NCBI GenBank assembly: GCA_040006935.1 | Contig: JBDTVZ010000003.1 | Span: 66,224 to 130,223 of the forward strand | Length of the DNA stretch: 64,000 nt | Source of the DNA: Candidatus Dojkabacteria bacterium | Lineage (GTDB): Bacteria; Patescibacteriota; Dojkabacteria; J137 | Direction of reading: 5' to 3' | In this document: piece after piece, positions 1 through 64,000 of the stretch | How positions within the stretch are numbered: the first letter of the stretch is position 1 | How the letters are laid out: each line of letters begins with the position of its first letter | Program-made: the position numbers and the translations under genes | The notes under the pieces: model-generated | What the model was told of the DNA's origin: nothing | What the model saw: only the letters and a program-made list of their open reading frames with translations | Databases searched by the model: none

Positions 1-2
1 AA

Positions 3-497
3 TATCAAGGTATAAGAGAGACTGAGGGAAGCGTAGAACTAATTGCAAGAACTAGCGTAAAGACAGAGATAAACAACCTAGAACAAAATTTAAGAAGCTG
101 GTTAAAAGCCTATAATCAACTTATTGGTTCATCCGAGATAAAGACCATAGAGCTAATAAAACTATCTCTACTATTGGTAGAAATCGTGAGTCCAAGATTA
201 CATCCATTTTATGATATGAATGGCACTATAGCTATGTACTTGGGCTTATACTACTCGGCTAAGAAATATGGTGAAGAAATAAAATTTGAACCGGATAATT
301 TTATAATGATTGGCAAGAAAGTGCTACAGGGTAATAAAATCGCATTAGGATTCTTTTCACTTTCACTGCTCAGGAATAATTTAATCAATACAGAATCATC
401 CCAATATTTCTTGAGAAAGTACTTTAAGCTCAATCAAACAGCATCTAATACCATAAACAGTTTCTTAAACTCTTTGAGAAAGAAATCCCGCAACTAG
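3..497 (+). CDS. 5'-truncated CDS; Fic/DOC-like protein with degenerate motif HPFYDMNGTIAM (canonical HPFx[DE]GNGRxxR)
   Basis: The reading frame is open from the window start in the same frame as ORF 174..497. The motif has both arginines and the central Gly replaced. Confidence 0.35.
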   Translation, partial: YQGIRETEGSVELIARTSVKTEINNLEQNLRSWLKAYNQLIGSSEIKTIELIKLSLLLVEIVSPRLHPFYDMNGTIAMYLGLYYSAKKYGEEIKFEPDNFIMIGKKVLQGNKIALGFFSLSLLRNNLINTESSQYFLRKYFKLNQTASNTINSFLNSLRKKSRN

Positions 498-515
498 TGC
501 GGGATAATATCTTTT
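483..515. terminator. Bidirectional hairpin (cccgcaactagtgcggg) with a T-run on both strands, between a convergent gene pair
   Basis: A 6-bp GC stem is followed by tttttt on the + strand and by a T-rich tract on the - strand. It lies between the stop of ORF 3..497 and the stop of rpoD. Confidence 0.45.
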
Positions 516-528
516 TTGAACTCAATTC

Positions 529-1809
529 TTAATTTAAATAGTCCTTCAAAGCCTGAGCAATCTCGTCACTCTTCATCCTCCGTAGGGCTTTAGCTTCAAT
601 CTGCCTAATTCTTTCTCTGGTAACATTAAACTCATGTCCTACTTCTTCCAAAGTTCTTGCAACTCCATCTCTCAATCCAAATCTTAATTCTAATACTTTT
701 CTCTCTCTATCCGAAAGTGTTGAAAGAATATCATTAATTTGTTTTTTAAGATAAGACCATGTTGCTAATTCCTGAGGTGAGGATGTAAATTCATCTGGAA
801 TAATGTCACTTAACGAACTACTATCACTCTCTCCTTCATTCATTGGAGCCTCTAGGCTTTGAGGTTTTTGAGCAATCTTAATAATCTCATTTACTTTATC
901 TACAGTTAGTTCCATTGCTTCTGCAATTTCTTTTGTAGAAGGCTTTCTTCCTAACTTAGATGCGAGTTGACTTGAGACTTTACTTAACTTATTAATAGTT
1001 TCAATCATGTGCACAGGAACTCTAATTGTTCTTGCTTGGTCTGCAATTGCTCTAGTTATAGCTTGTCTAATCCACCAAGTTGCGTAAGTTGAGAACTTAA
1101 ATCCTTTTCGATATTCAAATTTATCAACAGCTCTCATTAAACCAAGATTACCTTCTTGAATTAAATCCAAAAGGTCTAATCCTCTCTTTAGGTAATTCTT
1201 AGCTATGGAAACTACAAGCCTTAAGTTAGCAGTGGTTAATAAGTTTTTAGCTTCGATTCCTTCTTTAAGAGTCTTATTTAAGAATTTTTTATCCTTCTCT
1301 TCTAGTCTTTTTTTAGCAGCATCGATTACAGGATGTTTGATGATTTTCTTCGACATTAGCTTTTCAGCTTTATCATAAATTGGATCAGCCTTGTCCTCTG
1401 CTAATTTAGCAATAACTATAATGAATTCTTTTTCTGCTTCCTCTATTCTCTTTGCGAAAAAAACTTCTTCCTCGGCACTTAATAATGGGATTTTCCCAAT
1501 TTCATGAAGGTAAGCTCTGATTGGATCAGTACTTACATGAGATTTTATTTGCTTTAGAATTTTAATTTTTTCCTCAAAAGTCATTCTCGAAGATGTTGCA
1601 GCATCAAATGCATAAGTCGCAGAATCTGCTGGCTCAATAATTTCTACCTCAGCTTCCTGTAAAGTTGATACAATGTACTCTAGTAGCTGTAAATTATCCT
1701 CAATATCTGGAAAGACTTCTAAAATGTCATCCTGGGAAAGGTAACCTTGCTTTTTACCAAGTATTAAAAGGCCTTTTACCTTCTCTTTAGACTCAGATGA
1801 TATTGACAT
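529..1809 (-). CDS. rpoD: RNA polymerase sigma-70 factor RpoD
   Basis: Regions 2-4 motifs are present: [51 protein letters not shown]. The C-terminus has the region 4 helix-turn-helix. Confidence 0.93.
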
Positions 1810-1854
1810 CAGTTCAAGTTAACAAATATGATATAGGGAGTGACTTAATTAGAA

Positions 1855-2730
1855 ATGAACTTATACAAAAATAAAAAAGAACAAAACAATTCATTAAGAA
1901 ACGAGCTTCAATACCTCGAGCTTAAAAACACTGACTTCTTTGCCAGGAAAGCTGTTCGGAATAATCGCATCACGCTCTCGAGTATTTTAACAAACTGTTA
2001 TAGTAAATTAAAAGATCTTGTACGTTCCTCTACTTTAGCCGGCATTATTATACCATCAATATTCGTAATCACAGGGTTTTTATTTATCTACCAACAGTTT
2101 TTCCCTGAAATTAAACAATTGATTGAGAAAAATTCAAACTATTTGGACCAAGGTAATATTTCTCCCGTAACTGATAAATATATAAATGTAAGTGAATATA
2201 TTTCAAATCCCTCTGGATTACCAGAACTAACTAAATCAGCATTAAAAGAAAATATCTTATTAAAAGACGATACAAGTTTAGCCTTTAACGAAACTTTTTA
2301 TATCTCTATTCCCTCTTTAGGAATGGATAAACTCCCTGTAACTCCTAATGTAGACAGTACAAGTGAATCAGCATACAATAGTGTTTTAACTAGTACACTA
2401 GCGCATTTTAAAAGTACTGGGTTACCAATATCACCAGTAGAAAATAATATTGTAATTTACGGACATAGTGCCAGCCCTAATTATGGTCCTAAACCAACCG
2501 ATCCTTATGTAGCATTCTCATTCTTACCAGACATTAAAGTCGGTGATGATATTTATATAGAAATGTCTGGTCAACAATTTCACTTTAAAACTTATAGAAA
2601 TAAAATCGTAGATCCAACAGATACTTCGATAATCACAGGTACAAAGGGAAGTAGAACACTTACTCTCTTCACATGTTTCCCATTAGGTAGTAATTCCCAA
2701 AGATTTATTTCAATAGCGAGAGAAGTTTGA
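1855..2730 (+). CDS. Sortase family transpeptidase
   Basis: A TLxTC catalytic Cys motif (TLTLFTCFP) is followed by a conserved Arg (RFISIA). An upstream GHS His motif and an N-terminal TM segment are present. Confidence 0.55.
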   Translation: MNLYKNKKEQNNSLRNELQYLELKNTDFFARKAVRNNRITLSSILTNCYSKLKDLVRSSTLAGIIIPSIFVITGFLFIYQQFFPEIKQLIEKNSNYLDQGNISPVTDKYINVSEYISNPSGLPELTKSALKENILLKDDTSLAFNETFYISIPSLGMDKLPVTPNVDSTSESAYNSVLTSTLAHFKSTGLPISPVENNIVIYGHSASPNYGPKPTDPYVAFSFLPDIKVGDDIYIEMSGQQFHFKTYRNKIVDPTDTSIITGTKGSRTLTLFTCFPLGSNSQRFISIAREV

Positions 2731-2758
2731 AGCTCATAATTGGCAAAATCCCGTACTG

Positions 2759-3250
2759 ATGATAAAATCCCTTCATATTAATCTATTTCAAATGCTAGAT
2801 AACGATAACGAAACTCTTGAAAATTCAATAGGTGATTCTAAAATCTTCACCTCAGATGAAATTGGGCAAATTACACATATTTTTAGACAAGGTCGATCGA
2901 AACTGATTGATCTACTAACCTATTTCATTCTTGACAAAGAAATAATAGAAGAATTGGTGGAGGAAGTTAACTTTGATAGCATTAGGAATTTAGTTTTAGA
3001 AGAATTAAGCAAAATGTCACCAAAGGAGAAAGAAGATGCAGCCGAAAAGATGAGAGAATTTAGGGATACATTTGGTTCGAAACTACGAGAGGTTGATACA
3101 ATAAGAAAAAATGTATATGCTAGAGAAAATATAAAGAGTAGATATAGCGATGAAACCTTTCACGAAGGGACAACTGCATGGTTACTAGAAAGGATTCTAT
3201 TTGAGCTCTCTACCGAAATAATTGATTTGAGTAATTCAGAGCTCTCTTGA
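2759..3250 (+). CDS. Hypothetical protein
   Basis: ORF only; acidic and helical, with no recognisable motif. Confidence 0.3.
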   Translation: MIKSLHINLFQMLDNDNETLENSIGDSKIFTSDEIGQITHIFRQGRSKLIDLLTYFILDKEIIEELVEEVNFDSIRNLVLEELSKMSPKEKEDAAEKMREFRDTFGSKLREVDTIRKNVYARENIKSRYSDETFHEGTTAWLLERILFELSTEIIDLSNSELS

Positions 3251-3366
3251 AAGTAATTATAAGCCACACTACTCATTCACTCAGCATTTAATCCAGGCCG
3301 TGTTACAGCCTATTCAGCTCAGTGTCATTGTGAGACATCGTCGTAGTAATGGCACTGTTTAAACTA

Positions 3367-4125
3367 TTACTTAATAAAATATTTACCCAACCATTTTTTC
3401 ATAAACGGCACTTCCATAAACTTTGCCACACCATAGAAAGCAACATTTAGTTCGCCCCAACCAATTAAAGCAGAAATTGATATTTCTAGGATTTTTCCTG
3501 ATGGAACATTGGTAATTGAGTATAGAATAATTCTGCTATTTAGTATTTCCCAAGCCAAACCTGTTAACAAACCAGCTAAAAATGGAGCAAAGAAAGTTAA
3601 AAATTTACCTTGAAATGTGTCAGAAAGAAAATTTTCTACATCAAAGATTGATAAAATAGACCCTGTTAACAGCGTAGCAAAAAATAGAAGAATAGGTATA
3701 AACCAAACATCAACCACTCCTCCTCTCTGGAGTTGATAAATTGAGACAATTATTGTTCCGATTACACTTACAATAAGAAGAAGCCAATAAACTATTTTAT
3801 TAGGATTTGGTAATTTGATAAAGCTCAATTTTCTAAGTTGACCCTCTACCCACAGTGTTGTTTCTAGAATAAAAGGCACAGAAACTATATAAGCAAAGAT
3901 TAAGATGAAAATTAAGTATTCCGCAGGAGCAGAAATAGGATATTCCCAAAGTTTAAACATTAAAACACCAAAAATATCTGAAATTATTCCTCCGACAAGC
4001 CCTAAAATAATACTTAGAAATACATAGTTCTTGTAACTAAACTTCTTAAAGAATAATTTCTGAGAGATAAATGCCCAGCCAAACAAATATACTGCATGAA
4101 GAAAAACGATAAAAGGGTATTCCAT
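3367..4125 (-). CDS. Polytopic membrane protein, unknown function
   Basis: Multiple hydrophobic helices; no motif recognised. Confidence 0.4.
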   Translation of the reverse strand: MEYPFIVFLHAVYLFGWAFISQKLFFKKFSYKNYVFLSIILGLVGGIISDIFGVLMFKLWEYPISAPAEYLIFILIFAYIVSVPFILETTLWVEGQLRKLSFIKLPNPNKIVYWLLLIVSVIGTIIVSIYQLQRGGVVDVWFIPILLFFATLLTGSILSIFDVENFLSDTFQGKFLTFFAPFLAGLLTGLAWEILNSRIILYSITNVPSGKILEISISALIGWGELNVAFYGVAKFMEVPFMKKWLGKYFIK

Positions 4126-4171
4126 ATAGAATAATTAACAGTTTTATAATTAATAGATTATACAGTTATAG

Positions 4172-4210
4172 AAATAAAAAATGAAGATAATCTTTTCAAA
4201 TTATCTTCAT
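4172..4210 (-). terminator. Rho-independent terminator downstream of ftsZ
   Basis: A 9-bp stem (gaagataat/attatcttc) is followed on the - strand by TTTTTTATTT. Confidence 0.55.
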
Positions 4211-4238
4211 TTACTCATTCTCTCATTTACTAATTTAA

Positions 4239-5405
4239 TTATTCATTCCCGTAATCCTTTCTTCTTCTCAAAAAGCTTGGCAAAGATTCCAAATCATCCT
4301 CACTATCCGCAACTGGAGCTTGTCTTTGAAGATTACCCATCATATTAGGAGATCTTACTTCAGGTTTCTTAACAAAACTTGAAGCATTACTATTTGATGA
4401 CGAAGAAGACTCTCCTGGTCTATTCATTGCAATGAATTCACCAGTGTTATAGTCCATATCAAATCCGCAGGCTAATACAGTTACTTCAAATTTATCTTCA
4501 TAAGAAGGATCAATACTTGCTCCAAAAATAAATGTCGCATCTGGATTAATTTTATCTTTAATAATTTCCGCAGCGGAAGATATTTCTAACATTCCTAAGT
4601 CTTTTCCACCGATTACATTGAATAGGACTCCTTTTGCTCCGTCGATTGAAACCTCCAGTAAAGGACTTTCAATTGCTTGTTTTGCTGCCATTGCTGCTCT
4701 ATTTTCACCAGATGCTTGTCCAATTCCCATCAAAGCAGTTCCTCCATCAGCCATTACAGATTTAACATCTGCAAAGTCTACATTGATTAAACCAGTTTGA
4801 GTAATTAAATTCGAAATACTTTTAACAGCTTGTGCTAAAACGTCATCTGCTCTCTTCATTGCATCTAGGAAAGATACATTTTTATCTAAAGATTCTAAAA
4901 GCTTTTGGTTAGGAACTACAATTAATGTATCTACTTTATCTCTTAGTTCCTCAATTCCCTTCAAAGCTGAGTCCATCCTTCTTTTCATTTCGAAGTGGAA
5001 TGGTTTAGTTACAACTCCAACAGTTAATGCTCCTAAATTTTTTGCAATTCCTGCTACTATTGGTGCTGCCCCAGTACCAGTTCCACCACCCATTCCTGCT
5101 GTGATAAAAACCATATCTGCTCCAGCCATATGTTCATGAATTTGATCCACACTCTCTTCGGCAGCTTTTCTTCCAATTACTGGATTTCCTCCACTTCCTA
5201 AACCTCTTGTAATTTGCTCTCCAATTCTTAACTTTGTATCTGCTTTGGAACTTAACAATGCTTGTGCATCTGTATTAACAGCAATAAATTCAACATCTTG
5301 AATGTTGTACTCAGAAACCATTGTATTAAGGGCGTTTCCTCCTCCTCCTCCGACTCCAACAACTTTAATTTTTGCGCTTAGCGATGCTTGGGGTTTAACT
5401 AACAT
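4239..5405 (-). CDS. ftsZ: Cell division GTPase FtsZ
   Basis: Tubulin signature GGGTGTGAAP. The N-terminus reads VVGVGGGGGNALNTM. The C-terminal tail is disordered. Confidence 0.95.
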   Translation of the reverse strand: MLVKPQASLSAKIKVVGVGGGGGNALNTMVSEYNIQDVEFIAVNTDAQALLSSKADTKLRIGEQITRGLGSGGNPVIGRKAAEESVDQIHEHMAGADMVFITAGMGGGTGTGAAPIVAGIAKNLGALTVGVVTKPFHFEMKRRMDSALKGIEELRDKVDTLIVVPNQKLLESLDKNVSFLDAMKRADDVLAQAVKSISNLITQTGLINVDFADVKSVMADGGTALMGIGQASGENRAAMAAKQAIESPLLEVSIDGAKGVLFNVIGGKDLGMLEISSAAEIIKDKINPDATFIFGASIDPSYEDKFEVTVLACGFDMDYNTGEFIAMNRPGESSSSSNSNASSFVKKPEVRSPNMMGNLQRQAPVADSEDDLESLPSFLRRRKDYGNE

Positions 5406-5699
5406 ATGATCAAAAGTTTAAATGTAAGGATAAGTAACTATAATACTAAATTACTTATGTCTAAAATGCAAGTAAAATATGTACTCAGGTGGGCTTTAAA
5501 TGATCACAGAGTTTGAACTTTTGAAAATACTCTACCACATTAGTATATATTTAAAGGGTTAGAATGAGTAATAAGTTAATACAATTCAACTAGCCCTGAA
5601 ATTCACCCTCTCTCTTTTAAGCTGCCGACCGGCAAGGCAGATTTCAATGACACTTATTCTTTTAAGAATTGATTATTGATGTTTGGTATTGGTTATTCC

Positions 5700-7013
5700 T
5701 TACGGTGCTAATGTCTTGAAGATTCCAGTAATTCGTCCTAATAGCCCTCCTGTTGGAGATGAAGTCCTCTTTTTATTTACAGATCCTCCAGTTGAATATC
5801 TGGAACTATCACCTCTTGCGACTTCATCGTTTAATGCATAAAGGATTAACCCTTGTGCTGCTGAAAATGCTGGTGTTGCAAGCCCTTCTACTAACCCTTC
5901 CAATCCTTTTGGATTTCCTACTCTTGCTGGGACTCCGAATGCTTTTTTAGCCATGTTTGCAAGTCCAGGGATTTGTGAAGATCCTCCTGTTATGACTATT
6001 CCAGCTGGGAGTTTAAATTCATAGCCTGCTTGGTCAATGTTTTGAATAACTAATTCGAAGATCTCGCTTACTCTCTCTTCTACAATCACGTTAAATAATT
6101 TTCTTGAGATAGTCTTAATTCCTTCTATTCCTAGTGAACTTACATCTATAATATCTTTCTTTTTCTCTTCAGAATCATCTTCATCTTCTTCGTCTCTGGA
6201 TTTCGACTTTGTTCCAATACCCTCTACTCCTTTGAATAATGCTCCGGCATTTATTTTCACTTTTTCTGCTTCATCCAAAGACAATCTTAATCCTGCTGCT
6301 AAATCTCTTGTAATATTGCTACCACCAAAAGAGATTGATGTGCTGTAAGTAACTTCATCTTCTACAAATGTTGTAATAGAAACTGTCCCTCCACCTATAT
6401 CTAATAGAAGTACACCTAATTCTTTTTCTGTTGGTGTTAACACTGAATGTGATGCCGCCCAACCGGTGAATACAATTCCATCTAGTTTAAGACCAATGCT
6501 TTGTATACACTTTTCTAAGTTATGTTTTGCTGTTACTGGAACAGAAATAATATGCGAATCTACCTCTAACCTTGTACCAGTCATTCCTAGTGGGACTTTA
6601 ATTCCAGTTTGTTGATCTACAATGAATTCTCTTGGGATTAAATGAATAATTTCTCTAGATTGAGGGATGGCGACTGTTTTTGCCTGTTCTAATGCTCTAA
6701 ATACATCGTCTTCTGTGATTTCTGTGTCAGAAATTGCTACTACACCTTTATTATTATTAGAAAGAATTTGTTTTCCATTTATAGTTACATATGCGGAGGA
6801 AACCGTTAATCCAGCCATTCTCTCTGCTCCACTTAACGAAGAAGCAATTGAATTGATAGCTTCGTCAATTCCGGTAATTTCACCTTTCTTAATTCCATGT
6901 GCTGGGTAAGAAGCCTCTCCTATAACCTTAGCTTTCCCTTCCTCGTCAACTAAAGCTATGATTGTGCACACTTTTGTAGATCCGATATCAATTGCTGTTA
7001 TTATATTTGCCAT
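5700..7013 (-). CDS. ftsA: Cell division protein FtsA (actin-like ATPase)
   Basis: The N-terminus IAIDIGSTKVCT has an actin-fold phosphate 1 motif and conserved FtsA blocks. It lies directly upstream of ftsZ. Confidence 0.9.
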   Translation of the reverse strand: MANIITAIDIGSTKVCTIIALVDEEGKAKVIGEASYPAHGIKKGEITGIDEAINSIASSLSGAERMAGLTVSSAYVTINGKQILSNNNKGVVAISDTEITEDDVFRALEQAKTVAIPQSREIIHLIPREFIVDQQTGIKVPLGMTGTRLEVDSHIISVPVTAKHNLEKCIQSIGLKLDGIVFTGWAASHSVLTPTEKELGVLLLDIGGGTVSITTFVEDEVTYSTSISFGGSNITRDLAAGLRLSLDEAEKVKINAGALFKGVEGIGTKSKSRDEEDEDDSEEKKKDIIDVSSLGIEGIKTISRKLFNVIVEERVSEIFELVIQNIDQAGYEFKLPAGIVITGGSSQIPGLANMAKKAFGVPARVGNPKGLEGLVEGLATPAFSAAQGLILYALNDEVARGDSSRYSTGGSVNKKRTSSPTGGLLGRITGIFKTLAP

Positions 7014-7194
7014 AGAATCTCTTTAACTTAAATTAAATGTTATTTCTATATTTTAACAGATTTATTGTTATTTAATAACATTACTGATTAAAAGTACATA
7101 ACGTTAAAACGTTGGAAATTTAGAACGTTATAAAGATTACCTCAACGTTTCCAATATTACAACTTTTAATTTTGTAACTTTTCAACGTGGGTTG
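7014..7194. promoter_or_regulatory. ftsA upstream region with four AACGTT palindromes and the motif TACATAACGTTAAAACGTT
   Basis: Repeated AACGTT hexamers are seen directly. A near-identical TACATAACGTT(T)AAAC word recurs at about 49722 in the sodA/apbE divergent region. Confidence 0.35.
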
Positions 7195-8253
7195 TTAAAT
7201 TCCAGAATATTTTTCTGTTCTAAAGTCTATTATGCTTAAGTTATTATACTCTCCACTAGAAATTAGTACATTTAAATCTCTAACCTGATCTAATGCTGGC
7301 CTACGTGGATAAAACAAAAGTTGTTTCCCTGTATCAGTATCAAATACAAAAGTATCCCCTGCTCGGTAATCAATATCAATAATATTTAATGGTATTTTCA
7401 AAATAAGTTCTTGTATTTTTAGAACGAACTCTATGCTTGTTTCGCTCACCTCCTCCCCTATTCCCGTTTTATCCAGAAGCCTTACTAAATCTGAGTAGAC
7501 TGATTGTGATACTACGGCTTGTGCTTGTTCAAAATATGCATTTATTTTTCCTTGTGCTTCACTTTTAAACATATCTATATATCTGTCTTTATCTTCTTTT
7601 GTTGCTTTAGACCAAAGATTCCCTGCGTCAATATTAGCTTGGTCTTCTTCAAATCTTTTTTTAACTGAAGGATCGTCTTCTTTAAGTTTTCCGTCTAGAG
7701 CTGATGATTCTTGTCCTGTGAGTTCTATTTTTGGTGCTGGCAAACTTCCCACTTCCATTGCCCTATTATTTAGAAGGCTTATTTTGTCCTTTGAAACTAC
7801 TACTACTACTGGAGTACTTTCTACAATATCTACTTTTATTAATCCTGTAATATCTTTAGAAACATATACGGCTAACACTTCTCCATACTTACTTTTTATG
7901 AGATTTTCTATTTCGCCAGGACGAATTTTTAAAATATTCTTACCCTTATAAACATCTAAAAGATTTAGAATATCTTTACTATCGACTCTAACAATACCTA
8001 CTATTTGAATATCTTGGACTAAAAATATTTTATCATTATTAAATAAGAAGATTCCGAATCCAGCGATAATGATAACTATTGCCATTAGGAAATATTTTTT
8101 AAGCGATCCTATTTTATCTGCAACATCTCCTGCCATATCTTTCAGAAGCAGTTTTCTCCTTTGCTTTTTATAATCAATTTTTGGTTCTTTATTCCTTCCA
8201 AACATACAACTCATATTACACGAGCATGAAGATGAAGTCATGATGAATATCAT
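7195..8253 (-). CDS. ftsQ: Cell division protein FtsQ/DivIB-like (POTRA domain)
   Basis: A short basic cytoplasmic tail and a single TM are followed by a POTRA-like beta region. The position upstream of ftsA-ftsZ matches the usual gene order. The listed ORF extends to 8358, but those extra 35 codons lie in a GC-rich repeat element and are probably not translated. Confidence 0.55.
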   Translation of the reverse strand: MIFIMTSSSCSCNMSCMFGRNKEPKIDYKKQRRKLLLKDMAGDVADKIGSLKKYFLMAIVIIIAGFGIFLFNNDKIFLVQDIQIVGIVRVDSKDILNLLDVYKGKNILKIRPGEIENLIKSKYGEVLAVYVSKDITGLIKVDIVESTPVVVVVSKDKISLLNNRAMEVGSLPAPKIELTGQESSALDGKLKEDDPSVKKRFEEDQANIDAGNLWSKATKEDKDRYIDMFKSEAQGKINAYFEQAQAVVSQSVYSDLVRLLDKTGIGEEVSETSIEFVLKIQELILKIPLNIIDIDYRAGDTFVFDTDTGKQLLFYPRRPALDQVRDLNVLISSGEYNNLSIIDFRTEKYSGI

Positions 8254-8462
8254 ATGTACAGGCCTGCCCTGAGCGTAGCCGAAGGGCTGAGATGTTTGGA
8301 GTATTTGCCCAGCTGTAAAATCCCCCGGCACTCCTGCCTGCCTCTGGCATGGTTGCAAAGGGAGAATTCCTCCTTTTTAAAGGAGGTGGCCAGCTTTAGC
8401 TGGACGGAGGATTTCTACCGCACCGAAAGCATGACAAAGATTTTGTGCGGTCCTTATTGGTA
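8254..8462. repeat. GC-rich repeat element copy A (core ctcctgcctgcctctggcatgg at 8331-8352) with several internal hairpins
   Basis: The segment is strongly GC-rich against the AT-rich genome. It shares the CTTGCCTGCC..TGGCATGG core with copies at 10303-10343 and 15535-15563. It contains the hairpins cctccttt/aaaggagg, ccagct/agctgg and ccgcac../gtgcgg. Confidence 0.6.
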
Positions 8463-8463
8463 A

Positions 8464-8490
8464 TAAAAAAAAAGACCCTCACGGGTCTTC
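8464..8490 (-). terminator. rpsO rho-independent terminator (bidirectional)
   Basis: The hairpin agaccc-tcac-gggtct is followed on the - strand by nine T. Confidence 0.7.
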
Positions 8491-8509
8491 TTTAAAATTC
8501 TTAATATAC

Positions 8510-8800
8510 TTAAATTCCTAATTCTTTAAAAGTTTTAGTAACTTTAGCTTGATCTTCAACAGTTCTTTCTACATATTTAATCAATCTTCTTCTGTCTCCA
8601 ACCAACTTCAATAGACCTCTTCTAGAGTGCTTATCTTTTTTATTAGTCTTTAAATGACTAGATAAATACTTAATTCTCTCTGTTAACAAAGCGATTTGTA
8701 CAAGAGGAGATCCAGTATCTTTATCATGTTCTCCATACTTCTTAATTAACTCAGTTTTTTGAGTTTTATCTTTGTTGAAATTTGACTTCTTACTTGACAT
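8510..8800 (-). CDS. rpsO: 30S ribosomal protein S15
   Basis: S15 signature [38 protein letters not shown]. Confidence 0.88.
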
Positions 8801-8854
8801 ATCTTAATTCGGAATTAAATAATGGTTATATTATAGTACAAAAGACTTTATTAA

Positions 8855-9061
8855 TCAATCAGGTAAGTCATCTTTATCTTCCCCTCTATTTGTTAACCTT
8901 GAAAACAGATTTTGAGCGCTGTCTTTAAAAGTTAAGGCCGATTTCACTGTTGAACGTACTGCTTTGTAATCTGAAAGAGTAAGGTCAGTAAGCTCTGATA
9001 CGTTCTGCACAGGTTTTCTAACATCCTCCAACATTGCTGTGACTTTGTTAATAAGCCTCAT
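8855..9061 (-). CDS. Hypothetical small protein (a hydrophobic stretch is encoded in-frame upstream with no ATG)
   Basis: ORF only. The frame stays open upstream and encodes ILLTLAIAFAIAGISFAI, so a non-ATG start is possible. Confidence 0.3.
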   Translation of the reverse strand: MRLINKVTAMLEDVRKPVQNVSELTDLTLSDYKAVRSTVKSALTFKDSAQNLFSRLTNRGEDKDDLPD

Positions 9062-9269
9062 TATTGCGAAGGAAATCCCAGCTATTGCGAAAGCAATGGC
9101 TAGAGTTAGTAATATTTTTACAAAATCGTCTGTAGGTATAATATTTTTTAGGATAATATGTTAAATTCTCTCTTATTATTATATTTTTTTAATCTTAATT
9201 AAGCAAGGAATTAATTGACAAAATAGCCAATTTAGCTATAATTATTCTACTTACGTTAACTACTCGCAT

Positions 9270-9656
9270 ATGCATAAAAATAAAGATGGAAAAGTAACAG
9301 CGTCACTTACTGAAGTTAAAAATAGAACGGGAGACATTTTTGCACTTGTTGATGAATTCGGAGAGGTATATTTAACTTCGTATAATAAGGTTAGGTATAA
9401 GATTACCAAAACAGATATTGCTGATTATATTGATCTGAAGGATTCTCCTACTAAAACAGAAAAGAAAGAAGTTAAGAAAGTTATTAAACAGGATAAATCG
9501 ATCACACAGGAAGAATTAAGACCAAAAGTTGTGACAGAAGGGTCTGCTGTGAACAATGTTTTAAGCAAAATATCTAAGGTTTTACCTTGGGATAGAGATA
9601 ATAAAATGGAAAGAAAATTTGCAGATAATGCAAGAAGTCCTTTAGTTAGTAATTAA
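9270..9656 (+). CDS. Phd/YefM-family type II antitoxin-like protein with an extended charged C-terminus
   Basis: The N-terminus SLTEVKNRTGDIFALVDEFGEVYLTSYNKVRYKI fits the Phd/YefM fold pattern. It sits immediately upstream of a PIN-domain gene. Confidence 0.5.
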   Translation: MHKNKDGKVTASLTEVKNRTGDIFALVDEFGEVYLTSYNKVRYKITKTDIADYIDLKDSPTKTEKKEVKKVIKQDKSITQEELRPKVVTEGSAVNNVLSKISKVLPWDRDNKMERKFADNARSPLVSN

Positions 9657-9673
9657 ATATTAATGTTAATAAT

Positions 9674-10048
9674 ATGAAAGAAGTTGTATTAGTTGATACT
9701 GGAATAATTGTAGAGTATCTAAGAACAGGCAAAGGCGTACTCCCCTCTGCTTATGAGAGCTATGAGATGGTAATATCTGCATCAACTTACACTGAGCTTT
9801 TAGCAAGTAAAACTTTTGAAGATGAGGCTTTAAAAAAAGAAGTGTTGGAATTTTGTGAGAAGTACTTCTCTATTAAGGATGTTACAGCTGAAATTGCTAT
9901 GAAGGCAGCTGAGGTTTTAAGAAATGCAGAGGTAACTCTTGCAACTGCATATATTGCAGCAACAGCCTTGGAGCATAATATTAAAGTATTAACTGATGAT
10001 CAGAAGAAATTTAGTGAAGTCTCAGGACTTATCTTCATGAATATGTAA
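9674..10048 (+). CDS. vapC: PIN-domain ribonuclease toxin (VapC-like)
   Basis: The N-terminal VLVDTGIIVEYL carries the PIN first acidic residue. A conserved C-terminal LTDDQKF Asp is present. Size is about 124 aa. Confidence 0.6.
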   Translation: MKEVVLVDTGIIVEYLRTGKGVLPSAYESYEMVISASTYTELLASKTFEDEALKKEVLEFCEKYFSIKDVTAEIAMKAAEVLRNAEVTLATAYIAATALEHNIKVLTDDQKKFSEVSGLIFMNM

Positions 10049-10071
10049 CTAGATTATTGAACAAGATTTTA

Positions 10072-10094
10072 AACCGGTGGAAGCCGGTTTTTTA
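10072..10094 (+). terminator. Rho-independent terminator after the toxin-antitoxin operon
   Basis: aaccgg-tggaag-ccggtt followed by tttttt. Confidence 0.6.
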
Positions 10095-10161
10095 TTTCAA
10101 AGTCATCTGCTATAATTGCATGCATTTGATATCGCGAAACTTTTCGAACATGTTATCAGAG

Positions 10162-10235
10162 TCGGAGAGTAGTTCAATTGGCTAGAATACGCGTTTTGGG
10201 AACGCGGGGTTGCAGGTTCGAGTCCTGTCTCTCCG
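10162..10235 (+). tRNA. tRNA-Pro (anticodon UGG)
   Basis: A manual cloverleaf fold works. The acceptor CGGAGAG/CUCUCCG pairs. The D-arm is GUUC..GAAU. The anticodon stem is CGCGU/ACGCG with loop UUUGGGA (U33, G37). The T-arm is GCAGG-UUCGAGU-CCUGU. The discriminator is A and no CCA is encoded. It is flanked by an extended inverted repeat, atcagagtcggagag...ctctccgactctgat. Confidence 0.8.
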
Positions 10236-10420
10236 ACTCTGATAATAGTAGTTCAACCCGCCTGTCCGCGCAGTCGGGCAGGTTGGTTAGAATACGCGTT
10301 TTGCTTGCCTGCCTCCTTGGCTGCCTTGGGCATGCTGGCATGGGGAACGCGGGGTTGTCGAGTCCTGTCTCTCCGATTTATTAACAATTCAGTCCTGTTT
10401 GCCTGCCAAAGGCAGGTTTC
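10236..10420 (+). pseudogene. Decayed tRNA-Pro paralog carrying GC-rich repeat element copy B, followed by a ttgcctgcc-aaa-ggcagg hairpin
   Basis: Direct alignment to the intact tRNA-Pro shows the D-loop segment agtagttcaa..ttggttagaatacgcgtttt. A 26-nt GC insert (cccgcctgtccgcgcagtcgggcagg) sits in the D-loop. A 40-nt insert (gcttgcctgcctccttggctgccttgggcatgctggcatg, 10303-10342) lies between anticodon-loop positions 34 and 35. There is a 5-nt deletion in the T-stem. The 3' end tcgagtcctgtctctccga is kept but no complementary 5' acceptor exists. Confidence 0.6.
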
Positions 10421-10434
10421 TTCGATTTATTATT

Positions 10435-11046
10435 ATGAAAGATTTAGATACACAGGTTGAAAATCCTATAAGTATTATTGATAGCACGATAGAAGAAGCA
10501 TTGCCAGCCTACTTTGAAGGATTGAATATCCCCGAAGGTGCAATGAGTAAACTTGCAGCAACGCTCTTAGGTTATGCGAATAGCATTGTATATAAGCGTA
10601 GTGAAGATTATTCTGAAAGCCTTGCGTGTGGGGACTTTGCCAATGTCGCTACTTACCTTCTCGATTCTTTCTCCACGCATTACGGTTTAGACCAAGCCCT
10701 CATAGCTAAGATTATGATTTTCTATGAAGACGAGAGTTCGCATGCGAGAGTAAGTATGTATAACCCAGTTACGGGTAATTTTCTTTACTTTGAACCTCAA
10801 TCTCGTAGAGGAACAACCCTTTTACTAAAGAGTGAATCACTTAAAAAAGACCCTTATGACGCAATTCAAGATTTAGCAACCATCGCTAGTTCCCATATCG
10901 ATAAGATGCGTCAAGTTAAAGAGGTAAAATTCTATACAGATAAAGCTCGTTATGCGACTGAAAGAATAAATAAGAAAGGTAATAGATTGAATACATTCCC
11001 ATCCACAATACAACTTGATTCGAAACTCGCTGAGATTTTTGGATAA
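10435..11046 (+). CDS. Hypothetical protein
   Basis: ORF 10399..11046. The likely start is MKDLDTQ at 10435, because the upstream part overlaps the GC repeat. No motif recognised. Confidence 0.35.
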   Translation: MKDLDTQVENPISIIDSTIEEALPAYFEGLNIPEGAMSKLAATLLGYANSIVYKRSEDYSESLACGDFANVATYLLDSFSTHYGLDQALIAKIMIFYEDESSHARVSMYNPVTGNFLYFEPQSRRGTTLLLKSESLKKDPYDAIQDLATIASSHIDKMRQVKEVKFYTDKARYATERINKKGNRLNTFPSTIQLDSKLAEIFG

Positions 11047-11214
11047 GGTTTGATTAGGCATAAATGTACTGCCGCTTTTCGACCGGCTCCGGATTAAGTA
11101 TATAGTTTAAAGTTTTAAGCTCTAAACAATAGGTTCACATTCTATCCTGTTAGTTTGATTTAAGTTTACACACTTCTCTATTTGCTATAATCTAAGATGG
11201 ATTAAGCAAATCAA

Positions 11215-13008
11215 ATGAAATCTTCACGTTTAAGTTTAAAACAAAATTTCTCCACTCTAGTTTGGATAACAAAACTTGCCTTCTCCTTTAATAGAATCAA
11301 TTACGTTTTGTTAGGTATTTCTACGATTATTCAAGACAATATTCCTATCGCTACTTCTTTTTTAGCTGCCTTAATTATTGAGAAACTTGCAAATGGAGTG
11401 CGTACTTTTAATGACGAAATAATTACTCTGTTAGTTCTTATCTTCCTTACTGGTTTCATATCTAATTATATAAATAGTTTTAATCGTTATTTAACAGTGC
11501 GGTTTAATCAGGCATGGGAATTGAGAGCTTGGAATGTATTCTTGAACAAGACCTCGAGCTTAGACTTTCAACATCTAGAAAGCCCTGAGTATAGTCTTCT
11601 CATGCACAAGGTAAAAGAAACTGTAAATTGGAGAGGAAGCATTGTTGCACAAATTGTTCCAGAAGCAATTTCAGGATTTATTGGAATAATTCTGATTGCT
11701 GGAATTTTTATATCAATCAATCCAATATTTATAATCCTTATATTAATTCCGGAAATATTTCGATTTGTAATTAACAAGAAGTATGGGTTTGATTTATTTT
11801 CAATTTGGGATTCCCATGGCGAAACAAAACACCATGCATGGCATGCACAGGATTCCCTAGAAAAAACTGATGTTTTAAGAGAAGCTAAAATATATTCTTT
11901 CACGGTTAGCATACTTTCAAGATACAAAAGCGAAGTAGGTAAATTTATGAGCGAATCTTTAAAAAAGCTTAATCAGAGATATGCTCTCATAGGAATAGTT
12001 ACATTTTTTGATGTTATGATTTTAGTTTCTATTCAGATCTGGCTGATTCTACAAGTATTTGCTCAAATCATAAATATTGGCTCATATACATTCTATTTGG
12101 GAAGTATTACTACTGCATCAGATGCTTTTAATAGATTACAAATATCACTCTCTTCTCTACTTGAGCAACTTCCTTTTGTAGACGATTTTAGAAAATATTT
12201 AGAAATGGAAGATTTAGTAATTAAACCTGAAAATCCAGTAAAGATTTTACAAACAGCACCTAGAATTGAATTTCAAAATGTTTCGTTTAAATATCCAAAT
12301 TCTGAAGAATATGTCCTTAAAGATGTAAGCTTTACGATTGAACCGGGAGAAAAAATTGCATTAGTTGGAGAAAATGGTGCAGGTAAGACCACTCTTATTA
12401 AATTACTCGCGAGATTTTATGACGTCTCAGATGGAGAAATATTAGTTAATGATATTAATATTAGAGAAATTGACTTAGCTAGTTATTACAAACTTTGGGG
12501 AGTTCTATTTCAGTCTTTTGCAAAGTTATGGTTTTCTATACGGGAAAATATTGGAATTGGCAATACCGAAGATATTAATAACATGGAATTAATAAAAGAT
12601 GCTGCGAGAAAAGCAGATGCAGAAGAATTTATTAATAAACTTCCTATAAAATACGAGACTTTACTAAGCAAAGATTTTAAGAATGGAACCGACTTATCTG
12701 GAGGTCAATGGCAAAAATTAGGAATTGCTAGAGCAATGTTTGCAAATCCTAAATTAATTGTTCTAGATGAACCTACATCCGCCTTAGATGCGTTAGCCGA
12801 AGCAGAAGTATTCGAAAGTATTAATGAACTATCAAAGAACTCCACTGTTCTGGTAATTTCCCATAGATTTGCGACAGTGAGAAATGCTAATAGGATTTTA
12901 GTTTTAAAAGATGGGAAATTATTAGAACAAGGAACTCACAAAGAACTTTTGGAAAATGATAACCTCTATGCACAAATGTTTAACGAACAGGCTAAGGGTT
13001 ATTTATAA
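11215..13008 (+). CDS. ABC transporter, fused permease/ATP-binding protein (exporter type)
   Basis: Six N-terminal TM helices. Walker A GENGAGKTTL, ABC signature LSGGQWQKLGIARA, and Walker B LIVLDEPTSALD. Confidence 0.85.
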   Translation: MKSSRLSLKQNFSTLVWITKLAFSFNRINYVLLGISTIIQDNIPIATSFLAALIIEKLANGVRTFNDEIITLLVLIFLTGFISNYINSFNRYLTVRFNQAWELRAWNVFLNKTSSLDFQHLESPEYSLLMHKVKETVNWRGSIVAQIVPEAISGFIGIILIAGIFISINPIFIILILIPEIFRFVINKKYGFDLFSIWDSHGETKHHAWHAQDSLEKTDVLREAKIYSFTVSILSRYKSEVGKFMSESLKKLNQRYALIGIVTFFDVMILVSIQIWLILQVFAQIINIGSYTFYLGSITTASDAFNRLQISLSSLLEQLPFVDDFRKYLEMEDLVIKPENPVKILQTAPRIEFQNVSFKYPNSEEYVLKDVSFTIEPGEKIALVGENGAGKTTLIKLLARFYDVSDGEILVNDINIREIDLASYYKLWGVLFQSFAKLWFSIRENIGIGNTEDINNMELIKDAARKADAEEFINKLPIKYETLLSKDFKNGTDLSGGQWQKLGIARAMFANPKLIVLDEPTSALDALAEAEVFESINELSKNSTVLVISHRFATVRNANRILVLKDGKLLEQGTHKELLENDNLYAQMFNEQAKGYL

Positions 13009-13023
13009 ATTAGTTAAAATAAT

Positions 13024-13443
13024 ATGAAGGAGATTTATAAAGTTAAATTAGTATCACTAGTTGTACTCGAAAAGAACAATCAGATTCTGTTAATTAGGCG
13101 TTTGAATACTGGATGGGAAGACGGAAAGTATACTGTCCCGTCTGGACATTTAGAGGAAGGTGAAAAACCTTTAGAAGCAGCAGTGAGAGAGACAAGGGAA
13201 GAAGTTGGGGTTGAATTAAACACAGATGACTTGAAACTTGTGCATGTAGATTTTTTCGATAATTACATTCATCTATATTTTAAGTGTTCTAAATGGTCGG
13301 GAGAACCACAAATCATGGAACCCAATAAATGCGATGATATTTTATGGGCAAGTTATAATGATTTACCAGAAAACCTTGCTGGCCATGGACATGAAACATT
13401 GAGAGCCATAGGTGAGAATATATTATTTTCTGAATATGACTAA
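13024..13443 (+). CDS. NUDIX hydrolase
   Basis: Nudix box GHLEEGEKPLEAAVRETREEVGVEL. Confidence 0.8.
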   Translation: MKEIYKVKLVSLVVLEKNNQILLIRRLNTGWEDGKYTVPSGHLEEGEKPLEAAVRETREEVGVELNTDDLKLVHVDFFDNYIHLYFKCSKWSGEPQIMEPNKCDDILWASYNDLPENLAGHGHETLRAIGENILFSEYD

Positions 13444-13451
13444 ATTAATTT

Positions 13452-14084
13452 ATGAAGCTCACTCTCTTCTCACAAAATATTACTGAAAAACATATTAATA
13501 AGTTAGAGACCTATTTTCACAAACCACTGGCTAAAGTTAAATTTCTATATATAAATACTCCCGGTAATTACAAACCATATAAATCTGAATGGATGATAAA
13601 AAGTGAAAGAAAGTGGCAAAATATTTTTCCTAAATTTCAAGAATTCGATATCGAAAGGGCTTATAGAGTTGATAAAAATTTCGATTTCAAAACTTATTTC
13701 GAATCTTTCGATTTTATATTTATAAGTGGTGGGAATGTTTTTGTACTTTCATACTGGATGGAAAAAACAGGGTGTAGAGATATATTAAAAAAGTTAGTCG
13801 AAGAAGGAAAGGTTGTATACGGAGGAGAATCTTCTGGGGCTGTTTATGTATACAAAGACCTAGAAATTTATAGCGCAGCAGATGAGCCTAAAGATGCTCC
13901 AGCAGTAGTAAATGATGGTTTGGGTTTTATAGATTTTGCACCAATTCCCCATTGGGAGAATGAGAAATTTCAAAGTATTTTGGAAGATATAAAAAAACAA
14001 TTTGAAAGTAAAAATGTGACAACTTATACAATCGAGGACAATCAAGCTTTATTTATTGCTACAGATAAAGTTCAAATTATTTAA
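13452..14084 (+). CDS. Peptidase S51 (dipeptidase E-like) family protein
   Basis: FISGGNVFVL and the GESSGA nucleophile-elbow motif are typical of S51/PepE. Confidence 0.5.
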   Translation: MKLTLFSQNITEKHINKLETYFHKPLAKVKFLYINTPGNYKPYKSEWMIKSERKWQNIFPKFQEFDIERAYRVDKNFDFKTYFESFDFIFISGGNVFVLSYWMEKTGCRDILKKLVEEGKVVYGGESSGAVYVYKDLEIYSAADEPKDAPAVVNDGLGFIDFAPIPHWENEKFQSILEDIKKQFESKNVTTYTIEDNQALFIATDKVQII

Positions 14085-14099
14085 AATTATTTTTTTAAC

Positions 14100-14366
14100 A
14101 TGGAAGCAAAAACCGAAACACAAACTGCATCGCAACCAGAAAAACAAATTGAATATAAACCTGCTCTTTTGACAGAGTGGCAGGGTAAACTTGAAGGCAA
14201 GAATGTCACTGCGAATATTAACGGTAATATTGTAAAAGGTTCTGTAAAACAAATTATGATCTCGCAGACCTTCCCTAAAATTCTTATGGCTTTAATTCGA
14301 TCCCTAGACGGGAAGAGTTATATTGCATACGACTTAGACAAAGTTACAGTTGATGAGGTAATTTAA
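14100..14366 (+). CDS. Hypothetical small protein
   Basis: ORF only. Confidence 0.3.
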   Translation: MEAKTETQTASQPEKQIEYKPALLTEWQGKLEGKNVTANINGNIVKGSVKQIMISQTFPKILMALIRSLDGKSYIAYDLDKVTVDEVI

Positions 14367-15370
14367 TCTATATACGCGAAAGTTATTGTCGGCGTTTGGC
14401 CTAAGTAACCAATTTTATATTCCTCAATCTTATAATTTGGAAAGTTCCTACTTAGATACTTACTCACTATTTCGGGATTAGAGCTTATAAGACCTATCCC
14501 TCCATTGATCTCTAGGATTCTCCTATATTCATTTATTATGCCGTTGTATAAGGAGTTAATATCATCAATTCTTATTTGTTTACCCCAAGGTAAATTAGAA
14601 ACTGCGATATCGAATTGTCTAGTAAATTTAGTATGTGAAGCATCCTCCAAGTACAATTTAAAATCCTGATATCCAACTTTTGCTAGATTTTTCTTAGTTA
14701 TCTCCACTCTACTACTAAGAATATCCCCTCCAGAAACTTTCAGACCCTGATTGAACCCCTCACATAAAAAAGTTCCACTTCCACATAAATTATCTACTAG
14801 AGTTTTTGCATCAACTTTGCTTTTTAGAAAAGTAATCATAGCTGCCGCTATTGTTGGCCTTATACTTCCAAATTGTGACATATGTTCATACTCTCTTTGA
14901 TATAAACTTTTTGGGAATATTTTTAATAATACAGTTGCATTCTCTCCTTCCAGTGCAACTTTAACATCAAAGTTTGAATGATCTAAAGGAGAATATGAAA
15001 AGCCTAATATCTTAGTAAGCTTATCCGAAAACTGAGATTTGATTGAATCTTGTGAATAATCTTTATTTTTATAAACACTTGCTGTAATTGAAAAGAACGC
15101 TTTGATTTTTCTAATCCCTTTAATCCACTCAATGGCTTCAGAAAAATTCTCTTTGGTTAAAAGATTAATTATCGTTGTAATATTTGCACTTAATATTAAG
15201 ATTGACAAATCATCGACTGTTTTCAGATGGGCAAGTTGTGTAGTATCACCTAAAAAATCAAACTCCACATGTTTTTGCCTGCAACTTATGTTTGAAACTC
15301 CTTCAAGTTGCCTAATTTCTTCTGCTGAGATCTCTTCTATTCCTTTTACAACACTGGCAATAATTTTCAT
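14363..15370 (-). CDS. THUMP-domain RNA (guanine-N2) methyltransferase-like protein
   Basis: SAM motif LCGSGTFLCEGF. The catalytic motif is SNLPWG (a (D/N)PP(Y/F/W)-type). An N-terminal THUMP-like region is present. Confidence 0.6.
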   Translation of the reverse strand: MKIIASVVKGIEEISAEEIRQLEGVSNISCRQKHVEFDFLGDTTQLAHLKTVDDLSILILSANITTIINLLTKENFSEAIEWIKGIRKIKAFFSITASVYKNKDYSQDSIKSQFSDKLTKILGFSYSPLDHSNFDVKVALEGENATVLLKIFPKSLYQREYEHMSQFGSIRPTIAAAMITFLKSKVDAKTLVDNLCGSGTFLCEGFNQGLKVSGGDILSSRVEITKKNLAKVGYQDFKLYLEDASHTKFTRQFDIAVSNLPWGKQIRIDDINSLYNGIINEYRRILEINGGIGLISSNPEIVSKYLSRNFPNYKIEEYKIGYLGQTPTITFAYID

Positions 15371-15459
15371 GGTTAGATTATACTACCACAACGCAATACC
15401 TAAATTAAGAAGGATGAAAGTCTAGTGAAAAGATTCTACTGTTACACCCAGTCTTGCGG

Positions 15460-15487
15460 GAATGTTACGTAATTTTACGTAACATTC
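15460..15487. promoter_or_regulatory. Perfect 28-bp palindrome GAATGTTACGTAA-TT-TTACGTAACATTC, a putative operator
   Basis: Seen directly: 13-bp perfect arms, a 2-nt spacer and two TTACGTAA cores. It lies in the upstream region of the THUMP methyltransferase, next to the GC-rich element. Confidence 0.45.
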
Positions 15488-15500
15488 ACCTGTATTTGTG

Positions 15501-15641
15501 GTCATTGCGAGGAGGACTTATTGTGCCCTGCCCTGCTTGCCTGCCTTTGGCATGCTGGCATGGAGCGGAGTCGAAGGGTGGCAATCCCATTAGAAACCAA
15601 GTCCTTGGATTGCTTCTCAGTCTTAGACGGATCGCAATGAC
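15501..15641. repeat. GC-rich repeat element copy C, flanked by a 10-bp inverted repeat GTCATTGCGA/TCGCAATGAC; core gcttgcctgcctttggcatgctggcatgg at 15535-15563
   Basis: The GC-rich block shares the core with copies at 8331 and 10303. It is followed by agcggagtcgaagggtgg, which is also seen at 18806. A separate 26-nt perfect palindrome catgcctgactgc|gcagtcaggcatg lies at 15659-15684. Confidence 0.6.
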
Positions 15642-15722
15642 AACAAGAAATAGGCCGCCATGCCTGACTGCGCAGTCAGGCATGTAACACAGCTGGCGAT
15701 AATGTTGACTTCACAAGGGTAA

Positions 15723-16382
15723 TTAGCCTTTTTTATTAGCTTTCCATTCCTCTATCTCTGCATGATTCCCTGAAAGAAGAACTTCTGGAACTGTCCACTC
15801 TTCGCCTTCATCATTTTTGAAAGTACTTGGACGTGTGTATTGAGGATATTCGGGATTACCTTCTGTTGTTTCGTCTTGTAAAGATTCTTCACTTCCTAAA
15901 ACCCCTGGCATTAATCTTATTATAGAATCTAAAATCACCATCGAAGGTAGCTCTCCGCCAGACAAAACATAGTTTCCTATACTAATCTCTTCGTCAATTA
16001 AGTTTTCTACAATCCTATGATCAAAACCTTCGTAATGCCCACAAAGAATTACAACTCTATCAATTTCTTTAGAATATGTTTGTGCGAAAGTCTGATTCCA
16101 TTGCTTTCCTTTTGCACTCGTTAAGATTACTTTTGTTTTTGGATCTTTGTTTGGATAAACTCCAAGTGCTTTTAATGCGTTGTAAACAACTTCTAACTTT
16201 ATTAACATTCCTGGATTTCCACCAAAAGGTTTATCGTCAACGGTGTGGTGTTTATCTGTAGACCAATCTCGAAGATTATGAATATTTATTTTTACTAAAT
16301 TTTTTTCTTTTGCTCTTTTTACAATACTTTCGTTTAAGTACGAGTAGGAGTTTGGGAAAAGTGTAATTATGTCGAATTGCAA
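15723..16382 (-). CDS. trmD: tRNA (guanine37-N1)-methyltransferase TrmD
   Basis: MQFDIITLFP.., ILCGHYEGFDHR and SIGNYVLSGGELPSMVILDSIIRLMPGVLG are classic TrmD motifs. Confidence 0.92.
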   Translation of the reverse strand: MQFDIITLFPNSYSYLNESIVKRAKEKNLVKINIHNLRDWSTDKHHTVDDKPFGGNPGMLIKLEVVYNALKALGVYPNKDPKTKVILTSAKGKQWNQTFAQTYSKEIDRVVILCGHYEGFDHRIVENLIDEEISIGNYVLSGGELPSMVILDSIIRLMPGVLGSEESLQDETTEGNPEYPQYTRPSTFKNDEGEEWTVPEVLLSGNHAEIEEWKANKKG

Positions 16383-16521
16383 TGTAGTGAATAGTTAAGA
16401 GTTAAATAGTTAATAGATTTTATCATATCAGCTGAATCTGATCTTCTAACTGATCATTTATAAATTCTAATCGCTTTAGATCTTTAGATTTCGAAATTCC
16501 ATAAATCTAATTGCTAAATAT

Positions 16522-18732
16522 CTAAGAATCTAATTTCTCCAGCTTAGCGTACTCCATCATTAATTCTTTTTTCCCGTAAACTGGTCCGAAGTTGATGATC
16601 ACAATATCTGAATCTATATACTCTACTGTTCCTTTTCCAAAGTAATCATGCCTGACTTTATCACCAATACTTAAATCTACAGATGGTTTGTAAGGTTTAT
16701 CAATAGAAGAATCTGATGCTGCACTCCAACTTGTTTCGTAACCAATCGCTTCATCGTTTTGTAAATCTAAAATTGAATTATCAATGTCTTCAATAAATCT
16801 TGAAATTAGATTTCGTTGAGTCTTTCCAAAATATTTTCTGGACTTTGTGTACGTCATGAATAACTTTTTCTTTGCTCTTGTGATTGCAACATAAGCAAGA
16901 CGCCTTTCCTCTTCCATTTCGTGTTCGTCCATCATTGAGTTTGAATGTGGGAATAAATTTTCTTCCATTCCAACAACGAATACATATTCAAATTCCAATC
17001 CTTTTGCAGAGTGAATTGTCATTAACGTAACTGATTCTGACGAAACTTCTTTTTTACTAAAACTTTCTAATAAAGATATTTCTCCTAAGAAATTTTCCAA
17101 TGCTTCCTCTGGTTCTTGATCTTCAAATTTTGAAGCGAGTGAAATTAATTCTTTTAAGTTTTCAATTCTTGTTTCTCCTTCCGCAGTTCCGTCATCTAAC
17201 ATTTCTATATATTTTGTTTTTTCGAGAACAAGATTAATAAAGTCTATGATCTTCTTTTCTTTAGATTGTTTGATCAAATCCACAATCATTGATGCAAATG
17301 CTTTTAACTTCGGATTTATTCCGTCTTCCGTTTCCCGCTGACCGTTAACCTCGAGCAGGTATTGCAATGCACCCATGCCTTTCCCCTTGGCTAAAACTTC
17401 AAGATCCGTTGCGCTTTTATCTCCAATTCCTCTTCTCGGAGTATTTACCACTCTTTTAAAAGACGAATTATCCTTTGGGTTATAAATTAATCGAAGATAC
17501 GAAAGAATATCTTTAACCTCTTTTCTATCATAAAAACGAACTCCACCAACAATTTTATATGGAATATTATTTTGTAAAAATGCTTCTTCTAAAGTTCTTG
17601 ACTGTGCGTTTGTTCTATATAAAACTGCGAAATCATTAAATCCCTCTGGTGAATCTTTTTTTAATTTTTCAATTACTTCAGTTACATATAGCGCTTCATT
17701 CTCTTCGTTAAGTGCTTTGTACAAAACTATATTGTCTCCATTATCATTTTCTGTCCAAAGTTTTTTATCTTTTCTTCTTTTATTTTTTGAAATTACTTGA
17801 TGTGATGCTTCTAAAATCTTTTTTGTGGATCGGTAATTTTGTTCTAGTTTAATTACCTTTGCACTCGGGTAATCTTTTTCGAAGCTTAAAATGTTTTTAA
17901 TTGTTGCTCCTCTGAATGCGTAAATACTTTGATCGTCATCTCCAACACAACAAATATTTTTGTAATGCTCTGCCAACAATTTAATAATTGTATACTGAGC
18001 ATGATTTGTATCCTGGTATTCATCAACTAAAATATATTTAAATGCTTTTTGTAAATTAGTTAAAACTTCTTTGTTGTTTTTTAAAAGCTGAACTGTAAGC
18101 ATTAATAAATCATCGAAATCTACTGCGTTACTTTCTTTTAAAATTTTTTGATACTCTGGATAAACTCTGGCAACAGCTTGTTGAAAATATCCTTGTGCGG
18201 ATCCTGAATATTCTTGATGTGTAATTAATTCGTTTTTTGCAGAAGAAATATAGGAATGTATTGCGTATGCATTAAATTCTTTTGTGGAAATTTTTGCTGC
18301 TTCCATTGCATCTTTTGTAATTGCAATTTGATCACTGGAATCGTAAATGATGAAATTTCTGTTAATCCCAACTAATTCACCATATTTTTTTAAAAGCTTT
18401 AAACAAATGGAATGAAAAGTTCCCATCCAAGGTAAGTTTTCAGTTTGTTTATTCTCTGATGACTGATTACTGATAACTGACAACTTTTTTATTCTCTCTT
18501 TCATTTCCTCAGCAGCTTTATTTGTGAAAGTCATTGCAAGGATATTCATTGGGCCAGCTAAACCAGAATCAAGAATGTAAGCAAGACGATAGGTTAAAAC
18601 TCTAGTTTTACCAGATCCCGCACCTGCTAAAACCAAGACTGGACCTTCTGTAGCCAGAACAGCTTCTTTTTGTGGTGGATTTAAGATGTCTAAATTAATC
18701 ATGGGAAATTCAAAAGATTCTTTGAATGTTAT
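16522..18732 (-). CDS. uvrD: ATP-dependent DNA helicase UvrD/PcrA
   Basis: Walker A AGAGSGKTRVLTYR and helicase motifs II-VI (DEYQDTN, VGDDDQSIY, QNYRST, VLYRTN). A C-terminal Tudor-like tail is present. The ORF extends to 18831, but the conserved N-terminus begins near MITFKE/MINLDILNPPQKEAV. Confidence 0.9.
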   Translation of the reverse strand: MTFKESFEFPMINLDILNPPQKEAVLATEGPVLVLAGAGSGKTRVLTYRLAYILDSGLAGPMNILAMTFTNKAAEEMKERIKKLSVISNQSSENKQTENLPWMGTFHSICLKLLKKYGELVGINRNFIIYDSSDQIAITKDAMEAAKISTKEFNAYAIHSYISSAKNELITHQEYSGSAQGYFQQAVARVYPEYQKILKESNAVDFDDLLMLTVQLLKNNKEVLTNLQKAFKYILVDEYQDTNHAQYTIIKLLAEHYKNICCVGDDDQSIYAFRGATIKNILSFEKDYPSAKVIKLEQNYRSTKKILEASHQVISKNKRRKDKKLWTENDNGDNIVLYKALNEENEALYVTEVIEKLKKDSPEGFNDFAVLYRTNAQSRTLEEAFLQNNIPYKIVGGVRFYDRKEVKDILSYLRLIYNPKDNSSFKRVVNTPRRGIGDKSATDLEVLAKGKGMGALQYLLEVNGQRETEDGINPKLKAFASMIVDLIKQSKEKKIIDFINLVLEKTKYIEMLDDGTAEGETRIENLKELISLASKFEDQEPEEALENFLGEISLLESFSKKEVSSESVTLMTIHSAKGLEFEYVFVVGMEENLFPHSNSMMDEHEMEEERRLAYVAITRAKKKLFMTYTKSRKYFGKTQRNLISRFIEDIDNSILDLQNDEAIGYETSWSAASDSSIDKPYKPSVDLSIGDKVRHDYFGKGTVEYIDSDIVIINFGPVYGKKELMMEYAKLEKLDS

Positions 18733-18794
18733 CATAATTGTGGTTGAAAAGTTATAAAGTTCAAGGTGTGAAACTAAGTAATTCATTGCTATAG

Positions 18795-18825
18795 TAGGTG
18801 GCATGGTGAACGGAGTCGAACCATG
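18795..18825. repeat. GC-rich repeat fragment copy D (ggtggcatggtgaacggagtcgaaccatg), a hairpin with T-loop-like GGTTCGACTCC on the - strand
   Basis: It aligns to 15543-15575 (gctggcatggagcggagtcgaagggtgg). Its CATGGTGA...GTCGAACCATG ends match 31067-31132. Confidence 0.45.
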
Positions 18826-18851
18826 ACTCAAGAGCTGATATAATTCAGATT

Positions 18852-20609
18852 ATGAAGAAAATTATTACAATATTTCTACTAACTGCCTTACTTGTATCTC
18901 CCCTACTCGCTAAGGTTAGTAATGCAGCCACGCTTAAGAGAACTTTTACAAGAGAATATGACGTTGTTGATGACCATATAGTTGTAAAGGAAAGTAAGAG
19001 TTTCCAATTTGATAGTAATGGGCTACTAGTCCCTGCAGGTTCGGATGAACAATTTACAATTTTTAATCCCATCAATATAGATCCCGATAGAGATAGTAAA
19101 CTTCAAAAGACAAAAGATTCAATTATACTTCTGGATGGTGATGGGAATAATTTAACGTATACAACAGAAGCTACCGATGGAGATAATTTATTAATAAAGT
19201 TTAAATTTCCCCGTGATATTAGCTTTTACACCCCCTACTCTGTTTCCTTAGAATATAATTCCTATGGTTTATTAGTAAAGAGTGGAAATATTAGAGATGT
19301 GTATGTTCCGGCATTTGCACAAGATTATGTTTTCAGTGATTCTCAGTATGAAGAAGATGTTGAAACAAAAGTTGTGATTCCAAAAAGTTTAGGTGAAATA
19401 AATTTTGTGTTGCCGAATTCTACAAGGACTGAAGATTCAGATAATTTTATAATTAACTTTAATAAGGAAGATTTAGTCGGACAAACTGGATGGATTCAGA
19501 TTGGGACAAAACAATATTATAACTTTTCAATAAAACAATCTTACGTTCAAACGTCTCCATTTGGATTTATTCAAAATAGTTATAAGATATTAATTCCTCG
19601 GGATATTAATGCAGGTGTGATTAAACAACGAGTCTACTTTTCAAAAATTTCTCCTGAACCTTATTCCGTTACTAATGATGAGGAAGGAAATTTATTTGCT
19701 GAGTTTAGAGTCCCATCGAACGAATCTGGAGATATACTAATTGAAGGGTATGCAGAACTTAACCAAGATAATTCGGTTGATTTTAAAAATTCTGGAAAAC
19801 TTTCAGATATTGATCCACAGATAGTTAAAGGTAACACTTCGTCTGCACAATATTGGGAATCCGATAGTCCAGAAATTAAAGCTGCAGTTGCAGAAATTTT
19901 TACAGGAAAAGATATAAACAGCATGAGTATTTATGATATTTCACAGACTATTTACAATTTTGTAATTAATAAAATTGACTACAGCAATATAAAAAGATTT
20001 GGAATAAATGCAAGGCAAGGAGCACTTGCAACTCTCAAAGGTGGGGCAGCGGTATGTATGGAGTATTCTGATCTATATATTGCACTTATGAGAGCAGTTG
20101 GAGTTCCAACTAGAGCTGCATTCGGATTTGGTTATTCAGCTTTGGATAATGCCGACGCAGGAGATAATACTATTAATCACCAATGGGCAGAAGTTTATAT
20201 TCCATCAATTAAAAGTTGGATTGGAGTTGATACAACATGGGGAGAAAATGGGAATATTCTAATAGGTGGAGACTTAAATCACTTCTATACTCATGTTGCA
20301 AATAAATCTCCTACAACCCCAAGTACAACTGAAGTAAGGATATTAGGTAATACAAATGAAATTCCCGAAAGAGTTTCTAATGTAGATGCGATAGCATCTA
20401 TTCCAACAACAGAATTAATTACTCCGGAAGAAATGAAAGTTAAATATATAAAACCAAATACTTTCGATATAAATAATTTACCCGATAGTTCCTACAATAC
20501 TTTCAAAGTTTTGCTCGCACTTTTGATTACAATCGCAATCATTGCGCCATTTATAATAAGAAGAAAGTTAAAAAGAAAGATCGTAATTAAATCAATGAAT
20601 ATAACGTGA
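18852..20609 (+). CDS. Secreted/anchored transglutaminase-like cysteine protease domain protein
   Basis: Signal peptide MKKIITIFLLTALLVSPLLA. The transglutaminase core has Cys (GGAAVCMEYSDLYIALMRAVGVPTR), His (NHQWAEVYI) and Asp (GVDTTWG). A C-terminal TM plus KRK tail is present. Confidence 0.6.
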   Translation: MKKIITIFLLTALLVSPLLAKVSNAATLKRTFTREYDVVDDHIVVKESKSFQFDSNGLLVPAGSDEQFTIFNPINIDPDRDSKLQKTKDSIILLDGDGNNLTYTTEATDGDNLLIKFKFPRDISFYTPYSVSLEYNSYGLLVKSGNIRDVYVPAFAQDYVFSDSQYEEDVETKVVIPKSLGEINFVLPNSTRTEDSDNFIINFNKEDLVGQTGWIQIGTKQYYNFSIKQSYVQTSPFGFIQNSYKILIPRDINAGVIKQRVYFSKISPEPYSVTNDEEGNLFAEFRVPSNESGDILIEGYAELNQDNSVDFKNSGKLSDIDPQIVKGNTSSAQYWESDSPEIKAAVAEIFTGKDINSMSIYDISQTIYNFVINKIDYSNIKRFGINARQGALATLKGGAAVCMEYSDLYIALMRAVGVPTRAAFGFGYSALDNADAGDNTINHQWAEVYIPSIKSWIGVDTTWGENGNILIGGDLNHFYTHVANKSPTTPSTTEVRILGNTNEIPERVSNVDAIASIPTTELITPEEMKVKYIKPNTFDINNLPDSSYNTFKVLLALLITIAIIAPFIIRRKLKRKIVIKSMNIT

Positions 20610-21322
20610 TGTTGTTATTCGAAGAATCAGAATGTATACTAAAATATATGAAATCATATTTACACACAGACATTCAAACTGATTCTAATTCTGTTTTTAC
20701 CAAGCTATATTCTTGGAAATCTCCAGAAAGATATTGGGTACCAAGGGACCGTGCTTGGTTTACTGTATATACCATCTTCTTCTTATTGATAATTCTAGCT
20801 GGAGTACTTTTAAAAGAATTCATTTTTATACTTGCAGTTTTAGCATTCGCATTCTTGTGGTTTGTAAATGCAATAATCCCCCCTGAAATCACTGAACATA
20901 CAATTACAACTATTGGTGTTAGAACTTATGGGAAGTTATATCGATGGAAGAGCATAAAACATTTCTGGTTTTCCGAAAAAGATGACGTAGTTTTTTTACA
21001 TTTAGATATTAAAGAAGACGACACAAAGACAATTACTAAGAGAATAACCTTAATTTTAAATGAGCCCGGACAAGATAACGTAATATTTGATTTCTTAATT
21101 CGATTTATTGATTTTGGCGAGAAAGAAGAGATCTCTTTCAGTTATTTAACAAGACTTACAGAAGGGAAATATTATGAAATTGAAAAATACCTTCCAGATG
21201 AAAAGATTAAAATAATGCACGACAAAAAAGATGACGTTAAAAAGAATACTAATGAAAATTCTTCAAACAAAGGCACCTCTCTTTTAGACAAACTCGCAAG
21301 CATCAAAAACTCCAGCAAGTGA
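20606..21322 (+). CDS. Membrane protein, unknown function
   Basis: Two TM helices after an N-terminal segment. The start overlaps the previous stop (gtgATGA). Confidence 0.35.
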   Translation: MMLLFEESECILKYMKSYLHTDIQTDSNSVFTKLYSWKSPERYWVPRDRAWFTVYTIFFLLIILAGVLLKEFIFILAVLAFAFLWFVNAIIPPEITEHTITTIGVRTYGKLYRWKSIKHFWFSEKDDVVFLHLDIKEDDTKTITKRITLILNEPGQDNVIFDFLIRFIDFGEKEEISFSYLTRLTEGKYYEIEKYLPDEKIKIMHDKKDDVKKNTNENSSNKGTSLLDKLASIKNSSK

Positions 21323-21407
21323 TATAATCAACGTAAAATCTTGGTGATTCCGGCTGGAGCCAGGAGAATTTAAGTTCAATTCTTTATCTTAGCCTTATTC
21401 TTAAAAA

Positions 21408-21481
21408 GCATCTGTAGCTTAATTGGATAGAGCTTTGCTTTGCGGAAGCAATGGTTGTGAGTTCGAGTCTCACCAGGTGCA
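21408..21481 (+). tRNA. tRNA-Arg (anticodon GCG)
   Basis: Manual fold: acceptor GCAUCUG/CAGGUGC, D-arm GCUU..GAGC, anticodon stem UUGCU/AGCAA, loop UUGCGGA, T-arm GUGAG-UUCGAGU-CUCAC. Confidence 0.7.
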
Positions 21482-21555
21482 ATATAAAGGATAAGATTAA
21501 GAATTTAGGAATATTAGGCCTTAATTCTGAATTCTTAAACTCAATTCTTAATATT

Positions 21556-21615
21556 TGGAGAGGTGGCTGAGTGGTTGTCAGCCAGAGGCTGATCCGCCTT
21601 TGGCGGAAAAGTGCT
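21556..21615 (+). pseudogene. tRNA-Ser 5'-half duplicate with a 29-nt GC-rich D-loop insertion (tcagccagaggctgatccgcctttggcgg)
   Basis: ggagaggtggctgagtggttg and aaagtgctcgtct are identical to the intact tRNA-Ser 5' half at 21651. The insert lies between them and similarity ends after the anticodon stem. Confidence 0.6.
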
Positions 21616-21650
21616 CGTCTTGGGTCAAGGTAATATTATGCATGTAAATT

Positions 21651-21735
21651 GGAGAGGTGGCTGAGTGGTTGAAAGTGCTCGTCTCGAAAACGAGTGTTCC
21701 GCAAGGGATCGCAGGTTCGAATCCTGTCCTCTCCG
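21651..21735 (+). tRNA. tRNA-Ser (anticodon CGA), long variable arm
   Basis: Manual fold: acceptor GGAGAGG/CCUCUCC, anticodon stem CUCGU/ACGAG, loop CUCGAAA, variable arm GUUCCGCAAGGGAUC, T-arm GCAGG-UUCGAAU-CCUGU, discriminator G. Confidence 0.8.
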
Positions 21736-21752
21736 TAGAACTTAGTACGCAG

Positions 21753-21795
21753 TGAATCCTGCTTGCCTGCCGGAATGAAATGAAGGCAGGTCCTC
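21753..21795 (+). repeat. Duplicated tRNA-Ser 3' end (gaatcctg..tcctctccg) interrupted by the 29-nt element cttgcctgccggaatgaaatgaaggcagg
   Basis: Direct comparison with 21716-21735. The element carries the CTTGCCTGCC..GGCAGG hairpin, the same motif as the repeat family and the hairpin at 10395. Confidence 0.55.
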
Positions 21796-21825
21796 TCCGT
21801 TCTACTTTTCTGTTAAAATATTATC

Positions 21826-22242
21826 GTGATTGATAAAAAAATTAATAAAAAGAAAGATATTATTGTACCTGGTGGAGTCGATCAGTACATTGATAATCAG
21901 CCAGTAGAGGTTCAAGAAAAGTTAAATATTATTAGATCCACAATAAGGGAAGTCGCTCCAGGATCTATCGAAACTGTCAGCTATTTTCAAATACCTGGAT
22001 ATTCATACGAAGGCTATGACTACAACGGAATGTTTACCTGGTTCAGTTTCAGTAGTCCCAATATTCGCTTACATGTACGGCCACCTGTATTACAAAACTT
22101 TTCTGATGAAATTAAAGATTATACTAAAACTAAAGCGATTCTAAGCTTTCCCCTGAACGAAGAAATTCCCGTTAGTTTGGTAAAGAAACTTGTGAAAGCA
22201 AGTATTCAAGAAATGAAGGGAAAGAAGGAATCAAAGCAATAG
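21826..22242 (+). CDS. DUF1801 (YdhG-like) domain protein
   Basis: Sequence pattern recalled from this family; weak. Confidence 0.4.
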   Translation: MIDKKINKKKDIIVPGGVDQYIDNQPVEVQEKLNIIRSTIREVAPGSIETVSYFQIPGYSYEGYDYNGMFTWFSFSSPNIRLHVRPPVLQNFSDEIKDYTKTKAILSFPLNEEIPVSLVKKLVKASIQEMKGKKESKQ

Positions 22243-22308
22243 TTATAAACGGTGGCGGAAATAGAATGAAGACCCATACTCTCCGTCTCTTTTTGCTAAA
22301 ATAACTTT

Positions 22309-22617
22309 ATGAATAAAATTATTTCTGGTGGTGTAGCACACAAAATGCCAGCCGATTTACGAAAAGCTTTATCTTCTGACTCAAAAGCGCTTGCATCGTG
22401 GGAAAGCCTAACACCTCTTGCGCGTAATGAATGGATTTGCTGGACAATTGATGTTAAAAAAATTGAAACAAGAAATGAACATGTTGCAAGAGTTATCTCA
22501 GAACTCAAAGAAGGAATGCGAAGGCCCTGTTGCTGGTTAGGTTGTACTCATCGTAAAGACAAAGCAATAAGTCCTTCTGTGCAATTTGTATTAAACAAGA
22601 GATCGAAAGTTAAATAA
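22309..22617 (+). CDS. YdeI/OmpD-associated family protein
   Basis: LTPLARNEWICWTIDVKKIETRNEHVARVISELKEGMRR matches the family C-terminal block. The GC content is locally higher than in neighbouring genes. Confidence 0.5.
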   Translation: MNKIISGGVAHKMPADLRKALSSDSKALASWESLTPLARNEWICWTIDVKKIETRNEHVARVISELKEGMRRPCCWLGCTHRKDKAISPSVQFVLNKRSKVK

Positions 22618-22672
22618 ATTTTAACCTTTATCTTTTTCTTATTATAATTACTACTAGCAGAAGTATTAATAT

Positions 22673-23008
22673 ATGAAAAAGTTCCTATTCATTTGTGGCA
22701 AAAATAAATTAAGAAGCCCTACTGCCGAATTTGTCTTCAGTGATTATAATGACATTGAAACAAGATCTGCAGGTATAAATAATGATGCTGAATATATTGT
22801 TTCTTCTAAAGATATTGAATGGAGTGATTATATTTTTTTGATGGAAAAGAAATATAAAGTGAAGTTAAAGAGTATGTTTAGTGATCTCCTTAAAAATAAA
22901 AAGATTGTCATTCTAAATATTCCCGACATCTATGGCTACATGGATCCTAAATTAATTAAGGAATTAAAAGTAAAAATGCAACCCTGGATATCTGTGATAA
23001 AAAGCTAA
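22673..23008 (+). CDS. Low-molecular-weight phosphotyrosine phosphatase-like protein (CX5R P-loop)
   Basis: N-terminal FICGKNKLRSPTAE matches the C-X5-R(S) motif. The protein is shorter than typical. Confidence 0.45.
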   Translation: MKKFLFICGKNKLRSPTAEFVFSDYNDIETRSAGINNDAEYIVSSKDIEWSDYIFLMEKKYKVKLKSMFSDLLKNKKIVILNIPDIYGYMDPKLIKELKVKMQPWISVIKS

Positions 23009-23094
23009 GTTATAGCCCTGTCCTCTCAAAATTTTTCAAGATCTCTGCTTGCACGCTATACCTCAAAATGTCAAAATAAGTTGGAGGACTTAAT

Positions 23095-24216
23095 ATGACT
23101 AGAAAAGAATTACACACATTAGCTTATTCCTTTTACGTACTAATTTTAGTATTCATTATAGCAGGACTCTATATTGGCTATGTCCCCATAGACCTTGGAA
23201 ACAATTTGCTTCATCTTCAAGAAGGAAACCTTATTTCCTTCAATCCTGAATTTGTCAGAAGAACTCAGGAAATATCTGCTGTCTATGTTTTATTTTCTAC
23301 CGTTATTAGTGCACTTGGTGCATTAGTTTCGATTGGAACACGAAATATTTTTGAGATACTTGCACTTTTTTTAGTTGGAATGCTTCCTAAAGAACATAAT
23401 CATTGGGGTGTTGTTTTTGACCAGAAAACAAATCAGCCAATCTCATTCGTACCTATTAGATTGTTTCAGACGAATGGAAATAAGAAAGAATTTCTTACAC
23501 AAACAGTCACTGATACAGATGGTCGATATAGATTGCATGTGAATGAAGCTAATGTAAACGAAAGGTATCTTATAGAAATATACTATCCAGGTTACGAAAC
23601 TATTTCACAGGATGTTAATCAGTATTTAATTCTTGGTAATTATGATTTGATTCATGATATTCCATTAGTGAAATCTGATTCGGTAACGAATAAACTGAAA
23701 TCACTTTTCTATTATTACCGTCCCAAAATACTTAAGTATTTATTTCTAATTATTTACTATAGCTATATTCTACTGTGGATTTTTAATATCTTTCTACTTA
23801 TTAATTCACCGATATTTCTTAACTTTTTTTCTGTTTGTGTCCTTACTATTACTTTAGTTTGGAATGTAAAAATACTTAGATCTAAGTTAAGACCAATCAC
23901 TGGAAAGATTATTGATGCCGAAGGTAAAAAACCCCTATCTAAAGCCATAGTTAAAATTTACACTAATAAAAACCAATCTATTTCTACTGTAACTGATGAG
24001 AGTGGGATTGTAAATTTAGATATACCATCAGGTGTTTATAAAATGCTTGTTAGTGCTGAGGGTTATTTAATGCTTTCCGAAGACCCTGTAGGTTTAAAGT
24101 TAGTAAAAGTAAGTAAGGATGGATTTATCGATGAAGATGTTTTACTAAAAAAAGATACTTCAAAAGCTACGAGCTCAAAGAAAGATGGTTCAGAACTCCT
24201 AAATCCTTTTGAGTGA
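23095..24216 (+). CDS. Membrane protein with two carboxypeptidase-regulatory-like (CarboxypepD_reg) beta-sandwich domains
   Basis: Repeated blocks VFDQKTNQPISFVPIRLFQTNGNKKEFLTQTVTDTDGRYRL and ITGKIIDAEGKKPLSKAIVKIYTNKNQSISTVTDESGIVNL; several TM helices. Confidence 0.45.
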   Translation: MTRKELHTLAYSFYVLILVFIIAGLYIGYVPIDLGNNLLHLQEGNLISFNPEFVRRTQEISAVYVLFSTVISALGALVSIGTRNIFEILALFLVGMLPKEHNHWGVVFDQKTNQPISFVPIRLFQTNGNKKEFLTQTVTDTDGRYRLHVNEANVNERYLIEIYYPGYETISQDVNQYLILGNYDLIHDIPLVKSDSVTNKLKSLFYYYRPKILKYLFLIIYYSYILLWIFNIFLLINSPIFLNFFSVCVLTITLVWNVKILRSKLRPITGKIIDAEGKKPLSKAIVKIYTNKNQSISTVTDESGIVNLDIPSGVYKMLVSAEGYLMLSEDPVGLKLVKVSKDGFIDEDVLLKKDTSKATSSKKDGSELLNPFE

Positions 24217-24256
24217 TCTTTGTTAAGATTGTAAATATATAATTTAATCTAAAATT

Positions 24257-24523
24257 ATGGAACAAAAATTCTACAAACAATGCCAATCGTGCGGGATGCC
24301 ACTAGAAGATGGTAAAAATTCAGGCACAGAAAAAGATGGTAGCAAAAGTTTAAAATATTGCAATCTTTGTTATGCTAATGGAGAATTTTTGCAACCCGAT
24401 GCAACAATGGAAGGAATGCAAAAGATCACAGACGATGCATTAAAGGAAAAAGGTTGGTGGGCACCTTTAAGATGGATGGCAAAGATGCAAATTCCAAGCT
24501 TAGAAAGATGGGAAATTAAGTAA
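24257..24523 (+). CDS. Putative zinc-ribbon domain protein
   Basis: The CQSCGMPL....YCNLCY arrangement of four Cys. Confidence 0.45.
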   Translation: MEQKFYKQCQSCGMPLEDGKNSGTEKDGSKSLKYCNLCYANGEFLQPDATMEGMQKITDDALKEKGWWAPLRWMAKMQIPSLERWEIK

Positions 24524-25139
24524 TTATTGGCTTTAGAACCATTGCAGCATAGTTATCTGAGAAAGCTTCAACTTCAATCTGACGATAAGCCTCCTCTTGT
24601 TTTAGTCGTTCTTCTTTATCTTCAATATCTGATGGTCGTTTATTTGGAATGGGAAGTTGACTCAACGGCTTTTCTCCATAATTCCATTGATAACCTCCTA
24701 CGAAGTCAGTAACATTTATATTCATAAGATCTCTATTGTCCTGCGTGTACTTTTCAAAATGAAGTATATGTCCAAATTCATGGAGAAATATAAACAAAGT
24801 GACCAAATATGAGTTATTTCTCAAGAAGTCTTCGCTGATGTTAAGTTTTTGCTCAATAATTTTCAAAGAATATGGACGATTCAATTTTAAATATGAATAT
24901 AATTCATCTGGTTTTCTAAGATAATATAAATTCAAAGTTATTCGCGGATCAAGCTCTGTACGCTGATCATTCCATAGTTGTGCATAAGCAAGTCTATAGT
25001 AATTAGCGTTATCTTCGTATTTAATTTTCGTTCCTTCAAATTTTGAAAAAAATTCCTTAAATTTATCTTTACTTGATGGATACGCTTGATATATTTCTTG
25101 GAAGATATGATTCAGCTCTGAATATTTACTAACATCCAT
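24516..25139 (-). CDS. Putative HExxH metallopeptidase-like protein
   Basis: LHEFGHILHF motif only. Confidence 0.35.
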   Translation of the reverse strand: MDVSKYSELNHIFQEIYQAYPSSKDKFKEFFSKFEGTKIKYEDNANYYRLAYAQLWNDQRTELDPRITLNLYYLRKPDELYSYLKLNRPYSLKIIEQKLNISEDFLRNNSYLVTLFIFLHEFGHILHFEKYTQDNRDLMNINVTDFVGGYQWNYGEKPLSQLPIPNKRPSDIEDKEERLKQEEAYRQIEVEAFSDNYAAMVLKPIIT

Positions 25140-25158
25140 TTTGATAAAATAATAAATA

Positions 25159-25437
25159 TTATTTCTTCTTCCCAGTAAGATTCAGAGTATTTGAAGGATC
25201 ACTATGAGTTCCTCCGGAATTTACATGCTTGTCTCCTATTTGCGCTCCATTCTTAATTATATGAACAAGCGCCATTCCATGACCTCTTCCTAAATCGAAA
25301 TCGGCTTTTAACCATTCTAAAATAACTCCAGCTTTTGTGTTGGAATCAAAACCTTTCTCTTTAGCCATAGCAATGAAATCATTTGGTGTTTTTCCAGTTT
25401 TTACTTCAATATTATCTAAGTATGCTTGAAATGACAT
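25159..25437 (-). CDS. DUF4287 family protein
   Basis: MSFQAYLDNIEVKTGKTPNDF...GHGMALVHII resembles the DUF4287 pattern as recalled. Confidence 0.45.
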   Translation of the reverse strand: MSFQAYLDNIEVKTGKTPNDFIAMAKEKGFDSNTKAGVILEWLKADFDLGRGHGMALVHIIKNGAQIGDKHVNSGGTHSDPSNTLNLTGKKK

Positions 25438-25505
25438 GATTAAAATTTAATATGTATATTTAGATTTTAGCAGACAGATACGTTGTTCTAAAGTAAAATA
25501 TTCAA

Positions 25506-25769
25506 ATGACAAAAGAAGAAATATTAAAACAATTTCAAAAAATACCTAGTGTAGGGAAAGCGGTTTCTGAGGATCTCTACTCTCTTGGTTATAGATCTGT
25601 CGAAGATTTAAAAGATGAAGATCCAGAAAGAATGTATGTGAAATTATGTGAACAAACTGGAATAAGAGTTGATAGATGCATGCTCTATACTTTTAGATGC
25701 ATTGTTTATTTTGCTTCAAACAAAACTCACGATCCTGAGAAGTTAAAGTGGTGGATTTGGAAAGATTAA
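25506..25769 (+). CDS. Helix-hairpin-helix 'pathogenicity locus' (Cdd1-like) family protein
   Basis: IPSVGKAVSEDLYSLGYRSVEDLKDEDPERMYVKLCEQTG matches the family pattern as recalled. Confidence 0.4.
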   Translation: MTKEEILKQFQKIPSVGKAVSEDLYSLGYRSVEDLKDEDPERMYVKLCEQTGIRVDRCMLYTFRCIVYFASNKTHDPEKLKWWIWKD

Positions 25770-25813
25770 ATAAATTTTCTGATACAATATTCAATAATTA
25801 TTAATTTTCCTTC

Positions 25814-25957
25814 ATGACAAAATCTTCAAAAATCACAATTATAATTCTCTCTATACTTCTTGTTGCTAGCATTCTTCTAAATTTAGGTCTCGGTTTCATT
25901 GCACTAGACCGAACAATACGAGTTAATGAACTTCTTGGTGGAAATGACGGTCCATAA
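25814..25957 (+). CDS. Possible 47-aa membrane peptide (MTKSSKITIIILSILLVASILLNLGLGFIALDRTIRVNELLGGNDGP)
   Basis: Found by direct reading; it is below the ORF-track size cutoff and has one TM helix. Confidence 0.25.
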   Translation: MTKSSKITIIILSILLVASILLNLGLGFIALDRTIRVNELLGGNDGP

Positions 25958-26021
25958 CTCTCCATTTGTCTTTAAATTCAAAATATATCATAATAAACAC
26001 TGATAATATTTTTATACTTAT

Positions 26022-26483
26022 TTGACCTTGAGTAAGAAAGCAGCTGTTATATATGCAACCCATGGAGGAAATGCAGAACTTGTTGCAGAAGCATTAGCGG
26101 ATGGACTAATTGAATCAAAAGTTGAAGTTGATTGTTTAAGGTCAGAACAAACTAAAGCAACCGATTTACTGTCTTATGATTTTGTAGTTTTAATCTGCTC
26201 TACTTATGATGTAGGGCATTTGAATGACAAAATGATTAGATTAAACAATGAGTTAAGAAGTTCTGGAGATACTTTTAAAGGAAAGCAAATTGAAATTATT
26301 GGATTAGGAGACTTAGAGCATTATGATATTTTTTGTGGAGCAGCAGATATTTTAGAAGAAACAGTAAAATTAATTGGTGCTGTTCAAAAAACAGATACTG
26401 TCAGATTTAGTGGTTATCCCTACGAAAAACTTATAGAGTTTAAAAAGTGGGGAATGGAATTAAGTAAATTATGGAAAGACTAA
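26022..26483 (+). CDS. Flavodoxin-like protein
   Basis: Short-chain flavodoxin fold pattern (AVIYATHGGNAE..., IGLGD). It sits immediately upstream of the oxidoreductase genes. Confidence 0.5.
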   Translation: MTLSKKAAVIYATHGGNAELVAEALADGLIESKVEVDCLRSEQTKATDLLSYDFVVLICSTYDVGHLNDKMIRLNNELRSSGDTFKGKQIEIIGLGDLEHYDIFCGAADILEETVKLIGAVQKTDTVRFSGYPYEKLIEFKKWGMELSKLWKD

Positions 26484-28417
26484 CAGTAAAAATTGCAGGA
26501 CAATCCGGACAAGGTGTAAATGTTCTTGGGGAAATTCTAACCAAAGCATTTAAGCGCTCTGGTCTATATACTTTTGGATATAGAGAATATCCTTCCCTTA
26601 TAAAAGGAGGTCACTCTACTTACCAAATTGATGTATCAAACAAACAGATTCTAAGTCCTTCACAAAATATTAATATTTTATTCGTTTTAAACAAACAAGC
26701 TACTCTTTGGTATCAGGATTCTTTCATTAATGAGAAACCATCAGTGATTTTTCATGATATTTCTAATCCCAGAATAAATAAGACTGAGAACGATGTAATT
26801 AAAAAAAGTAATACTGACATGGTGTATGTTCCAGCTCTACGTTTAGCACAAGAAGTAGGTGGAAACGAACTAACATCAAACATAGTTAGCTTAGGAACCA
26901 TTTGGAGAATACTTGGGCTTGATAAAGAAATTTTAGTAGATGTTATTAGAGCTAAGTTTGCATCTAAACCGAAAATTGTAGAAATTGATGTTGCCTGCGC
27001 TATTAAAGGTTTTGATTATGTTAATTTTGAGGTTCCTTCTTTTACAAAGCGAATTATAAAAGAGGATGAAATATCTAATGAGGAGAAAGTAAAAAGGCAT
27101 GTACTAAATTCGTCTAATAGGTCTTTATTAAATCTGAAAAATTTATTGAAGGATTTAACTAATGAAAAACACCACACATCGGAAAACATTGTAGTAACCG
27201 GGAACGAAGCTGCTGCACTTGGTGCGATAAACGCTGGAATGAGAATCTATTATTCTTATCCAATGACTCCAACAAGCGATATTATGGAACATTTTGCAGA
27301 TTACGAACAGGAGACTGGTGTTATTGTTAAGCAGGCAGAAGATGAAATTACAGCAGCAGCTATGACAATCGGATCCATGCATATGGGTACAAGAGCAATG
27401 ACTGGAACTTCTGGAGGTGGGTTTGATTTAATGACAGAACATGTAAGTCTATCTGGAATGATTGAAGTTCCATTTGTCTGTATATTGGGTCAAAGGCCAG
27501 GGCCTGCGACAGGAATGCCAACTTGGACAACTCAAGGGGATTTACTTTTGGCAATAAATGCAGGTCACGGAGAATTTCCAAGATGTGTTTTAGCTGTAAA
27601 AGATGCAGAAGATACTTTCTATAAAATTCAAGAAGCATTTAATATTGCAGAAAATTTTCAAATTCCAGTTGTAGTTTTAACTGATAAATACATAGCAGAA
27701 AGTTCATTTCAGATTAATAAATTAAACGATAAAAAAATTCCAATCGAAAGAGGTCCATTAGTTCTTAATGTGGAAGATTTAGAAAAACTTAAAAGCACTG
27801 ATAGATATAAATTTACAGAATCTGGGATTTCCCCTCGATGGTTACCTGGAAGTAAAGCTGCAGGTTTTAATGCACAAAGTGATGAACATGATGAACAAGG
27901 CAACACAACAGAAGAAGCAATTCCCGCCCACAGAATGTTAGAAAAGCGAATGAAAAAAATGGAGATATTATTGAAGTCTCTTCCCGAGCCAACAATTTAT
28001 ACAAATAAACCTAAGCTAAATGTGATTTTAGAAAAGAGAATAGAGAAAAGAGAAACTGAAAACTCAAAACTAAAAACTATTAACTTAATCGGTTGGGGAA
28101 GTACTTATTGTGTTGTTAAAGATTTGATGAAAGAATATTTCGAAGAGAATGTAACTGTAAATTATTTACACTTTGAATATATTTGGCCATTAAGAACTGA
28201 TGTGCTTATGAAATTTGTGAAGGAACATCGCGATGCAATTTTAGTTGAAATAAACCTACAAGGTCAGTTAGGGAAATTAATAAGAATGGAAACTGGAATT
28301 GATTTAAAAAATAAGATACTGAAATGGGATGGAAGACCATTTTTTGTAGAAGAACTTAAAGAGAAGATTGATGTCATTGCGAGGAATGAAATGACGAAGC
28401 AATCTCATACATTTTAA
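26471..28417 (+). CDS. 2-oxoacid:ferredoxin/flavodoxin oxidoreductase, fused gamma-alpha subunit
   Basis: The N-terminal gamma domain reads KIAGQSGQGVNVLGEIL. The alpha domain reads VVTGNEAAALGAINAGMRIYYSYPMTPTSDIMEHFA. Confidence 0.75.
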   Translation: MERLTVKIAGQSGQGVNVLGEILTKAFKRSGLYTFGYREYPSLIKGGHSTYQIDVSNKQILSPSQNINILFVLNKQATLWYQDSFINEKPSVIFHDISNPRINKTENDVIKKSNTDMVYVPALRLAQEVGGNELTSNIVSLGTIWRILGLDKEILVDVIRAKFASKPKIVEIDVACAIKGFDYVNFEVPSFTKRIIKEDEISNEEKVKRHVLNSSNRSLLNLKNLLKDLTNEKHHTSENIVVTGNEAAALGAINAGMRIYYSYPMTPTSDIMEHFADYEQETGVIVKQAEDEITAAAMTIGSMHMGTRAMTGTSGGGFDLMTEHVSLSGMIEVPFVCILGQRPGPATGMPTWTTQGDLLLAINAGHGEFPRCVLAVKDAEDTFYKIQEAFNIAENFQIPVVVLTDKYIAESSFQINKLNDKKIPIERGPLVLNVEDLEKLKSTDRYKFTESGISPRWLPGSKAAGFNAQSDEHDEQGNTTEEAIPAHRMLEKRMKKMEILLKSLPEPTIYTNKPKLNVILEKRIEKRETENSKLKTINLIGWGSTYCVVKDLMKEYFEENVTVNYLHFEYIWPLRTDVLMKFVKEHRDAILVEINLQGQLGKLIRMETGIDLKNKILKWDGRPFFVEELKEKIDVIARNEMTKQSHTF

Positions 28418-28427
28418 TTTATCATTA

Positions 28428-29339
28428 ATGAGTTGCTGTACACCAAACTACAATTTAGAATCGGGAGATGTAAAAATTTCTGATTATTACAGCGAAGTCC
28501 AACCGACTTGGTGTAGTGGTTGCGGTGATTATGCAATTTGGAGTGCTATCAAAAGAGCACTAGTAGAATTAAATATTGCATCACACGAAGTACTATTCTG
28601 TTTTGATATAGGTTGTAATGGAAACATGAGTGATAAAATTCAAGGATATAGAATTCACTCACTACATGGGAGAGTTTTACCTTTAGCCGCTGGTGCAAAG
28701 TTAGCAAATCCAAATGTAAAAGTTATTGCCTTTGCTGGTGATGGTGCAACTTATTCTGAAGGATTAAGTCATTTTGTAAATTCTGTAAAATCAAATTATC
28801 CAATTACTTTGTTTGTTCACGATAACGGAAATTATGGATTAACAACTGGACAAGCTTCCGCAACAACCCCAGAAGGTGCGCCCAGAACAGCAAGCCCCGA
28901 TGGTCCAACATCAAGTAGATTAAACCCAATTGAGCTTGCAATGACCTGCTCTCCTAGTTTTGTAGCAAGAGGTTTTAGTGGAAATATTAGACAACTTGTA
29001 GAAATATTTAAAGAGGCGATTATGTTTCAAGAGAAAGGGTTTGCGTACGTTGATATTCTACAGTCTTGCCCAACGTATAATAAAGAAACTACACACGAGT
29101 GGTATCAACAGAGAATTTATAATATTAATGACACTAAAGGATATAAAGTGGACGATTTGAAAAAAGCAAAAGAAATTGCGATGGATTTGGAAAATAAAAT
29201 TGCGACTGGAATTCTGTACAGAAATGATAAAATGAGAAGTTATATTGATAAACTAGAATATAGGAAAGATTATAAAACAACTCCTGTAGAAGAAGTTAAA
29301 AAATATTCCATAGACGAACTTGCTAAAAGATTTATATAA
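28428..29339 (+). CDS. 2-oxoacid:ferredoxin oxidoreductase beta subunit (TPP-binding)
   Basis: The N-terminal Cys cluster WCSGCGDY and TPP motif GDGATYSEG are present. Confidence 0.75.
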   Translation: MSCCTPNYNLESGDVKISDYYSEVQPTWCSGCGDYAIWSAIKRALVELNIASHEVLFCFDIGCNGNMSDKIQGYRIHSLHGRVLPLAAGAKLANPNVKVIAFAGDGATYSEGLSHFVNSVKSNYPITLFVHDNGNYGLTTGQASATTPEGAPRTASPDGPTSSRLNPIELAMTCSPSFVARGFSGNIRQLVEIFKEAIMFQEKGFAYVDILQSCPTYNKETTHEWYQQRIYNINDTKGYKVDDLKKAKEIAMDLENKIATGILYRNDKMRSYIDKLEYRKDYKTTPVEEVKKYSIDELAKRFI

Positions 29340-29345
29340 ACTCAA

Positions 29346-30674
29346 ATGGAGAAATTACTAAAGAAAATTAAACCTAAAGATTTTGTAAAAGCTGTCGTAG
29401 TGTTTCAATTATCTATTGTTCTATTCTTTGCATCTGTTGTGATCAATAATAACGATACTGTTCCGGGAAGAGGCTTTGAATCTGCAAAAGTTAATGTTAT
29501 TCAAGTTGGATCCACTTTGATTATTTTTACAACCTTTGTATTCTTAGCCTACGCATTGTTTACCTACTCAAGTTCCAAGAAAGATTTGGAGACTGGATTC
29601 AAAAAACTTTTTAAATCTTGGAAGAGTTTGCTTTTTATTGGACTACTCTCTTTGTCATTAATAATCTCGACAGAGATTTCTCCATTTAGAGAAATTGCAA
29701 CACAAGGAAATATTTTTAGATTCCAAGGATTAAGTACATATTTACCAATGATTTTATGTGCTTATGTTTTATATAAATGCGTAAATAGAAAAACTATTCA
29801 TTTAATATTTATCTCAATAATTGTTTCCGGATTATTTCAAGCGTTTATGGCTTTTAGTCAGATTTATACTTTAGCAAAAAATGACCCCTCTAAATTGAGT
29901 GATGGGATTTGGATTAATGGTTATTATGGACAGGCCAATTTCTTTTCATCACATTTATTATTAGCAATCATTTTGGCTTCCTACTATCTATCTACAAAAT
30001 CTCTTAGATTGCTGAAAGATAAGAAACAGAAGTTAGGAGTTATCACAGTCATAATAGTTGTACTTTCAATCTTAATTCCTGCAATGATACTTTCGTATTC
30101 AGAATGGGGTTGGGTTAGTTTATTACTTAGTGCTGCTGTTATTCTTAGTTATGAACTAATGCCAAAGAGAATATTTAAAATTTTTATTGTTACTCTTACT
30201 GGATTAATTTCAGCAGCAGCTCTATTTATAATTTCACATTTCCCTGTTTACGAACTTCGGATAGAAATTTGGCAGAGAATAAGAGATATTTTCTTTCAGA
30301 ATTCTAATGTTAATAACTTTAAATATGTAATCTTTGGCTATGGATTTGATACTCTTGCAGATGTTTTCAAATTATTTGGAAATTTCCCAACGTTAGTTAT
30401 AGATAGAGCTCATAATATTATTTTTGATATTTTAATTCAAACTGGAATTGCAGGTTTAGGTTTCTTTTTAGTAATTATTGCAAGGTTAGGTTTTCACTTT
30501 AATAAAATGATTAATAATAGACTTCTGTTTTTTACAATTGCAGCATTTGCACTTTGGATATTTAAATCCCTTGTAAACGAGTACTCGATTACAAATCTCT
30601 TTCATTGGGTAATATTAGGAGCCTGTGCTTTGCAGATTCTGATGATTGATGAGGACAACGATGTGATAATTTAA
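29346..30674 (+). CDS. O-antigen ligase/polymerase-like (Wzy_C) membrane protein
   Basis: It has ten or more TM helices and a conserved DRAHNIIFDILIQTGIAGLGFF block. Confidence 0.5.
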   Translation: MEKLLKKIKPKDFVKAVVVFQLSIVLFFASVVINNNDTVPGRGFESAKVNVIQVGSTLIIFTTFVFLAYALFTYSSSKKDLETGFKKLFKSWKSLLFIGLLSLSLIISTEISPFREIATQGNIFRFQGLSTYLPMILCAYVLYKCVNRKTIHLIFISIIVSGLFQAFMAFSQIYTLAKNDPSKLSDGIWINGYYGQANFFSSHLLLAIILASYYLSTKSLRLLKDKKQKLGVITVIIVVLSILIPAMILSYSEWGWVSLLLSAAVILSYELMPKRIFKIFIVTLTGLISAAALFIISHFPVYELRIEIWQRIRDIFFQNSNVNNFKYVIFGYGFDTLADVFKLFGNFPTLVIDRAHNIIFDILIQTGIAGLGFFLVIIARLGFHFNKMINNRLLFFTIAAFALWIFKSLVNEYSITNLFHWVILGACALQILMIDEDNDVII

Positions 30675-30693
30675 GTAATCTAACAATTTCATT

Positions 30694-30990
30694 ATGGAAG
30701 AAAGTCTCAATAGAACTGAATCATTAGGCACAGATATTAAATCTATCGCTGACTTTTTTGCAAACTTTATGCCATTATCCGAAACTATCTATTCATTTTC
30801 AGCGTTTACTAGCTTAGGTGTAACTGATGTTGAAAGATTAAAAGTTATTTGTAAAGATCTTTTAGCAAAAGACGAAAGTGAGGATACTGTGGGTTTTGTA
30901 AGAGAAATGCTAGATACAATGTATTCTAAAAAATGGCACGATACTTTAGGAAAAGAAATTTCTAAAGATGATGACCCTCAAAGCTTCTAG
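30694..30990 (+). CDS. Hypothetical small acidic protein
   Basis: ORF only. Confidence 0.3.
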   Translation: MEESLNRTESLGTDIKSIADFFANFMPLSETIYSFSAFTSLGVTDVERLKVICKDLLAKDESEDTVGFVREMLDTMYSKKWHDTLGKEISKDDDPQSF

Positions 30991-31066
30991 AGAACGAGCA
31001 TAGCGATGTTCGATAGTTAGCTTTGTGCGCACCTTTATAGGTATCCCTTAAGAAACTTCATTAAGT

Positions 31067-31132
31067 CATGGTGAGTCCTTCAATAAGCTCATGCAGATGC
31101 AGGCAAACACGACAAACTCTGTCGAACCATGA
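31067..31132. repeat. Long imperfect hairpin with CATGGTGA...GTCGAACCATGA ends, immediately downstream of argS
   Basis: Same termini as the 24-nt hairpin at 18801-18824; 7-bp terminal stem tcatggt/accatga. Confidence 0.4.
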
Positions 31133-31133
31133 G

Positions 31134-32846
31134 TTACATCTTCTCCACCACGTCAATTCCCAAAAGATTAAGACCATTTTTTAGAACCTGAGCAGTTGCT
31201 TGAGTTAACGAAATCCTTGCATTTTTATCATCTTCTGTTTCTGCATTTAACACTCTGCAGTTTGCATAGAAAGAATTGAATGCTTGTGCAAGTTCATAAA
31301 GATAATTACAAACTGAGTGAGGTGTAATATTAATACCAGCTTCTTCAACAACATCTGAATAGTTGTTCAGAATTTTTAATAGTGATATTTCATATTCAGA
31401 ATTCAATACTTTAGACTCATCGTAAGAGCTGCTTTCTGATTTTGTTAAGATCGAATTAGCTCGTGCATATGTATAAAGTAGGTATGGCCCAGAGTAGCCT
31501 TCAAAACTCAAGAACTGTTCTGGATCGTAATTAAAATCTTTATGAAATTCGTGTGATAAGACTAGAAATTTAAGTCCCGCATTTGCAACATTATGAACAA
31601 TAGATTTTTTCTCTTCTTCTGTGTAATCTCGAAGTTCAGAAATCTTTTTATACGCAACTTCTTCAATCTCGTTTAAAACATCCATCCCTTTTATACTACC
31701 ACCCATTCTAGAACTGAACTTCTTTCCTCCCCTTAACATCCAACCAAACGGAATATGGAAATATCTACCTTTTGTCTCTGGTTGAATAATATTTAAAACA
31801 TGAATAACAACTTTAAAATAATCTTTCTGTTCTACAGATGTCGTTACAATGCACTTTTCAATATTTGGATATTCTTGAAATTTTAAATGAGCAAGTCCTA
31901 AATCTTTTGCGGAGTAAGTTGGATTACCTTCACTTGTGATGAATACCCAGTTTGTTAAACCGACCTTTTCTCCACGATAAATAATCGCTCCTTCACTTTC
32001 TTCAAATACATCTTTCTTATGCTTCTCTACAATTTCTAAAGCATCTTCATAAATTTCACTTTCTGGATATTGTCTATCAAAAATAATTCCTAAGCTTTTC
32101 CAAACTTCTTTTTGGTGTTCTAAACTATCCTCTCTTAATTTTTTATATGTTTTGAAATTTTCGTTATCTTCTTTTTTATAAATATCTTTATTTATTTGTT
32201 TTATGTGTTCCGCAACAACTGGATCTTCTTTAAAAGCTGTTGCTCCTTTTACATAACAATCATCAATAAATTTCATCTTTTTTTGATGATCCCAGCTTTC
32301 GAATTCTGTTGGAGTGTCTGTATTTAAATACCCCCAAGTTGTTTTTGCAACTTGCATTCCAACATCTCCAAAATAGTTTGCCTTTATAACTTTGTAACCT
32401 AGATTTTCGTGCAATCTGACCATAGATAAACCTGAAACTGCACTCTTCAAATGACCTACGTGAAAAGCTTTATGAGTATTTGGTTGCCCGAATTCAATCA
32501 TTACTTCTTTTCCTTTTCCAAAAGAGCTTTTCCCGAAAGTATCTGCTTCTTCAATAATTTTCCTCACTAAGTTTTTATATATTAAAGAATTTGTAGTGAA
32601 ATTAATAAAACCTGGTTTTACTGCATTTACTTTAGTTACTAATTTAGATTCCGGGATGTTTTTAACAATTTCTTCCGCAATCTCCATAGGACTTCTTTTG
32701 AGCTGACCTGAAAGCCTCATCGCTACATTAGTGGAAAAATCACCATGGGATTTGTCTTTTGGAGCATCAATTTCAACAATCGATTCAATATTTAAAGCTT
32801 TTAGAGCATATTCTGTAAGGGTTTTAAGTTCTTCTTTTATATTCAT
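31134..32846 (-). CDS. argS: Arginine--tRNA ligase
   Basis: Class I HIGH motif (PNTHKAFHVGHL). ArgRS N-terminal additional domain and C-terminal DALR anticodon-binding region are present. Confidence 0.88.
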   Translation of the reverse strand: MNIKEELKTLTEYALKALNIESIVEIDAPKDKSHGDFSTNVAMRLSGQLKRSPMEIAEEIVKNIPESKLVTKVNAVKPGFINFTTNSLIYKNLVRKIIEEADTFGKSSFGKGKEVMIEFGQPNTHKAFHVGHLKSAVSGLSMVRLHENLGYKVIKANYFGDVGMQVAKTTWGYLNTDTPTEFESWDHQKKMKFIDDCYVKGATAFKEDPVVAEHIKQINKDIYKKEDNENFKTYKKLREDSLEHQKEVWKSLGIIFDRQYPESEIYEDALEIVEKHKKDVFEESEGAIIYRGEKVGLTNWVFITSEGNPTYSAKDLGLAHLKFQEYPNIEKCIVTTSVEQKDYFKVVIHVLNIIQPETKGRYFHIPFGWMLRGGKKFSSRMGGSIKGMDVLNEIEEVAYKKISELRDYTEEEKKSIVHNVANAGLKFLVLSHEFHKDFNYDPEQFLSFEGYSGPYLLYTYARANSILTKSESSSYDESKVLNSEYEISLLKILNNYSDVVEEAGINITPHSVCNYLYELAQAFNSFYANCRVLNAETEDDKNARISLTQATAQVLKNGLNLLGIDVVEKM

Positions 32847-32880
32847 ATCTTGTGATTATATTTGTAGATATGGAAGATTG

Positions 32881-34743
32881 TCAATCTACAAAGTCTAATA
32901 CTACTGCATTTGGATGAAATGTAAGTAAGTCATCAATTTTATCTCTATTATTCTTAGTAACTTTTATTATTAAATTTAAATCCTTATCTCTATTTTTTAT
33001 TGCCTTTTCTAAAAGTTCAAATATGAGTTTATAATCTCGGGAGGAGAATTTGTCTTTTTGAAAAAACTTTTTCATTAAAGATTCTATATCAAGAAAAATC
33101 CCATTTAATAAATTTTCTTTCCTAAAATCAAACCTATTTGTTTCGTATACAAAAGAAGGCGAGGAAATACTTAGGAAAACTCTACTCTGAACTTTTAATT
33201 GATTTAATTCTACTTTTTTAAGAATTTTATAAAAGAAAGATAAATCTTCAATTGTGGAAACTGCTGGTAATATTAAATCAATATTTTTATGTTCGTATTC
33301 GTCCATTAGTTTTTTTAAAACCAAGAGTTCTGTTGTGATAACTTCTGTGTAATCTAAAGGAGTCATTCTTTCGTGGTTGTAATCTATTAACTTGAGTAAG
33401 AAAGGATTCTCACTATTTTGAAAAGCAATTCCCGATAGACTTGTGGTATATTTTTTAAATAAATCATAATAGTCACTCAATGAGAAAGTTTTTTTTGTGA
33501 AGTCATAAAAATCTCCCATGTCTGTAAAAACACCATTATATTTTTTCATTATTGAAAATATTTCTGTACCAGCAGCTTTAGTATCAATAAAAATATCCAC
33601 TTCTTTTGAATACTCTTCAGAGAATGATTTCCTCTCCAAACTTTTTAGTCTTCTTATCAAACTGAATCCTCTATCATCTCTTTTATCTGATGATTTTTCT
33701 GTGTAATCTGGAATTGTACTACTTATTTGTGAAAGCTCTTCAGCAAAAGTTGCCTCAAGAATATCTTTCTCTGCACCAATAATTCCTTGATTACTCCAAA
33801 TTTCTTTTTGCTTTTGTTGAAACGAATGAATCCCAGTATAAGTTAAATTAAAGAAGTAAGCTTTTCCTCTACTAATTCCAAAGTCAGCCGAGAGATCTTT
33901 TTTAAAAATCTTGTCTGCTTTCTCCGCATATTTAGAGACTTCTTTTAATTTAGCATCCGAAATTTTTTGTTTACCTTGCCAAGCTTTAGATACTGGAACA
34001 CTAATTAGTTCGTCTTTTTTTCTAACAAACATTCTATTTTGTAAATTTATCTTTTTCTCCAGAATATTATTAGTTGATAAATCAACCATGTATTCATCTG
34101 CATAAAAAAGATCGTTATCAATGTCCCCATATTCTGCTTGTATAATGACTTCTTTTGACAAGGAACTTGTATTTATTTTCCCGGTTACTTCAAATTCAGG
34201 AACTCGTAAAACTAAAATGGAGATTGTAGCAATATCAAAGTTATCAATATTAAGCCGTGAATTCAAAAGTTCACCTGTAAATAATTCTGACCACATATCT
34301 TTGAGCTCTTTTATAAACTCATCAATATTTTTTACAATTACTTGTCTTTCTTTAAGAATATCTAACAGAACGGGATTAGATGTGTGGAATGTTGGAATTA
34401 AATTTAACAAATGAGTCTTTCCAAATCTATTCAATATATTGAATTCGTGTAGTAAACTTTTGATAAAAATCTCACGAAGTTCAGTATCAGTAATTGAATT
34501 CTTTATTTTTTTTGCAAGGGAGTCTAAATCTTTTGCATTTTCAGTCGAAAGTATTCCCAAAATATTTGCATCACTTATAAATTCATCAAATCCTTCTGTA
34601 GTAATTACAAAACCATCCAATGTTGGAAGCTTAGACCGATTAAGTCTAAATTCATCTACACCTTTAGCACCAACAATTTGGAAATCTTGTTTAGTAATTT
34701 CATAAGTTGGAATTATGTATTTTGGTGCAAAATTTTTTGCCAT
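32881..34743 (-). CDS. Divergent protein with a PEP-utilising-enzyme N-terminal (PPDK_N-like) domain
   Basis: N-terminal YIIPTYEITKQDFQIVGAKGVDEFRLNRSKLPTLDGFVITTEGFDEF resembles the pyruvate phosphate dikinase PEP/pyruvate-binding domain start. The rest is unrecognised. Confidence 0.35.
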   Translation of the reverse strand: MAKNFAPKYIIPTYEITKQDFQIVGAKGVDEFRLNRSKLPTLDGFVITTEGFDEFISDANILGILSTENAKDLDSLAKKIKNSITDTELREIFIKSLLHEFNILNRFGKTHLLNLIPTFHTSNPVLLDILKERQVIVKNIDEFIKELKDMWSELFTGELLNSRLNIDNFDIATISILVLRVPEFEVTGKINTSSLSKEVIIQAEYGDIDNDLFYADEYMVDLSTNNILEKKINLQNRMFVRKKDELISVPVSKAWQGKQKISDAKLKEVSKYAEKADKIFKKDLSADFGISRGKAYFFNLTYTGIHSFQQKQKEIWSNQGIIGAEKDILEATFAEELSQISSTIPDYTEKSSDKRDDRGFSLIRRLKSLERKSFSEEYSKEVDIFIDTKAAGTEIFSIMKKYNGVFTDMGDFYDFTKKTFSLSDYYDLFKKYTTSLSGIAFQNSENPFLLKLIDYNHERMTPLDYTEVITTELLVLKKLMDEYEHKNIDLILPAVSTIEDLSFFYKILKKVELNQLKVQSRVFLSISSPSFVYETNRFDFRKENLLNGIFLDIESLMKKFFQKDKFSSRDYKLIFELLEKAIKNRDKDLNLIIKVTKNNRDKIDDLLTFHPNAVVLDFVD

Positions 34744-34833
34744 TTTATTTTGAAAATTTGGGAAACCTAAAAAAGTTTACATTAAAAAGTATCCTTTAAC
34801 AAGGAAACCCATATCAGAAGTGAATAACAATGA

Positions 34834-36225
34834 TTAGGCAGTCATTCTTTCTAGAGCTTTTTTTACTGCCTCCTGGTCGGTAAAATGATATTCAACCGAT
34901 CCAAAAGCAAGTGACTTTTCGTGTCCTTTACCTTCCGCTATAACAACATCTCCGGCCCTTGCTATTCTTATTGCAAATTGAATAGCATCGTAACGTGAGT
35001 TTGTATTGTTTTCATCAAAAGAGTAAATAATATTTTCTCTCTCTGGTGTAGTTTCTAATCCTACTTCTTTCATTAATTCTTTATCCTCAATCTTCGTTTT
35101 ATCAGAAGCCATATAATTATTAAATTCTTCGGAAGTAGCAAAACGTTTTATTAATTTAGCCCCTGTTTTTTCTGCTCCTTTAATAATTTGACTGTTAATA
35201 TCATATAGCTCTTCTATTCTTGGATCTTCTGCCGTTACTATTGTAATATCCGAAAGGTTACCAGAGATTTCTCCCATTGCTCCTCTTTTTTCCACGTCTC
35301 TAAGCCCTGCAGAACCAAATATAGTAATTAATCGACCCGATCTCCCCAATAAATCTTTGGCAGCATCTAAAGACCTTTCTAACGAATCGGCATTATGTGC
35401 AAAATCAACAATTACAAAGAATGGTTGTCTTTGCATTATTTCCATTCTTCCCACAACTCCTTGGTATTCACTCAATGTTGCTGCTGCTTTATTTGCTGTA
35501 ACTCCTAAAGATATTGCTGCTAAGGTAGCTGCGAAAGAGTTTTCAACATTATATTCTCCAATTACTGGAATATTAAATTTGAAACTTTTATACTTATATG
35601 TGATAAATCCTTTCCCCAATTCCACATCTGTAAGTTGTTGAGAAACAGAATATTCAATTTCTTTAATTTTTTGACCATGTATTTTGTTTCGTAGGAGAAT
35701 ATATTCTTTTAGAAATTTATAACTTTTTTGATCATCAAAGTTGTAAATTACTGTTCCGTTATCTTCCAGCGCATCAATGAGTCTGCACTTTGCACGTGCG
35801 TATTCTCCCCAAGTTTTATGATAATCTAAATGATCTCGCTTTATATTAGTGAACACTGCTGTTCTAAATTTTAGAAAACCTAGTCTTCCTTGATCTAAAG
35901 CATGCGAAGAAGTTTCTATTACAACATATTCCACACCATTATCTTTCATTTTTCTTAAATATTTTTGCATATCCACAGGATCTGGAGTTGTTACATGGAA
36001 TCCTGTTTCTATTTCTTCATTCCCTGCGATTGCACCAACTGTAGATACAATTCCTACTTTGTAACCGTTTGATCGTAAAATATCGAAAATCATTGCGGAT
36101 GTTGTGGATTTCCCGGAAGTACCCGTAACTCCTATTAGTTTTAAATCTTTAGCAGGATAGTCATAGTATCTTGCAGCTAAAAGAGATAAATATTGTCTGT
36201 AAATTCTTTTGATTTTTCTAAACAT
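34834..36225 (-). CDS. Mur ligase family protein (MurE-like UDP-MurNAc-tripeptide synthetase)
   Basis: ATP-binding IGVTGTSGKSTT, DHLDYHKTWGEYARAK and IVDFAHNADSLERSL are Mur ligase central and C-terminal motifs. Confidence 0.6.
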   Translation of the reverse strand: MFRKIKRIYRQYLSLLAARYYDYPAKDLKLIGVTGTSGKSTTSAMIFDILRSNGYKVGIVSTVGAIAGNEEIETGFHVTTPDPVDMQKYLRKMKDNGVEYVVIETSSHALDQGRLGFLKFRTAVFTNIKRDHLDYHKTWGEYARAKCRLIDALEDNGTVIYNFDDQKSYKFLKEYILLRNKIHGQKIKEIEYSVSQQLTDVELGKGFITYKYKSFKFNIPVIGEYNVENSFAATLAAISLGVTANKAAATLSEYQGVVGRMEIMQRQPFFVIVDFAHNADSLERSLDAAKDLLGRSGRLITIFGSAGLRDVEKRGAMGEISGNLSDITIVTAEDPRIEELYDINSQIIKGAEKTGAKLIKRFATSEEFNNYMASDKTKIEDKELMKEVGLETTPERENIIYSFDENNTNSRYDAIQFAIRIARAGDVVIAEGKGHEKSLAFGSVEYHFTDQEAVKKALERMTA

Positions 36226-36325
36226 AAAAATTGTTTGAATGTTTTAAAGTTATAAAGTTGAAAGGTTAAATAAATAACATTTCAACTTTTCAACCTTGTA
36301 ACTTTCTAATTTCTTGGTTATTCCT

Positions 36326-36976
36326 CTATTGATTTTTAATTTTTAATTGATCCACTAGTTGCTGATAAACTTCATCAATACTTTTGCTTGCATCTATTCG
36401 TACCAATATTCCTCTCTTTCCATAAATTTCTAAAATCTCTTCGTTATCTTTATGGAAATCTTCTAATCTTTTCTTAATTGATTCAGGATTATCGTCTTCT
36501 CTTCTCTCCAGAATTCCTCCATCGTTTTTATCACATTTCCCTTCAATTTTTGGTGGATTGAAGATTAGATTGTAGTTAGATCCACATACAGAACATTCAT
36601 ACCTGTTAGACATTCTTTTAATTGCCTCTTCGTCTGAAAGTTCAAAATAAACTACTTTATCTAATTTTTTGTTTGCTTTAAATAAAGAAAAATCCAATAA
36701 ATCAATTTGAGTATCTCTTCTAACTGCACCGGATAAAACTAAATTCTCAAATTGAGTATTATGAAGATAAATTTGAAGAAGACCAAAAACAAAGTTATCC
36801 GCCAAAAACCCTTCATCCATAGATTTTCGAATTAACTGCTGAATTTCTTTCTCACCATCGGAAATCCCTCTCATTAAATCTCCCGTGGAAACTCTTTCAA
36901 ATTTAAATTGTTCTACAAGTTTTTCGGCTTGTGTGTCTTTGCCAGAACCCGAAGGTCCAATAAAAAGAAGTATCAT
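36326..36976 (-). CDS. adk: Adenylate kinase (zinc-lid type)
   Basis: P-loop GPSGSGKDTQAEKL and a lid with CSVCG...GKCD. Confidence 0.88.
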   Translation of the reverse strand: MILLFIGPSGSGKDTQAEKLVEQFKFERVSTGDLMRGISDGEKEIQQLIRKSMDEGFLADNFVFGLLQIYLHNTQFENLVLSGAVRRDTQIDLLDFSLFKANKKLDKVVYFELSDEEAIKRMSNRYECSVCGSNYNLIFNPPKIEGKCDKNDGGILERREDDNPESIKKRLEDFHKDNEEILEIYGKRGILVRIDASKSIDEVYQQLVDQLKIKNQ

Positions 36977-37723
36977 TTATCCTAAAATTAATAATATTGA
37001 TGTAATTATCAATAAAACATAAGATAAAGTAAATACACTAGTAGAGAAATAGTATAGTATTTTCTCTATTAAATGATCCGCCTTACTCTTGTATTCACCC
37101 ATCTCATGTTTGAAGAATAGTCCTAAAAATAATCCGGCCACTAACCCTCCTATATGTGCCCAATTATTTACTCCACTTCCAGGTAAAAATCCATAAATTA
37201 ACGAAACTACAACGATTGGAAGAACATCGTAAATACTGAAAGGTAAATCTATTCCATATCTTCTATTTTTAAGTGACCCAGATATTAAAACTCCACAAAG
37301 TGCAAAAATACTTCCACTAGCTCCAAGGGTTGCAATATCTATTCCTAAAAATAGGCTCACTATAATTGTAAGAACCATTGACGCTATTCCTCCAAGAATG
37401 TAGATTATAAAGAATTTTTTATCTCCATATGTATACACAACTTTCTTTCCAATCGTGTAAAGTGCAAGCATATTCAATAGGAAATGAATGAATTCTATGT
37501 GTAAAAAGTTAGCAGTAATTATCGTCCAAAATTGTCCACTGAATATAGATTGCAATGACATTCCACCTAAAAGTACAAATACTTGAGTTAAAGTTCTTCC
37601 AGAAGAACCAGAAGCAAAATCAGGAGATAATAATTGAAATAGAGTCGCGAAAATAAATACTAAAATATTTACTAGGAGAACAAGGTTGAAAAAGTTAAAT
37701 TGAAATTTTACTCGAAATTCCAT
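36977..37723 (-). CDS. Rhomboid family intramembrane serine protease
   Basis: GASGSIFALCGVL (GxSG) and AHIGGLVAGLFLG (catalytic His) in a six-TM protein. Confidence 0.8.
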   Translation of the reverse strand: MEFRVKFQFNFFNLVLLVNILVFIFATLFQLLSPDFASGSSGRTLTQVFVLLGGMSLQSIFSGQFWTIITANFLHIEFIHFLLNMLALYTIGKKVVYTYGDKKFFIIYILGGIASMVLTIIVSLFLGIDIATLGASGSIFALCGVLISGSLKNRRYGIDLPFSIYDVLPIVVVSLIYGFLPGSGVNNWAHIGGLVAGLFLGLFFKHEMGEYKSKADHLIEKILYYFSTSVFTLSYVLLIITSILLILG

Positions 37724-38502
37724 TAGAAAAATATTAAATCTTCTATTCGATCGTCATTTCTTATGAAATTGAATAATGATTTATTGTCGTCAAAGGGTGA
37801 ATATGTATTTTTTAAATCTTCATCCTTAATTAATTTTCTAAGCGTTACATTTATTAAAGGACAGTTAATTTTATATTTTGGATTTGCAACAGCTTCTACT
37901 TTCGCATTTTTTGAAATGATGTAGTAGGCAAGTCCACGTTCTCTTTTTAAAACTCCGTAATCCATTGGTACTTGATCTTTTCGGGAAATTTTTGCAAAAA
38001 TTATTGGTGCTAATCCAATATTTACAAATGTGTACATGTAGCCAGTTGGTATTGCGAGTTTTTCTCCTGGCATAAGCTTAACTATTACCATGTCTTCAAC
38101 ATAAGTTTCCATTTGAAAAATGTCTTCTTTTTCTACATTCTTTTGCATAACTACCATCATTTCTCCGGAAATTAATTCCACCATACAATGATATTTCTCT
38201 TTAACTTCTTCGCTTTGATAAATATGTGTTTTAATAAATTCAATTCCAAGAAGACCGTAGGGAATGTATAGTAAATCGTAGGTTAGTGCACTTCCATTTC
38301 CTGTATTTCGTTCGTAAATATTTTTATGTTCTTTATAAACGTTCTCAGGATATTTTAATTGTTGATTTAAAAGTACTGGGATAATATCTTGTAGCGTTAC
38401 AAATTGTTCACAATTACAACAAACGTCATCACCAAAAATTATTCTTCCTCTGCTCTCGTCAACCTTAAGTGAAAATCCACAAATATTCGTTAGGTCGATC
38501 AT
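37723..38502 (-). CDS. Cupin-fold protein, possible cupin-type sugar-phosphate isomerase
   Basis: PGEKLAIPTGYMYTFVNIG resembles cupin motif 2 with His replaced by Tyr. Confidence 0.3.
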   Translation of the reverse strand: MIDLTNICGFSLKVDESRGRIIFGDDVCCNCEQFVTLQDIIPVLLNQQLKYPENVYKEHKNIYERNTGNGSALTYDLLYIPYGLLGIEFIKTHIYQSEEVKEKYHCMVELISGEMMVVMQKNVEKEDIFQMETYVEDMVIVKLMPGEKLAIPTGYMYTFVNIGLAPIIFAKISRKDQVPMDYGVLKRERGLAYYIISKNAKVEAVANPKYKINCPLINVTLRKLIKDEDLKNTYSPFDDNKSLFNFIRNDDRIEDLIFF

Positions 38503-38649
38503 AAATTTCCATGCTTTAATAAATAATTTAATGCATTGAAAAAGTGCAAATTTTCCAGAGGTAGAAAAATTTTATTCTATTGAGGGCAACATTGTCAAAT
38601 CTGAGATTTATAAACGCCACCAGTAAAGTGTATCAGCCGTTTGGTGTTA

Positions 38650-39021
38650 CTAGACTAGTAAGAATAATATCGTGAAAATTACTGAAATTAAAAATGATAA
38701 GAATATTATTTGTGCGGCCTTCTCCTGGTCTTTTCTTCTAAATTCTTTTTGAACTATAGTTTCTTTTTCCCCTAATGATTTAAAATTAAATATTCCTCTC
38801 ATTGCAAAACCAGCGCAGAAATGAAATTGTGCTTGTAATATTCCAATGGCGGATGCAAATAATGGGAAGAGAATAATTACACGGAATATAGTTGGAATAC
38901 CTAAAAGAAAAAGTATAATTGCAACAACTACAGAAATTGTGATTCCAACGAAGCCACTCCTTCGTCTATATTCAATTTCATCTTTCCCAATATTGCAAAC
39001 TCCTGGAATATATTCTTTCAT
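38650..39021 (-). CDS. Small membrane protein
   Basis: Three hydrophobic helices. Confidence 0.35.
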   Translation of the reverse strand: MKEYIPGVCNIGKDEIEYRRRSGFVGITISVVVAIILFLLGIPTIFRVIILFPLFASAIGILQAQFHFCAGFAMRGIFNFKSLGEKETIVQKEFRRKDQEKAAQIIFLSFLISVIFTILFLLV

Positions 39022-39077
39022 TTTAATTAATCTTCTTAAGTATCAACTAACTTTTCAACTTTTTGAACCTTTAAACT

Positions 39078-40169
39078 TTATAACTCTTTCAATTGTTCCC
39101 ACAATTCCTTTTCATTTTTTGAAATTTTCTCAGGAATTTTTACTAAGAGCTTTACATATTGATCACTATTCCCATTTCCTCTAAATTTTGGACCTCCTTT
39201 CTCTCTCAATCTTAAAATCTTTTCTGGCTGTGTGCCCGATGGAACTTTCATAATTACATCACCATGCACAGTAGGTACCTTAATTTCTCCACCTAGAACT
39301 GCGGTGACTACATCTATTTCTTTATCCATATAAATATCGTCTCCTCGCCTTTCGAGCACTGGATGGGACTTTACTTCGATTGTTATGTATAAATCTCCAG
39401 AAGTTGCGCCATTTTCTCCAGCATTTCCTCTTCCACTAAATTTTAGTGTAACTCCATCAGGAATGCCTGCAGGAATATTCATTTTGAAAGATTCATTTTG
39501 GGAAGTAACACCACTTCCTCCACACTTATAGCACTTCTCGGAAATTTCTTGACCAGTTCCGTGGCAAGTAGGACACTCTGTTACAACTTGCATTGAGCCA
39601 AAAAAAGTATTCTGCATTTGTCTGATTTGACCTTTCCCTCCACAAGTGTGGCAAGTTTTTTTCTTACCATCTTTTGAACCAGTTCCATCGCATTTATCAC
39701 ATTTTGTTCTTTTCTTATACTCAATTTCTAATTCTTTACCAAAGATTGCATCCAAAAATTCTACTTGGAGAGTTAGTTCTAAATCTGCTCCTCTATTATT
39801 TCTACCTCTTGATGTTCGGGCAGCTCCTGATCCAAAATCAAATCCACCTCCGAAGAAATTACCTAAAAGATCCCCTAAATCTCCAGCTCCAAAATCAAAA
39901 TCTCCTTGGCCAAAACCACCGAAGTTAGATCCTCCCCCGCCGAAAGCTTGAGTTCCTGCAAAACCATACTGATCGTAGGCTTGCTTCTTTTGTGAATCGG
40001 AAAGAATATCATAGGCTTCTTGTGCTTCTTTAAATTTCTCCTCTGCGCCAGCAGCCTTATTTTTATCAGGATGAAACTCTTTTGCGAGTTTTCGATATGC
40101 TTTTTTTATTTCGTCTTTAGATGCTGATTTTGAAACACCTAAAACTTCGTAATAATCTCTTTTTGCCAT
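39078..40169 (-). CDS. dnaJ: Molecular chaperone DnaJ
   Basis: J-domain with HPD (YYEVLGV...EFHPDKN), a G/F-rich linker, and four CxxCxGxG zinc-finger repeats. Confidence 0.93.
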
Positions 40170-40411
40170 AAATCATTAAAAATTTCTAAGTATTTTATCA
40201 TTTAGCAGGTAAAGTGGCTAGATGCTAATTAATTTCAAAAACAAGTTTATAACTTGAAATTTCTGAATTGTTTGAAAATTGAATATTTGTTATTTGAAGT
40301 TTGTATAAACTGCCACTCCAAGGAGTAATCCAACATTTCTGGCAGGGAAAGAATATATTCTTTCCCTACCAAACTGCCAAGAAAAGATAACAGGTGGTAA
40401 AGTCAATATTA

Positions 40412-40792
40412 TTAATTCATCTGATATAACGCAATCTTGTAGCCATTTGGATCCTCGAAAAGAAGTTCTTTTGCTTCCCACATATTACTGAATATCCTTG
40501 CTTTAATTTTTCCACCAGAGTTTTCAATCAATTGATAGTAAGCTTCGATATCATCTACTTCTATATAAAATATTATTCCCATCCCTCTGTCATGATTTTC
40601 GGCAATGTATTTATAATCTTCGAAAGGTTCTTTGGTTTCCAAAACAAAATGCATTCCAAAATTCCCTAGACTTAGTACAACTTTATCATTTTCGAATTGA
40701 GTTATAGTTGCCCCAATTGCTTTATAGAACTCGTAAGTGGACACAACATCTGAAGTATATAAAACATTGAAAGATGAGTCTGGCTTATACAT
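40412..40792 (-). CDS. VOC/glyoxalase-bleomycin resistance family protein
   Basis: Size and betaalphabetabetabeta pattern; weak. Confidence 0.4.
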   Translation of the reverse strand: MYKPDSSFNVLYTSDVVSTYEFYKAIGATITQFENDKVVLSLGNFGMHFVLETKEPFEDYKYIAENHDRGMGIIFYIEVDDIEAYYQLIENSGGKIKARIFSNMWEAKELLFEDPNGYKIALYQMN

Positions 40793-40796
40793 AAAC

Positions 40797-41912
40797 TTAT
40801 TTTAAAAGTTTATCAATTTCTTTTACTATTTTTTCACTTTCATCAAAACTTCTTATAAATCCTTGTACAGGTTCTCTCGGATTTAACGCAATTAACTCAT
40901 CTAAAGCTTCTACAACTTTATCCCAATCATCTCCAATGTATCTACACAATGGGTTTCTTAAAGCATACTCAATATTTCCTTTGTCTAATCTATCAATATT
41001 TTTAGTCCAGACTACCTTTTTCTCAAACAATTCAGTTTCCATTAAAGTTGCAGCACTTGGCTTTGCAATTATCACATCCGAAATATTATACATGTCTTGA
41101 ATATTGTTAATGTATCCTAGAATTTTTACATGTTTATTGTCTCCGAACTGCCTATCTAGTTGCTCCTTGAAATACTCTATCTTTCCTGCAAGTACAATTA
41201 AGTTATATTTATCTGCCTCAACTATATAGTTAATTGCTCTTTTTAAGGCCTTAGTTCCAACTCCACCACCAGTAAGTAAAACTGTTGGTCTGGTTGTGTC
41301 TAAATTTAGATCTTTAACAACTTGTGCCTTATCTGTTAATTTTGCAAGATTTGGATTTATTGGAAATAAAGGATAAACAATTTTACTAATATCTACTCCA
41401 TATTTTACTAATGAATTAACTGCTTCACCTGTTGGACAAATTATTAAGTCTGCCGCGGTATCTGCCCAGCCCATTGGAACTATCATTGGGTCTACCACTA
41501 CTTCTACAAGCTTAAAATTCTTTAACCTCTCTTTGGCTGCTTTTGCAATTATTGCTACAACGGGGTGATTGCAAATTACGATATCTGGTTTTTCATTTTT
41601 AATGATATCCACACATTCTTCAAGCAACATGCCTACTGTGTATTTAGAAAAAAACTCATACCCAACAACTGTTTGCATTGTTAACCAGAAGAGTGCATTG
41701 TGAACTGAAGCTAATGCTCTGTTTCCGGAAACTAAGGCATAGGATTTATCCGAGTTATTAAATGGCTCAATATCCGCCACTTTGAATAAATCTATGGTTT
41801 TAACATCGTATTTACCTGGAAATACTTTCTCAAACTCAATAGTAAGTGAGTTTGCAGCCATTTTGTGGCAAGAACCCGCATCTGTTATCACTTGTAATAT
41901 CTTTTTCTTCAT
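40797..41912 (-). CDS. Diacylglycerol glycosyltransferase (MGDG synthase/GT28, UgtP-like)
   Basis: N-terminal ILQVITDAGSCHKMAANSL (the GxGH motif of MGDG-synthase N-domain) and a C-terminal GT28 domain. Confidence 0.5.
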   Translation of the reverse strand: MKKKILQVITDAGSCHKMAANSLTIEFEKVFPGKYDVKTIDLFKVADIEPFNNSDKSYALVSGNRALASVHNALFWLTMQTVVGYEFFSKYTVGMLLEECVDIIKNEKPDIVICNHPVVAIIAKAAKERLKNFKLVEVVVDPMIVPMGWADTAADLIICPTGEAVNSLVKYGVDISKIVYPLFPINPNLAKLTDKAQVVKDLNLDTTRPTVLLTGGGVGTKALKRAINYIVEADKYNLIVLAGKIEYFKEQLDRQFGDNKHVKILGYINNIQDMYNISDVIIAKPSAATLMETELFEKKVVWTKNIDRLDKGNIEYALRNPLCRYIGDDWDKVVEALDELIALNPREPVQGFIRSFDESEKIVKEIDKLLK

Positions 41913-41958
41913 AAAAATACACTGAAATTAACTATGAATTATACCATAATGCAAATAC

Positions 41959-42756
41959 TTACAGCTTTCTGACTATTACAAAGTGGCTTATTCCAAAGAT
42001 GTGTAGGGGAGTTTTTTCTAGGAATAAGAAAGTTTTCTGAATAAGTTTCCCAACTAGTCCTAGCCTTCTTACTGCTCCGTCAAAACCTGGGAATATTTGA
42101 GTATATTTAACAAATTCTGAGTTTGAAGTAGATTTTTTTATCATATTTTTTAACTCAGAACCCCAATAACTTCGAACATGAGGTGCAAATTTCTTATAAA
42201 TAATATTAGGCATCCAAGGTAATAAAGGAATATTTCCCCAATAATATTTTCCCCCTAAAAACATTCCGTGCTGTTCAAAAGGCCATAATCTGTTAGGAGT
42301 AAAGAAGACCATAAGTCCACCTTTTTTCAGAACTCTGAAACATTCCTGAAGAGTTTTTAAATCAACTTGAACATGCTCCAGAACTTCGTTATGGAAAACT
42401 ATATCAAAAAAATCATCCTCAAAGACAAGGTTCTCTCCGGGGCAATTAACTATATTCTTTGGGTTAACGACTGACGGTTGACGGTCACCGTTTTCCCTTT
42501 TGCGCTTTCCTAGATCTTCTTTTAATTTTACAACTTGATCATTATCATATTCTGAACCATACACATTATCAAAACCTGAAAGTTTTGCAAATTCTTCTAA
42601 CCAAACTCCTTCTCCGCAGCCCATATCTAGAACCTTTTTATTTGAGAAATCTACATATTTTTTAATTAAATCTAACCTTCTTTGAAATCCAGCCGTAAAT
42701 GCTGTTCCCGGTTTTCCAAGGTGTGCAAATTTTGTGTGTTCAGACATTACTTTCAT
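41959..42756 (-). CDS. Class I SAM-dependent methyltransferase (with an in-frame GC-rich insertion)
   Basis: Motif I VLDMGCGEGVW. The GC-rich palindromic segment at 42462-42512 encodes KRKRENGDRQPSVVNP. Confidence 0.6.
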   Translation of the reverse strand: MKVMSEHTKFAHLGKPGTAFTAGFQRRLDLIKKYVDFSNKKVLDMGCGEGVWLEEFAKLSGFDNVYGSEYDNDQVVKLKEDLGKRKRENGDRQPSVVNPKNIVNCPGENLVFEDDFFDIVFHNEVLEHVQVDLKTLQECFRVLKKGGLMVFFTPNRLWPFEQHGMFLGGKYYWGNIPLLPWMPNIIYKKFAPHVRSYWGSELKNMIKKSTSNSEFVKYTQIFPGFDGAVRRLGLVGKLIQKTFLFLEKTPLHIFGISHFVIVRKL

Positions 42757-42854
42757 AAATGTATATTCAGATTTCTAAAATTATACTATATAACCCACCT
42801 CTCGTAACTCGTAACCCGTAATCCACTATGATACAATGAAGCGTACTATTTAAA

Positions 42855-45107
42855 TTGATATTTATTTTCATGGCACGAAGAAAAAAACATGTAACCTACG
42901 ATAGTAAAGAAACCCGAACAGTTTTGGGACTAATATTACTTTTAGTATCTCTATTCTTTTTAGTATCTATTTTTACAGTTTCAACAGAAGCGAATATTTT
43001 TACTCAAACTAGAAACCTATTTGGCCAATCAACAATTTTAACAGCATTTTTTTTATTTTCTTTGGGACTTTATAATTTAGGTTCCGAGCTTCCTTTCACA
43101 AAACCCTTAAGTTTATTTGCGCAAGGAGTTTTAGTGGTTTTAATTCCGGCTTTAATTACCTCTTTTGCAACGGGAGAATTTGAAATATACAGATACTCTG
43201 GAGATATTGATAAGATTTTAGGTGGAAGTGTTGGTTATTTTATAGTTACAAATGTAATGCAGGAAACAATTCCTACTCAACCAGCAACTAGATTAATTTT
43301 ATTACTTGGAACTTTAATATTTATTCCTGTTGCACTTTCACTTTCTATTAGTCAAATTATTGAATACACCTTGAAAGGAATTAATGCCATTAGAAACTTC
43401 TTCTCTGCAAATGTTAATGATGAGGACGAAGAAGAGGAGCAAGAGCCAGAAAAAGCAGCTCGATTTGGAGATTTTAATAATTTAATTAAAGATAAGAAAA
43501 ATAAAGACTCTTCTCAACAAAATTCTCAAGAAGACGCAATCCCTAGACGTGATAGAGTAAATATCAATAAAGAAAAAACCGCAGGAGAATTACAATTTTT
43601 AGAAGAGAAAATTGATAGAGAAACGTTAACTCAAGAAACTTTAAATTATTCTAATTGGGAGTTTCCACCTCTAGATATATTAGAAAATACAAAGAAATCT
43701 ACTGGCAAGGAACCTACTATAGAACGAAATGCCAAGATAATAGAACAGACACTTGAAAGCTTTGGTATTGATGCAAAAGTAGAAGAAAGTGATGTTGGAC
43801 CTTCTGTAGTTCGTTACTCACTTAATATTCCTCTTGGAACGAAAGTAGAAAAGGTTTCGGGATTAAGTGCAAATCTTGCCTTAGCATTAGGTGTTGATTC
43901 GAAGGCAGTAAGGATTGATACAATTCCGGGAACTACCTACTTGGGTATTGAAATACCTAGATCTAATAGAGAAATGGTTAGATTTAAAGAATTAATAGAA
44001 TCTAACGCAATGAGGAAAAAAGATTTAGCTTTGCCTATTCCTATCGGAAAAGATATTGATGGCTCAACAGTTGTGGCAGATATTCAAAAAATGCCTCACT
44101 TACTTATTGCAGGAGCTACAGGTTCTGGTAAATCTGTACTTACCAACTCTTTCATATCCGCATTATTAATGGAGAAAACTCCTGACGAATTGCGATTAAT
44201 ATTAGTTGATCCTAAACAAGTAGAATTTTCAGATTATAATGGTATTGCACACCTGCTCACTCCAGTTATCACTGATATGAGGGAAGTTGTTGACTGGCTA
44301 AGATACGCTGTCCACGTTATGGAGAAAAGATATGGAGTTTTGGCAAAAGAACAAGTGCGAAATATTCAGGGTTATAACGAGAAGAAGGGATTCCCTGCTA
44401 TGCCGTACATAGTGATAGTTATAGATGAAATGGCGGACATGATGATGACAGGTAATAAAGGAGAGACCGAAACACAAATTGTTAGACTAGCACAGAAAGC
44501 GAGAGCTGTTGGAATTCATTTAATATTAGCGACTCAAAGACCATCTGTGAATGTTATTACTGGTATTATCAAAGCTAATATTCCCGGGAGAATAGGTATG
44601 AGTGTAACCAGCTCTACAGATTCGAGGGTTATTTTAGATAGAATGGGAGCTGAAAGTTTAATGGGTCGAGGAGATCTCTTATATAAAGCACCGGATAAGA
44701 CAAAGTCCTCCAGGCTTCAAGGTGGAAACATAGAACAAGTTGAGATTGCAGACATAGTAGATAATATAAAAACTCAAGCACCTGAGGTTGCATACTTAAC
44801 AATAAAAGATATTCGAGAATACATAAATGATAGTTCAGGAGTCAATGGTGATTCCGAGGATTTTGGTCAGGGAAGTAATTCTTCACAAGGCTCTCTTTTA
44901 GAACAATCTATTAGAATAGCCGTGCAATACCAAAAAGGTTCTAGTTCGTTTCTACAAAGAAAACTTAATATTGGATTTAATAAGGCAGCGCAATTAGTCG
45001 AAGAACTTGAAGAACTGGGTGTGGTTGGTCCTCAAAATGGAGCTAAGCCTAGACAAGTTTTAATTTCTGATGCAGAGGAATTTATAGCTAGTATGAAAGC
45101 AATGTAA
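42855..45107 (+). CDS. ftsK: DNA translocase FtsK/SpoIIIE
   Basis: N-terminal TM helices, Walker A LLIAGATGSGKSV, Walker B VIVIDEMADMM and a C-terminal gamma (KOPS-binding) winged helix. Confidence 0.9.
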   Translation: MIFIFMARRKKHVTYDSKETRTVLGLILLLVSLFFLVSIFTVSTEANIFTQTRNLFGQSTILTAFFLFSLGLYNLGSELPFTKPLSLFAQGVLVVLIPALITSFATGEFEIYRYSGDIDKILGGSVGYFIVTNVMQETIPTQPATRLILLLGTLIFIPVALSLSISQIIEYTLKGINAIRNFFSANVNDEDEEEEQEPEKAARFGDFNNLIKDKKNKDSSQQNSQEDAIPRRDRVNINKEKTAGELQFLEEKIDRETLTQETLNYSNWEFPPLDILENTKKSTGKEPTIERNAKIIEQTLESFGIDAKVEESDVGPSVVRYSLNIPLGTKVEKVSGLSANLALALGVDSKAVRIDTIPGTTYLGIEIPRSNREMVRFKELIESNAMRKKDLALPIPIGKDIDGSTVVADIQKMPHLLIAGATGSGKSVLTNSFISALLMEKTPDELRLILVDPKQVEFSDYNGIAHLLTPVITDMREVVDWLRYAVHVMEKRYGVLAKEQVRNIQGYNEKKGFPAMPYIVIVIDEMADMMMTGNKGETETQIVRLAQKARAVGIHLILATQRPSVNVITGIIKANIPGRIGMSVTSSTDSRVILDRMGAESLMGRGDLLYKAPDKTKSSRLQGGNIEQVEIADIVDNIKTQAPEVAYLTIKDIREYINDSSGVNGDSEDFGQGSNSSQGSLLEQSIRIAVQYQKGSSSFLQRKLNIGFNKAAQLVEELEELGVVGPQNGAKPRQVLISDAEEFIASMKAM

Positions 45108-45115
45108 TAATCCAA

Positions 45116-45319
45116 TTATTGTGGAAAACTTACAGGAACAGTTCCAGCATTAAGATGATTTTCCAAACTTTTAGTGAACAGTGTGGTTTTTGGCATGTCT
45201 AAAACAATGAGGCTAAACTCTTCTCTATCTCCTGATGCAGATTCAAAAACTTCCCACGCAATAGCAGCTATAAGTATAACTATTCCTGCGTAAATTAAAT
45301 ATTTCCATTGTTTATTCAT
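45116..45319 (-). CDS. Small membrane protein
   Basis: One TM. Confidence 0.3.
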   Translation of the reverse strand: MNKQWKYLIYAGIVILIAAIAWEVFESASGDREEFSLIVLDMPKTTLFTKSLENHLNAGTVPVSFPQ

Positions 45320-45320
45320 C

Positions 45321-45971
45321 TTACTTAGCGTCCTGAACGTAAAAGAAAAAATTAAATTGCAATGTTAATTTGAATTGCTTGTTTGGATCCGAGTTTTCTA
45401 ATTCCTTTCCAACTTTTCTAGTGATTACTGCACTTCCTATATCAAAAATAGTTACATTGTTTTCCATGTCACTTATAAAGTTTGTAAGGGTATCTCTATC
45501 TCCTTCAAGTAACAAACTCACTGATTGGGCCTGTACTTGCCGTGTTACCTGGAATTTTTTAATAATATCATTTGTGTTTGTCACACTTGTAAAAGTTGAG
45601 TTTAGTAAATTTACTCCATCTTTGAGAACATAACCATCTACTTCACTTAGAACACTTATTTGATCATATTGATTGGGGAAAGCTGTATTAAATTTATCTA
45701 CAAGGGTTTGTTTGTTATCTTGCTCTTGTACTAAGTTTTCTATTGTGGTTCTCTTTTGCTCTAGCTGGTCAATGGCTTCTTGTCTTCTTACATTTTGTGC
45801 TGCCTGTGCAGTAAATGCACTATAAGATGGAAGAATTCCTATTAAAACCATTAAAAGTACGAAGAGAACTGTAACTGCCGAAACAAAATACGTTTTCTTC
45901 TGAGAGGTATTCAACAACTCATTTAATCTATTTTGCCTTATTTGTGATTTCGTTTCTGCTTCTGACATCAT
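45321..45971 (-). CDS. Bitopic membrane protein, PilO-like (type IV pilus assembly) architecture
   Basis: Short cytoplasmic N-terminus, one TM, a coiled coil, then a periplasmic domain. Confidence 0.3.
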   Translation of the reverse strand: MMSEAETKSQIRQNRLNELLNTSQKKTYFVSAVTVLFVLLMVLIGILPSYSAFTAQAAQNVRRQEAIDQLEQKRTTIENLVQEQDNKQTLVDKFNTAFPNQYDQISVLSEVDGYVLKDGVNLLNSTFTSVTNTNDIIKKFQVTRQVQAQSVSLLLEGDRDTLTNFISDMENNVTIFDIGSAVITRKVGKELENSDPNKQFKLTLQFNFFFYVQDAK

Positions 45972-46642
45972 TGTAAGCTGGTGCGTTTATTATTTTTTAT
46001 TACTGCTGTTAAAACATAATCTCCTTTTAAGTCTTGAACATCTTGTTGATTAATTGTTAAGTTACTGAATGTAACTGATGAGAAGGAGGGCGAATTTCTT
46101 AAGCTTGCCTCTAAGCTTCTTAATAAGTCTAAATCCTCTGTTCCATAAACCGAAACAAATCCATCGGCAACTTTTATTGTTAAATCTGCGCCGGGATTAG
46201 TTACATACGAATAAATTTCTTTGATTATATCTGCACTGTTTGATGAGGAATCCCATAATTTTGTGTAAACATCTTCTTTTGTTGCGAACAGCCTTAGTTT
46301 TGGTTCAACATCTGTTGCGTAAAAATTCAATCTTTCTGTTAATGAATCTATTTGTTTCTTTTTATTTTTTGCATCAGTATCAACAATTACTTTGGCAACA
46401 AATGCTGCGGCAATTAAAATTATTGTAACCATCACCACATACCTTGCTTTATCTACAATCCAGTCGTAAATTTTATCCCATGCAGTTTTTGGGGGTTGAA
46501 GAGGTTTTAATAAATTAAAGGTTACAGATTTTGCCATTAGATTAAATCTAAATTTAGATTGCAAATTTATTGTATCATAAGGAATAAATATTGTTGCAAT
46601 GTTAGAAAGTTTTAAAGTTGAAAGGTTATTCTGATAATACAA
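45968..46642 (-). CDS. Bitopic membrane protein, PilN-like architecture
   Basis: TM plus coiled-coil plus periplasmic domain; overlaps the downstream gene by 4 bp, which suggests translational coupling. Confidence 0.3.
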   Translation of the reverse strand: MYYQNNLSTLKLSNIATIFIPYDTINLQSKFRFNLMAKSVTFNLLKPLQPPKTAWDKIYDWIVDKARYVVMVTIILIAAAFVAKVIVDTDAKNKKKQIDSLTERLNFYATDVEPKLRLFATKEDVYTKLWDSSSNSADIIKEIYSYVTNPGADLTIKVADGFVSVYGTEDLDLLRSLEASLRNSPSFSSVTFSNLTINQQDVQDLKGDYVLTAVIKNNKRTSLQ

Positions 46643-46683
46643 ACTTTAAAACATTTAAACTTTCAACCTTTTAACAAAGACTT

Positions 46684-47478
46684 ATGACTTATTTTATCTG
46701 TAGAATTCCATTTGGAACTTCGGAATTAAAAATTAAAACCTTAAATGAAATTCCCGATTCTACCGCAGAGGAAATTTCATACTTTATAAATGCTTTTTAC
46801 AATGAGCTAAATCCTAATCTTGCAAATACTTCTGCATATAATTTTAATCATGGGCAAATAGGAATTCCTATTTTTTTGAAAAAAGAGTTTTTAGATTTTT
46901 TATCACAGCATCTGGAACTCGCAGCCGCTACTGAATTTGAATATCAACCTTTTAGTATCTTAGATCCTGATTTAGATTTGAATAGTAATTTGATAAGTGT
47001 AGATAAAAGATCACTTTCTGTAACGAAGAACGATGACATCTCTCTTGAAAGTCCAATAAATCGTAAACACTTTACGATAGATATTTTAAGTGACTTCTTA
47101 ATTAGAGAAAAAGCACTTTCTGATTTTTTAATTGTTTCCGACTCCGTATTCTTAGCCAGGGGAAAACATCCATGGGCTATTGATATTACAGACCATACAG
47201 TGCAGGATTTTACTTTAGAGATTAGAAACGAATCAGTTGTGATTGAACCAATGGAAGTGAAAACCATGAAAAATACTTTTGGTGTTATAGATGAAATCTC
47301 ACCAGTTCAGTATATTTTTATACAAGGCAAATATACAAATTTACCGAAGATAATAGGAACTATTGCGAAGAGAGAAAGGAGCTTAGGAGGTTTAAGTGAA
47401 GTTTCGAGAAAGTATGGAGTAACGATTCATGCTCTGGATAAAAATGATAAACTTACAACTTTTACACCCCGACATTAA
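46684..47478 (+). CDS. Hypothetical protein
   Basis: ORF only. Confidence 0.3.
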   Translation: MTYFICRIPFGTSELKIKTLNEIPDSTAEEISYFINAFYNELNPNLANTSAYNFNHGQIGIPIFLKKEFLDFLSQHLELAAATEFEYQPFSILDPDLDLNSNLISVDKRSLSVTKNDDISLESPINRKHFTIDILSDFLIREKALSDFLIVSDSVFLARGKHPWAIDITDHTVQDFTLEIRNESVVIEPMEVKTMKNTFGVIDEISPVQYIFIQGKYTNLPKIIGTIAKRERSLGGLSEVSRKYGVTIHALDKNDKLTTFTPRH

Positions 47479-48662
47479 AAACTCAAATTCGGTTCTCTAT
47501 CAATCTCACCAAATTCTTTTGGATCAAGATAAACTTCCTTATTATTTTTCATTCTTAACTCGTCATTCGTAATTATATTTGCAACGATTCCAATCATCGC
47601 TGCATTATCCCCAGTTAGCTTATTTGAATATGGAAACCTAAGTTTAATATTTTTATTTAAAGATTTCCTAATTAGTGACCTCAATTGCGTACTTGCAACA
47701 ACTCCCCCCCCTAGCCAAATTTCTTTAGGATTATAAATCTTGACAGCTTTCTCTAGCTTAAGAACAACTTGCATTAAAGCTGCATGTTCAAAAACTACAC
47801 ATAAATCTTTAATCGTTTCTGAGTTTAAATTACTTTCTCCAAATTTTGAAATGAAATCTCTGAAGGCTGTTTTTAAACCAGAATAACTAAAGTTTAAATC
47901 ACCAGAATGTTGCATGGGAATTGGAAGGTTATATTCTTTTTGTGAATGAATATTTACACCTTTTACAATTACGCTCTGATTTTTATTAATAATTTCTAAT
48001 TTAATATTTTTTCTATTCTCTTTAGCAAATTTTGAAATTGTTGGACCTGCTGGATAACCAAGGCCTAAAAACCTTCCACATTTATCAAAGCATTCACCAC
48101 AAGCATCGTCTACAGTTTCTCCAATTTTTTTATACTTTCCAAAATCTTCTACAAGAATAAATTCAGTATGACCTCCAGAAACAAGAACACCAATTGCTGG
48201 GAATTGAGGTATTACTGCCCTCTCCTTTAGGAGAGGAGGGACCGCTTGCGGTGGGTGAGGTAATTTAGAGTTTCTTTCTGCAAAAGCAGAAAGTAAATGT
48301 CCCTCCATATGGTTCACATTTACTAAAGGTTTACTATATTTCTCTGCAAGTTCTTTTGCTTTTTTAATTCCTACCTCTAACGCTATTGCTAATCCTGGAC
48401 CTTTTGTAACTGCTATTGAATCTATTTCTTCGATTGTTTTCCCAGATCTCTTTAATGCTTCAATTACAACTGAATCTATTCTTTCTTGATGAGCTAATTT
48501 TGCAATGGATGGAACTACTCCACCGTATTGTTTATGTAAATCAATTTGAGACGGTTGGAAGTTAGACAGAACTGTATTTCCTAGCAAAACTGCAACAGAA
48601 GTTTCGTCACAAGAAGTGTCGATGGCGAGGATCAAGTTTTGTTTTTCTGGTAGAATTTGCAT
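47475..48662 (-). CDS. tsaD: tRNA N6-adenosine threonylcarbamoyltransferase TsaD (Kae1/YgjD)
   Basis: N-terminal ILAIDTSCDETSVAV and metal-binding HMEGHLLSAF (HxxxH), then VLVSGGHTEF. An approximately 16-aa GC-encoded insert (LPHPPQAVPPLLKERAV) precedes the conserved IPQFPAIGVLVSGGHTEF block. Confidence 0.88.
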   Translation of the reverse strand: MQILPEKQNLILAIDTSCDETSVAVLLGNTVLSNFQPSQIDLHKQYGGVVPSIAKLAHQERIDSVVIEALKRSGKTIEEIDSIAVTKGPGLAIALEVGIKKAKELAEKYSKPLVNVNHMEGHLLSAFAERNSKLPHPPQAVPPLLKERAVIPQFPAIGVLVSGGHTEFILVEDFGKYKKIGETVDDACGECFDKCGRFLGLGYPAGPTISKFAKENRKNIKLEIINKNQSVIVKGVNIHSQKEYNLPIPMQHSGDLNFSYSGLKTAFRDFISKFGESNLNSETIKDLCVVFEHAALMQVVLKLEKAVKIYNPKEIWLGGGVVASTQLRSLIRKSLNKNIKLRFPYSNKLTGDNAAMIGIVANIITNDELRMKNNKEVYLDPKEFGEIDREPNLSF

Positions 48663-48818
48663 CCCTGATTATACCATGCAGGAATGAAGAATTACGAATT
48701 ACAAGCTAAGAATATTCATTCGTCATTCATAACTTGTAATTTGATTAACTGCCAAATGACAGATTGGGTAACATCTCCAAGCTCGAGCTGCCTAGAGAGT
48801 GTTATCGGTGGTATAGCT

Positions 48819-49061
48819 TTACCTTTTCTTCGCAGCCCCTGTAATAGACAAGAATATTAAAGCACCTACAGTTGAAGTTAATAAATATCCCCAATTACCG
48901 TAAGCTGAAAGACCTAATAAACTAAACACTAGCCAACCAACAAAACTTCCAATCATTCCAACTATTACGTTTCCTAAACATCCAAAACCTCTTCCACTCA
49001 AAATTAATCCTGCAAGCCAACCCGCTAACGCACCAATTGCCAACGTTATAAGAATTTCCAT
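48819..49061 (-). CDS. GlsB/YeaQ/YmgE family membrane protein
   Basis: Gly-rich two-helix pattern LAIGALAGWLAGLIL...GMIGSFVGW. Confidence 0.6.
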   Translation of the reverse strand: MEILITLAIGALAGWLAGLILSGRGFGCLGNVIVGMIGSFVGWLVFSLLGLSAYGNWGYLLTSTVGALIFLSITGAAKKR

Positions 49062-49078
49062 AAGAATTTAATTAATAA

Positions 49079-49678
49079 TTAATTTAAAAACCATTCATTA
49101 ACCTTTTCCCAATTTATTATATTCCACCAAGCTTCTATGTAATCTGGCCTTTTGTTTTGATATTTTAGGTAATAAGCATGTTCCCAAACGTCTAGTCCTA
49201 GTAACGGAGTCTGACCATTCATTACTGGAGAATCTTGATTTGGTGTACTAATAATTTCTAATTTCCCATCTTTTAAAACTAACCAGGCCCATCCACTTCC
49301 AAATCTTTTTGTAGCAGCGTCTGTGAATTTTGTTTTGAATTCATCAAAGCTTCCTAACTGCTCTGTTATCGCATCCTTAAGTTCTCCTACAGGTTCTTTT
49401 GAACTATTTGAACTTAAGCTCTCCCAAAACATTGTATGATTTGCATGACCTCCCCCATTGTTTATTACTGCTTGTTTTATATCTTCCGGAATTTTATCAA
49501 TTTCTTTCAATAAAGTTACAACATCTTTTGCTAATAAATCTTCGTGATCTTTTAAAGCTGCATTTAGATTTTCAATGTATTTTGCATGGTGTTTATCATG
49601 ATGAATAGTCATAGTCTTCTCATCAATAAATGGTTCGAGAGCGTTATATTCATAGGGTAGCGGAGGAAGTGTGTGCAT
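49079..49678 (-). CDS. sodA: Superoxide dismutase (Fe/Mn)
   Basis: [14 protein letters not shown] and [19 protein letters not shown] metal-ligand motifs. Confidence 0.92.
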
Positions 49679-49797
49679 ATATTAAAATTAAAAGTTAAAA
49701 TGTTTAAAAGTTGCAAAGTTACATAACGTTTAAACATTACAACGTTGTAACTTTTTAACAGTCAGATACATTATACACCTTACTCTACTGTCATAGT

Positions 49798-50667
49798 ATG
49801 AAACTTATAATTCAGGAAAAGAATTTCATGAACACGGTAATTACTATTAAAGTTGTGCAAAAAAAGCAAGCAACTGTAGCTATTTTAGATGCAATTGAAA
49901 ATGCTTTTGGGGAATTTGATCGAATTGTAAAGCAGTACACACGTTTTAACGAAGATAGCGAACTTTCTAATTTGAATAGAAATAGTGGGAGTTGGGTGAA
50001 AATTAATCAAGAATTTTTTGATTTAATTAAATACATGTTGAACCTTGCCGAAGAAACAGAAGGTTGCTTTGACCCTACTATAATAGATTTTTTAGAAACA
50101 TATGGATATGATAAAAATTATGACTTCTCAAAATTAGACAATCCTAAACTTGATGGCTTAGTTAAAAATATTGCAGATTCTAGAGCTTCTTTTAAAGATA
50201 TTGAACTTGATGAAAAAAATTTGAAAGTAAAATTAGTAAAAGGACAAAGAATCGATTTAGGTGGAGTTGGAAAAGGATATGCAATAGATTGTGCTTTTGA
50301 CCAGCTAAAAAATATTTGCCAAGATTTCCTGATTGATGCTGGTGGTGATATTAGAGCAACTGGTAAAAATGAAAAAGGTGAAATTTGGAAAGTTGCCTTA
50401 AAAAACAAAATCGATGATAAAGTTGGAGATATTGGATTTATAGAGTTAGATGATGAATCTGTCGCATCCAGTGGCTCGTGGGCAAGAAAAGTAAAACAAT
50501 TTCATCATTTAATAAACCCAAGGACTGGTCTACCAGAAAATAAATTTACTACTGTTTATGTGATTGCAAAAAAGGCAATCGATGCAGATGCATGGGGAAC
50601 TGCTTTATTCGTAGGGGGTGAGAAGTATATAAAAAAACATAAAGATTTAAGGTATCTCACTGTCTAA
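49798..50667 (+). CDS. apbE: FAD:protein FMN transferase ApbE
   Basis: IDLGGVGKGYAID, the ApbE signature. Confidence 0.7.
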   Translation: MKLIIQEKNFMNTVITIKVVQKKQATVAILDAIENAFGEFDRIVKQYTRFNEDSELSNLNRNSGSWVKINQEFFDLIKYMLNLAEETEGCFDPTIIDFLETYGYDKNYDFSKLDNPKLDGLVKNIADSRASFKDIELDEKNLKVKLVKGQRIDLGGVGKGYAIDCAFDQLKNICQDFLIDAGGDIRATGKNEKGEIWKVALKNKIDDKVGDIGFIELDDESVASSGSWARKVKQFHHLINPRTGLPENKFTTVYVIAKKAIDADAWGTALFVGGEKYIKKHKDLRYLTV

Positions 50668-50680
50668 AATTTTTACTTGC

Positions 50681-51274
50681 CTAGGGCATAGCAAGATCTT
50701 CCGGAACTTCTTCCATTTTCTTAATCCTACTTTTAGAATTAAAGAAGAATATTGCTTCAATTGCCACAGCTGCAATTGGAACAAGAATTAATACATAATC
50801 CTCTACTCTATAAAGTCGCAAATACACTACTGCTCCAATAGAAATACACAACAACAAACCTCTTCTAGTGGCATTAAAAAGTGATGCTTTTTCGTAGAAA
50901 TTTTTAAAGAAAAGCTTATCCACGAACAAATGAATACTCGAGAAAAAACAGAATATTGATGCAAGAATACTTACAGCTAGAAGATACGCATTCGGAGAAA
51001 GATAACTCAAAATTAACCCTCTATCTATTAAGCTTTGTATTTCTGCATTAAGTTGTTTAGAATCATCTACGCCAATATTCTTTTCCTCTATTAATTTCTG
51101 AACCATGTCAAGATTTAATGGAGAAATATCAGGACTAACAATCATGTACCTAGCAATGAATGCAAAGAACACTCCGACAATAAAGAATACAAAAAAGTGC
51201 CTCATGCTATGAATGTAAAAACAAAGCCAGTTTGCTATACTAAGTGAAACTATTACTAAAAATTTATGAATCAA
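50681..51274 (-). CDS. Membrane protein, unknown function
   Basis: Four or five TM helices. Confidence 0.35.
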   Translation of the reverse strand: MIHKFLVIVSLSIANWLCFYIHSMRHFFVFFIVGVFFAFIARYMIVSPDISPLNLDMVQKLIEEKNIGVDDSKQLNAEIQSLIDRGLILSYLSPNAYLLAVSILASIFCFFSSIHLFVDKLFFKNFYEKASLFNATRRGLLLCISIGAVVYLRLYRVEDYVLILVPIAAVAIEAIFFFNSKSRIKKMEEVPEDLAMP

Positions 51275-52069
51275 TCAAACGGGCAAAATAATAATACAAG
51301 TTTTGCTGGTTCTAGTACAGCAAGCTCTTACCAAGATATAAAAGTAACTAGTTCTCCTCCATTACCTATGAATCAATCTAGTTTTCGACAATCAGAACCG
51401 CGAAGAAGAGAAAGCGACGATAGGCCAGGCTGCATCACAGCAGGTTGTGGGTGCAGAGCATTTGGATGCGGTATTTTTATTGTAATCGTACTATTTATTA
51501 TTGGTGCAGTATTTATTGTAGTAAATAAACCATCGGGAATTTGGGACTCGGTAGTTACATTCCTTAATGCTGGTGTTGCAATTCCGGAATATAATGGAAC
51601 AACCTCAGATAGTGCAAAAAATAAAATAAATGATCAAATTACAAAAGTTGGTGAGAATCAAATTACAATGGACCAAGACTCTTTTACTGCAATAGTGCGG
51701 GAAAGACTTCCGGATTTAAAAAACCCAGTTGTAGAAATAAAACCAGACATGATAAAAGTCTATTGGGAATTGGATCAAACAGTTCCAAGTAATCCACTTT
51801 ATGGTGAGATTGAAATAAAACTAGAAAATCAGAAACTAGCAATTAGCAAAGTAGGCGTTGAAAGAATCGGTACCCCTGCTTTCTTAAACGACTTTGTTTC
51901 TAATACAGCACTATCCTTGCTAGGTAATAAAAGCAGTGCACAGAAAGATAGTCCATATAGTTTGCTCTACAATTTCCTATCTCCAGACCAAAACATAACA
52001 ATTAAAAATGTAAGCTTGGAAAAAGGCCAAGCAATAATAACAATAGATATAAAAGCGAATTTATTCTAA
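51266..52069 (+). CDS. Membrane-anchored protein with a Cys-rich GC-encoded segment (GCITAGCGCRAFGCG)
   Basis: ORF. A locally GC-rich stretch lies at 51400-51480, followed by a TM helix. Confidence 0.35.
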   Translation: MNQSNGQNNNTSFAGSSTASSYQDIKVTSSPPLPMNQSSFRQSEPRRRESDDRPGCITAGCGCRAFGCGIFIVIVLFIIGAVFIVVNKPSGIWDSVVTFLNAGVAIPEYNGTTSDSAKNKINDQITKVGENQITMDQDSFTAIVRERLPDLKNPVVEIKPDMIKVYWELDQTVPSNPLYGEIEIKLENQKLAISKVGVERIGTPAFLNDFVSNTALSLLGNKSSAQKDSPYSLLYNFLSPDQNITIKNVSLEKGQAIITIDIKANLF

Positions 52070-52992
52070 TGATAAGAATTTTTTCCGGAACGGATAGCTT
52101 CGAAAGTTATTCCCTTGCAAAAAAACAAGCAGAAAAGTTAGCAGCGGATAATAACGAAGAAATTAAAATCCTTAATGCTAATGAGATTGATAATCCCGCA
52201 GAATTTATTCAATACATAGAAGGCGTAGGGATGTTTTCTGGTGGCTATATTGTTTTTCTAAAAAGACTTTCCGGAAATAAAAAACTACTAGACTATTTTA
52301 GTGATAATTACGATAAATTAAAAATTTATAATATTATTTTATGGGAAGAATCAAAATTAGATGGAAGGCTTAAATTCTTTCTTAAATTAAAAAAAGATAA
52401 CGGCTCCTTTACTTTCGATTTACCTAATGACCGAGATTTAAAAGCTTGGTTAAACAAAGAAGCTAAAGACAAAGGAATTAAATTTTCAGACTTTCAACTT
52501 AATATTCTAATTGAAAACCTCGGAATAGATAAGTGGAGGTTAATTAATGAGTTAGAAAAAATATCAATCTACCTTTCCGCAGAACAAAAAGATTCTTTGG
52601 GAAATGATGAATTTAACAAAATAGTAGGTTTCGAAGTTTCTGGAGATATTTGGAAACTAGTCGATGCTTTTAGTAATAGAAGATCGAAAGAATGTTTAGA
52701 AGAATACTCTAAAATTTCGTCTTTTGAAGATAATGGACAGTATATTATTGCAATGATGGAAAGAGAATTATCTAATCTTGCTCTGCTTCATTTTGCGAAG
52801 AGAGAAGGCTTGCAGGATAATGAAATTGGTATGCACCCTTTTGTTTTACAGAAATTAAAAGCAAAGGTTAGAAATTTTAGCTTAATCGATATAAATAAAT
52901 ACCTTAAAAAGCTATTTGATTTAGATAGATCTATAAAAAATGGTGATATTGATGAAAAGGTTGGTTTGAGCTTGTATATACTCTCGCTTTGA
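52069..52992 (+). CDS. holA: DNA polymerase III delta subunit-like (HolA)
   Basis: N-terminal IRIFSGTDSFESYSL resembles the delta N-terminal block. Size is about 300 aa. Confidence 0.5.
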   Translation: MIRIFSGTDSFESYSLAKKQAEKLAADNNEEIKILNANEIDNPAEFIQYIEGVGMFSGGYIVFLKRLSGNKKLLDYFSDNYDKLKIYNIILWEESKLDGRLKFFLKLKKDNGSFTFDLPNDRDLKAWLNKEAKDKGIKFSDFQLNILIENLGIDKWRLINELEKISIYLSAEQKDSLGNDEFNKIVGFEVSGDIWKLVDAFSNRRSKECLEEYSKISSFEDNGQYIIAMMERELSNLALLHFAKREGLQDNEIGMHPFVLQKLKAKVRNFSLIDINKYLKKLFDLDRSIKNGDIDEKVGLSLYILSL

Positions 52993-53002
52993 AGAATAAG
53001 CT

Positions 53003-53082
53003 GGACCGCCCACACCATGAATTACTTCCGGGGCGGTATGACCTCTCCCTAACCCTCTCCTTAAAAGGAGAGGGAATCGGAC
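53003..53082. repeat. GC-rich double hairpin (gaccgcc..ggggcgg and ccctctcc-ttaaaa-ggagaggg) downstream of holA
   Basis: The hairpin ccctctcc/ggagaggg is the same sequence as the in-frame insertion in tsaD (48218-48240). Confidence 0.5.
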
Positions 53083-53104
53083 CCTTCGTTTTCTCAAACC
53101 TTTA

Positions 53105-54328
53105 GTGTACAATATACATATGAAGAAATCATTTATTTTCTTTACAACTTTAATTCTACTTTGTTCCTTTCTACAAACTAAGGTTTCTGCTCTAACCGTA
53201 ATTTCCAGAGACACTATTGGAATTGAGAAAGCAATTACAAAAGATGATTTAGCATTCAGTCTTCCTCAAGAAATTGTTGTTGCTCCAATTTTCCTTGGAG
53301 TAGAAAGCAGTAAAATCTCTCAAAAAGAGTGGGTGGAATCTCTTTATTACTACACTATACAAAAACTTGGCTTTACCGACTTACCATTTCATTACATAGT
53401 TTCAACTACAGGAGAAGTCTACCAGGGAAATTTGGGTGGCGATGAGAGAAAGGTAAATGTAGAAGGAATTGGTTCAAATGTAATTTTAATTGCATATTTA
53501 GCAAACGGAAAACAAAATACATTTGATTCTAAATCCGATGACTCATTACAGAATTTGTTACTCACTGTTGCGAATAAGAATTCGATTAAACCTGAAAATA
53601 TTGTAGCAAGTGGAGTTAAATTTATTAGAGATAAAGAAAACAAAACAATTCATATACAATCTAGCGAAATATTTGGTAACTGGGCAGCAAAATTAGAAGA
53701 CTATAAAGGATTTGTAGCAGCAAACTACTCTCCTCAACCAAAATCTTACACTGTAGAAGTTAGTAACCTTGCTCTTTCATCAGTAGAAGCACTACCCGGC
53801 GAAGAAGTTACAGGAACAATTACTGTAAAAAACACTGGGGACAATGGATTATATGGTGGAACGGATAATGAAATAGTTGCTACAAAAGCAGATGGGGGTT
53901 CGAGTCAATTCTTTATTAACAATGTATGGTTATCTAGAAGTCAATTTAGTTTAATGGCGGAAAATCAGAATATTCTTCCAAAACAAGAGACAGCTCTTAA
54001 CTTTAAAATTAAAGCTCCTCTTGCAAAAGGTGATATTGGTGAGGATTTTATTTTAAAAACTTTAGGTGGTGGAGATATTTCTGCTGCACCAATTACTTTA
54101 AAGTTAACACTAAAACCTTCCGATAAAAGAATTATTCAAATTCAAAATACTGAGCTTGGATATTTAAAAGTTAGGGGCGAACCTTCTACTTTAGGAGCGG
54201 AAATCGGCCAAGCAGCAAGCGGAGAAAGATATTTTGTAGTAGAAGATGCAGGGAATGGATATTTAAGAATAGATTTAGGAAATGGATCAACAGGTTGGGT
54301 TGCAGGATGGCTAGTTAATGATATTTAA
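53105..54328 (+). CDS. Secreted N-acetylmuramoyl-L-alanine amidase (Amidase_2/PGRP-like) with a C-terminal SH3b domain
   Basis: Signal peptide. GFTDLPFHYIVSTTGEVYQGN matches the amidase_2 block. C-terminal LGYLKVRGEPSTLGAEIGQ...GWVAGWLV is SH3b-like. Confidence 0.45.
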   Translation: MYNIHMKKSFIFFTTLILLCSFLQTKVSALTVISRDTIGIEKAITKDDLAFSLPQEIVVAPIFLGVESSKISQKEWVESLYYYTIQKLGFTDLPFHYIVSTTGEVYQGNLGGDERKVNVEGIGSNVILIAYLANGKQNTFDSKSDDSLQNLLLTVANKNSIKPENIVASGVKFIRDKENKTIHIQSSEIFGNWAAKLEDYKGFVAANYSPQPKSYTVEVSNLALSSVEALPGEEVTGTITVKNTGDNGLYGGTDNEIVATKADGGSSQFFINNVWLSRSQFSLMAENQNILPKQETALNFKIKAPLAKGDIGEDFILKTLGGGDISAAPITLKLTLKPSDKRIIQIQNTELGYLKVRGEPSTLGAEIGQAASGERYFVVEDAGNGYLRIDLGNGSTGWVAGWLVNDI

Positions 54329-54345
54329 TTTTTTATAAATATTTT

Positions 54346-54570
54346 ATGCAAGCACAAGAAAAAGTAGTTGAAGATCTATCAATCCCTAATAAATTCTTTA
54401 GCGGAACAGGTCCTACATTTCAATATATAGATCGCTTCAAAACTGGTGATCACACTTTAACAATTGCTACAATACAGCAGACGAATGTAAGTACAGAGGC
54501 AAAGGACTATTTTAATGCTATTTTTGATGAAACCGTAACAAAATCAGTAAAAAGTTATCATTGGTTATAA
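54346..54570 (+). CDS. Hypothetical small protein
   Basis: ORF only. Confidence 0.25.
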   Translation: MQAQEKVVEDLSIPNKFFSGTGPTFQYIDRFKTGDHTLTIATIQQTNVSTEAKDYFNAIFDETVTKSVKSYHWL

Positions 54571-54827
54571 TTAGTAATAATTCTGTTAATCTATTTATAT
54601 CGAAAAATTCCGAAGGAGGTATAGGTTTGTACTTTTCACCTACTAGTGAACTAAGCTTTAATGAAAACAGATTAATAGATGACTTGGTTTCGGATAGGAT
54701 CTGCGAGAAAGTCACTGGCTATGTACCATTTATAACAAATGGTACTCCTGGTAATTATGAATATAATACAGCTTTATCAAATTTTAAAACTGCTACAGAT
54801 GGAAAGGTTTTTAAGTCGGCAGTATAA
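54561..54827 (+). CDS. Hypothetical small protein
   Basis: ORF only. Confidence 0.25.
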   Translation: MVIISNNSVNLFISKNSEGGIGLYFSPTSELSFNENRLIDDLVSDRICEKVTGYVPFITNGTPGNYEYNTALSNFKTATDGKVFKSAV

Positions 54828-54972
54828 GAAATAAGCTCGAACAAAACTCCTAACCAAAATTAATTAATCACTAAATCGATTGTATCGGCACCACAAAGCT
54901 TTGCAGATGCAGTTTAATCTACTGGTTCAGGGTTTTTATAACTGAAGGAGTTCTTACTAAAAAGGGACTCCT

Positions 54973-55884
54973 TTAACGAAATCTAAAAAATACTTTGAGG
55001 ATGCTGTACCAAAATTTATTTATCACCAAATCAATTGTATCTTCATACTCAACTTCATCACCTCCAAACCCATCTTTAAATCTACTGTATCCGTCGGATT
55101 TATCTTTTTGAATTCCCATTAAATCTAACTTTTTGTATCCATGGTTTTGTCCAAATTTAATAACTTCCCAAACTAATAAATATATTGGCATTACTTTTTT
55201 GTGCAAGTCACTGGAACCTCCATATGGATAATATAAAGTATCTCCAAATCCTATTAAAAACCATGAGCCTAAAGGTATTTGTTGATAATATGCAGTTGCA
55301 ATGTAAGTAACTGGTTTCTGATGACTGACAACTGATGACTCATTTAATACTTCCCAAACTTTTTTTATATATTCAGAATCACGATCATTATACTCTTGTC
55401 TACTAACTGTCTCTTCATGCAATTTTAGGAATTCATTTAAAGCGTCTTCTGATTGCGAAATTTTTATTTCAACATTATTCTTTTTAGCAATTTTAAGATT
55501 ATATCTGTGCTTTTGCTTCATTGCTGCAAGTAACTCCTCTTCTCTTTTTTCAAGATTAATAATCACAGTTCGTTGAAGTTGAGTCGGTCTACCTTTATTA
55601 ATTTTGACTGTTGACTCATGACTGTTGACTTCAGTAATGCCTTCTCCATCAATTGTTTTAGCGTTATCAGGGTCAATGCTGACATAAACACAACCAGCTT
55701 CTTTTGCTTTGTTATAAATTTCTTGAAGGTTAACTTTGTTTAAATCTGCACGCGGAATATATCCAATGGATTTATTAATTAATGGAATAGGTGTAGTTTG
55801 AAACCAAGTTCCACCTGCATCGTAAACTTTATTGCCTAAAGCTTCTTTAACTTTTTTCCAGTAAATTGAATTTAAAAAATGCAT
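54973..55884 (-). CDS. FemAB-family peptidoglycan peptide-bridge transferase-like protein
   Basis: Overall FemX/FemAB-like pattern (N-terminal ..WKKVKEALGNKVYD.., YIPRADL); moderate. Confidence 0.45.
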   Translation of the reverse strand: MHFLNSIYWKKVKEALGNKVYDAGGTWFQTTPIPLINKSIGYIPRADLNKVNLQEIYNKAKEAGCVYVSIDPDNAKTIDGEGITEVNSHESTVKINKGRPTQLQRTVIINLEKREEELLAAMKQKHRYNLKIAKKNNVEIKISQSEDALNEFLKLHEETVSRQEYNDRDSEYIKKVWEVLNESSVVSHQKPVTYIATAYYQQIPLGSWFLIGFGDTLYYPYGGSSDLHKKVMPIYLLVWEVIKFGQNHGYKKLDLMGIQKDKSDGYSRFKDGFGGDEVEYEDTIDLVINKFWYSILKVFFRFR

Positions 55885-55951
55885 ACATTAGTTTGTTGAT
55901 AAACAAATTATAACGTAATAATATTAGGTTAGTAATTTTTATTTACATAAA

Positions 55952-56785
55952 ATGGATCAGAAAAAACCTTCGCGATTACCTCTAATATTAGCAGTCCTCG
56001 CACTTATAGGATTATGCATTGTGAGTATTATTGCCATAATTTTAGGCCTTGTTCTAATTAACAGGAATCGAGAAGATGTTAAAAATAATAGTAATGATAC
56101 TGGAACTGTAAGTTCACCAGTTGTAAATCCGCCGACTCCTGAACCAATCCCAGTTGCAACAAAATGCAGAATTGATAACTCCCCTACAATAGATTCGACT
56201 GATGCATATGAAATAAATGTAAAAAGACCGTTTGTTTCGGGTTGCGAATCTCAAGCGCAAAATGATCTCAATCAATATATTATTGACTCGATAAACCAAG
56301 ATGAAAAGACAGTTAAATTTACCGATCCTTCTGGAAGTGCTAAAAATTCATTGGATTTGGACTATGAAGTTGTATCAAATAGCACAAAGTTTATAAGCAT
56401 TCTTATCAAAGGATATATTTATTTAGGAGGAGCTCATGGTGATTCAGTTTTCATTCCAATAAATTATGATCTTGTTCATAATAAAATTATTAAATTCGAA
56501 GATCTAGAAACAGACCCCCTTTTTGTTTCTAAAATATCATCTTATTCTATAAATGCTTTAAAAATAAAACTTAACGAACCCGAGCTTGATTCTTCCATAG
56601 AGTCTGGAGCAAGTGCGGACTCTGCTAATTTTCAAATCTTTAATCTGTATAAAAACGGTATCAAAATAACTTTTGGAGATTATCAAGTTGGACCATATGC
56701 ATTAGGACCACAAGAAGTATTAGTGCCTTGGAGTGAAGTTTCTAACTATGCATCACTAGAAATTCAAGATCTATTAGGAGTTTAG
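55952..56785 (+). CDS. Secreted DUF4163/DUF3298 (RsiV/PdaC-type) domain protein
   Basis: N-terminal TM/signal, then ...YLGGAHGDSVFIPINYDLVHNKIIKFEDL, typical of DUF3298. Confidence 0.45.
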   Translation: MDQKKPSRLPLILAVLALIGLCIVSIIAIILGLVLINRNREDVKNNSNDTGTVSSPVVNPPTPEPIPVATKCRIDNSPTIDSTDAYEINVKRPFVSGCESQAQNDLNQYIIDSINQDEKTVKFTDPSGSAKNSLDLDYEVVSNSTKFISILIKGYIYLGGAHGDSVFIPINYDLVHNKIIKFEDLETDPLFVSKISSYSINALKIKLNEPELDSSIESGASADSANFQIFNLYKNGIKITFGDYQVGPYALGPQEVLVPWSEVSNYASLEIQDLLGV

Positions 56786-57396
56786 GATAATTCCTGAAAT
56801 CTAAAACAATCCTCTGTATGATCCATAACAAGCCCTGTTGCTTGCATATGTGCATACATGATTGTTGATCCTACAAATTTAAAACCTCTTTTAATTAAGT
56901 CTTTAGAAAGTGCATCCGATTCTTTTGAATTTGCGGGAATTTCTTTTGGAGTTTTCCAATGATTAATAATTGGTTTATTATTTACAAAAGACCAAATGTA
57001 TTTAGAAAAACTTCCGTATTCATTTTGAATTTCTAAAAACAATTTTGCATTATTTATTTCAGACCTTATCTTTAATTTATTTCTAATTATTTCTGGATTT
57101 AATAAAAGTTCTTGAAATTTACTCACATCATATTTTGCAACTTTACTAACATCAAAATTTGCGAACGCTTTTCTATAACCTTCTCTTCTTTTTAAAATCG
57201 TACTCCAACTTAATCCTGCTTGAGCCCCCTCTAAAATTAAAAACTCAAAGTGAATTTTATCATCATGAATAGGAACTCCCCATTCCGTATCGTGATATTT
57301 AATCATTTCATCGAAAGAATTTTGTACCCAAAAGCAGCGTGAACGATTCCCCTCTTCAGAGGGGATTAAGGGGTGTGTTTCATTCAACTTTTTCAT
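56782..57396 (-). CDS. tag: DNA-3-methyladenine glycosylase I (Tag)
   Basis: RCFWV..YHDTEWGVP...EGAQAGLSWSTIL are Tag motifs. The roughly 19-aa N-terminal extension is encoded partly by a GC hairpin at 57349-57364. Confidence 0.8.
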   Translation of the reverse strand: MKKLNETHPLIPSEEGNRSRCFWVQNSFDEMIKYHDTEWGVPIHDDKIHFEFLILEGAQAGLSWSTILKRREGYRKAFANFDVSKVAKYDVSKFQELLLNPEIIRNKLKIRSEINNAKLFLEIQNEYGSFSKYIWSFVNNKPIINHWKTPKEIPANSKESDALSKDLIKRGFKFVGSTIMYAHMQATGLVMDHTEDCFRFQELS

Positions 57397-57760
57397 ATTC
57401 TTCTATCCAAACAATTATCGTTTGCAAAATATTATTAATATTACTTTTTACACTGTGATCGCTAAATCTAATAAGATTGATTCCTATAGCCAAAAGTTCT
57501 TTCTCTCTTTTAAGATCATAATCAAATTTATCTTCGTTATGACTATTCCCATCAATCTCAATAGCCAATTTTAATTCAGAACAATAGAAATCTACAATAT
57601 AGTTTCCAATAGGCCTTTGTCTATGAAAATCAAAACCTAATAGTTTTTTATTTCTAATTTCTTTCCATAATAAAACCTCAGAAAGTGTACTTTTATTTCT
57701 GAGGTTTCTTGCTAACTGTTTAAGTTTAGGGTTGTAAGGAATTATTTCTCTCATGAACAC
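57380..57760 (-). CDS. DUF559 (Vsr-like endonuclease domain) protein
   Basis: LRNKSTLSEVLLWKEIRNKKLLGFDFHRQRPIGNYIVDFYC...IEIDGNSH matches DUF559. Confidence 0.65.
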   Translation of the reverse strand: MFMREIIPYNPKLKQLARNLRNKSTLSEVLLWKEIRNKKLLGFDFHRQRPIGNYIVDFYCSELKLAIEIDGNSHNEDKFDYDLKREKELLAIGINLIRFSDHSVKSNINNILQTIIVWIEEYEKVE

Positions 57761-57838
57761 ATTCCTAAATCCCTTCTCAAGAAGGGACTTTCTTTAGTCT
57801 CAATACTCATGGTTTAAGTTCTCTTAATTCCTAATTAA

Positions 57839-58993
57839 TTAAACTTCTCTTCTTAAAGGCATTAGAAGATGCATAAACTTCTCATCACCCAAGTCTCTAA
57901 AAACGGAAGCAGATAGAGCACCCTTAGTCTCAAATTTGAGCTTATCTCCAGAGATGTGCGCAACAATATCTTGTAAATATCTCAAATTATATGCTGCATT
58001 TAAATCACTTTCCCCTTCTATGTTTTCCACTTGAATAATAGTTTCGTTTTCCCCAACATCTGCAACACTAGATTTTAATTTAACTTGTTTATTTTCCAAA
58101 TCTAAATCAAATAAAGTTTTATAAGCTAAATTGCTTCTCGCAAAAGTACTAATTACTTTTATTGCAGATTCAAACTCTTTTTTTTCCACATCAAATGTAT
58201 AGCTTGAAGAGTCTGGAAGAATTCTTTTATAGTCTGGATAAGGTCCTTCTAAAAGCCTCACGCTAAATTCAATTTCTTCAATTTTAAAAATTATTTGTGA
58301 TTTGTTCTCACTCAGGTAAACATCTACAGCCTCTACCTCGCTCATATCACTAACTATTTTCATCATTTCTTGAAGATATTTTGCGGGAACAATAATTTGT
58401 TGTGTTGTTAATTCTTTATTTAATTCCTTAACTTTAATTTCTCTTTTTGAAAGTCTAAAACCATCTAAACCTATTAAATTTATTGATTTAGAATCTTCAT
58501 CCGCTGAAACTTCAAATAAAACTCCTGTTTGTTGTATTTTTCCTGGACTCATATCTGTTGAGCAACTGAAAATAACTTTGTCTAAACTCTTTAAAAGTTC
58601 TTCCGAATCAATAGAAAAAAATTTAGTTTCAGTTACCTTTGGTAAAACAGGATACTCTGCGGCTGGAATTGTATTAAAGTTTGCTTTAGATTTACTCGTT
58701 TTAACATTCAAAACAGTATCCTTTAGCTCAAGCTCAACATTATCTGAAGTAGATGCTGATACAAAATCAGCAAGGAATTTTGCTGATACAGTAATGCTTC
58801 CCTCTGTTTCAACTACTCCAGGTATCCACACATTTATCCCCATGTCTAAGTTAGTTGCAGATAGTTTAAGGTCGTTTTTAGTAACGTCCAATTTAACATT
58901 GGAGAGAATTGGGATATTTGGTTTGGAACTCACTGCCCTACTTGCATAATTCAAAAGTTTGGAGAGTTTTTCATGATTTAAGGTTATCTTCAT
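57839..58993 (-). CDS. dnaN: DNA polymerase III beta sliding clamp
   Basis: Three-domain beta-clamp pattern; N-terminal MKITLNHEKLSKLLNYASRAV; length 384 aa. Confidence 0.85.
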   Translation of the reverse strand: MKITLNHEKLSKLLNYASRAVSSKPNIPILSNVKLDVTKNDLKLSATNLDMGINVWIPGVVETEGSITVSAKFLADFVSASTSDNVELELKDTVLNVKTSKSKANFNTIPAAEYPVLPKVTETKFFSIDSEELLKSLDKVIFSCSTDMSPGKIQQTGVLFEVSADEDSKSINLIGLDGFRLSKREIKVKELNKELTTQQIIVPAKYLQEMMKIVSDMSEVEAVDVYLSENKSQIIFKIEEIEFSVRLLEGPYPDYKRILPDSSSYTFDVEKKEFESAIKVISTFARSNLAYKTLFDLDLENKQVKLKSSVADVGENETIIQVENIEGESDLNAAYNLRYLQDIVAHISGDKLKFETKGALSASVFRDLGDEKFMHLLMPLRREV

Positions 58994-59267
58994 ACTTAAT
59001 ATTTAATAAGTAGTAATTAATAGCATTAGGGACTGTAGATATGTGTAAAACTTTGTAAATTCCATTTATTATAACAGCTTCCGGAGGGTTTTTGAACTGT
59101 GGATAATCCATGTGTATAGTTTCGGCTAGAAATAGGTCAAAATCAGTTAAGAGGTAAGAATTAAGAGTTAAAATTTTGTGTATTATCTCAAGGGGATAAA
59201 AGGATAAGTTAATAAAATTTCAGTAAGCAAACCCTTTTCATGTGTGGAGAAGTTTTAAAAAACTGAT
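58994..59267. promoter_or_regulatory. AT-rich region with DnaA boxes (perfect TGTGGATAA at 59098-59106; partial boxes at about 59245), a candidate oriC segment
   Basis: The 9-mer box is seen directly. The region is AT-rich and lies between dnaN and yidD. Confidence 0.45.
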
Positions 59268-59558
59268 CTATATATCTGTGTTTCTTTTTATAGAAAAGTG
59301 TTTAGGTACAGGGTCATAGCCGCCTTCTGCCATAGGATTGCATCTTAGTATTCTAAAAAATCCCATAATACTTCCTCTTATTAATCCAAAGCGATCAACT
59401 GCCTCGTAAGTATATTGCGAACAGGAAGGTTCGTGAATACAAACTCTGTAATCAATATACTTAGCCCAGAAAGAATGATCAAAAGAAAATAGTTTTTGAT
59501 AAATCCTAATTAAAAATTTACCTATGTTTTTTGGAATGTTAAAAATAAATCTAATCAT
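59268..59558 (-). CDS. yidD: Membrane protein insertion efficiency factor YidD
   Basis: [10 protein letters not shown]...[46 protein letters not shown]. Confidence 0.8.
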
Positions 59559-60240
59559 TGTTTTCTGTTATAACAAATATTTTATCAACTGGAATGTCAC
59601 CTGCTCTGACTATAGGTTTAAAGGTAAATATTTTAAAAATTTTAAGACCTACTTTTTCTATTCTTTCTTTTAACTCCTCTTCAGTGAAATAGTTTGTATA
59701 AGTCTCTAATTTCTCTGAAACTTTCAAACGAGGATCTTGTGAAGTTAAATAAGGTTCTTCTTCAAATCCCTTAAACGTGCCTTTGTGACCAGACATTAAA
59801 AATAAACCATTTTTTACTAATATTCTTTTAATTTCTTTAAAAAGTTCATCGACTTCTTCATCCGGTATATGGATTATGGAAAAGCCTGCAATTATAGAAC
59901 CAACAGAATTAGCATCTAAAGTCTTCAAATACGTAAGCATCTCTTCCTTTACAATTTTTAAACTATTGTCTTTAAACCTTTCTTTCAATATTTCGCAAAA
60001 CTCAGGAACAAACTCAACTGCTGTAATATTTTTTAAATTATTATCATACAAATATTTAATATAATTACCAGGACCACTTCCTAAATCTAAAATTTCTCGA
60101 TTTTCCAAGTGCCTTCTTTTTAGTAATTCAATAAATAGATCAACCGCTTCGAAATTATCAAAGTCATTACCAAAATCTTCGAAGTAAAGGCCTGCAATTT
60201 TTGAGTAATCATCTTTTGTCTTCGCTCTTTTCTTATCCAT
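59551..60240 (-). CDS. Class I SAM-dependent methyltransferase
   Basis: Motif [16 protein letters not shown]. Confidence 0.55.
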
Positions 60241-60408
60241 ATTTGAATTATAGCCTTTTTTATTATTTTACTGATAAATTTTTATTATAAGTTATCCACA
60301 TGGATAACTTTCTGATGTATAATTCTTAAGACTTCTGGAAAAACTTAGCTATCTTATATTATTAAAGATCAATAATTCTAAAATTGATCTTAATTTAAAT
60401 TTTTTTAA
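60241..60408. promoter_or_regulatory. dnaA upstream region with palindromic DnaA box pair gTTATCCACAtggataac (60291-60308), candidate oriC/dnaA promoter
   Basis: A perfect TTATCCACA is directly abutted by a near-perfect inverted copy. A gatcaataattctaaaattgatc inverted repeat follows. Confidence 0.5.
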
Positions 60409-61806
60409 ATGAAAATAACGGATCCCAAACAACTTTGGAAAGTATCTTTAGCGCAAATAGAAATTAAATTAGACGCCCCAGCTCAATTCAAAATGTTTTT
60501 CCAGGATACAAAGTTATTAAAAGTTGATGGAAAGCTTGCTGTTATTGGAGTTCCAAATCCATATACATCTGAATGGTTAAAATCGAGATACGAAAATCTT
60601 ATTAGGGATACTTTAACCTACGTTTACGGGGACACCTTAAACCCCATGTTTGAAGTTTATCAAAAGGAAATAGTAAACGATATTCAAAATGAAAACTCGT
60701 CGCCACTACTCACAATGCAAAACGGTGTTATGGGAAGTGTTATCGACTTAGTTTCGAAAGCTGGTTTAAATCCAAAATATTCTATGTCTAATTATATAAT
60801 TGGAAATTCAAATCGAATTGGCCATGCTGCTGCGCTTGCAGTTATTGATAAACCAGGAATGTCCTACAACCCTTTGTTTGTTTACGGAAAAACTGGCGTT
60901 GGGAAAACACATTTATCTCAAGCAATTGGGCGATCTATTTTGGAAAGAAATTTAAAATCGAAAATTCTTTACGTTTCCTCAGAAGGTTTTTTAAACGACA
61001 TGGTTAAAGGAATTAAAACAGGAAGCCAGGAAAAAATTCGACAAAAATATCGACAAATAGATATTTTAATAATCGATGACATGCAGTTAATTTCTAGGTG
61101 GGTAAGTACTCAAACAGAATTTTTTAATACCTTCAACGAACTTTATAATGCAGGGAAACAAGTAATTTTAATTGCAGATAGAAGACCAGAAGATATTCAA
61201 AATTTAGAATCAAGACTTCGTTCTCGAATGCAAGGTGGAATGGTTGTTGAGATAGCCCAGCCAGATTACGAAACAAGGCTTGCGATTTTACAAAGAAAAG
61301 CAGATTCTTCCGGCTTCACATTAAAACAACAAATTCTAGAATTTATTGCAAAAGCTGTTAATGATAATGTTCGAGAACTCGAAGGTGCTCTACAAAAAGT
61401 TGCCCTATTTAATCAAATGAAACCAGGAGGAGATTTAACTTTAGAAGAAGTTGCACACACTATTGGACGTGATGCAAAAACAAGAAGAGAACAAATCAAA
61501 GTCCCTAAAGTTTTAAAAGAAGTTTGTAGATCTTTTGGAGTTACAGCGAAAGATTTAAAAGGACCAAGTAGGACAAAAGAATTAGCTTTGGCAAGACAAG
61601 TAGCAATGTTTATACTAAGAGAAGAATTCAATTACAAATTAGAAGAGATTGCAAAATTTTTAAATAGGCAGGATCATACTACTGTGATTCATGCGATAGA
61701 TAAAATTAAAAGTAAGATGATGATTCAAGAAGGATTTAATACTCAAGTTTCTCATATAATTACTGCGATACAAGAGGCTGCTGCAGTAAGTGATGATTTT
61801 GAATAA
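60409..61806 (+). CDS. dnaA: Chromosomal replication initiator DnaA
   Basis: AAA+ Walker A GKTGVGKTHL, box VII, and the C-terminal DnaA-box-binding HTH (..RQVAMFILREEFNYKLEEIAKFLNRQDHTTVIHA). Confidence 0.93.
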   Translation: MKITDPKQLWKVSLAQIEIKLDAPAQFKMFFQDTKLLKVDGKLAVIGVPNPYTSEWLKSRYENLIRDTLTYVYGDTLNPMFEVYQKEIVNDIQNENSSPLLTMQNGVMGSVIDLVSKAGLNPKYSMSNYIIGNSNRIGHAAALAVIDKPGMSYNPLFVYGKTGVGKTHLSQAIGRSILERNLKSKILYVSSEGFLNDMVKGIKTGSQEKIRQKYRQIDILIIDDMQLISRWVSTQTEFFNTFNELYNAGKQVILIADRRPEDIQNLESRLRSRMQGGMVVEIAQPDYETRLAILQRKADSSGFTLKQQILEFIAKAVNDNVRELEGALQKVALFNQMKPGGDLTLEEVAHTIGRDAKTRREQIKVPKVLKEVCRSFGVTAKDLKGPSRTKELALARQVAMFILREEFNYKLEEIAKFLNRQDHTTVIHAIDKIKSKMMIQEGFNTQVSHIITAIQEAAAVSDDFE

Positions 61807-61814
61807 ACTAATTT

Positions 61815-62411
61815 ATGTCTAAAATTTACATTTCTCGTCACGGTGATTATTCCAATCCGAACAACATTAATCCTTTTCGTAGTGATGAGGTATCTCTTTC
61901 ACCAAAAGGAATTGAACAAATTGAGCAAAATGCAGAGTTTTTAAAAGACAAGAATATTGCAGCAATATTTTCCAGCCCAGTAAATCGTTGCAAACAAAGC
62001 GCAGAAATTTATTCAAAAATTTTAAAACTTCCAATAAAATTCACAACTGATTTAATTGAAGTGGGCAGTCCATATCAAGGTACAAATAATGATACTTATC
62101 ACGATGAACTTGCAGGAAGTTCTCTTTATGCAAATGAACAACACTTAGCAAACAAAGGAGAACCTGCTGACGAAATAATTGAAAGAATGAAAAACATAAT
62201 AAGAAAAGCTCTAGAAGAATATAAAAATAAAAATATACTTATTGTAAGCCATGGTGATCCAATTGAACTTCTTTTTGCATATGAGACAGGACTAAGTTTA
62301 AATTACGAAAAAAGATTAGAGGAGCAACTCAAATATATTCCAAAAGGTGGATTAATCGAAATGAATTATGAAGGGAATAAATTTATGAATTATAAGAATT
62401 TAAATTTCTAG
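61815..62411 (+). CDS. Histidine phosphatase (phosphoglycerate mutase-like) family protein
   Basis: RHG motif at the N-terminus (ISRHGDYSN) and a second His in VSHGDPIE. Confidence 0.55.
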   Translation: MSKIYISRHGDYSNPNNINPFRSDEVSLSPKGIEQIEQNAEFLKDKNIAAIFSSPVNRCKQSAEIYSKILKLPIKFTTDLIEVGSPYQGTNNDTYHDELAGSSLYANEQHLANKGEPADEIIERMKNIIRKALEEYKNKNILIVSHGDPIELLFAYETGLSLNYEKRLEEQLKYIPKGGLIEMNYEGNKFMNYKNLNF

Positions 62412-62540
62412 AACCGTAGATCTCAATACCTTACCACCTGTTTTACTCAAGTGTTATTTCAGCCTAGAAATGTTACTCAACCTCTTGACAACAATATCCT
62501 AAATTGTAATAATTCCAATATAGTTAATTACTAAATCAGG

Positions 62541-64000
62541 ATGTTATCAAAATTATTCACGGCAACTCTCACTGGACTAGATTGCACAATTGTAGAAGTC
62601 GAAGTAGATTACAAAAAAGGAGAGGCATACTTCTCTATTGTTGGCCTTGCAGATAAATCAATTCAAGAGGCAAAAGATCGAATTCCACCAGCAATTCGAA
62701 ACTCTGCTGCTTCATTTATTCCAATGAGAATTGTGATGAGTTTAGCACCAGCACAACTTTCTAAATCTGGACCAAGTTACGACCTACCACTAGCACTGGG
62801 GTATTTAATAGCCTCTGATCAAATTTCTATCGATCCAAAAGATAAATTATTTATTGGAGAACTTGCACTGGATGGAAGACTTCGCCCAGTTCGCGGGATT
62901 TTACCAATAACAGATGCCGCAAAAAAACTTGGATTTAAAGAAATTTATTTACCATCAGACAATGCCAGTGAGGCAAGCGTTGTAAAAGGAATTAACGTTT
63001 ATTCTGTAAATCATCTTCGACAATTAATTGATCATTTTAATGGACTGGAAATCCTAAAACCAGAAAAAGAAACTGAATTTATAATTGAAGATAATCAAGA
63101 ATACAAATTTGATTTATCTCAAGTTAAAGGACAAGAACATGCAAAAAGAGCTCTGGAAATTGCAGCTGCTGGTGGACACAACATTCTCCTGTCGGGAGTT
63201 CCAGGTTCGGGGAAAACAATGTTAAGTAGATGTTTACCTACAATTCTTCCGCGAATGGAAATAGAAGAAAGTTTAGAAGTAACTAGAATTCATAGTGTTG
63301 CAGGACTTACTTCAAAAAATAATCCAATTATAAAAATTCGACCATTTCGTTCACCGCACCATACAAGTTCACAAGTTGCATTAGTTGGTGGTGGAGCATT
63401 TCCAAAACCAGGCGAAATCTCACTAGCACATCGAGGGGTATTGTTTCTAGATGAGTTTCCAGAATTTTCAACTCAAGCACTAGAAGCATTACGACAACCA
63501 TTAGAAGATAAAGTTGTGACAATCTCCAGAGCACAAGGCACTCTAACTTTCCCTGCAAATTTCATACTCGCAGCGGCAATGAATCCTTGTAGATGTGGCT
63601 ATAGAGGAGACCCGGTTAAGCAATGTACATGTACTCCGCTGGAAATTATTCGATACCAAAAAAAAGTTTCTGGTCCAATTCTAGATCGAATTGATTTATT
63701 AATTCGAGTACCAAAGGTTGAAAATAATAAACTATTTAGTGAATTAAAAAGTGAAAGCTCACAAGTAGTTCGTGAAAGAGTTCAAAAGGCAAGGACTATG
63801 CAAGTAGAAAGATTTAAATCGACAGGATTATTTTGTAATTCTGATATGAATCAGAAAGATTTAGATAAATTTGTGGAACTGGATCCATCTTCAAGAAATA
63901 TTTTAAATCTTGCAGTAAATAAAATGAATTTAAGTGCACGCGCCTATTATCGACTTTTAAAAGTCTCTAGAACAATTGCGGATTTAAGAGGAAGGGAAAA
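62541..64000 (+). CDS. YifB/ComM-family Mg-chelatase-like AAA+ ATPase (3'-truncated by the window end)
   Basis: Found by direct reading from ATG 62541 with no stop before 64000. N-terminal Lon-like domain, Walker A LSGVPGSGKTM, Walker B VLFLDEFPEF, and a CRCGYRGDPVKQCTC zinc-ribbon insert typical of ComM. Confidence 0.75.
   Translation, partial: MLSKLFTATLTGLDCTIVEVEVDYKKGEAYFSIVGLADKSIQEAKDRIPPAIRNSAASFIPMRIVMSLAPAQLSKSGPSYDLPLALGYLIASDQISIDPKDKLFIGELALDGRLRPVRGILPITDAAKKLGFKEIYLPSDNASEASVVKGINVYSVNHLRQLIDHFNGLEILKPEKETEFIIEDNQEYKFDLSQVKGQEHAKRALEIAAAGGHNILLSGVPGSGKTMLSRCLPTILPRMEIEESLEVTRIHSVAGLTSKNNPIIKIRPFRSPHHTSSQVALVGGGAFPKPGEISLAHRGVLFLDEFPEFSTQALEALRQPLEDKVVTISRAQGTLTFPANFILAAAMNPCRCGYRGDPVKQCTCTPLEIIRYQKKVSGPILDRIDLLIRVPKVENNKLFSELKSESSQVVRERVQKARTMQVERFKSTGLFCNSDMNQKDLDKFVELDPSSRNILNLAVNKMNLSARAYYRLLKVSRTIADLRGRE

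Follow-up and report, generated by a model that had tools for sequence, protein, structure and literature searches.

Truncated copies of tRNA-Ser carrying GC-rich hairpins flank the intact gene in a Candidatus Dojkabacteria genome and may be scars of insertional recombination

Small palindromic repeats include the Rickettsia palindromic elements, REP and MITE-like elements and the GC clusters of yeast mitochondria. tRNA genes may themselves be interrupted: in archaea they can contain multiple short introns or be split, intron transposition has taken place in Thermoproteales, and a splicing endonuclease restores the full tRNA. Att duplications of the integrase type typically end in the anticodon loop and the T-loop, and Williams is said to have distinguished, in 2002, sublocation classes of integration within tRNA genes. 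CPR genomes are very small and are assumed to hold one gene per tRNA, in which case cutting such a gene should be lethal. Integrative elements leave partial tRNA gene copies (attL/attR) with about 9–23 kb between the repeats (van der Gulik et al. 2023, PMC9897764), and self-splicing group I introns have been described at position 35/36 of otherwise complete, functional tRNA genes in the same phylum-level group as the genome studied here (2026, PMC13011429).

The window, that is, the whole stretch of DNA that was analysed, comprises 64,000 nt of a Candidatus Dojkabacteria MAG of 32% GC, and these 64 kb are the part of the genome covered. Within it, an intact tRNA-Ser(CGA) gene, called by both ARAGORN and Rfam (21650/21651–21735/21736, a full-length RF00005 match of 60.3 bits) and presumably functional, has a truncated copy of itself on either side, each copy interrupted by a hairpin-forming insert (Table 1). 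With moderate confidence, the flanking pieces are read here as non-functional scars of insertional recombination inside the tRNA-Ser gene that were later colonised by GC hairpins.

Table 1. Features of the tRNA-Ser locus and of the tRNA-Pro locus in the window
Feature	Position	Strand	Basis
tRNA-Pro locus: live gene, dead copy and third piece	10163..10425	+	
TGATATAAT, putative extended −10-like promoter of tRNA operon	21320..21328	+	read in sequence
tRNA-Arg(GCG), intact	21408..21481	+	ARAGORN and Rfam, 64.9 bits
AT-rich imperfect palindrome, 75 nt, between tRNA-Arg and tRNA-Ser 5′ fragment	21481..21555	unassigned	self-alignment
Dead 5′ copy, part a: T plus tRNA-Ser nt 1–21	21556..21577	+	exact 22-nt match to 21650–21671
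D-loop insert of dead 5′ copy, 30 nt	21578..21607	+	two tandem 15-nt perfect hairpins
Dead 5′ copy, part b: tRNA-Ser nt 22–34	21608..21620	+	exact 13-nt match
Spacer between 5′ copy and live gene, 30 nt, TGGGTCAAGGTAATATTATGCATGTAAATT	21621..21650	+	
tRNA-Ser(CGA), intact, presumably functional	21651..21735	+	ARAGORN and Rfam RF00005
Spacer 3′ of live gene, 18 nt, TAGAACTTAGTACGCAGT	21736..21753	+	
Dead 3′ copy, part a: GAATCCTG, T-loop 3′ part and T-stem 3′ strand	21754..21761	+	pattern match
3′ copy insert, 29 nt: CTTG-CCTGCC-(13-nt loop)-GGCAGG	21762..21790	+	hairpin fold
Dead 3′ copy, part b: TCCTCTCCG, acceptor 3′ strand and discriminator base, plus common T	21791..21800	+	

Upstream of the gene, 21557–21577 and 21608–21620 together reproduce tRNA-Ser nt 1–34 with 34/34 identity; the T before them (21556) is also common to both sites, being matched by the last base of the TGGGTCAAGGTAATATTATGCATGTAAATT spacer (21650). 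Part a of this copy covers the acceptor 5′ strand, the D-stem and most of the D-loop, and the copy stops at U33, right before the first anticodon base. Its insert (21578–21607; −17.2 kcal/mol) consists of the hairpins TCAGCC-AGA-GGCTGA and TCCGCC-TTT-GGCGGA, which are one compensated base pair apart (A-T to C-G). Downstream, 21754–21761 and 21791–21799 are the last 17 nt of tRNA-Ser (17/17 identical), interrupted at the T-stem/acceptor junction by the 29-nt insert, which folds at −9.9 kcal/mol. The gapped patterns GGAGAGGTGGCTGAGTGGTTG-N(0-30)-AAAGTGCTCGTCT and GAATCCTG-N(0-30)-TCCTCTCCG each have two matches, namely the tRNA and the copy (21557–21620 and 21754–21799, respectively), and none in 100 shuffles. 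Read by eye, the homology of the 3′ copy reaches further 5′ into the T-arm if a 3-nt gap is allowed (GCAG-T-GAATCCTG, from 21749), so that GCAGT at 21749–21753, the last 5 nt of the TAGAACTTAGTACGCAGT spacer, may be where the T-arm of this copy starts. The intact gene thus has beside it exact direct repeats of 34(+1) nt and 17(+1) nt, of which the first ends at U33/C34 and the second starts in the T-loop, or in the T-stem with the gap. Both reproductions had been proposed from the sequence-only reading and are borne out, with true coordinates 1–2 bases higher; the D-loop insert, given there as 29 nt, measures 30.

Neither flanking piece is a tRNA; both are dead, truncated copies. Another intact tRNA in the 21556–21650 region was looked for and none was found, with no match to Rfam RF00005 at E ≤ 10 in 21485–21648, and across 7900–22000 there is no tRNA match at E ≤ 1 besides three intact genes. 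Joined, the Ser pieces amount to 51 nt without nt 35–68, and ARAGORN calls no gene in them after the inserts are taken out. The upstream fragment was accordingly rejected as a different tRNA or a group I intron, there being no tRNA or intron match: no intron family matches the flanking pieces, the inserts are 29–30 nt long and the exons are incomplete. An archaeal-type intron or split tRNA was likewise rejected, as removal of the inserts restores no complete tRNA (ARAGORN). The proposal that tRNA duplicates are inactivated by the inserts is needless, since the copies are truncated anyway.

The ancestral state can be read from related loci, here numbered with the prefix L, among them 11 found by a metagenome profile scan with the 224-aa protein encoded upstream. 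In L092–94, L084–87, L104 and L105, which share 38–70% protein identity and include the outgroups L104 and L105, tRNA-Arg and tRNA-Ser lie 1–9 nt apart behind TGATATAAT, with no fragments. The interval in the window is 168 nt, and it is derived, because relatives including outgroups have the fragment-free compact pair; a comparison with relatives, which the sequence-only reading had put forward, yields clean pairs. In the ancestral arrangement, tRNA-Arg(GCG) is the immediate upstream neighbour of tRNA-Ser. TGATATAAT overlaps the stop codon of the 224-aa gene and directly precedes the tRNAs at every related locus, and would be the promoter of the tRNA operon; it is unlisted by a consensus promoter scan, which requires a −35 hexamer. 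Part of the longer interval is the 75-nt palindrome (21481–21555), a 76% inverted repeat over 78 columns by self-alignment (E=8e-9) with a fold energy of −18.9 kcal/mol, which the relatives with the compact pair lack. No close strain of the window genome was found, with one assembly on record, and in a PcrA scan of genome contigs the best relative was 61% identical, with no tRNA nearby.

Partial copies recur in other Dojkabacteria, where they arose independently. L082 and L083 contain an 18–21-nt 5′ copy that is identical to their own tRNA-Ser, the sequence of which differs from that of the window, and L101 has a decayed tRNA-Arg copy upstream. In L084–87 and L095–97, a 15-nt direct repeat of the tRNA-Ser 3′ end surrounds a 354-nt GIY-YIG cassette; in L084 the DNA past the second repeat is orthologous to the tRNA flank of L082, and the displaced repeat is the original gene end beside its ancestral flank. 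L089 has, after tRNA-Ser, two tandem units of ~88 nt, each with a 3′ fragment at its end, and it also contains a complete tRNA-Arg (67.5 bits) enclosed in the anticodon loop of an older tRNA-Arg, the outer halves of which, with 3 missing nt added, are called tRNA-Arg(GCG) by ARAGORN. By our own tally, about 7 of 26 non-redundant tRNA instances in the Dojkabacteria loci have partial copies. Just downstream of tRNA-Ser, each relative has different genes, the pattern of an insertion hot spot, and given the independent similar scars, this group seems to undergo insertion at tRNA genes repeatedly. This recurrence bears on whether the arrangement could be an assembly artefact of the MAG. One contig only is on record with the exact sequence, as an artefact would have it, but analogous structures recur across samples in separately made assemblies (L082 from NCBI, L083 from Logan and seven L084-type contigs), perfect hairpin inserts inside repeats are not something that assemblers invent, and the 213-kb contig is syntenic with relatives on both sides; an artefact is hardly credible.

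The sequence-only reading had compared the duplicated tRNA ends to attL/attR, and this part of it stands for the duplicates themselves, which are real and have boundaries in the anticodon loop and T-loop, and for L084, with its clean 15-nt repeat around a cassette. It does not hold for an integrated element: the DNA between the repeats measures 29–30 nt and 13–18 nt, and no integrase, transposase, resolvase, reverse transcriptase or homing-endonuclease gene was found among the ~68 ORFs of the 64-kb window (Pfam). The Pfam lists of the related loci hold no integrase, transposase, reverse transcriptase or homing-endonuclease gene either. Further downstream there is no distal second att copy with ≤3 mismatches, and IMG/VR contains no phage or plasmid with the tRNA-Ser 5′ half. 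The flanks of tRNA-Ser in the window are too short and diverged for comparison with the ancestral flank. A copy of the 5′ part is not the classical outcome of an integrase, and the D-loop junctions of L082 and L101 are not classical crossover sites; both points count against insertional recombination as the explanation.

In the course of events that we infer for insertional recombination, incoming DNA with part or all of tRNA-Ser would recombine with the resident gene at its loops, the crossover points being U33/C34 in the anticodon loop and the T-loop. One intact tRNA would always be kept and the truncated copy pushed aside, as in att-site duplication by integrative elements. The inserted DNA would be tiny (13–30 nt), either a deletion remnant or a miniature element mobilised by an enzyme whose gene lies elsewhere; with so little between the repeats, one must assume first an element and then its deletion, which also tells against this explanation. 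Two histories fit equally and are indistinguishable. In the first, a new tRNA-Ser would have entered the old anticodon loop in a single event, after which old nt 35–60 were lost, a course for which the tRNA inside a tRNA, intact for tRNA-Arg in L089, would be a precedent. In the second, there would have been two separate one-sided events, 5′ and 3′, like the single ones in L082, L101, L084 and L089. The dead pieces, free of selection, would then have been colonised by short GC-rich perfect hairpins without target-site duplication, as part of a larger set of palindromic mini-insertions spread over the genome.

A further observation against this explanation is that the fragments match the live gene at 51/51 positions and have nevertheless already undergone two insertions and sequence loss; this combination requires that the events be very recent, that indels greatly outnumber substitutions or that gene conversion has acted.

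Local replication slippage or template switching could in principle give gene-end micro-duplications and fold-back GC hairpins with no incoming DNA or recombinase. The events are indeed small, there is no mobile-element gene nearby, the first D-loop hairpin opens with TCAGCCA, which exactly reverse-complements a TGGCTGA lying 7 nt before it in the fragment (with a direct GGCTGA next), and the two D-loop hairpins are tandem variants of each other. Slippage predicts, however, spacers that copy the flanks, and the spacers show no such similarity even though the tRNA repeats are 100% identical: TGGGTCAAGGTAATATTATGCATGTAAATT has no second copy in the window or in any fetched locus and does not repeat what precedes the 5′ fragment (self-alignment), and TAGAACTTAGTACGCAGT has no other copy in the window. 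Inserted DNA is favoured over simple tandem duplication because the spacers are unique and not copies of adjacent flanks. No clear sign of copying from the stems of the cognate tRNAs (an inside-out T-stem, a D-stem fold-back) emerged either, as the longest matches between insert and tRNA, of 5–7 nt, are also reached by shuffled inserts (p ≥ 0.1). Slippage also cannot create the 354-nt gene-containing cassette between the repeats of L084, and an unrelated site (15537) has TTGCCTGCC-type sequence as well. We consider it an unlikely source of the arrangement.

The parallel at tRNA-Pro to which the sequence-only reading had pointed is genuine, the locus at 10163–10425 having a live gene and dead copies with hairpin inserts. 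The live tRNA-Pro(TGG), at 10163–10237, is flanked by a 9-bp inverted repeat that lengthens its acceptor stem. A dead copy of nt 6–75 (10247–10376), with hairpin inserts in the D-loop (10257–10282) and the anticodon loop (10304–10342), lacks the 5′ acceptor strand and part of the T-stem, and ARAGORN calls no gene in it after the inserts are removed; its 5-nt T-stem deletion and point changes are typical of decay. A third piece (10391–10425, with a hairpin at 10399–10416) repeats the 3′ end plus 7 nt of its flank (tttatta), as tandem duplication would give, and this favours slippage. The relatives L106, L107 and L108 have one tRNA-Pro each and no fragments. By eye, the flank of the dead copy, tttattaacaattc, resembles the tRNA flank of L106, tttataaagaaattt, and the dead copy is likely to be the original gene end adjoining the ancestral flank. 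A homologue search with the orphan ORF beside tRNA-Pro returned only the ORF itself.

Each of the five inserts that interrupt the dead tRNA pieces folds as a perfect hairpin (−9 to −17 kcal/mol). Perfect GC-rich hairpins number 16 in the window, where local shuffles give 4.5 ± 2.2, and of the roughly 12 that are intergenic, five fall in the 134 nt of dead tRNA sequence out of ~7.3 kb (P ~1e-6, post hoc, the test having been devised after the data were seen). This enrichment suggests that the hairpins may prefer tRNA-like DNA; a preference for loop positions, as proposed from the sequence alone, is statistically unsupported, as the three of five inserts that lie in D or anticodon loops are indistinguishable from chance (n=5 events). 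The claim that the inserts belong to the same GC element family is partly right. It fits the Ser 3′ insert, which has TTGCCTGCC in common with the Pro inserts and 15537 (four occurrences in the window, three of which are in tRNA pieces, where 0.33 would be expected in all); its CCTGCC-loop-GGCAGG occurs twice in the window, the second time in the tRNA-Pro 3′ fragment and at the equivalent position. The Pro anticodon-loop insert has 91% identity over 32 nt to 15532–15563. The Ser D-loop insert lacks TTGCCTGCC and reads as a different double hairpin, so that the two Ser inserts do not form one family: its pattern, TCNGCCNNNGGCNGA, is confined to the two adjacent sites of that insert in 64 kb (0.01 expected), and neither hairpin has a further copy there.

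GC-rich elements also lie in protein genes, although these are other elements than the two tRNA-Ser inserts: one is in frame in tsaD, where the Pfam match is split around 48208–48267, and in pcrA of L089 two in-frame inserts coincide with a 24-nt motif. This ubiquitous motif has no Rfam family and no association with tRNA genes in viral contigs, and hammerhead ribozyme and group II intron domain V were dropped by eye as identities for it since the core nucleotides misfit. CCTGCC-NNN-GGCAGG was set aside as a widespread element, its 51 IMG/VR matches being judged to be at about chance level, and the longer CCTGCC...GGCAGG variant has no match in IMG/VR.

Essentially following the sequence-only reading, the GC hairpins might have come first, as mobile palindromic elements targeting tRNA loop DNA, with the duplications as by-products of insertion or repair. 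The strong enrichment in tRNA-derived sequence and the three inserts in loops would be expected from this, as would insertions nested inside hairpin loops (in L089 and L099) and the CCTGCC...GGCAGG hairpin at equal positions in the Ser and Pro 3′ fragments. Against it, L082, L084 and L101 have partial tRNA copies without GC hairpins, which makes duplication independent of hairpins; no live tRNA contains an insert, the window ORFs offer no transposase candidate, the loop preference cannot be separated from chance with five events, and insertions may simply be tolerated by dead DNA. We regard this order of events as quite unlikely. The best reading is that short GC-rich palindromes are common across this AT-rich genome and colonised the tRNA scars later.

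The tRNA-Ser fragments reveal no new functional RNA. An architecture in which fragments and hairpins help to process, terminate or regulate the tRNA transcript, for instance by pairing of leader GGAGAGG with trailer CCUCUCC in an outer helix, would agree with the predicted fold of 21550–21805, in which the outer acceptor strands pair around the live tRNA (z = −2.8), with the zero substitutions in the tRNA-Ser fragments and with the same hairpin in the same place after both tRNA-Ser and tRNA-Pro. The outer pairing is, however, an automatic consequence of duplication, the structure is wholly absent from several relatives, and the lineages that do bear fragments vary in position, length and spacer; the decay of the tRNA-Pro copy speaks against function as well. 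Intrinsic termination by the 3′ hairpins was rejected, as the consensus scan scores no site at 21762–21805 or 10399–10430. A functional architecture is thus very improbable.

A broader proposal can be made only tentatively, and we think it rather unlikely as it stands: in Dojkabacteria, and perhaps other CPR, an undescribed process would put hairpin-forming DNA into existing hairpin loops without target-site duplication, its cargo ranging from GC palindromes to entire tRNA genes whose flanks lengthen the stem, and its main targets being tRNA genes, renewed by a new copy inside the old. In L089, a tRNA-Arg lies within the loop of a 24-nt hairpin element that is itself within the anticodon loop of the older tRNA-Arg; this would be a snapshot of the process, and the tRNA-Ser of the window an eroded example.

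Although cutting a single-copy tRNA gene should be lethal, the data show those of one CPR class to be hit repeatedly, always with one copy left intact and with leftovers that fill with GC hairpins. If this holds, tRNA genes would be the chief hot spots for recombination and insertion in these genomes, and annotators should expect tRNA fragments, and tRNA genes nested in older copies, in CPR MAGs. It would also mean a recombination activity and a mini-palindrome family undescribed for this group in the searchable literature.

Compared with known systems, the inserts resemble Rickettsia palindromic elements as short hairpin-forming insertions scattered through a reduced AT-rich genome, both intergenic and in frame (tsaD; pcrA of L089), but they are much shorter (15–39 nt), heterogeneous, with few copies per family in 64 kb, and concentrated in tRNA-derived DNA. 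We know of no transposase that goes with inserts of 15–39 nt. Archaeal tRNA introns share the short GC-rich inserts at D-loop, anticodon-loop and T-arm positions; here, in contrast, insert removal gives no tRNA, an intact copy lies alongside and the host is a bacterium. The tRNA group I introns (PMC13011429) come from the same phylum-level group and likewise interrupt the tRNA in the anticodon loop, unlike the present case of truncated copies, hairpin inserts of 29–39 nt and no group I intron match. The att duplications of integrative elements differ in that a 5′ half as well as a 3′ end is duplicated here, with 13–30 nt rather than ~9–23 kb between the repeats (PMC9897764), no nearby integrase, hairpin inserts in the dead copies and, in L089, a tRNA within a tRNA. 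They are alike in having part of a tRNA directly repeated next to an intact gene, in boundaries in the anticodon loop and T-loop, in the one intact gene that is kept, in variable neighbouring genes and in the displaced end that lies by the ancestral flank in L084.

The intact tRNA-Ser(CGA) gene is flanked by two incomplete copies of itself, which are dead DNA. The upstream copy is identical to nt 1-34 of the gene (34/34), shares the preceding T and ends directly before the anticodon, with a 30-nt insert interrupting it after nt 21, within the D-loop. The downstream copy consists of the last 17 nt, shares the following T and is interrupted by a 29-nt insert at the junction of T-stem and acceptor strand; by eye, its homology reaches 5' into the T-arm with a 3-nt gap. 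Both inserts fold into perfect hairpins, the first being two tandem 15-mers (TCNGCC-NNN-GGCNGA) that differ in one compensated pair. Gapped patterns built from nt 1-21 plus 22-34 and from the last 8 plus 9 nt each had two matches, the gene itself and 21557-21620 or 21754-21799 respectively, and were found in 0/100 shuffles each. The flanking pieces therefore align to tRNA-Ser as exact repeats, as the sequence-only reading had proposed, although its coordinates were 1-2 bases low and it gave the first insert as 29 nt. The fragments matched no intact tRNA of another kind even at E<=10, and ARAGORN called no tRNA gene in them once the inserts were taken out.

Positions of the main features in the window and of the recurring hairpin motif
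Feature	Position	Strand	Remark
tRNA-Pro(TGG)	10163-10237		one of three window tRNA genes
tRNA-Pro locus	10163-10425		live gene, dead copy with two hairpins, third 3' piece with hairpin
tRNA-Arg(GCG)	21408-21481		one of three window tRNA genes
75-nt AT-rich imperfect palindrome	21481-21555		between tRNA-Arg and the Ser fragment
tRNA-Ser(CGA)	21651-21735		one of three window tRNA genes
19-24-nt hairpin motif	8262-8290; 15560-15580 (variant form); L089:2746-2773, 3590-3616		also in IMG/VR contigs L110-L229
dnaN	57842-58993	minus	
dnaA	60409-61803	plus	

Syntenic loci of other Dojkabacteria, gathered via homologues of the 224-aa protein encoded just upstream of the tRNA-Arg/tRNA-Ser pair, share the order pcrA, a transglutaminase-like gene, a 217-aa gene, tRNAs and variable small genes. 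At loci L092-94, L084-87, L104 and L105 the gap from tRNA-Arg to tRNA-Ser is 1-9 nt, the pair stands directly after a conserved TGATATAAT, and no fragments lie beside the genes. Because L104 and L105, the most distant relatives (38% identity), have this compact pair, it is ancestral, and the 168-nt interval of the window, made up of the AT-rich palindrome, the interrupted 5' fragment and a 30-nt spacer, is therefore derived. One arm of the palindrome is similar to sequence 5' of tRNA-Arg (21370-21396), and long AT-rich palindromes also lie ahead of tRNA-Pro in L107. At 21861-21881 on the minus strand, inside the start of a DUF1801 ORF, a stretch repeats the tRNA-Arg 3' end and its 3-nt flank in inverted orientation at 86% identity (TCGACTC-CACCAGGTACAATA), with a local E-value of 0.06 that may reflect chance; the tRNA-Arg of L088 is itself inverted, so inversions do happen at this locus.

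Flanking copies recur in about 7 of the 26 non-redundant tRNA instances of the Dojkabacteria loci (our own tally), against 2/13 in control loci, one of these two also being a CPR genome. In two independent assemblies (L082/L083), whose tRNA-Ser differs in sequence from that of the window, an 18-21-nt 5' copy matching their own gene occupies the position at which the gene starts in L090, and is followed by about 90 nt of new DNA and then the live gene. L101 carries a decayed tRNA-Arg copy 5' of the live gene, and downstream of the L089 tRNA-Ser stands a tandem pair of units, each about 88 nt long and composed of a spacer, a GC element and a 3' fragment. Seven contigs that come from different samples (L084-87 and L095-97) carry an insertion at the tRNA-Ser 3' end (L084:6832-7200): a 354-nt cassette with the gene of an 86-aa GIY-YIG protein, beyond which that end recurs as a 15-nt direct repeat (ATCCTCTCCTCTCCG). 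L082 has no cassette at this place. Since the DNA beyond the second repeat is orthologous to that directly 3' of the L082 tRNA, the second repeat is the original gene end, and the end of the live gene arrived with the cassette.

A striking example of scarring is a tRNA inside a tRNA at L089:6667-6855, where a complete tRNA-Arg(GCG) (6727-6800, 67.5 bits), its acceptor stem extended by a 9-bp inverted repeat, is enclosed in the anticodon loop of an older tRNA-Arg. Of the older gene two halves remain, 33 nt on the 5' side and 38 nt on the 3' side, which ARAGORN calls as tRNA-Arg(GCG) once three missing nucleotides are added. The 118 nt that the halves enclose are edged by the two halves of a 24-nt hairpin motif (…CCTGAGC / GTCGAAGG…), the inner tRNA sitting where the loop of the motif would be; in L099 this position is taken by another, nested hairpin.

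The tRNA-Pro locus of the window carries similar scars. The live gene is edged by an inverted repeat (ttatcagag/ctctgataa), the dead copy spans nt 6-75, lacks 5 nt of the T-stem and has its D-loop and anticodon loop each interrupted by a hairpin insert, and a third piece is a 3' end carrying a CCTGCC-AAA-GGCAGG hairpin. L106, L107 and L108 each have one clean tRNA-Pro, about 10 nt after a TGNTATAAT box in L106 and L108 and behind a longer, AT-rich leader in L107. As the downstream flank in L106 resembles, by eye, that of the dead copy, the latter is probably the old gene. Between the tRNA-Pro pieces and an ABC transporter gene lies an orphan 203-aa ORF (10435-11046), which had no homologue among 5.8 billion proteins and which the relatives with a clean tRNA-Pro do not have.

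In a genome of about 32% GC, the window contains 16 perfect GC-rich hairpins, an excess over the 4.5 +/- 2.2 that local shuffles give. Of the motif TTGCCTGCC there are four copies (0.33 expected), three of them in dead tRNA pieces; the fourth is at 15537, and 15532-15563 shares 91% identity over 32 nt with the insert in the Pro anticodon loop. The Ser and Pro 3' fragments each carry, at matching positions, a CCTGCC-loop-GGCAGG hairpin, which occurs nowhere else in the window. Dead tRNA sequence makes up 134 nt of the roughly 7.3 kb of intergenic DNA and holds about 5 of the 12 intergenic GC hairpins (P ~1.5e-6, a post hoc test), and, as judged from sequence, none of these five inserts has a target-site duplication. 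This enrichment would suit hairpins as the cause of the fragments, a reading that does not fit those relatives that carry fragments without hairpins. Because of this, and because live genes have none, the hairpins most plausibly came later, colonising DNA released from selection. The fragments and hairpins together are unlikely to be a functional RNA, as several relatives lack the structure, no terminator scored, and the outer helix of the predicted fold is an automatic result of duplication.

The hairpin elements are lineage-specific: the window, L089 and L099 have many, and L081, L082, L084, L090 and L092 have hardly any. They are tolerated in-frame in proteins: the Pfam TsaD match of a tsaD-like ORF (47475-48662, minus strand) is split in two around an in-frame GC-rich double hairpin at 48208-48267 (CCCTCTCC-TTTA-GGAGAGG…ACCGC-TTGC-GGTGG), and in the pcrA of L089 two in-frame inserts correspond to the 24-nt hairpin motif, CCTG(Y)CCTGAGCGGAGTCGAAGGG. 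A relative of the tsaD insert, CCCTCTCC-TTAAAA-GGAGAGGG, is intergenic at 53053-53074. The hairpin motif of 19-24 nt, written (GCCTGY)CCTGAGCGNAGYCGAAGGG, is built around a GCGNAGC-like mini-hairpin and matches no Rfam family; IMG/VR contigs of 31-73% GC contain at least 120 exact copies of its 24-nt form, some of them in tandem arrays of 24-nt units, and it shows no tRNA association there. Two hairpin-dense, GC-rich intergenic regions, 8215-8510 (5' of an ftsQ-like gene) and 15380-15720 (beside trmD), have no Rfam match at E<=1 and may represent either structured RNAs that lack annotation or an accumulation of palindromic inserts. Repeated AT-rich motifs with AACGTT or AAAGTT units (7090-7133, 36224-36301, 39045-39074, 46584-46628, 49715-49758), intergenic and just outside several ORFs, may be a common promoter or operator element. 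As dnaN and dnaA (57842-61803) lie near the cumulative GC skew minimum (~60-61 kb), the window probably includes the replication origin.

Incoming DNA appears to have recombined with the tRNA gene at loop positions, one intact copy being kept. Four observations point this way: the repeats are exact, the spacers are unique and do not copy neighbouring flanks, L084 has its cassette, and the downstream genes vary. Between tRNA-Ser and the conserved Cdd1/flavodoxin/POR genes (21826-25500), each relative has a different set of small genes (DUF1801, OmdA, LMW phosphatase-like, DUF4287, Zn-ribbon and others), which looks like an islet of gene gain and loss adjoining the tRNA. The scars at the tRNA-Ser of the window could stem from a single nested event and a later deletion, or from two separate events, each one-sided. 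Slippage or template switching, for which the small size of the events and some inverted repeats nearby would speak, is an unlikely source of the fragments: the spacers do not copy the adjacent flanks, and matches of the inserts to the cognate tRNA are no longer than those of shuffled inserts (p >= 0.1). Weak points of recombination are the very small spacers, the 5'-side duplications, which are not classical, the zero substitutions in the fragments, the single assembly from which this genome is known, and the absence of any recombinase gene from the 64-kb window.

Known interruptions of tRNA genes do not match the window copies. The short tRNA introns of archaea keep complete exons around them, which the copies do not have. 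The group I introns of Patescibacteria also leave complete exons (PMC13011429), whereas the window copies are incomplete. Keeping one intact copy at a recombined tRNA follows the logic of att-site duplication by integrative elements (PMC9897764). What is seen here is a real, derived and recurrent scarring of tRNA genes, with colonisation by palindromes, in a CPR lineage. The scars are akin to att-type tRNA fragments and to small palindromic repeats, both of them known phenomena, of which they are a variant, and the variant itself is new.

Follow-up and report, generated by a model that had tools for sequence, protein, structure and literature searches.

A GC-rich palindromic element, probably of BoxC type, lies in frame within tsaD of a Dojkabacteria genome

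GC-rich segments in the window

The tsaD gene in the 64-kb stretch of Candidatus Dojkabacteria DNA analysed here (the window) contained a GC-rich palindromic element of 43 bases (Table 1). GC content was 62.5% in the 40 nt from 48220 to 48259 and 32.8% across the window. On the minus strand the element encoded, in frame, residues 134-148 (LPHPPQAVPPLLKER) and then AV; the TsaD translation over it was LPHPPQAVPPLLKERAV, then IPQFPAIGVLVSGGHTEF, and the predicted protein stretch across the insert included NSKLPHPPQAVPPLLKERAVIPQ. The initial annotation had described an in-frame GC palindrome in tsaD, and its sequence, reading frame and high local GC were all confirmed. The same annotation had equated the tsaD hairpin with an intergenic one, and the two did share their stem words, but the perfect stem in tsaD (CCTCTCC/GGAGAGG) ran for 7 bp instead of 8, with a C-A mismatch at the eighth position. 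The pattern CCTCTCC-N3-8-GGAGAGG occurred twice in the window, compared with 0.00 times expected from 100 dinucleotide shuffles. At the tsaD element, whose flanks are AT-rich, neither target-site duplications nor terminal repeats were clearly visible, and only one arm of a closing inverted repeat was present. In the protein, the insert was located between helix 118-127 (HMEGH...) and strand 156-161 (..GVLVSGGHTE). It formed a gap when aligned to solved TsaD structures, including E. coli TsaD (4ydu), and AlphaFold2 pLDDT fell below 50 exactly at residues 134-148; the insert is probably a disordered loop according to this model.

Table 1. Positions of genes, GC-rich elements and their parts in the window.
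Feature	Position	Strand	Description and evidence
GC-rich hairpin cluster	8255..8440	(-)	Between rpsO terminator and true ftsQ start (ATG 8205); intergenic
Methyltransferase loop KRKRENGDRQPSVVNP	42462..42512	(-)	Listed because the initial annotation names it; repeat-family membership unsupported
tsaD	47475..48662	(-)	395 aa; Pfam TsaD E = 4.3e-74, match broken into two stretches at insert
Putative BoxC/TM-type element in tsaD	48218..48260	read on (+), antisense to tsaD	CCCTCTCC-TTTA-GGAGAGG-(mini-hairpin ACCGCTTGCGGT)-GGGTGAGG; sequence, local GC, predicted hairpins, third-block detection
C-block CCCTCTCC of tsaD element	48218-48225	(+)	
Loop TTTA of tsaD element	48226-48229	(+)	
G-block 1 GGAGAGG of tsaD element	48230-48236	(+)	
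Linker AGGG of tsaD element	48237-48240	(+)	
Mini-hairpin ACCGCTTGCGGT of tsaD element	48241-48252	(+)	
G-block 2 GGGTGAGG of tsaD element	48253-48260	(+)	
Second GC hairpin of holA spacer cluster	53005..53037	(+)	ACCGCCC...GGGGCGGT, 7-bp stem
Intergenic BoxC/TM type-A-like copy	53042..53074	(-)	CCCTCTCC-TTTTAA-GGAGAGGG-TTA-GGGAGAGG
tag (DNA-3-methyladenine glycosylase I)	56782..57396	(-)	204 aa; Pfam Adenine_glyco over residues 23-199
Putative small TM-type element, tag 5' end	57348..57375	read on (+), antisense to tag	TCCCCTC-TTCA-GAGGGGA-TTA-AGGGGTG, 7-nt blocks; third block offset 3

The intergenic hairpin at 53053-53074 (CCCTCTCC-TTAAAA-GGAGAGGG) was present as annotated. It belonged to a longer copy with 8-nt blocks and a near-canonical type-A motif, in the spacer of 127 nt that separates holA (stop 52992) from a gene for an SH3_3-domain protein (ATG 53120). 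The third block of this copy stood at offset 3, and its fold was more stable than that of shuffled sequences (z = -2.9). With the second hairpin of the spacer included (52995-53100), z was -3.0 and 0 of 200 shuffles folded as well. The ORF downstream (53105-54328) was considered as ftsQ and rejected; it encodes the SH3_3-domain protein, with the conserved ATG at 53120, and ftsQ is 7195-8358.

At the 5' end of tag, the hairpin TCCCCTC-TTCA-GAGGGGA (57348-57365) took up codons 11-17, which bore out its earlier placement in an N-terminal extension. There were 20 residues before the conserved Cys in the window Tag versus 3-5 in homologues, and a similar extension was seen in another Dojkabacteria protein (P0199). 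Past the hairpin, no other ATG, GTG or TTG start was found before the conserved Cys21; the only TTG, at codon 4, was upstream of the hairpin.

Two further segments had been listed as in-frame repeat insertions. The methyltransferase loop was indeed 12-14 aa longer than in the orthologue on a syntenic contig (L004), but its fold was no better than shuffles (z = -1.2 and -0.9), no second copy was found in 1.3 Mb of related DNA, and several relatives had a loop of similar length (34 aa) and partly similar sequence. The case for this segment as a repeat is weak by these sequence comparisons. The maximal ftsQ ORF (7195-8358, minus strand, with a POTRA_1 domain) did open with 35 GC-rich codons, as had been noted, but FtsQ in the database (336 aa) starts only at residue 52 of this ORF, as does its nearest homologue (44% identity). 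The true start is codon 52, and the GC cluster is therefore intergenic. The broader claim of repeat insertions tolerated in frame thus held for the dispersed GC-rich palindrome in tsaD and tag; it was not shown for the methyltransferase, and for ftsQ it was an artefact of taking the longest ORF.

Resemblance to the BoxC / PIT / TMECO motif

The BoxC / PIT / TMECO intrastrand triplex motif, CCCTCNCCC-N3-6-GGGNGAGGG-N3-GGGNGAGGG with 9-nt blocks, was defined by Holder et al. 2015 along with 23 E. coli examples (PMC4666352). It has been known in E. coli since the 1990s, is "always located intergenically" in strain MG1655, and its function and mobility mechanism are not established (PMC4666352). 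The strict pattern comes from proteobacterial genomes, other G/C-rich triplex motifs being present in cyanobacteria, and the triplex was not detected in vivo even for E. coli (PMC4666352). The same kind of motif is termed a "G-quadruplex-hairpin-duplex switch" by Kaplan et al. 2016 (PMC5100583).

Each of the three window copies had a C-rich block, then the G-rich block that is its Watson-Crick complement, then another G-rich block in mirror symmetry to the first G-block (class II, C-G*G); the third block was found with 0 mismatches when T was permitted opposite A. The blocks were CCTCTCC / GGAGAGG / GGTGAGG in tsaD, CCCTCTCC / GGAGAGGG / GGGAGAGG(T) in the holA spacer, and TCCCCTC / GAGGGGA / AGGGGTG in tag. 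All of them were 7-8 nt long compared with 9 nt in the strict TMECO pattern, CCCTCTCCT for example breaking at the ninth base. ITxF, a looser definition that allows blocks of 6-15 nt and loops of 1-6 nt, took in the intergenic and tag copies, which have loops of 6 and 3 nt and of 4 and 3 nt, respectively; loop 2 of TMECO is 3 nt. The tsaD copy was outside this short-loop rule, since its loop 2, at about 16 nt, exceeded the 6 nt allowed and formed a hairpin of its own.

The window copies were like BoxC in their words (CCCTCTCC(C) / GG(G)AGAGGG / GGGTGAGG(G) or GGGAGAGG), in the TTA second loop that the intergenic copy has in common with type A, and in being dispersed elements of a non-coding kind, without an associated mobility gene and with a presence that varies between relatives. 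They were unlike TMECO in their shorter blocks, an AT-rich first loop, the 12-nt hairpin in loop 2 of the tsaD copy, the AT-rich CPR host, and the location of two of the three copies (tsaD and tag) in coding sequence, only the third being intergenic.

The intergenic segment 53030-53090 matched 4075 of 5426 E. coli genomes with 83-87% identity over 38-41 nt of unannotated intergenic DNA; E-values were only 0.009-0.4 because the query was short. One E. coli site was inspected (the mrcB-hrpB spacer) and was a BoxC pair. The architecture with a hairpin in loop 2 (AGAGGRGGGACC-hairpin-GGTGGGTGAGG) was found in at least 120 metagenome contigs, with at least 136 instances on contigs of 39-71% GC, the constant flanks being partly fixed by the search pattern. 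Among the matches listed, the inner hairpin came in 80 different sequences, with 32 different perfect-stem prefixes and a mean of 3.2 extra paired bases compared to 0.5 in shuffles. Searches of Rfam gave no family at the gathering threshold for the window, at E up to 1 for segments of 8-16 kb, or on 12 element-bearing loci, and a literature search on CPR together with palindromic or GC-rich insertions yielded nothing relevant. Judged by its sequence, the tsaD segment is very probably of the BoxC / PIT / TMECO kind, a variant with an extra hairpin in loop 2, a coding context and a CPR host.

Neither this family nor the third, mirror-symmetric G-block after each hairpin had been mentioned in the initial annotation.

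Occurrence in relatives and alternative explanations

The TsaD loop was 39 aa long here versus 26-28 aa in the four closest relatives (~70-76% identity), in which the insert segment was not found by alignment with 24 homologues; the basal loop across CPR was 26-31 aa. On L004, the element was found neither in tsaD nor, by DNA alignment, in the orthologous holA spacer. A tblastn match seemed to reach into the GC element upstream of the SH3 gene in L004, but DNA alignment did not confirm it. These insert-free alleles point to an inserted, not an ancestral, segment in TsaD.

At least four other CPR genomes carried related elements in the same TsaD loop, in both orientations and in differing reading frames. 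The L001 element had the orientation of the window copy, with CCTCACCC read in another frame; in L085 the two hairpins were in inverted order; L010 had two copies, in two different TsaD loops; and L037 (Amesbacteria) had one in the same loop. A related element was also found in a methyltransferase loop (L208). The encoded peptides differed among copies because frame and orientation differed, and what occurred at this position in other genomes was related DNA in other frames and orientations, not the same peptide in unrelated orthologues. The extra copies in a second TsaD loop and in the methyltransferase loop indicated that insertions recur, and repeated insertion into one TsaD loop across CPR strengthened the insertion idea; one insertion in the distant past, with numerous exact losses and an inversion afterwards, would be a less probable history. 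In 1.33 Mb of CPR DNA, perfect-stem triplex-type hairpins within long ORFs were nearly all in tsaD, an enrichment biased by the sample, every locus of which was picked through tsaD. The L208 copy would argue for any tolerant loop over a tsaD-specific hot spot.

The L206 TsaD was 93% identical to that of L001 outside the loop and was without the element. The diverged stretch between them (~100 nt) exceeded the element, and by sequence the difference looks more like segment replacement than clean insertion. The L001 allele was identical in three independent assemblies, with one contig found in 18 samples; at least for L001 the element is not an assembly artefact.

We weighed four other explanations. 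The element could be of MITE or REP/REPIN type, moved by a transposase that acts in trans and whose gene lies in another part of the genome or belongs to a host or partner bacterium. REPs are short imperfect palindromes, extragenic and largely species-specific, with a RAYT gene. Many metagenome copies, among the matches listed, were REPIN-like inverted doublets 80-230 bp apart, the complete L085 and L001 copies had a closing inverted repeat (CCTCACCC...GGGTGAGG) that in L085 reached 13 bp (AATTCGACCTCAC/GTGAGGTCGAATT), presence varied among close relatives, and the L206 tsaD held a different, clean 96-nt GC-rich triple-hairpin insert with AATAA on each side. However, the words of this family are common across phyla, one closing arm and a clear target-site duplication are missing from the window copy, and the hairpin-variant pattern had 0 matches in viral contigs. 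No transposase or RAYT gene was found in 61 scanned of 62 selected ORFs of at least 90 aa (the one left out was an FtsK orthologue, identified by synteny), which is weak evidence because only 64 kb of the genome, from a 213.5-kb source contig, was covered; and no transposase has ever been linked to E. coli BoxC (PMC4666352). We consider trans-mobilisation unlikely.

Alternatively, template switching at replication forks (quasi-palindrome mutation) might build the elements up where they stand, the shared words being convergence on stable triplex or hairpin sequences. Palindromic coding sequence was present upstream of the site in the window (8 bp, 48274-48293), L001 (8 bp) and L206 (a perfect 13-bp stem), differing in sequence while keeping its symmetry; the inner hairpin was likewise free to vary with pairing retained, sequence was replaced and not interrupted between L001 and L206, and Holder et al. 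connect such triplex motifs to local instability (PMC4666352). Against this, near-identical strings of 20-30 nt, such as GGGACCGC..GCGGTGGGTGAGGT, were common to genomes with TsaD only 54-58% identical and to GC-rich soil bacteria, and there was no general hairpin excess at this position over 75 tsaD loci. Hairpins directly upstream of this site proved not to be a general tsaD feature (mean best stem 4.05 versus 4.0 in control windows); among the 75 loci they stood out only in the window, L001 and L206. Growth in place is, in our estimate, quite unlikely.

A reading without any repeat, in which the segment is only the form that a hypervariable loop takes in this lineage and owes its high GC to chance or to selection for a Pro/Gly-rich peptide, was largely refuted and is very improbable. 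Loop length did vary in 111 Dojkabacteria-like TsaD proteins (25-74 aa), mainly by AT-rich K/N/S expansions, and a "PHPP"-like peptide was common to several insert-bearing proteins, but the specific three-block motif was also intergenic in the window, its hairpin pattern and local GC departed from expectation as given above, it recurred in E. coli and in the metagenome contigs, and the same DNA words gave different peptides in different genomes.

Insertions in the rRNA genes of CPR bacteria are removed after transcription, and the element is strongly structured, but removal or bypass of the insert at the RNA or translation level, leaving the protein unaffected, is hardly credible here, as every coding copy checked (window tsaD, L001, L085, both in L010, L037, L208 and tag) was open and in frame, as expected if each must be translated, and neither an Rfam match nor intron-like features were seen.

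Proposed origin and wider meaning

The explanation that we hold to be very probable as a whole is that a BoxC-type repeat copy came to lie in a tolerant TsaD loop. A copy would have entered, or taken the place of part of, the surface loop of variable length that leads from the HMEGH helix, which binds metal, to the SGGHTE strand. It would have remained open and in frame and would therefore be translated, as a proline-rich, probably disordered loop of 15-17 residues that the enzyme tolerates; the peptide would be both produced and harmless. The same process may have brought the small copy to the 5' end of tag and the near-canonical copy to the spacer between holA and the next gene. We infer that single-strand hairpin intermediates give rise to new copies, by insertion or by ectopic recombination, with no dedicated transposase. 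More speculatively, and rather doubtfully, BoxC/triplex-type elements might be a cross-phylum family that is still moving or regenerating by a transposase-independent route with single-strand hairpin or triplex intermediates; there might then be a real site preference in CPR, with the TsaD loop after HMEGH hit separately in five or more lineages and the local coding palindrome perhaps acting as a guide.

Other systems offer partial parallels. The GC clusters of yeast mitochondria and the double-hairpin elements of fungal mitochondria are short GC-rich palindromes in an AT-rich genome, sometimes in coding or rRNA sequence and sometimes nested. The window elements are likewise GC-rich palindromic modules scattered in an AT-rich genome, whereas the mitochondrial clusters are organellar, have other sequences and are without a triplex-type third block. 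Rickettsia palindromic elements (RPEs; Ogata et al. 2000, as summarised in PMC10969869) are repeats that lie in frame in conserved genes of different kinds, in a genome that is small and AT-rich, where they add a peptide at places that the fold permits, and the window elements are similarly in frame in conserved genes at fold-compatible positions. RPEs are set apart, going by their description, as Rickettsia-specific families of ~100-150 bp with a conserved encoded peptide, whereas the window elements are 28-43 nt (up to ~90 nt in L085), of triplex type and varying in peptide. Intragenic ERIC and enterobacterial small mobile sequences (Delihas 2007), cited in the same paper, are intergenic-type repeats sometimes found in frame in ORFs, but ERIC is ~127 bp and of another sequence family (PMC10969869).

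Taken together, these findings suggest that the BoxC-type family extends well beyond Proteobacteria and Cyanobacteria. What would be new is a recognisably BoxC-type motif translated inside essential genes of tiny AT-rich CPR genomes, repeatedly in one TsaD loop. Copies appear to be gained and lost over short evolutionary times, and those in coding sequence would persist if the protein can accommodate a disordered loop. Unusual Pro/Gly-rich insertions in proteins of CPR bacteria may derive from repeats and not be functional, and spurious N-terminal extensions, as in the ftsQ case, can stem from intergenic repeat clusters. If the transposase-independent route is true, the pairs that differ by gain or loss (window versus L004, L001 versus L206) would be the first natural before-and-after material for the spread of a 30-year-old orphan repeat.

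The GC-rich segment of the TsaD loop

The window has a GC content of 32.8%, and the database names of its proteins point to a Candidatus Dojkabacteria (CPR/Patescibacteria) MAG, whose source contig is 213.5 kb long. Within tsaD, GC content reached 62.5% in the 40 nt at 48220-48259. The initial annotation had claimed a GC palindrome lying in frame in this gene; the string it quoted was found at 48218-48260, and the minus-strand frame is open throughout, reading LPHPPQAVPPLLKERAV, then IPQFPAIGVLVSGGHTEF. Across the window, perfect G/C-rich hairpins occupied 7 distinct sites versus 0-4 in first-order Markov shuffles, and CCTCTCC-N3-8-GGAGAGG occurred twice (48219 and 53054; expected 0.00).

When 25 TsaD proteins were aligned, the four nearest relatives, at 70-74% identity over the whole protein and 71-76% once the loop was set aside, lacked the segment and had 26-28 residues between HMEGH and SGGHTE, versus 39 in the window protein. 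The basal loop measured 26-31 residues in 75 further CPR tsaD loci from genomes. The tsaD loop on L004, a syntenic contig of a close relative, lacked the GC segment, and alignment to experimentally determined structures (E. coli 4ydu and others) placed the window segment in a gap of 19-20 residues. The AlphaFold2 model of the window TsaD had a mean pLDDT of 83.5, dropping below 50 exactly at residues 134-148, with no secondary structure from helix 118-127 to strand 156-161; the encoded loop is thus predicted to be disordered. The relatives' shorter loops, the absence from L004, the structural gap and the low pLDDT together mark the segment as a lineage-specific extension of a surface loop.

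Coordinates of genes and repeat features in the window
Feature	Position	Strand	Description
ftsQ maximal ORF	7195-8358	-	POTRA-bearing; first 35 codons GC-rich
tRNA-Pro(TGG)	10163-10237		
Degraded tRNA-Pro copy	10238-10375		directly after tRNA-Pro; 5' end missing
Second repeat family, 3 copies	8329-8360, 10312-10343, 15532-15563		CCTGCCTGCC...GGCATGCTGGCATGG; up to 91% identical
Related hairpins and palindrome	10402-10416, 15659-15684		GCCTGCC/GGCAGG; perfect 26-nt palindrome CATGCCTGACTGCGCAGTCAGGCATG
tRNA-Ser 5'-half duplicate	21557-21625		upstream of tRNA-Ser(CGA)
tsaD	47475-48662	-	Pfam PF00814, E = 4.3e-74; two Pfam stretches, break at GC segment
Intergenic copy	53042-53074	-	CCCTCTCC-TTTTAA-GGAGAGGG-TTA-GGGAGAGG; type-A layout, 8-nt blocks
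tag element	57348-57375	+	TCCCCTC-TTCA-GAGGGGA-TTA-AGGGGTG; 7-nt version
DUF559 gene	57380-57760		Vsr-like endonuclease fold

Anatomy and recurrence of the element

On the plus strand the tsaD element reads CCCTCTCC-TTTA-GGAGAGG-AGGG-ACCGCTTGCGGT-GGGTGAGG. A pyrimidine block is followed by the complement of that block; then come a small hairpin and a second G-block mirroring the first. A full-text literature search with the element's sequence words led to the TMECO intrastrand triplex motif, earlier named BoxC and then PIT, defined as CCCTCNCCC-N3-6-GGGNGAGGG-N3-GGGNGAGGG (Holder et al. 2015, PMC4666352). In E. coli MG1655, TMECO occurs 23 times and is 'always located intergenically', and 262 proteobacterial genomes together contain 3610 copies; it is tied to local genomic instability, with no associated transposase, promoter activity or terminator activity known (PMC4666352). 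The E. coli motif described as a G-quadruplex/hairpin switch (Kaplan et al. 2016, PMC5100583) appears to be the same, as both G-block words occur in that paper. The intergenic copy matched unannotated E. coli DNA at 83-87% identity over 38-41 nt in 4075 of 5426 genomes, and the one match site inspected was a BoxC pair in the mrcB-hrpB spacer. None of the three window elements matched any Rfam family.

The same TsaD loop carried related elements in other CPR genomes. The L001 contig (GCA_964607415.1) has CCTCACCC-[ACCAGCC TAAA GGCTGGT]-CCCC-CCTCTCC-TGCC-AGGAGAAGG-GTTGAGGG, identical in three independent assemblies, in the window's orientation and in another frame (CCTCACCC read CC-TCA-CCC, not CCT-CAC-CC). 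At locus L085, ACCTCACCC-CAT-CCCTCTCC..AGAGGGG-GG-ACCGC..GCGGT-GGGTGAGGT reverses the two-hairpin order of the window and holds a nested GCCTGCC/GGCAGGC hairpin. Locus L010 has the variant CCTTCCCT-CA-AGGGAAGG, with a second copy, CCTCACTCC...CCCTCTCC-CA-GGAGAGGG, in another TsaD loop, and the Amesbacteria locus L037 has CCACCCCCC-AC-CCCCCTCC-TATTTTA-GGAGGGGG. These insert-bearing proteins share just 48-64% identity, each having closer insert-free relatives; in the sharpest case, the TsaD proteins of contigs L206 and L001 are 93% identical outside the loop, but only that of L001 carries the element. At another position, the L206 gene has a clean 96-nt (32-codon) GC-rich triple-hairpin insert of a family other than BoxC (about 7133-7228), flanked on both sides by AATAA and missing from the L001 gene. 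Because frames differ, both orientations occur and the distribution is patchy, these comparisons argue for repeated events over one inherited peptide.

Three further TsaD homologues (P0068, P0109 and P0029) have other loop segments that look repeat-derived at the protein level, such as ...VTLSEVEGQQ and HSPQPTAHSPLPIAHTS. Directly upstream of the window insertion site, the LLSAFAER codons (48274-48293) form an 8-bp perfect inverted repeat, CTTTCTGC-TTTT-GCAGAAAG. The LLSAFAER codons of L001 (about 10355-10380) likewise form an 8-bp perfect inverted repeat, and the LLSSFARQK codons of L206 (alignment columns about 353-381) a 13-bp one, CCTTTTGTCTAGC-TTT-GCTAGACAAAAGG, so that symmetry is preserved though sequences differ. 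Such palindromes were not found as a general trait across 75 tsaD loci.

A pattern built from the window, L001 and L085 copies, AGAGGRGGGACC-N6-36-GGTGGGTGAGG, matched at least 120 metagenome contigs (mostly soil and peat, GC 39-71%) and 0 of the viral contigs searched; this hairpin-in-loop variant is widespread. Among the matches listed (136 instances), the flanks were invariant, a constancy partly imposed by the search pattern, and the inner hairpin took 80 distinct sequences with 32 distinct perfect-stem prefixes. Its pairing extended beyond the fixed ACC/GGT by a mean of 3.2 bases versus 0.5 in shuffles (136 instances listed), and many of the variant copies listed were inverted doublets.

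Other GC-rich segments of the window

Similar insertions had also been claimed for tag, a methyltransferase and ftsQ. The hairpin does lie in an N-terminal extension of Tag: 20 residues precede the conserved Cys versus 3-5 in homologues, Pfam coverage starts at residue 23, and the only possible starts (ATG codon 1 and TTG codon 4) are both upstream of the hairpin. One other Dojkabacteria Tag, at 79% identity, also carries an extension of this sort, MKHTPNPSQEGNYTR. The DUF559 gene adjoins the tag hairpin, and its end overlaps the annotated start of tag by 17 nt. The methyltransferase claim was weak. Its loop is longer than that of L004 (33 versus 21 aa), but the segment folded no better than shuffles, lacked BoxC words and had no other copy found; relatives have loops of 14-40 aa, five of them with 34 aa and partly similar sequence. 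The same loop does host an in-frame three-way element of the TsaD design in another genome, L208 (gene 2561-3391; CATCCCCCT-CAA-TCCCCC-TTCAAA-GGGGGA-A-GCCCGTCAGGGC-AGGGGGATG), which the window's own loop lacks. The ftsQ claim was not supported: the GC codons are real in the maximal ORF, but residue 52 of that ORF is where the 336-aa database copy begins, as does its nearest homologue. The GC cluster at 8255-8440 thus lies outside ftsQ, between it and the rpsO terminator. Within this cluster, a 26-nt stretch with hairpin GCCCTGAGCGTAGCCGAAGGGC (8262-8287) is 96% identical to part of a soil metagenome contig (63% GC), and is another 'cosmopolitan' GC-rich hairpin word in an AT-rich genome.

The second repeat family and the related hairpins and palindrome all lie within intergenic GC islands, and the same GCCTGCC/GGCAGGC hairpin is nested in the L085 tsaD element. 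The 200-nt intergenic GC-rich stretch at 15490-15690, closed by TCATTGCGA...TCGCAATGA, looks like a structured RNA or repeat cluster; searching Rfam with E-values up to 1 gave no match for it. The degraded tRNA-Pro copy, called a tRNA by neither ARAGORN nor Rfam, holds two GC-rich hairpin inserts, in the D-loop (CCCGCCTGTCCGCGCAGTCGGGCAGG) and anticodon loop (40 nt, CTTGCCTGCCTCCTTGGCTGCCTTGGGCATGCTGGCATGG), and the tRNA-Ser duplicate has a 30-nt double-hairpin insert in its D-loop (TCAGCC-AGA-GGCTGA, TCCGCC-TTT-GGCGGA). The window probably contains the replication origin, because dnaN(-) and dnaA(+) are divergent (57839-61806) and cumulative GC skew has its minimum near 58-60 kb.

Possible routes of spread

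Events placing copies could occur anywhere, and the coding copies, presumably translated and tolerated, would be survivors, retained only in loops able to take up another 10-25 residues. Copies may arise by either of two routes. Template switching or ectopic recombination could generate or replace the sequence locally, a route supported by the roughly 100-nt stretch replaced between L001 and L206 and by the coding palindromes that adjoin the insertion site in those two genes and in the window. Copies could also be mobilised in trans, in the manner of MITEs or REPINs, as supported by the inverted repeats that close the L085 and L001 elements and by the inverted doublets among metagenome copies; no transposase or RAYT domain was detected in 61 scanned of 62 selected ORFs of at least 90 aa in the 64-kb window. 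Overall, the finding of the initial annotation is real and reaches wider than first seen, but the element belongs to a kind of repeat already known. New are the CPR host, the coding context in which one TsaD loop is used repeatedly, and the hairpin-bearing loop variant.

Follow-up and report, generated by a model that had tools for sequence, protein, structure and literature searches.

In Bacillus subtilis, the chromosomal origin oriC is bipartite, with clusters of DnaA boxes on either side of dnaA. Its incC region, or basal unwinding system (BUS), lies upstream of dnaN and consists of DnaA-boxes 6 and 7, the DnaA-trios and an AT-rich element (PMC6669920, PMC8287927). A search rule for the BUS asks for a DnaA box with no more than 2 mismatches, a spacer no longer than 16 bp and three or more NAN trios (PMC8287927). 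We found no description of a Dojkabacteria origin in the literature. To our knowledge, no origin from the CPR has been characterised experimentally. Origins that lie beside dnaN but away from dnaA exist, for example in cyanobacteria (DoriC catalogue).

The window analysed here is a 64-kb stretch of a Candidatus Dojkabacteria (Patescibacteria/CPR) genome, which was assembled from a metagenome. We compared its dnaA-dnaN region with 36 related Dojkabacteria loci, of which 27 are genome-derived and 9 are metagenome contigs (37 sequences with the window), and with 53 non-Dojkabacteria loci as controls. The metagenome loci are short, came from a DnaN-based metagenome scan, and served for synteny, not for skew.

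Results

Gene content of the locus

On its minus strand, the window carries dnaN (57839-58993), which encodes the DNA polymerase III beta clamp and matches all three DNA_pol3_beta Pfam domains (E = 7e-26 to 2.5e-17), followed by yidD (59268-59558; membrane protein insertion efficiency factor; Pfam YidD, E = 3.6e-22; NCBIfam TIGR00278, 65.6 bits against a cutoff of 40) and a class I SAM methyltransferase gene (59551-60240; Pfam Methyltransf_11, _25 and _23). The plus strand then carries the gene for the replication initiator, dnaA (60409-61806; Bac_DnaA, E = 1.4e-57; Bac_DnaA_C, E = 1e-23; DnaA_N, E = 3e-6), a histidine phosphatase gene (61815-62411; Pfam His_Phos_1) and a comM/Mg-chelatase-like gene (Pfam) that begins at 62541 and is cut by the window end at 64000. 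These Pfam assignments agree with the gene names in a first-pass annotation of the window. The same annotation had gene orientation flipping exactly here, which is correct locally, where five minus-strand genes (56782-60240) give way to three plus-strand genes after 60409, but does not hold further left, where the strands are mixed (approximately 28 kb of minus-strand against 23 kb of plus-strand ORFs).

DnaA of the window shares 54-92% identity with the DnaA proteins from the Dojkabacteria loci. Orthologues of dnaN were present in 18 of the 27 genome-derived relatives and in all 9 metagenome contigs, and the right flank of His_Phos_1 and comM is the same in L001, L015 and L023. A 46-aa ORF overlapping a DnaA box (58971-59111) is without a family match and was taken as spurious. 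At gathering thresholds, Rfam returned only three tRNAs for the window; RNase P RNA was not found. Direct and inverted repeats within 58900-60500 were AT-rich, chance-like matches, with the exception of a hairpin in the dnaA leader.

Gene order in Dojkabacteria

The position of dnaN upstream of and divergent from dnaA was confirmed, and the arrangement recurs in eight independent contigs (the window, L001, L015, L027, L084, L088, L090 and L091). A second clade (L011, L018) also has a divergent dnaN, in a related arrangement. The majority of Dojkabacteria have dnaA followed by dnaN, an order that is kept in the basal lineages L025 and L026 and in the CPR outgroup L040. The divergent dnaN is best read as a derived inversion common to the window's clade, not as a peculiarity of one genome. 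Nucleotide homology between the window and its closest relative, L001, is unbroken over dnaN, the module upstream of it (module N, see below), yidD and dnaA, save for the methyltransferase insertion. In L005, L007 and L013, dnaA lies 1-9 kb from the dnaN module, and in L003, L004 and L009 it is found outside the locus, with its boxes retained and both of its neighbours lost. The two box subregions of canonical relatives such as L017 and L025 flank dnaA. Here it is yidD and the methyltransferase gene that stand between them, with dnaA outside, so the layout is not bipartite in the sense used for B. subtilis and H. pylori.

The first-pass annotation saw no rnpA or rpmH in the window, and motif searches and tblastn (queries from E. 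coli, B. subtilis and the CPR) likewise found neither gene there. Nor was either detected near dnaA or dnaN in any of the 37 Dojkabacteria sequences (queries including E. coli, B. subtilis and Curtissbacteria); among the 53 non-Dojkabacteria loci, the same search recovered L34 in 48 and RnpA in 45. Nor was rpmH-rnpA found in the 10 kb right of dnaA in L001 or in the 4-5 kb available there in L015 and L023. The description of the rpmH-rnpA-yidD block as reduced is thus accurate insofar as rpmH and rnpA are absent and yidD is present; the reduction is not local (0/37), and the loss of rpmH-rnpA from the origin position is class-wide in Dojkabacteria. Both here and in most relatives yidD is divergent from dnaA, and yidC was not identified next to it. 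The CPR outgroup L040 (Curtissbacteria) has a full rpmH-rnpA-yidD cluster divergent from dnaA-dnaN. In a circular Dojkabacteria genome, the RNase P RNA is without most of helix P15 (PMC8172020). That rpmH and rnpA were lost from the whole class, and not relocated, is a speculative idea to which we give very little credence.

The methyltransferase ORF overlaps the start of yidD by 8 nt, so the two genes probably form one operon. Its product reaches the cutoff of no NCBIfam family, has MM_2633 and phosphoethanolamine N-methyltransferases as nearest solved structures, and is predicted to be a class I SAM-dependent methyltransferase of small-molecule type. A DNA methyltransferase was ruled out, given these nearest structures, matches to generic class I small-molecule domains only and no NCBIfam family above its cutoff. 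Paralogy with the other methyltransferase encoded in the window (41959-42756) was likewise ruled out, as the two bear no meaningful similarity. None of the 36 related loci has a homologue, and the next-best homologues share at most 49% full-length identity and lie in unrelated contexts. The insertion of approximately 730 bp is strain-specific: window positions 59555-60288 take the place of 82 bp in L001, and relatives with approximately 90% identical DnaA are without it. Other relatives carry unrelated cargo in this slot upstream of yidD. The methyltransferase had been described as standing where rnpA is expected; it is cargo in a variable slot and no replacement for rnpA.

Number and density of DnaA boxes

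Perfect TTATCCACA boxes occur only twice in the 64-kb window, at 59098-59106 and 60292-60300. This number is not significant by itself (0.5 expected; two or more in 6 of 100 shuffles); the striking part is the placement, as both boxes lie in intergenic spacers adjoining dnaN and dnaA. The box TGTGGATAA (59098-59106) and the palindromic box pair gTTATCCACAtggataac (60291-60308), both picked out on the first pass, are seen in the sequence, and the boxes in the two spacers are real and conserved, occupying orthologous positions across relatives. When DnaA-box clustering was checked, boxes were denser than background at 58750-59250 and reached their maximum for the 64 kb there (z = 6.5). The dnaA promoter region came second in some scans and third in others, according to the size of the scanning window (z = 3.3-3.7). 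All strong boxes lie on or right beside predicted sigma-70-type promoters, so a purely transcriptional role for the boxes is conceivable.

Module N, upstream of dnaN

Module N covers approximately 58994-59120 on the minus strand, directly upstream of dnaN. Read toward dnaN, it consists of tandem boxes, an extended -10 promoter, two head-to-tail boxes, a GC cluster, trio-like triplets and an AT-rich stretch. Across the related loci it always adjoins dnaN on the upstream side, whether dnaN is downstream of or divergent from dnaA, and the distances from the boxes to the dnaN start are conserved in both arrangements.

The tandem boxes (59098-59119, minus strand) lie 4 bp apart and comprise the perfect TTATCCACA (59098-59106) and CTATACACA (59111-59119, 2 mismatches). 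In 14 of 19 aligned loci, a box of the same orientation lies roughly 113-119 and/or 126-136 bp upstream of the dnaN start; the tandem pair is visible in the consensus of this alignment, which has four co-oriented boxes in all. The status of three further box-like sites of the same orientation (59177-59185, 59191-59199 and 59243-59251, minus strand, 1-2 mismatches) is uncertain because their position is not conserved in relatives. The predicted dnaN promoter (59068-59096, minus strand) has a -35 TTCAAA, a 17-nt spacer and an extended -10 TGTTATAAT, scoring 10/12 in the promoter scan with a TG extension, and CTGnTATAAT is kept in 16 of the 19 loci. The head-to-tail boxes ATATCTACA (59034-59042) and TTTTACACA (59042-59050), degenerate with 2 mismatches each and also on the minus strand, form the non-coding block with the strongest conservation in the family (consensus TTATACACATATCnACA, with CAC invariant).

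Between the proximal box and the triplets lies a 4-bp GC cluster (59030-59033, minus strand), which reads GTCC on the dnaN strand (alignment consensus nTCC). The same element is carried by Firmicutes controls, for example L046 with ATATCCACA-GCCA-CTACTATTACTA. Next come five in-register DnaA-trio-like triplets, AAT TAA TAG CAT TAG (5' to 3', plus strand, 59015-59029), each with a middle A. The box-proximal trio is invariant in the 19 aligned loci, the third is [CT]TA in 11 of them and later trios are degenerate; the family consensus on the dnaN strand is CTA TTA CTA TTA, that is, 3'-GAT AAT GAT AAT-5'. Applied here, the BUS rule, which is permissive in AT-rich DNA, picks out the box ATATCTACA (59034-59042, 2 mismatches), GTCC as a 4-bp spacer and the five NAN triplets at 59015-59029. 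The register of this BUS-like element is kept in relatives, with the tandem boxes, the GC cluster and the first trio invariant or nearly so in the 19 loci.

RNAalifold found no conserved RNA structure upstream of dnaN (0 pairs). A structured RNA leader was thereby ruled out as the cause of conservation there, and the conservation of module N would act at the DNA level. The AT-rich stretch that links the trios to the dnaN start codon (58994-59014, minus strand) is a candidate DUE for initial unwinding, and the least stable 30-bp window of the dnaN spacer falls on it (58994-59025, top 0.5% in the 64 kb). From its position, which matches that of the AT-rich element of incC-type origins, we infer that this stretch is the unwinding site. 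Module N as a whole is probably the unwinding module.

Module A and the dnaA leader

Module A (60291-60323) comprises two overlapping boxes in palindromic arrangement, GTTATCCACATGGATAAC (60291-60308, plus strand), which cover the -35 of the predicted dnaA promoter and which we propose as an operator for dnaA autoregulation. Eighteen Dojkabacteria loci carry the motif TTATCCACRTGGAYA, each at a distance of 45-170 bp upstream from dnaA; none of the 53 non-Dojkabacteria loci does. The predicted dnaA promoter (60295-60323, plus strand, promoter scan 10/12) consists of a -35 TCCACA, a 17-nt spacer and a -10 TATAAT (60318-60323). Its -35 sits inside the perfect box, and this overlap of box and core promoter is a geometry kept in relatives, as is a TATAAT-like -10 element 8-10 nt past the palindrome. 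A perfect box upstream of dnaA is conserved in many relatives. The palindrome is most likely an operator through which DnaA represses its own gene; its putative binder may be DnaA or another dimeric protein. Module A may also be the second DnaA-binding part of a predicted bipartite origin.

The dnaA leader (60340-60408, plus strand) is very AT-rich, contains the arms of an imperfect hairpin (60356-60373 and 60383-60400, inverted repeat I7) and is an alternative DUE candidate. It is among the least stable DNA of the window (top 0.05-0.24%, compared with the top 0.5-4% for module N). Its sequence is not conserved in relatives; in that spacer, the palindrome and the -10 alone are conserved. In a genome with 30% GC, an AT-rich unwinding element discriminates poorly as a criterion, and chance matches to the loose BUS rule would be frequent.

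GC skew

The cumulative GC-skew minimum of the window lies at approximately 59-61 kb. The raw skew of the window is not decisive, since it largely follows gene strand and the right side is just 4 kb long, and per-gene GC3 skew within the window alone is too noisy. Skew was pooled over the Dojkabacteria loci, with up to 10 kb per side for each related locus and a right flank of about 4 kb for the window. In these phylogenetically non-independent samples, GC3 skew averaged +0.153 over leading-strand genes (n = 150) against -0.017 over lagging-strand genes (n = 103, p = 7e-14), and its polarity reverses across the region in the sense of an origin.

In canonical loci, the genes between dnaA and dnaN have a skew of +0.20, as genes left of an origin do (p = 0.003 against right-side minus-strand genes). 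Because these intervening genes carry left-replichore skew, the strand switch would lie at module N and not in the dnaA-proximal spacer. Both L015, which has the synteny of the window, and L018, a complete genome, individually show the GC3 switch, and the right-hand skew component is positive in 9 of 16 testable loci. In L001, the replication component of GC3 skew is -0.05 on both sides, with no reversal, and the window's own lineage has no clear skew switch.

Discussion

On balance, we think it probable that this region is the chromosomal origin of the Dojkabacteria genome, made up of two conserved DnaA-binding modules in a lineage-rearranged order, with module N responsible for unwinding. 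It would be a rearranged but otherwise ordinary origin, as the odd order comes from lineage-typical inversions and a strain-specific gene insertion. The first-pass view that the locus fits oriC is upheld as regards an origin-type region with conserved boxes; the two box sites are not equivalent, module N being of unwinding type and the palindrome operator-like. Modelled on the B. subtilis incC region, DnaA-ATP would dock on the module N boxes, oligomerise from there onto one strand of the trios and open the adjacent AT-rich DNA, leading to helicase loading. Module A would serve DnaA self-repression; as a possible second DnaA-binding part of the origin, it would be set apart from module N by yidD and the methyltransferase gene and not by dnaA.

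Unwinding could instead occur in the methyltransferase-dnaA spacer (60241-60408), with the palindrome recruiting DnaA, the leader (approximately 60340-60408) acting as DUE and module N being merely a DnaA-regulated dnaN promoter, a model close to the one implied by the first-pass annotation, where orientation flips at that spacer. Such a placement would agree with the 18% GC of the spacer and its low duplex stability, the lowest in the region (within the least stable 0.05-0.24% of the window), with the local minus-to-plus gene switch and the skew minimum at about 59-61 kb, and with the widely conserved perfect box upstream of dnaA. However, conservation is confined to the palindrome and the -10 and does not extend to the AT-rich leader, and the box is not followed by trio-like repeats and overlaps the promoter -35 in the manner of an operator. 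The left-replichore skew of the genes between dnaA and dnaN in canonical relatives also places the switch at module N, and in L003, L004 and L009 dnaA retains its boxes after losing both neighbours. We therefore consider unwinding in the dnaA spacer rather unlikely.

It is less probable still that both box sites are mere DnaA-regulon operators of the dnaA and dnaN promoters and that the true oriC lies elsewhere. The location of each strong box on or right beside a predicted sigma-70-type promoter, the unremarkable perfect-box count and the absence of a clear skew reversal in the window and L001 would all suit this explanation, but the family GC3 skew does reverse here with origin polarity (p = 7e-14, L018 and L015 included), the densest box cluster of the 64 kb is at this site, and four co-oriented boxes, a GC cluster and trio-like repeats would be superfluous for a simple operator. 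An assembly or binning artefact, in the form of a chimeric junction at an origin-proximal repeat, might be suspected in a metagenome-assembled genome, as origin regions are prone to rearrangement. Yet seven further contigs, assembled independently in different projects, show the adjacency of yidD, module N and dnaN, together with the dnaA flank where the contig is long enough, and homology to L001 is continuous from dnaN to dnaA except at the methyltransferase insertion, which makes an artefact extremely improbable.

If the region is a rearranged origin that unwinds at module N, its history would begin from an ancestral order in which rpmH-rnpA-yidD was divergent from dnaA-dnaN. At the base of the class, rpmH-rnpA would have left this site. 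In the window's clade, inversions would then have placed module N and dnaN beyond the yidD-dnaA unit, and the methyltransferase gene would later have been inserted in the variable cargo slot upstream of yidD. A broader proposition, which we regard as evenly balanced, is that the Dojkabacteria unwinding module is tied to dnaN and that the yidD-dnaA unit with its palindromic operator is a separable cassette that has been inverted, displaced by 1-9 kb or removed from the origin in different lineages, with accessory genes repeatedly landing at the operator-adjacent site.

With a BUS-like module attached to it, dnaN would allow a concrete placement of oriC in Dojkabacteria genomes, and module N could anchor growth-rate estimates from marker frequency. 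The position of dnaA alone is unsafe for setting the origin in this class. The locus provides a further case in which the ancestral rpmH-rnpA-yidD/dnaA-dnaN neighbourhood has been dismantled stepwise with the DnaA-box modules intact; current understanding of how replication starts is unchanged by these findings.

Compared with the ancestral rpmH-rnpA-yidD-yidC cluster, yidD is likewise divergent from dnaA, but the window and the 36 related loci are without rpmH and rnpA. As in dnaN-adjacent origins of cyanobacterial type, box cluster and skew switch follow dnaN in Dojkabacteria; unlike in those origins, dnaA of the window lies at a distance of just 1.4 kb and has retained a box pair of its own. 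The dnaA promoter resembles the DnaA-autoregulated promoters of E. coli and B. subtilis in the overlap of a box with its core elements (-35 and spacer). It differs in its putative operator, in which two overlapping boxes form a palindrome of 16-18 bp, perfect or nearly so, that is conserved in the class and found in 0 of 53 controls.

The closest likeness is to B. subtilis oriC, in which dnaA and dnaN are likewise each preceded by a box cluster and the boxes in the dnaA promoter are consistent with autoregulation. On the dnaN side, both module N and incC proceed from tandem boxes through a short GC cluster, CTA/TTA triplets (3'-GAT/AAT-5') and AT-rich DNA to the dnaN start, and the same layout of box, GC cluster and CTA trios is seen in Firmicutes dnaA-dnaN spacers. 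Unlike in B. subtilis, the clusters here are split by yidD and a cargo gene (approximately 1.0 kb) and not by dnaA, dnaN is divergent from dnaA and not co-transcribed with it, and the dnaA-side cluster is one palindromic box pair only. Module N also contains a conserved, predicted extended -10 promoter, which sets it apart from its B. subtilis counterpart.

Gene order around dnaA

This region very probably contains the chromosomal replication origin of a Dojkabacteria bacterium. Pfam and NCBIfam agree with all gene calls of the first-pass annotation, namely dnaN (57839-58993), yidD (59268-59558) and a class I SAM-dependent methyltransferase (59551-60240, with an 8-nt overlap with the yidD start) on the minus strand, followed by dnaA (60409-61806), a branch-1 histidine phosphatase (61815-62411) and a comM/Mg-chelatase-like gene (62541 to the window end) on the plus strand. 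The exact flip in gene orientation proposed for this site holds locally but not further left, where the strands are nearly balanced (summed ORF lengths of ~28 kb on the minus strand versus ~23 kb on the plus). Just downstream of dnaN lies a DUF559 gene (Vsr-like endonuclease fold; 57380-57760, minus strand) that shares a 17-nt overlap with a 3-methyladenine glycosylase gene (56782-57396). Its presence in the relative L027 and absence from the relative L001 suggest that it may be mobile or selfish. The sole Rfam hits in the 64-kb window at gathering thresholds were three tRNAs (Pro-TGG, Arg-GCG and Ser-CGA).

For comparison, species-representative genomes were scanned with the DnaA protein, which yielded 27 Candidatus Dojkabacteria (WS6, Patescibacteria/CPR) loci with DnaA 54-92% identical to that of the window, and 53 loci of other bacteria that served as controls. 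A metagenome scan with DnaN gave nine more Dojkabacteria contigs, which are short. Gene order was compared by tblastn and ORF clustering. In most Dojkabacteria loci yidD is divergent from dnaA, and in about 14 loci dnaA is followed, in the same orientation, by dnaN and then a FemAB-family gene; dnaN adjoins dnaA in L017, L022, L025 and L026, and stands 1-9 kb away in the other same-strand loci, with mostly minus-strand genes between. An inverted dnaN block, upstream of yidD, characterises the window, L001, L015 and L027. Metagenome contigs L084, L088, L090 and L091 likewise have yidD next to dnaN, and a related divergent order occurs in L011 and L018.

In a neighbour-joining tree of DnaA, the basal lineages L025 and L026 and the CPR outgroup L040 have dnaA followed by dnaN, and the divergent forms split between two separate clades. 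Because of this tree position and the agreement of eight independent assemblies, the window order, with dnaN upstream of and divergent from dnaA as first described, is real, clade-inherited and inversion-derived; an assembly artefact is ruled out by the same eight assemblies.

The complete genome L018 (AP024679.1) combines the same parts in a third way: a single 360-bp spacer (9635-9994; 19% GC, at least six boxes) separates the divergent dnaN and dnaA, and yidD follows dnaA in the same orientation. Both yidD and dnaN are absent from the dnaA locus of L003, L004 and L009 (dnaA at ~10001 or 3971), where dnaA keeps two DnaA boxes, one of them perfect, 73-111 bp upstream; dnaA in this sub-clade seems to have moved wholly away from the dnaN-linked module. 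The other synteny breakpoint in the window is a convergent 4-nt overlap (47475-47478) between a conserved unknown gene (46684-47478, plus strand) and tsaD (47475-48662, minus strand), which joins block A (dnaJ, an ftsK-like gene and others) to inverted block B, holding dnaN together with holA, sodA, apbE and tsaD. To the right of dnaA, comM is found in L002, L003 and L004 and in the window, L001 and L015, but on opposite strands between the two groups, which points to further small inversions on this flank.

DnaA boxes beside dnaN and dnaA

The box positions first reported, TGTGGATAA at 59098-59106 and the palindrome gTTATCCACAtggataac at 60291-60308, are correct. Perfect TTATCCACA boxes occur only twice in the 64 kb, once in each spacer beside dnaN and dnaA. 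As at least two were reached in 6 of 100 shuffles, this count (0.5 expected) is not significant by number alone, and it is box placement rather than number that is informative. When boxes with up to two mismatches were counted across the window, the densest stretch was 58750-59250 (rank 1, z = 6.5), and the dnaA promoter region ranked second or third depending on scan size (z = 3.3-3.7). Near-consensus boxes within the dnaN coding sequence add to the density peak: GTATCCACA and TTATCCCCA lie close to the 5' end, separated by 12 bp (58822-58842), and two others lie at 58182 and 58233 (58182-58241).

Boxes upstream of dnaN occupy conserved positions at about -131, -118, -57 and -49 from the start codon, and all point toward dnaN, wherever it stands relative to dnaA. 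The consensus of this module (module N), drawn from a 19-locus alignment, reads toward dnaN as TTATCCACA, 4 nt, TTATCCACA; CTGnTATAAT; TTATACACATATCnACA; nTCC; CTA TTA CTA TTA; AT-rich DNA; and ATG. Its CAC and CTA columns are invariant, notably so given that DnaA identity among these genomes is only 54-90%. No conserved RNA structure was predicted in the block by RNAalifold, and its conservation is therefore at the DNA level. The window copy comprises tandem boxes (59111-59119 and 59098-59106), a predicted -35 TTCAAA (59091-59096) and extended -10 TGTTATAAT (59068-59076), head-to-tail boxes (59042-59050 and 59034-59042), a GC cluster (59030-59033), five NAN triplets (59015-59029) and an AT-rich stretch (58994-59014). 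It conforms to the published search rule for a basal unwinding system (BUS), which asks for three or more NAN trios separated by no more than 16 bp from a box with two mismatches or fewer (PMC8287927).

Upstream of dnaA, the palindrome TTATCCACRTGGAYA is found in 18 Dojkabacteria loci, always 45-170 bp from the gene, and in none of the 53 non-Dojkabacteria loci. The perfect box in the window includes a predicted -35 (TCCACA), with a -10 TATAAT 17 nt further on. A TATAAT-like element 8-10 nt past the palindrome is conserved, whereas the remaining dnaA leader is not. This geometry is that of an autoregulation operator, a role we predict from sequence. An imperfect inverted repeat of 18 nt, with a loop of 9 nt, lies in the window leader (60356-60400), and the equivalent place in L001 (~9900-9960) holds a 12-bp inverted repeat of different sequence, GATATTAGATAC...GTATCTAATATC; a leader hairpin may be conserved where its sequence is not.

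Strand switch and duplex stability

Raw skew in the window follows gene strand, and its cumulative minimum at ~59-61 kb is no more than suggestive because only 4 kb lie to the right. Third-codon GC skew (GC3 skew) on the coding strand, chosen for separating replication from coding effects, was calculated for all ORFs of 300 nt or more in the Dojkabacteria loci. Genes co-oriented with outgoing forks have a mean GC3 skew of +0.153 (n=150) versus -0.017 for opposed genes (n=103; p = 7e-14, for sampled genes that are not phylogenetically independent), and the two flanks have opposite polarity (left, p = 3e-11; right, p = 1.4e-4). Locus by locus, 17 of 18 have a negative left component and 9 of 16 a positive right component; among the latter are L015, whose synteny is that of the window, and L018, where the switch is clear (-0.12 / +0.12). 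Per-locus GC3 skew gave no clear reversal in L001 or the window.

In canonical loci (dnaA then dnaN on the same strand), the minus-strand genes that separate dnaA from dnaN (n=18) have a mean GC3 skew of +0.20, indistinguishable from left-flank minus-strand genes (p = 0.9) and above right-flank ones (p = 0.003). Because these genes behave as left flank, the pooled loci place the strand switch at module N and not in the yidD/dnaA spacer. This argues against unwinding beside dnaA instead of at module N, an alternative that we consider the less likely one. Duplex stability speaks for that alternative: in this region it is lowest in the dnaA leader (60340-60408; top 0.05-0.24% of windows), whereas the trios and AT-rich stretch of module N reach the top 0.5%, and only when 30-mers are scored. 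We lean toward an anatomy in which a BUS-type unwinding module (58994-59120) lies by dnaN and a palindromic DnaA operator at the dnaA promoter (60291-60323), with yidD and the strain-specific methyltransferase between them.

Missing rpmH-rnpA and the cargo slot

The first-pass annotation saw neither rpmH nor rnpA in the window, and tblastn with E. coli and B. subtilis queries found no L34 or RnpA match there or in any Dojkabacteria locus; among the 53 non-Dojkabacteria controls, the identical search recovered L34 in 48 loci and RnpA in 45. It was again negative with Curtissbacteria and other newly extracted query sequences; L040 (CPR Curtissbacteria) carries a full rpmH-rnpA-yidD cluster divergent from dnaA. 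As the Dojkabacteria loci are negative and the controls positive, loss of rpmH-rnpA from the dnaA/dnaN neighbourhood is class-wide. In other Patescibacteria classes, RnpA and RpmH lie close to dnaA (PMC12102498). RNase P RNA was not found in the 64-kb window at Rfam gathering thresholds. A circular Dojkabacteria genome has an unusual RNase P RNA without most of helix P15, and the diverged Dojkabacteria RNA takes lowered thresholds to detect (PMC8172020).

The suggestion that the methyltransferase substitutes for rnpA does not hold, since it has no homologue among 36 related Dojkabacteria loci and the contents of its slot vary. At the nucleotide level, 59555-60288 stands in place of 82 bp of L001, and L027 has a different, 159-aa unknown ORF there (2658-3137). 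This cargo slot lies between the start codon of yidD and the palindrome of the dnaA promoter; its occupants are at 9280-9861 in L008, 9114-9832 in L017 and 8947-9823 in L019. Among relatives they include a MOSC-domain gene, a PIN toxin paired with a PrlF-like antitoxin, and a NUDIX plus a glyoxalase-like gene; the L001 slot is empty. The slot has the look of a hot spot for repeated insertion next to the origin. Beyond a 100% identical NCBI protein from a Dojkabacteria MAG (213.5-kb contig), the closest full-length methyltransferase homologues (44-49% identity) occur in unrelated contexts, and the protein matches generic small-molecule methyltransferase families only; the gene is cargo specific to this strain, in a slot of variable content. 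Comparison with the window's other methyltransferase led us to reject paralogy. The glyoxalase-like slot gene of L019 (9446-9823) has homologues in the L022 slot and, as a 126-aa gene, at window 40412-40792 (minus strand).

Discussion

The atypical gene order results from lineage-specific inversions around the origin, together with class-wide loss of rpmH-rnpA at the origin site and cargo insertion (the methyltransferase). The most useful outcome is that the conserved dnaN-linked module can be used as an oriC marker in uncultured Dojkabacteria. The origin itself belongs to an already known kind of system: Firmicutes loci such as L046 have the same box-GC-CTA-trio layout upstream of dnaN, and the B. 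subtilis dnaA-dnaN spacer (incC) is a known unwinding region (PMC6669920).
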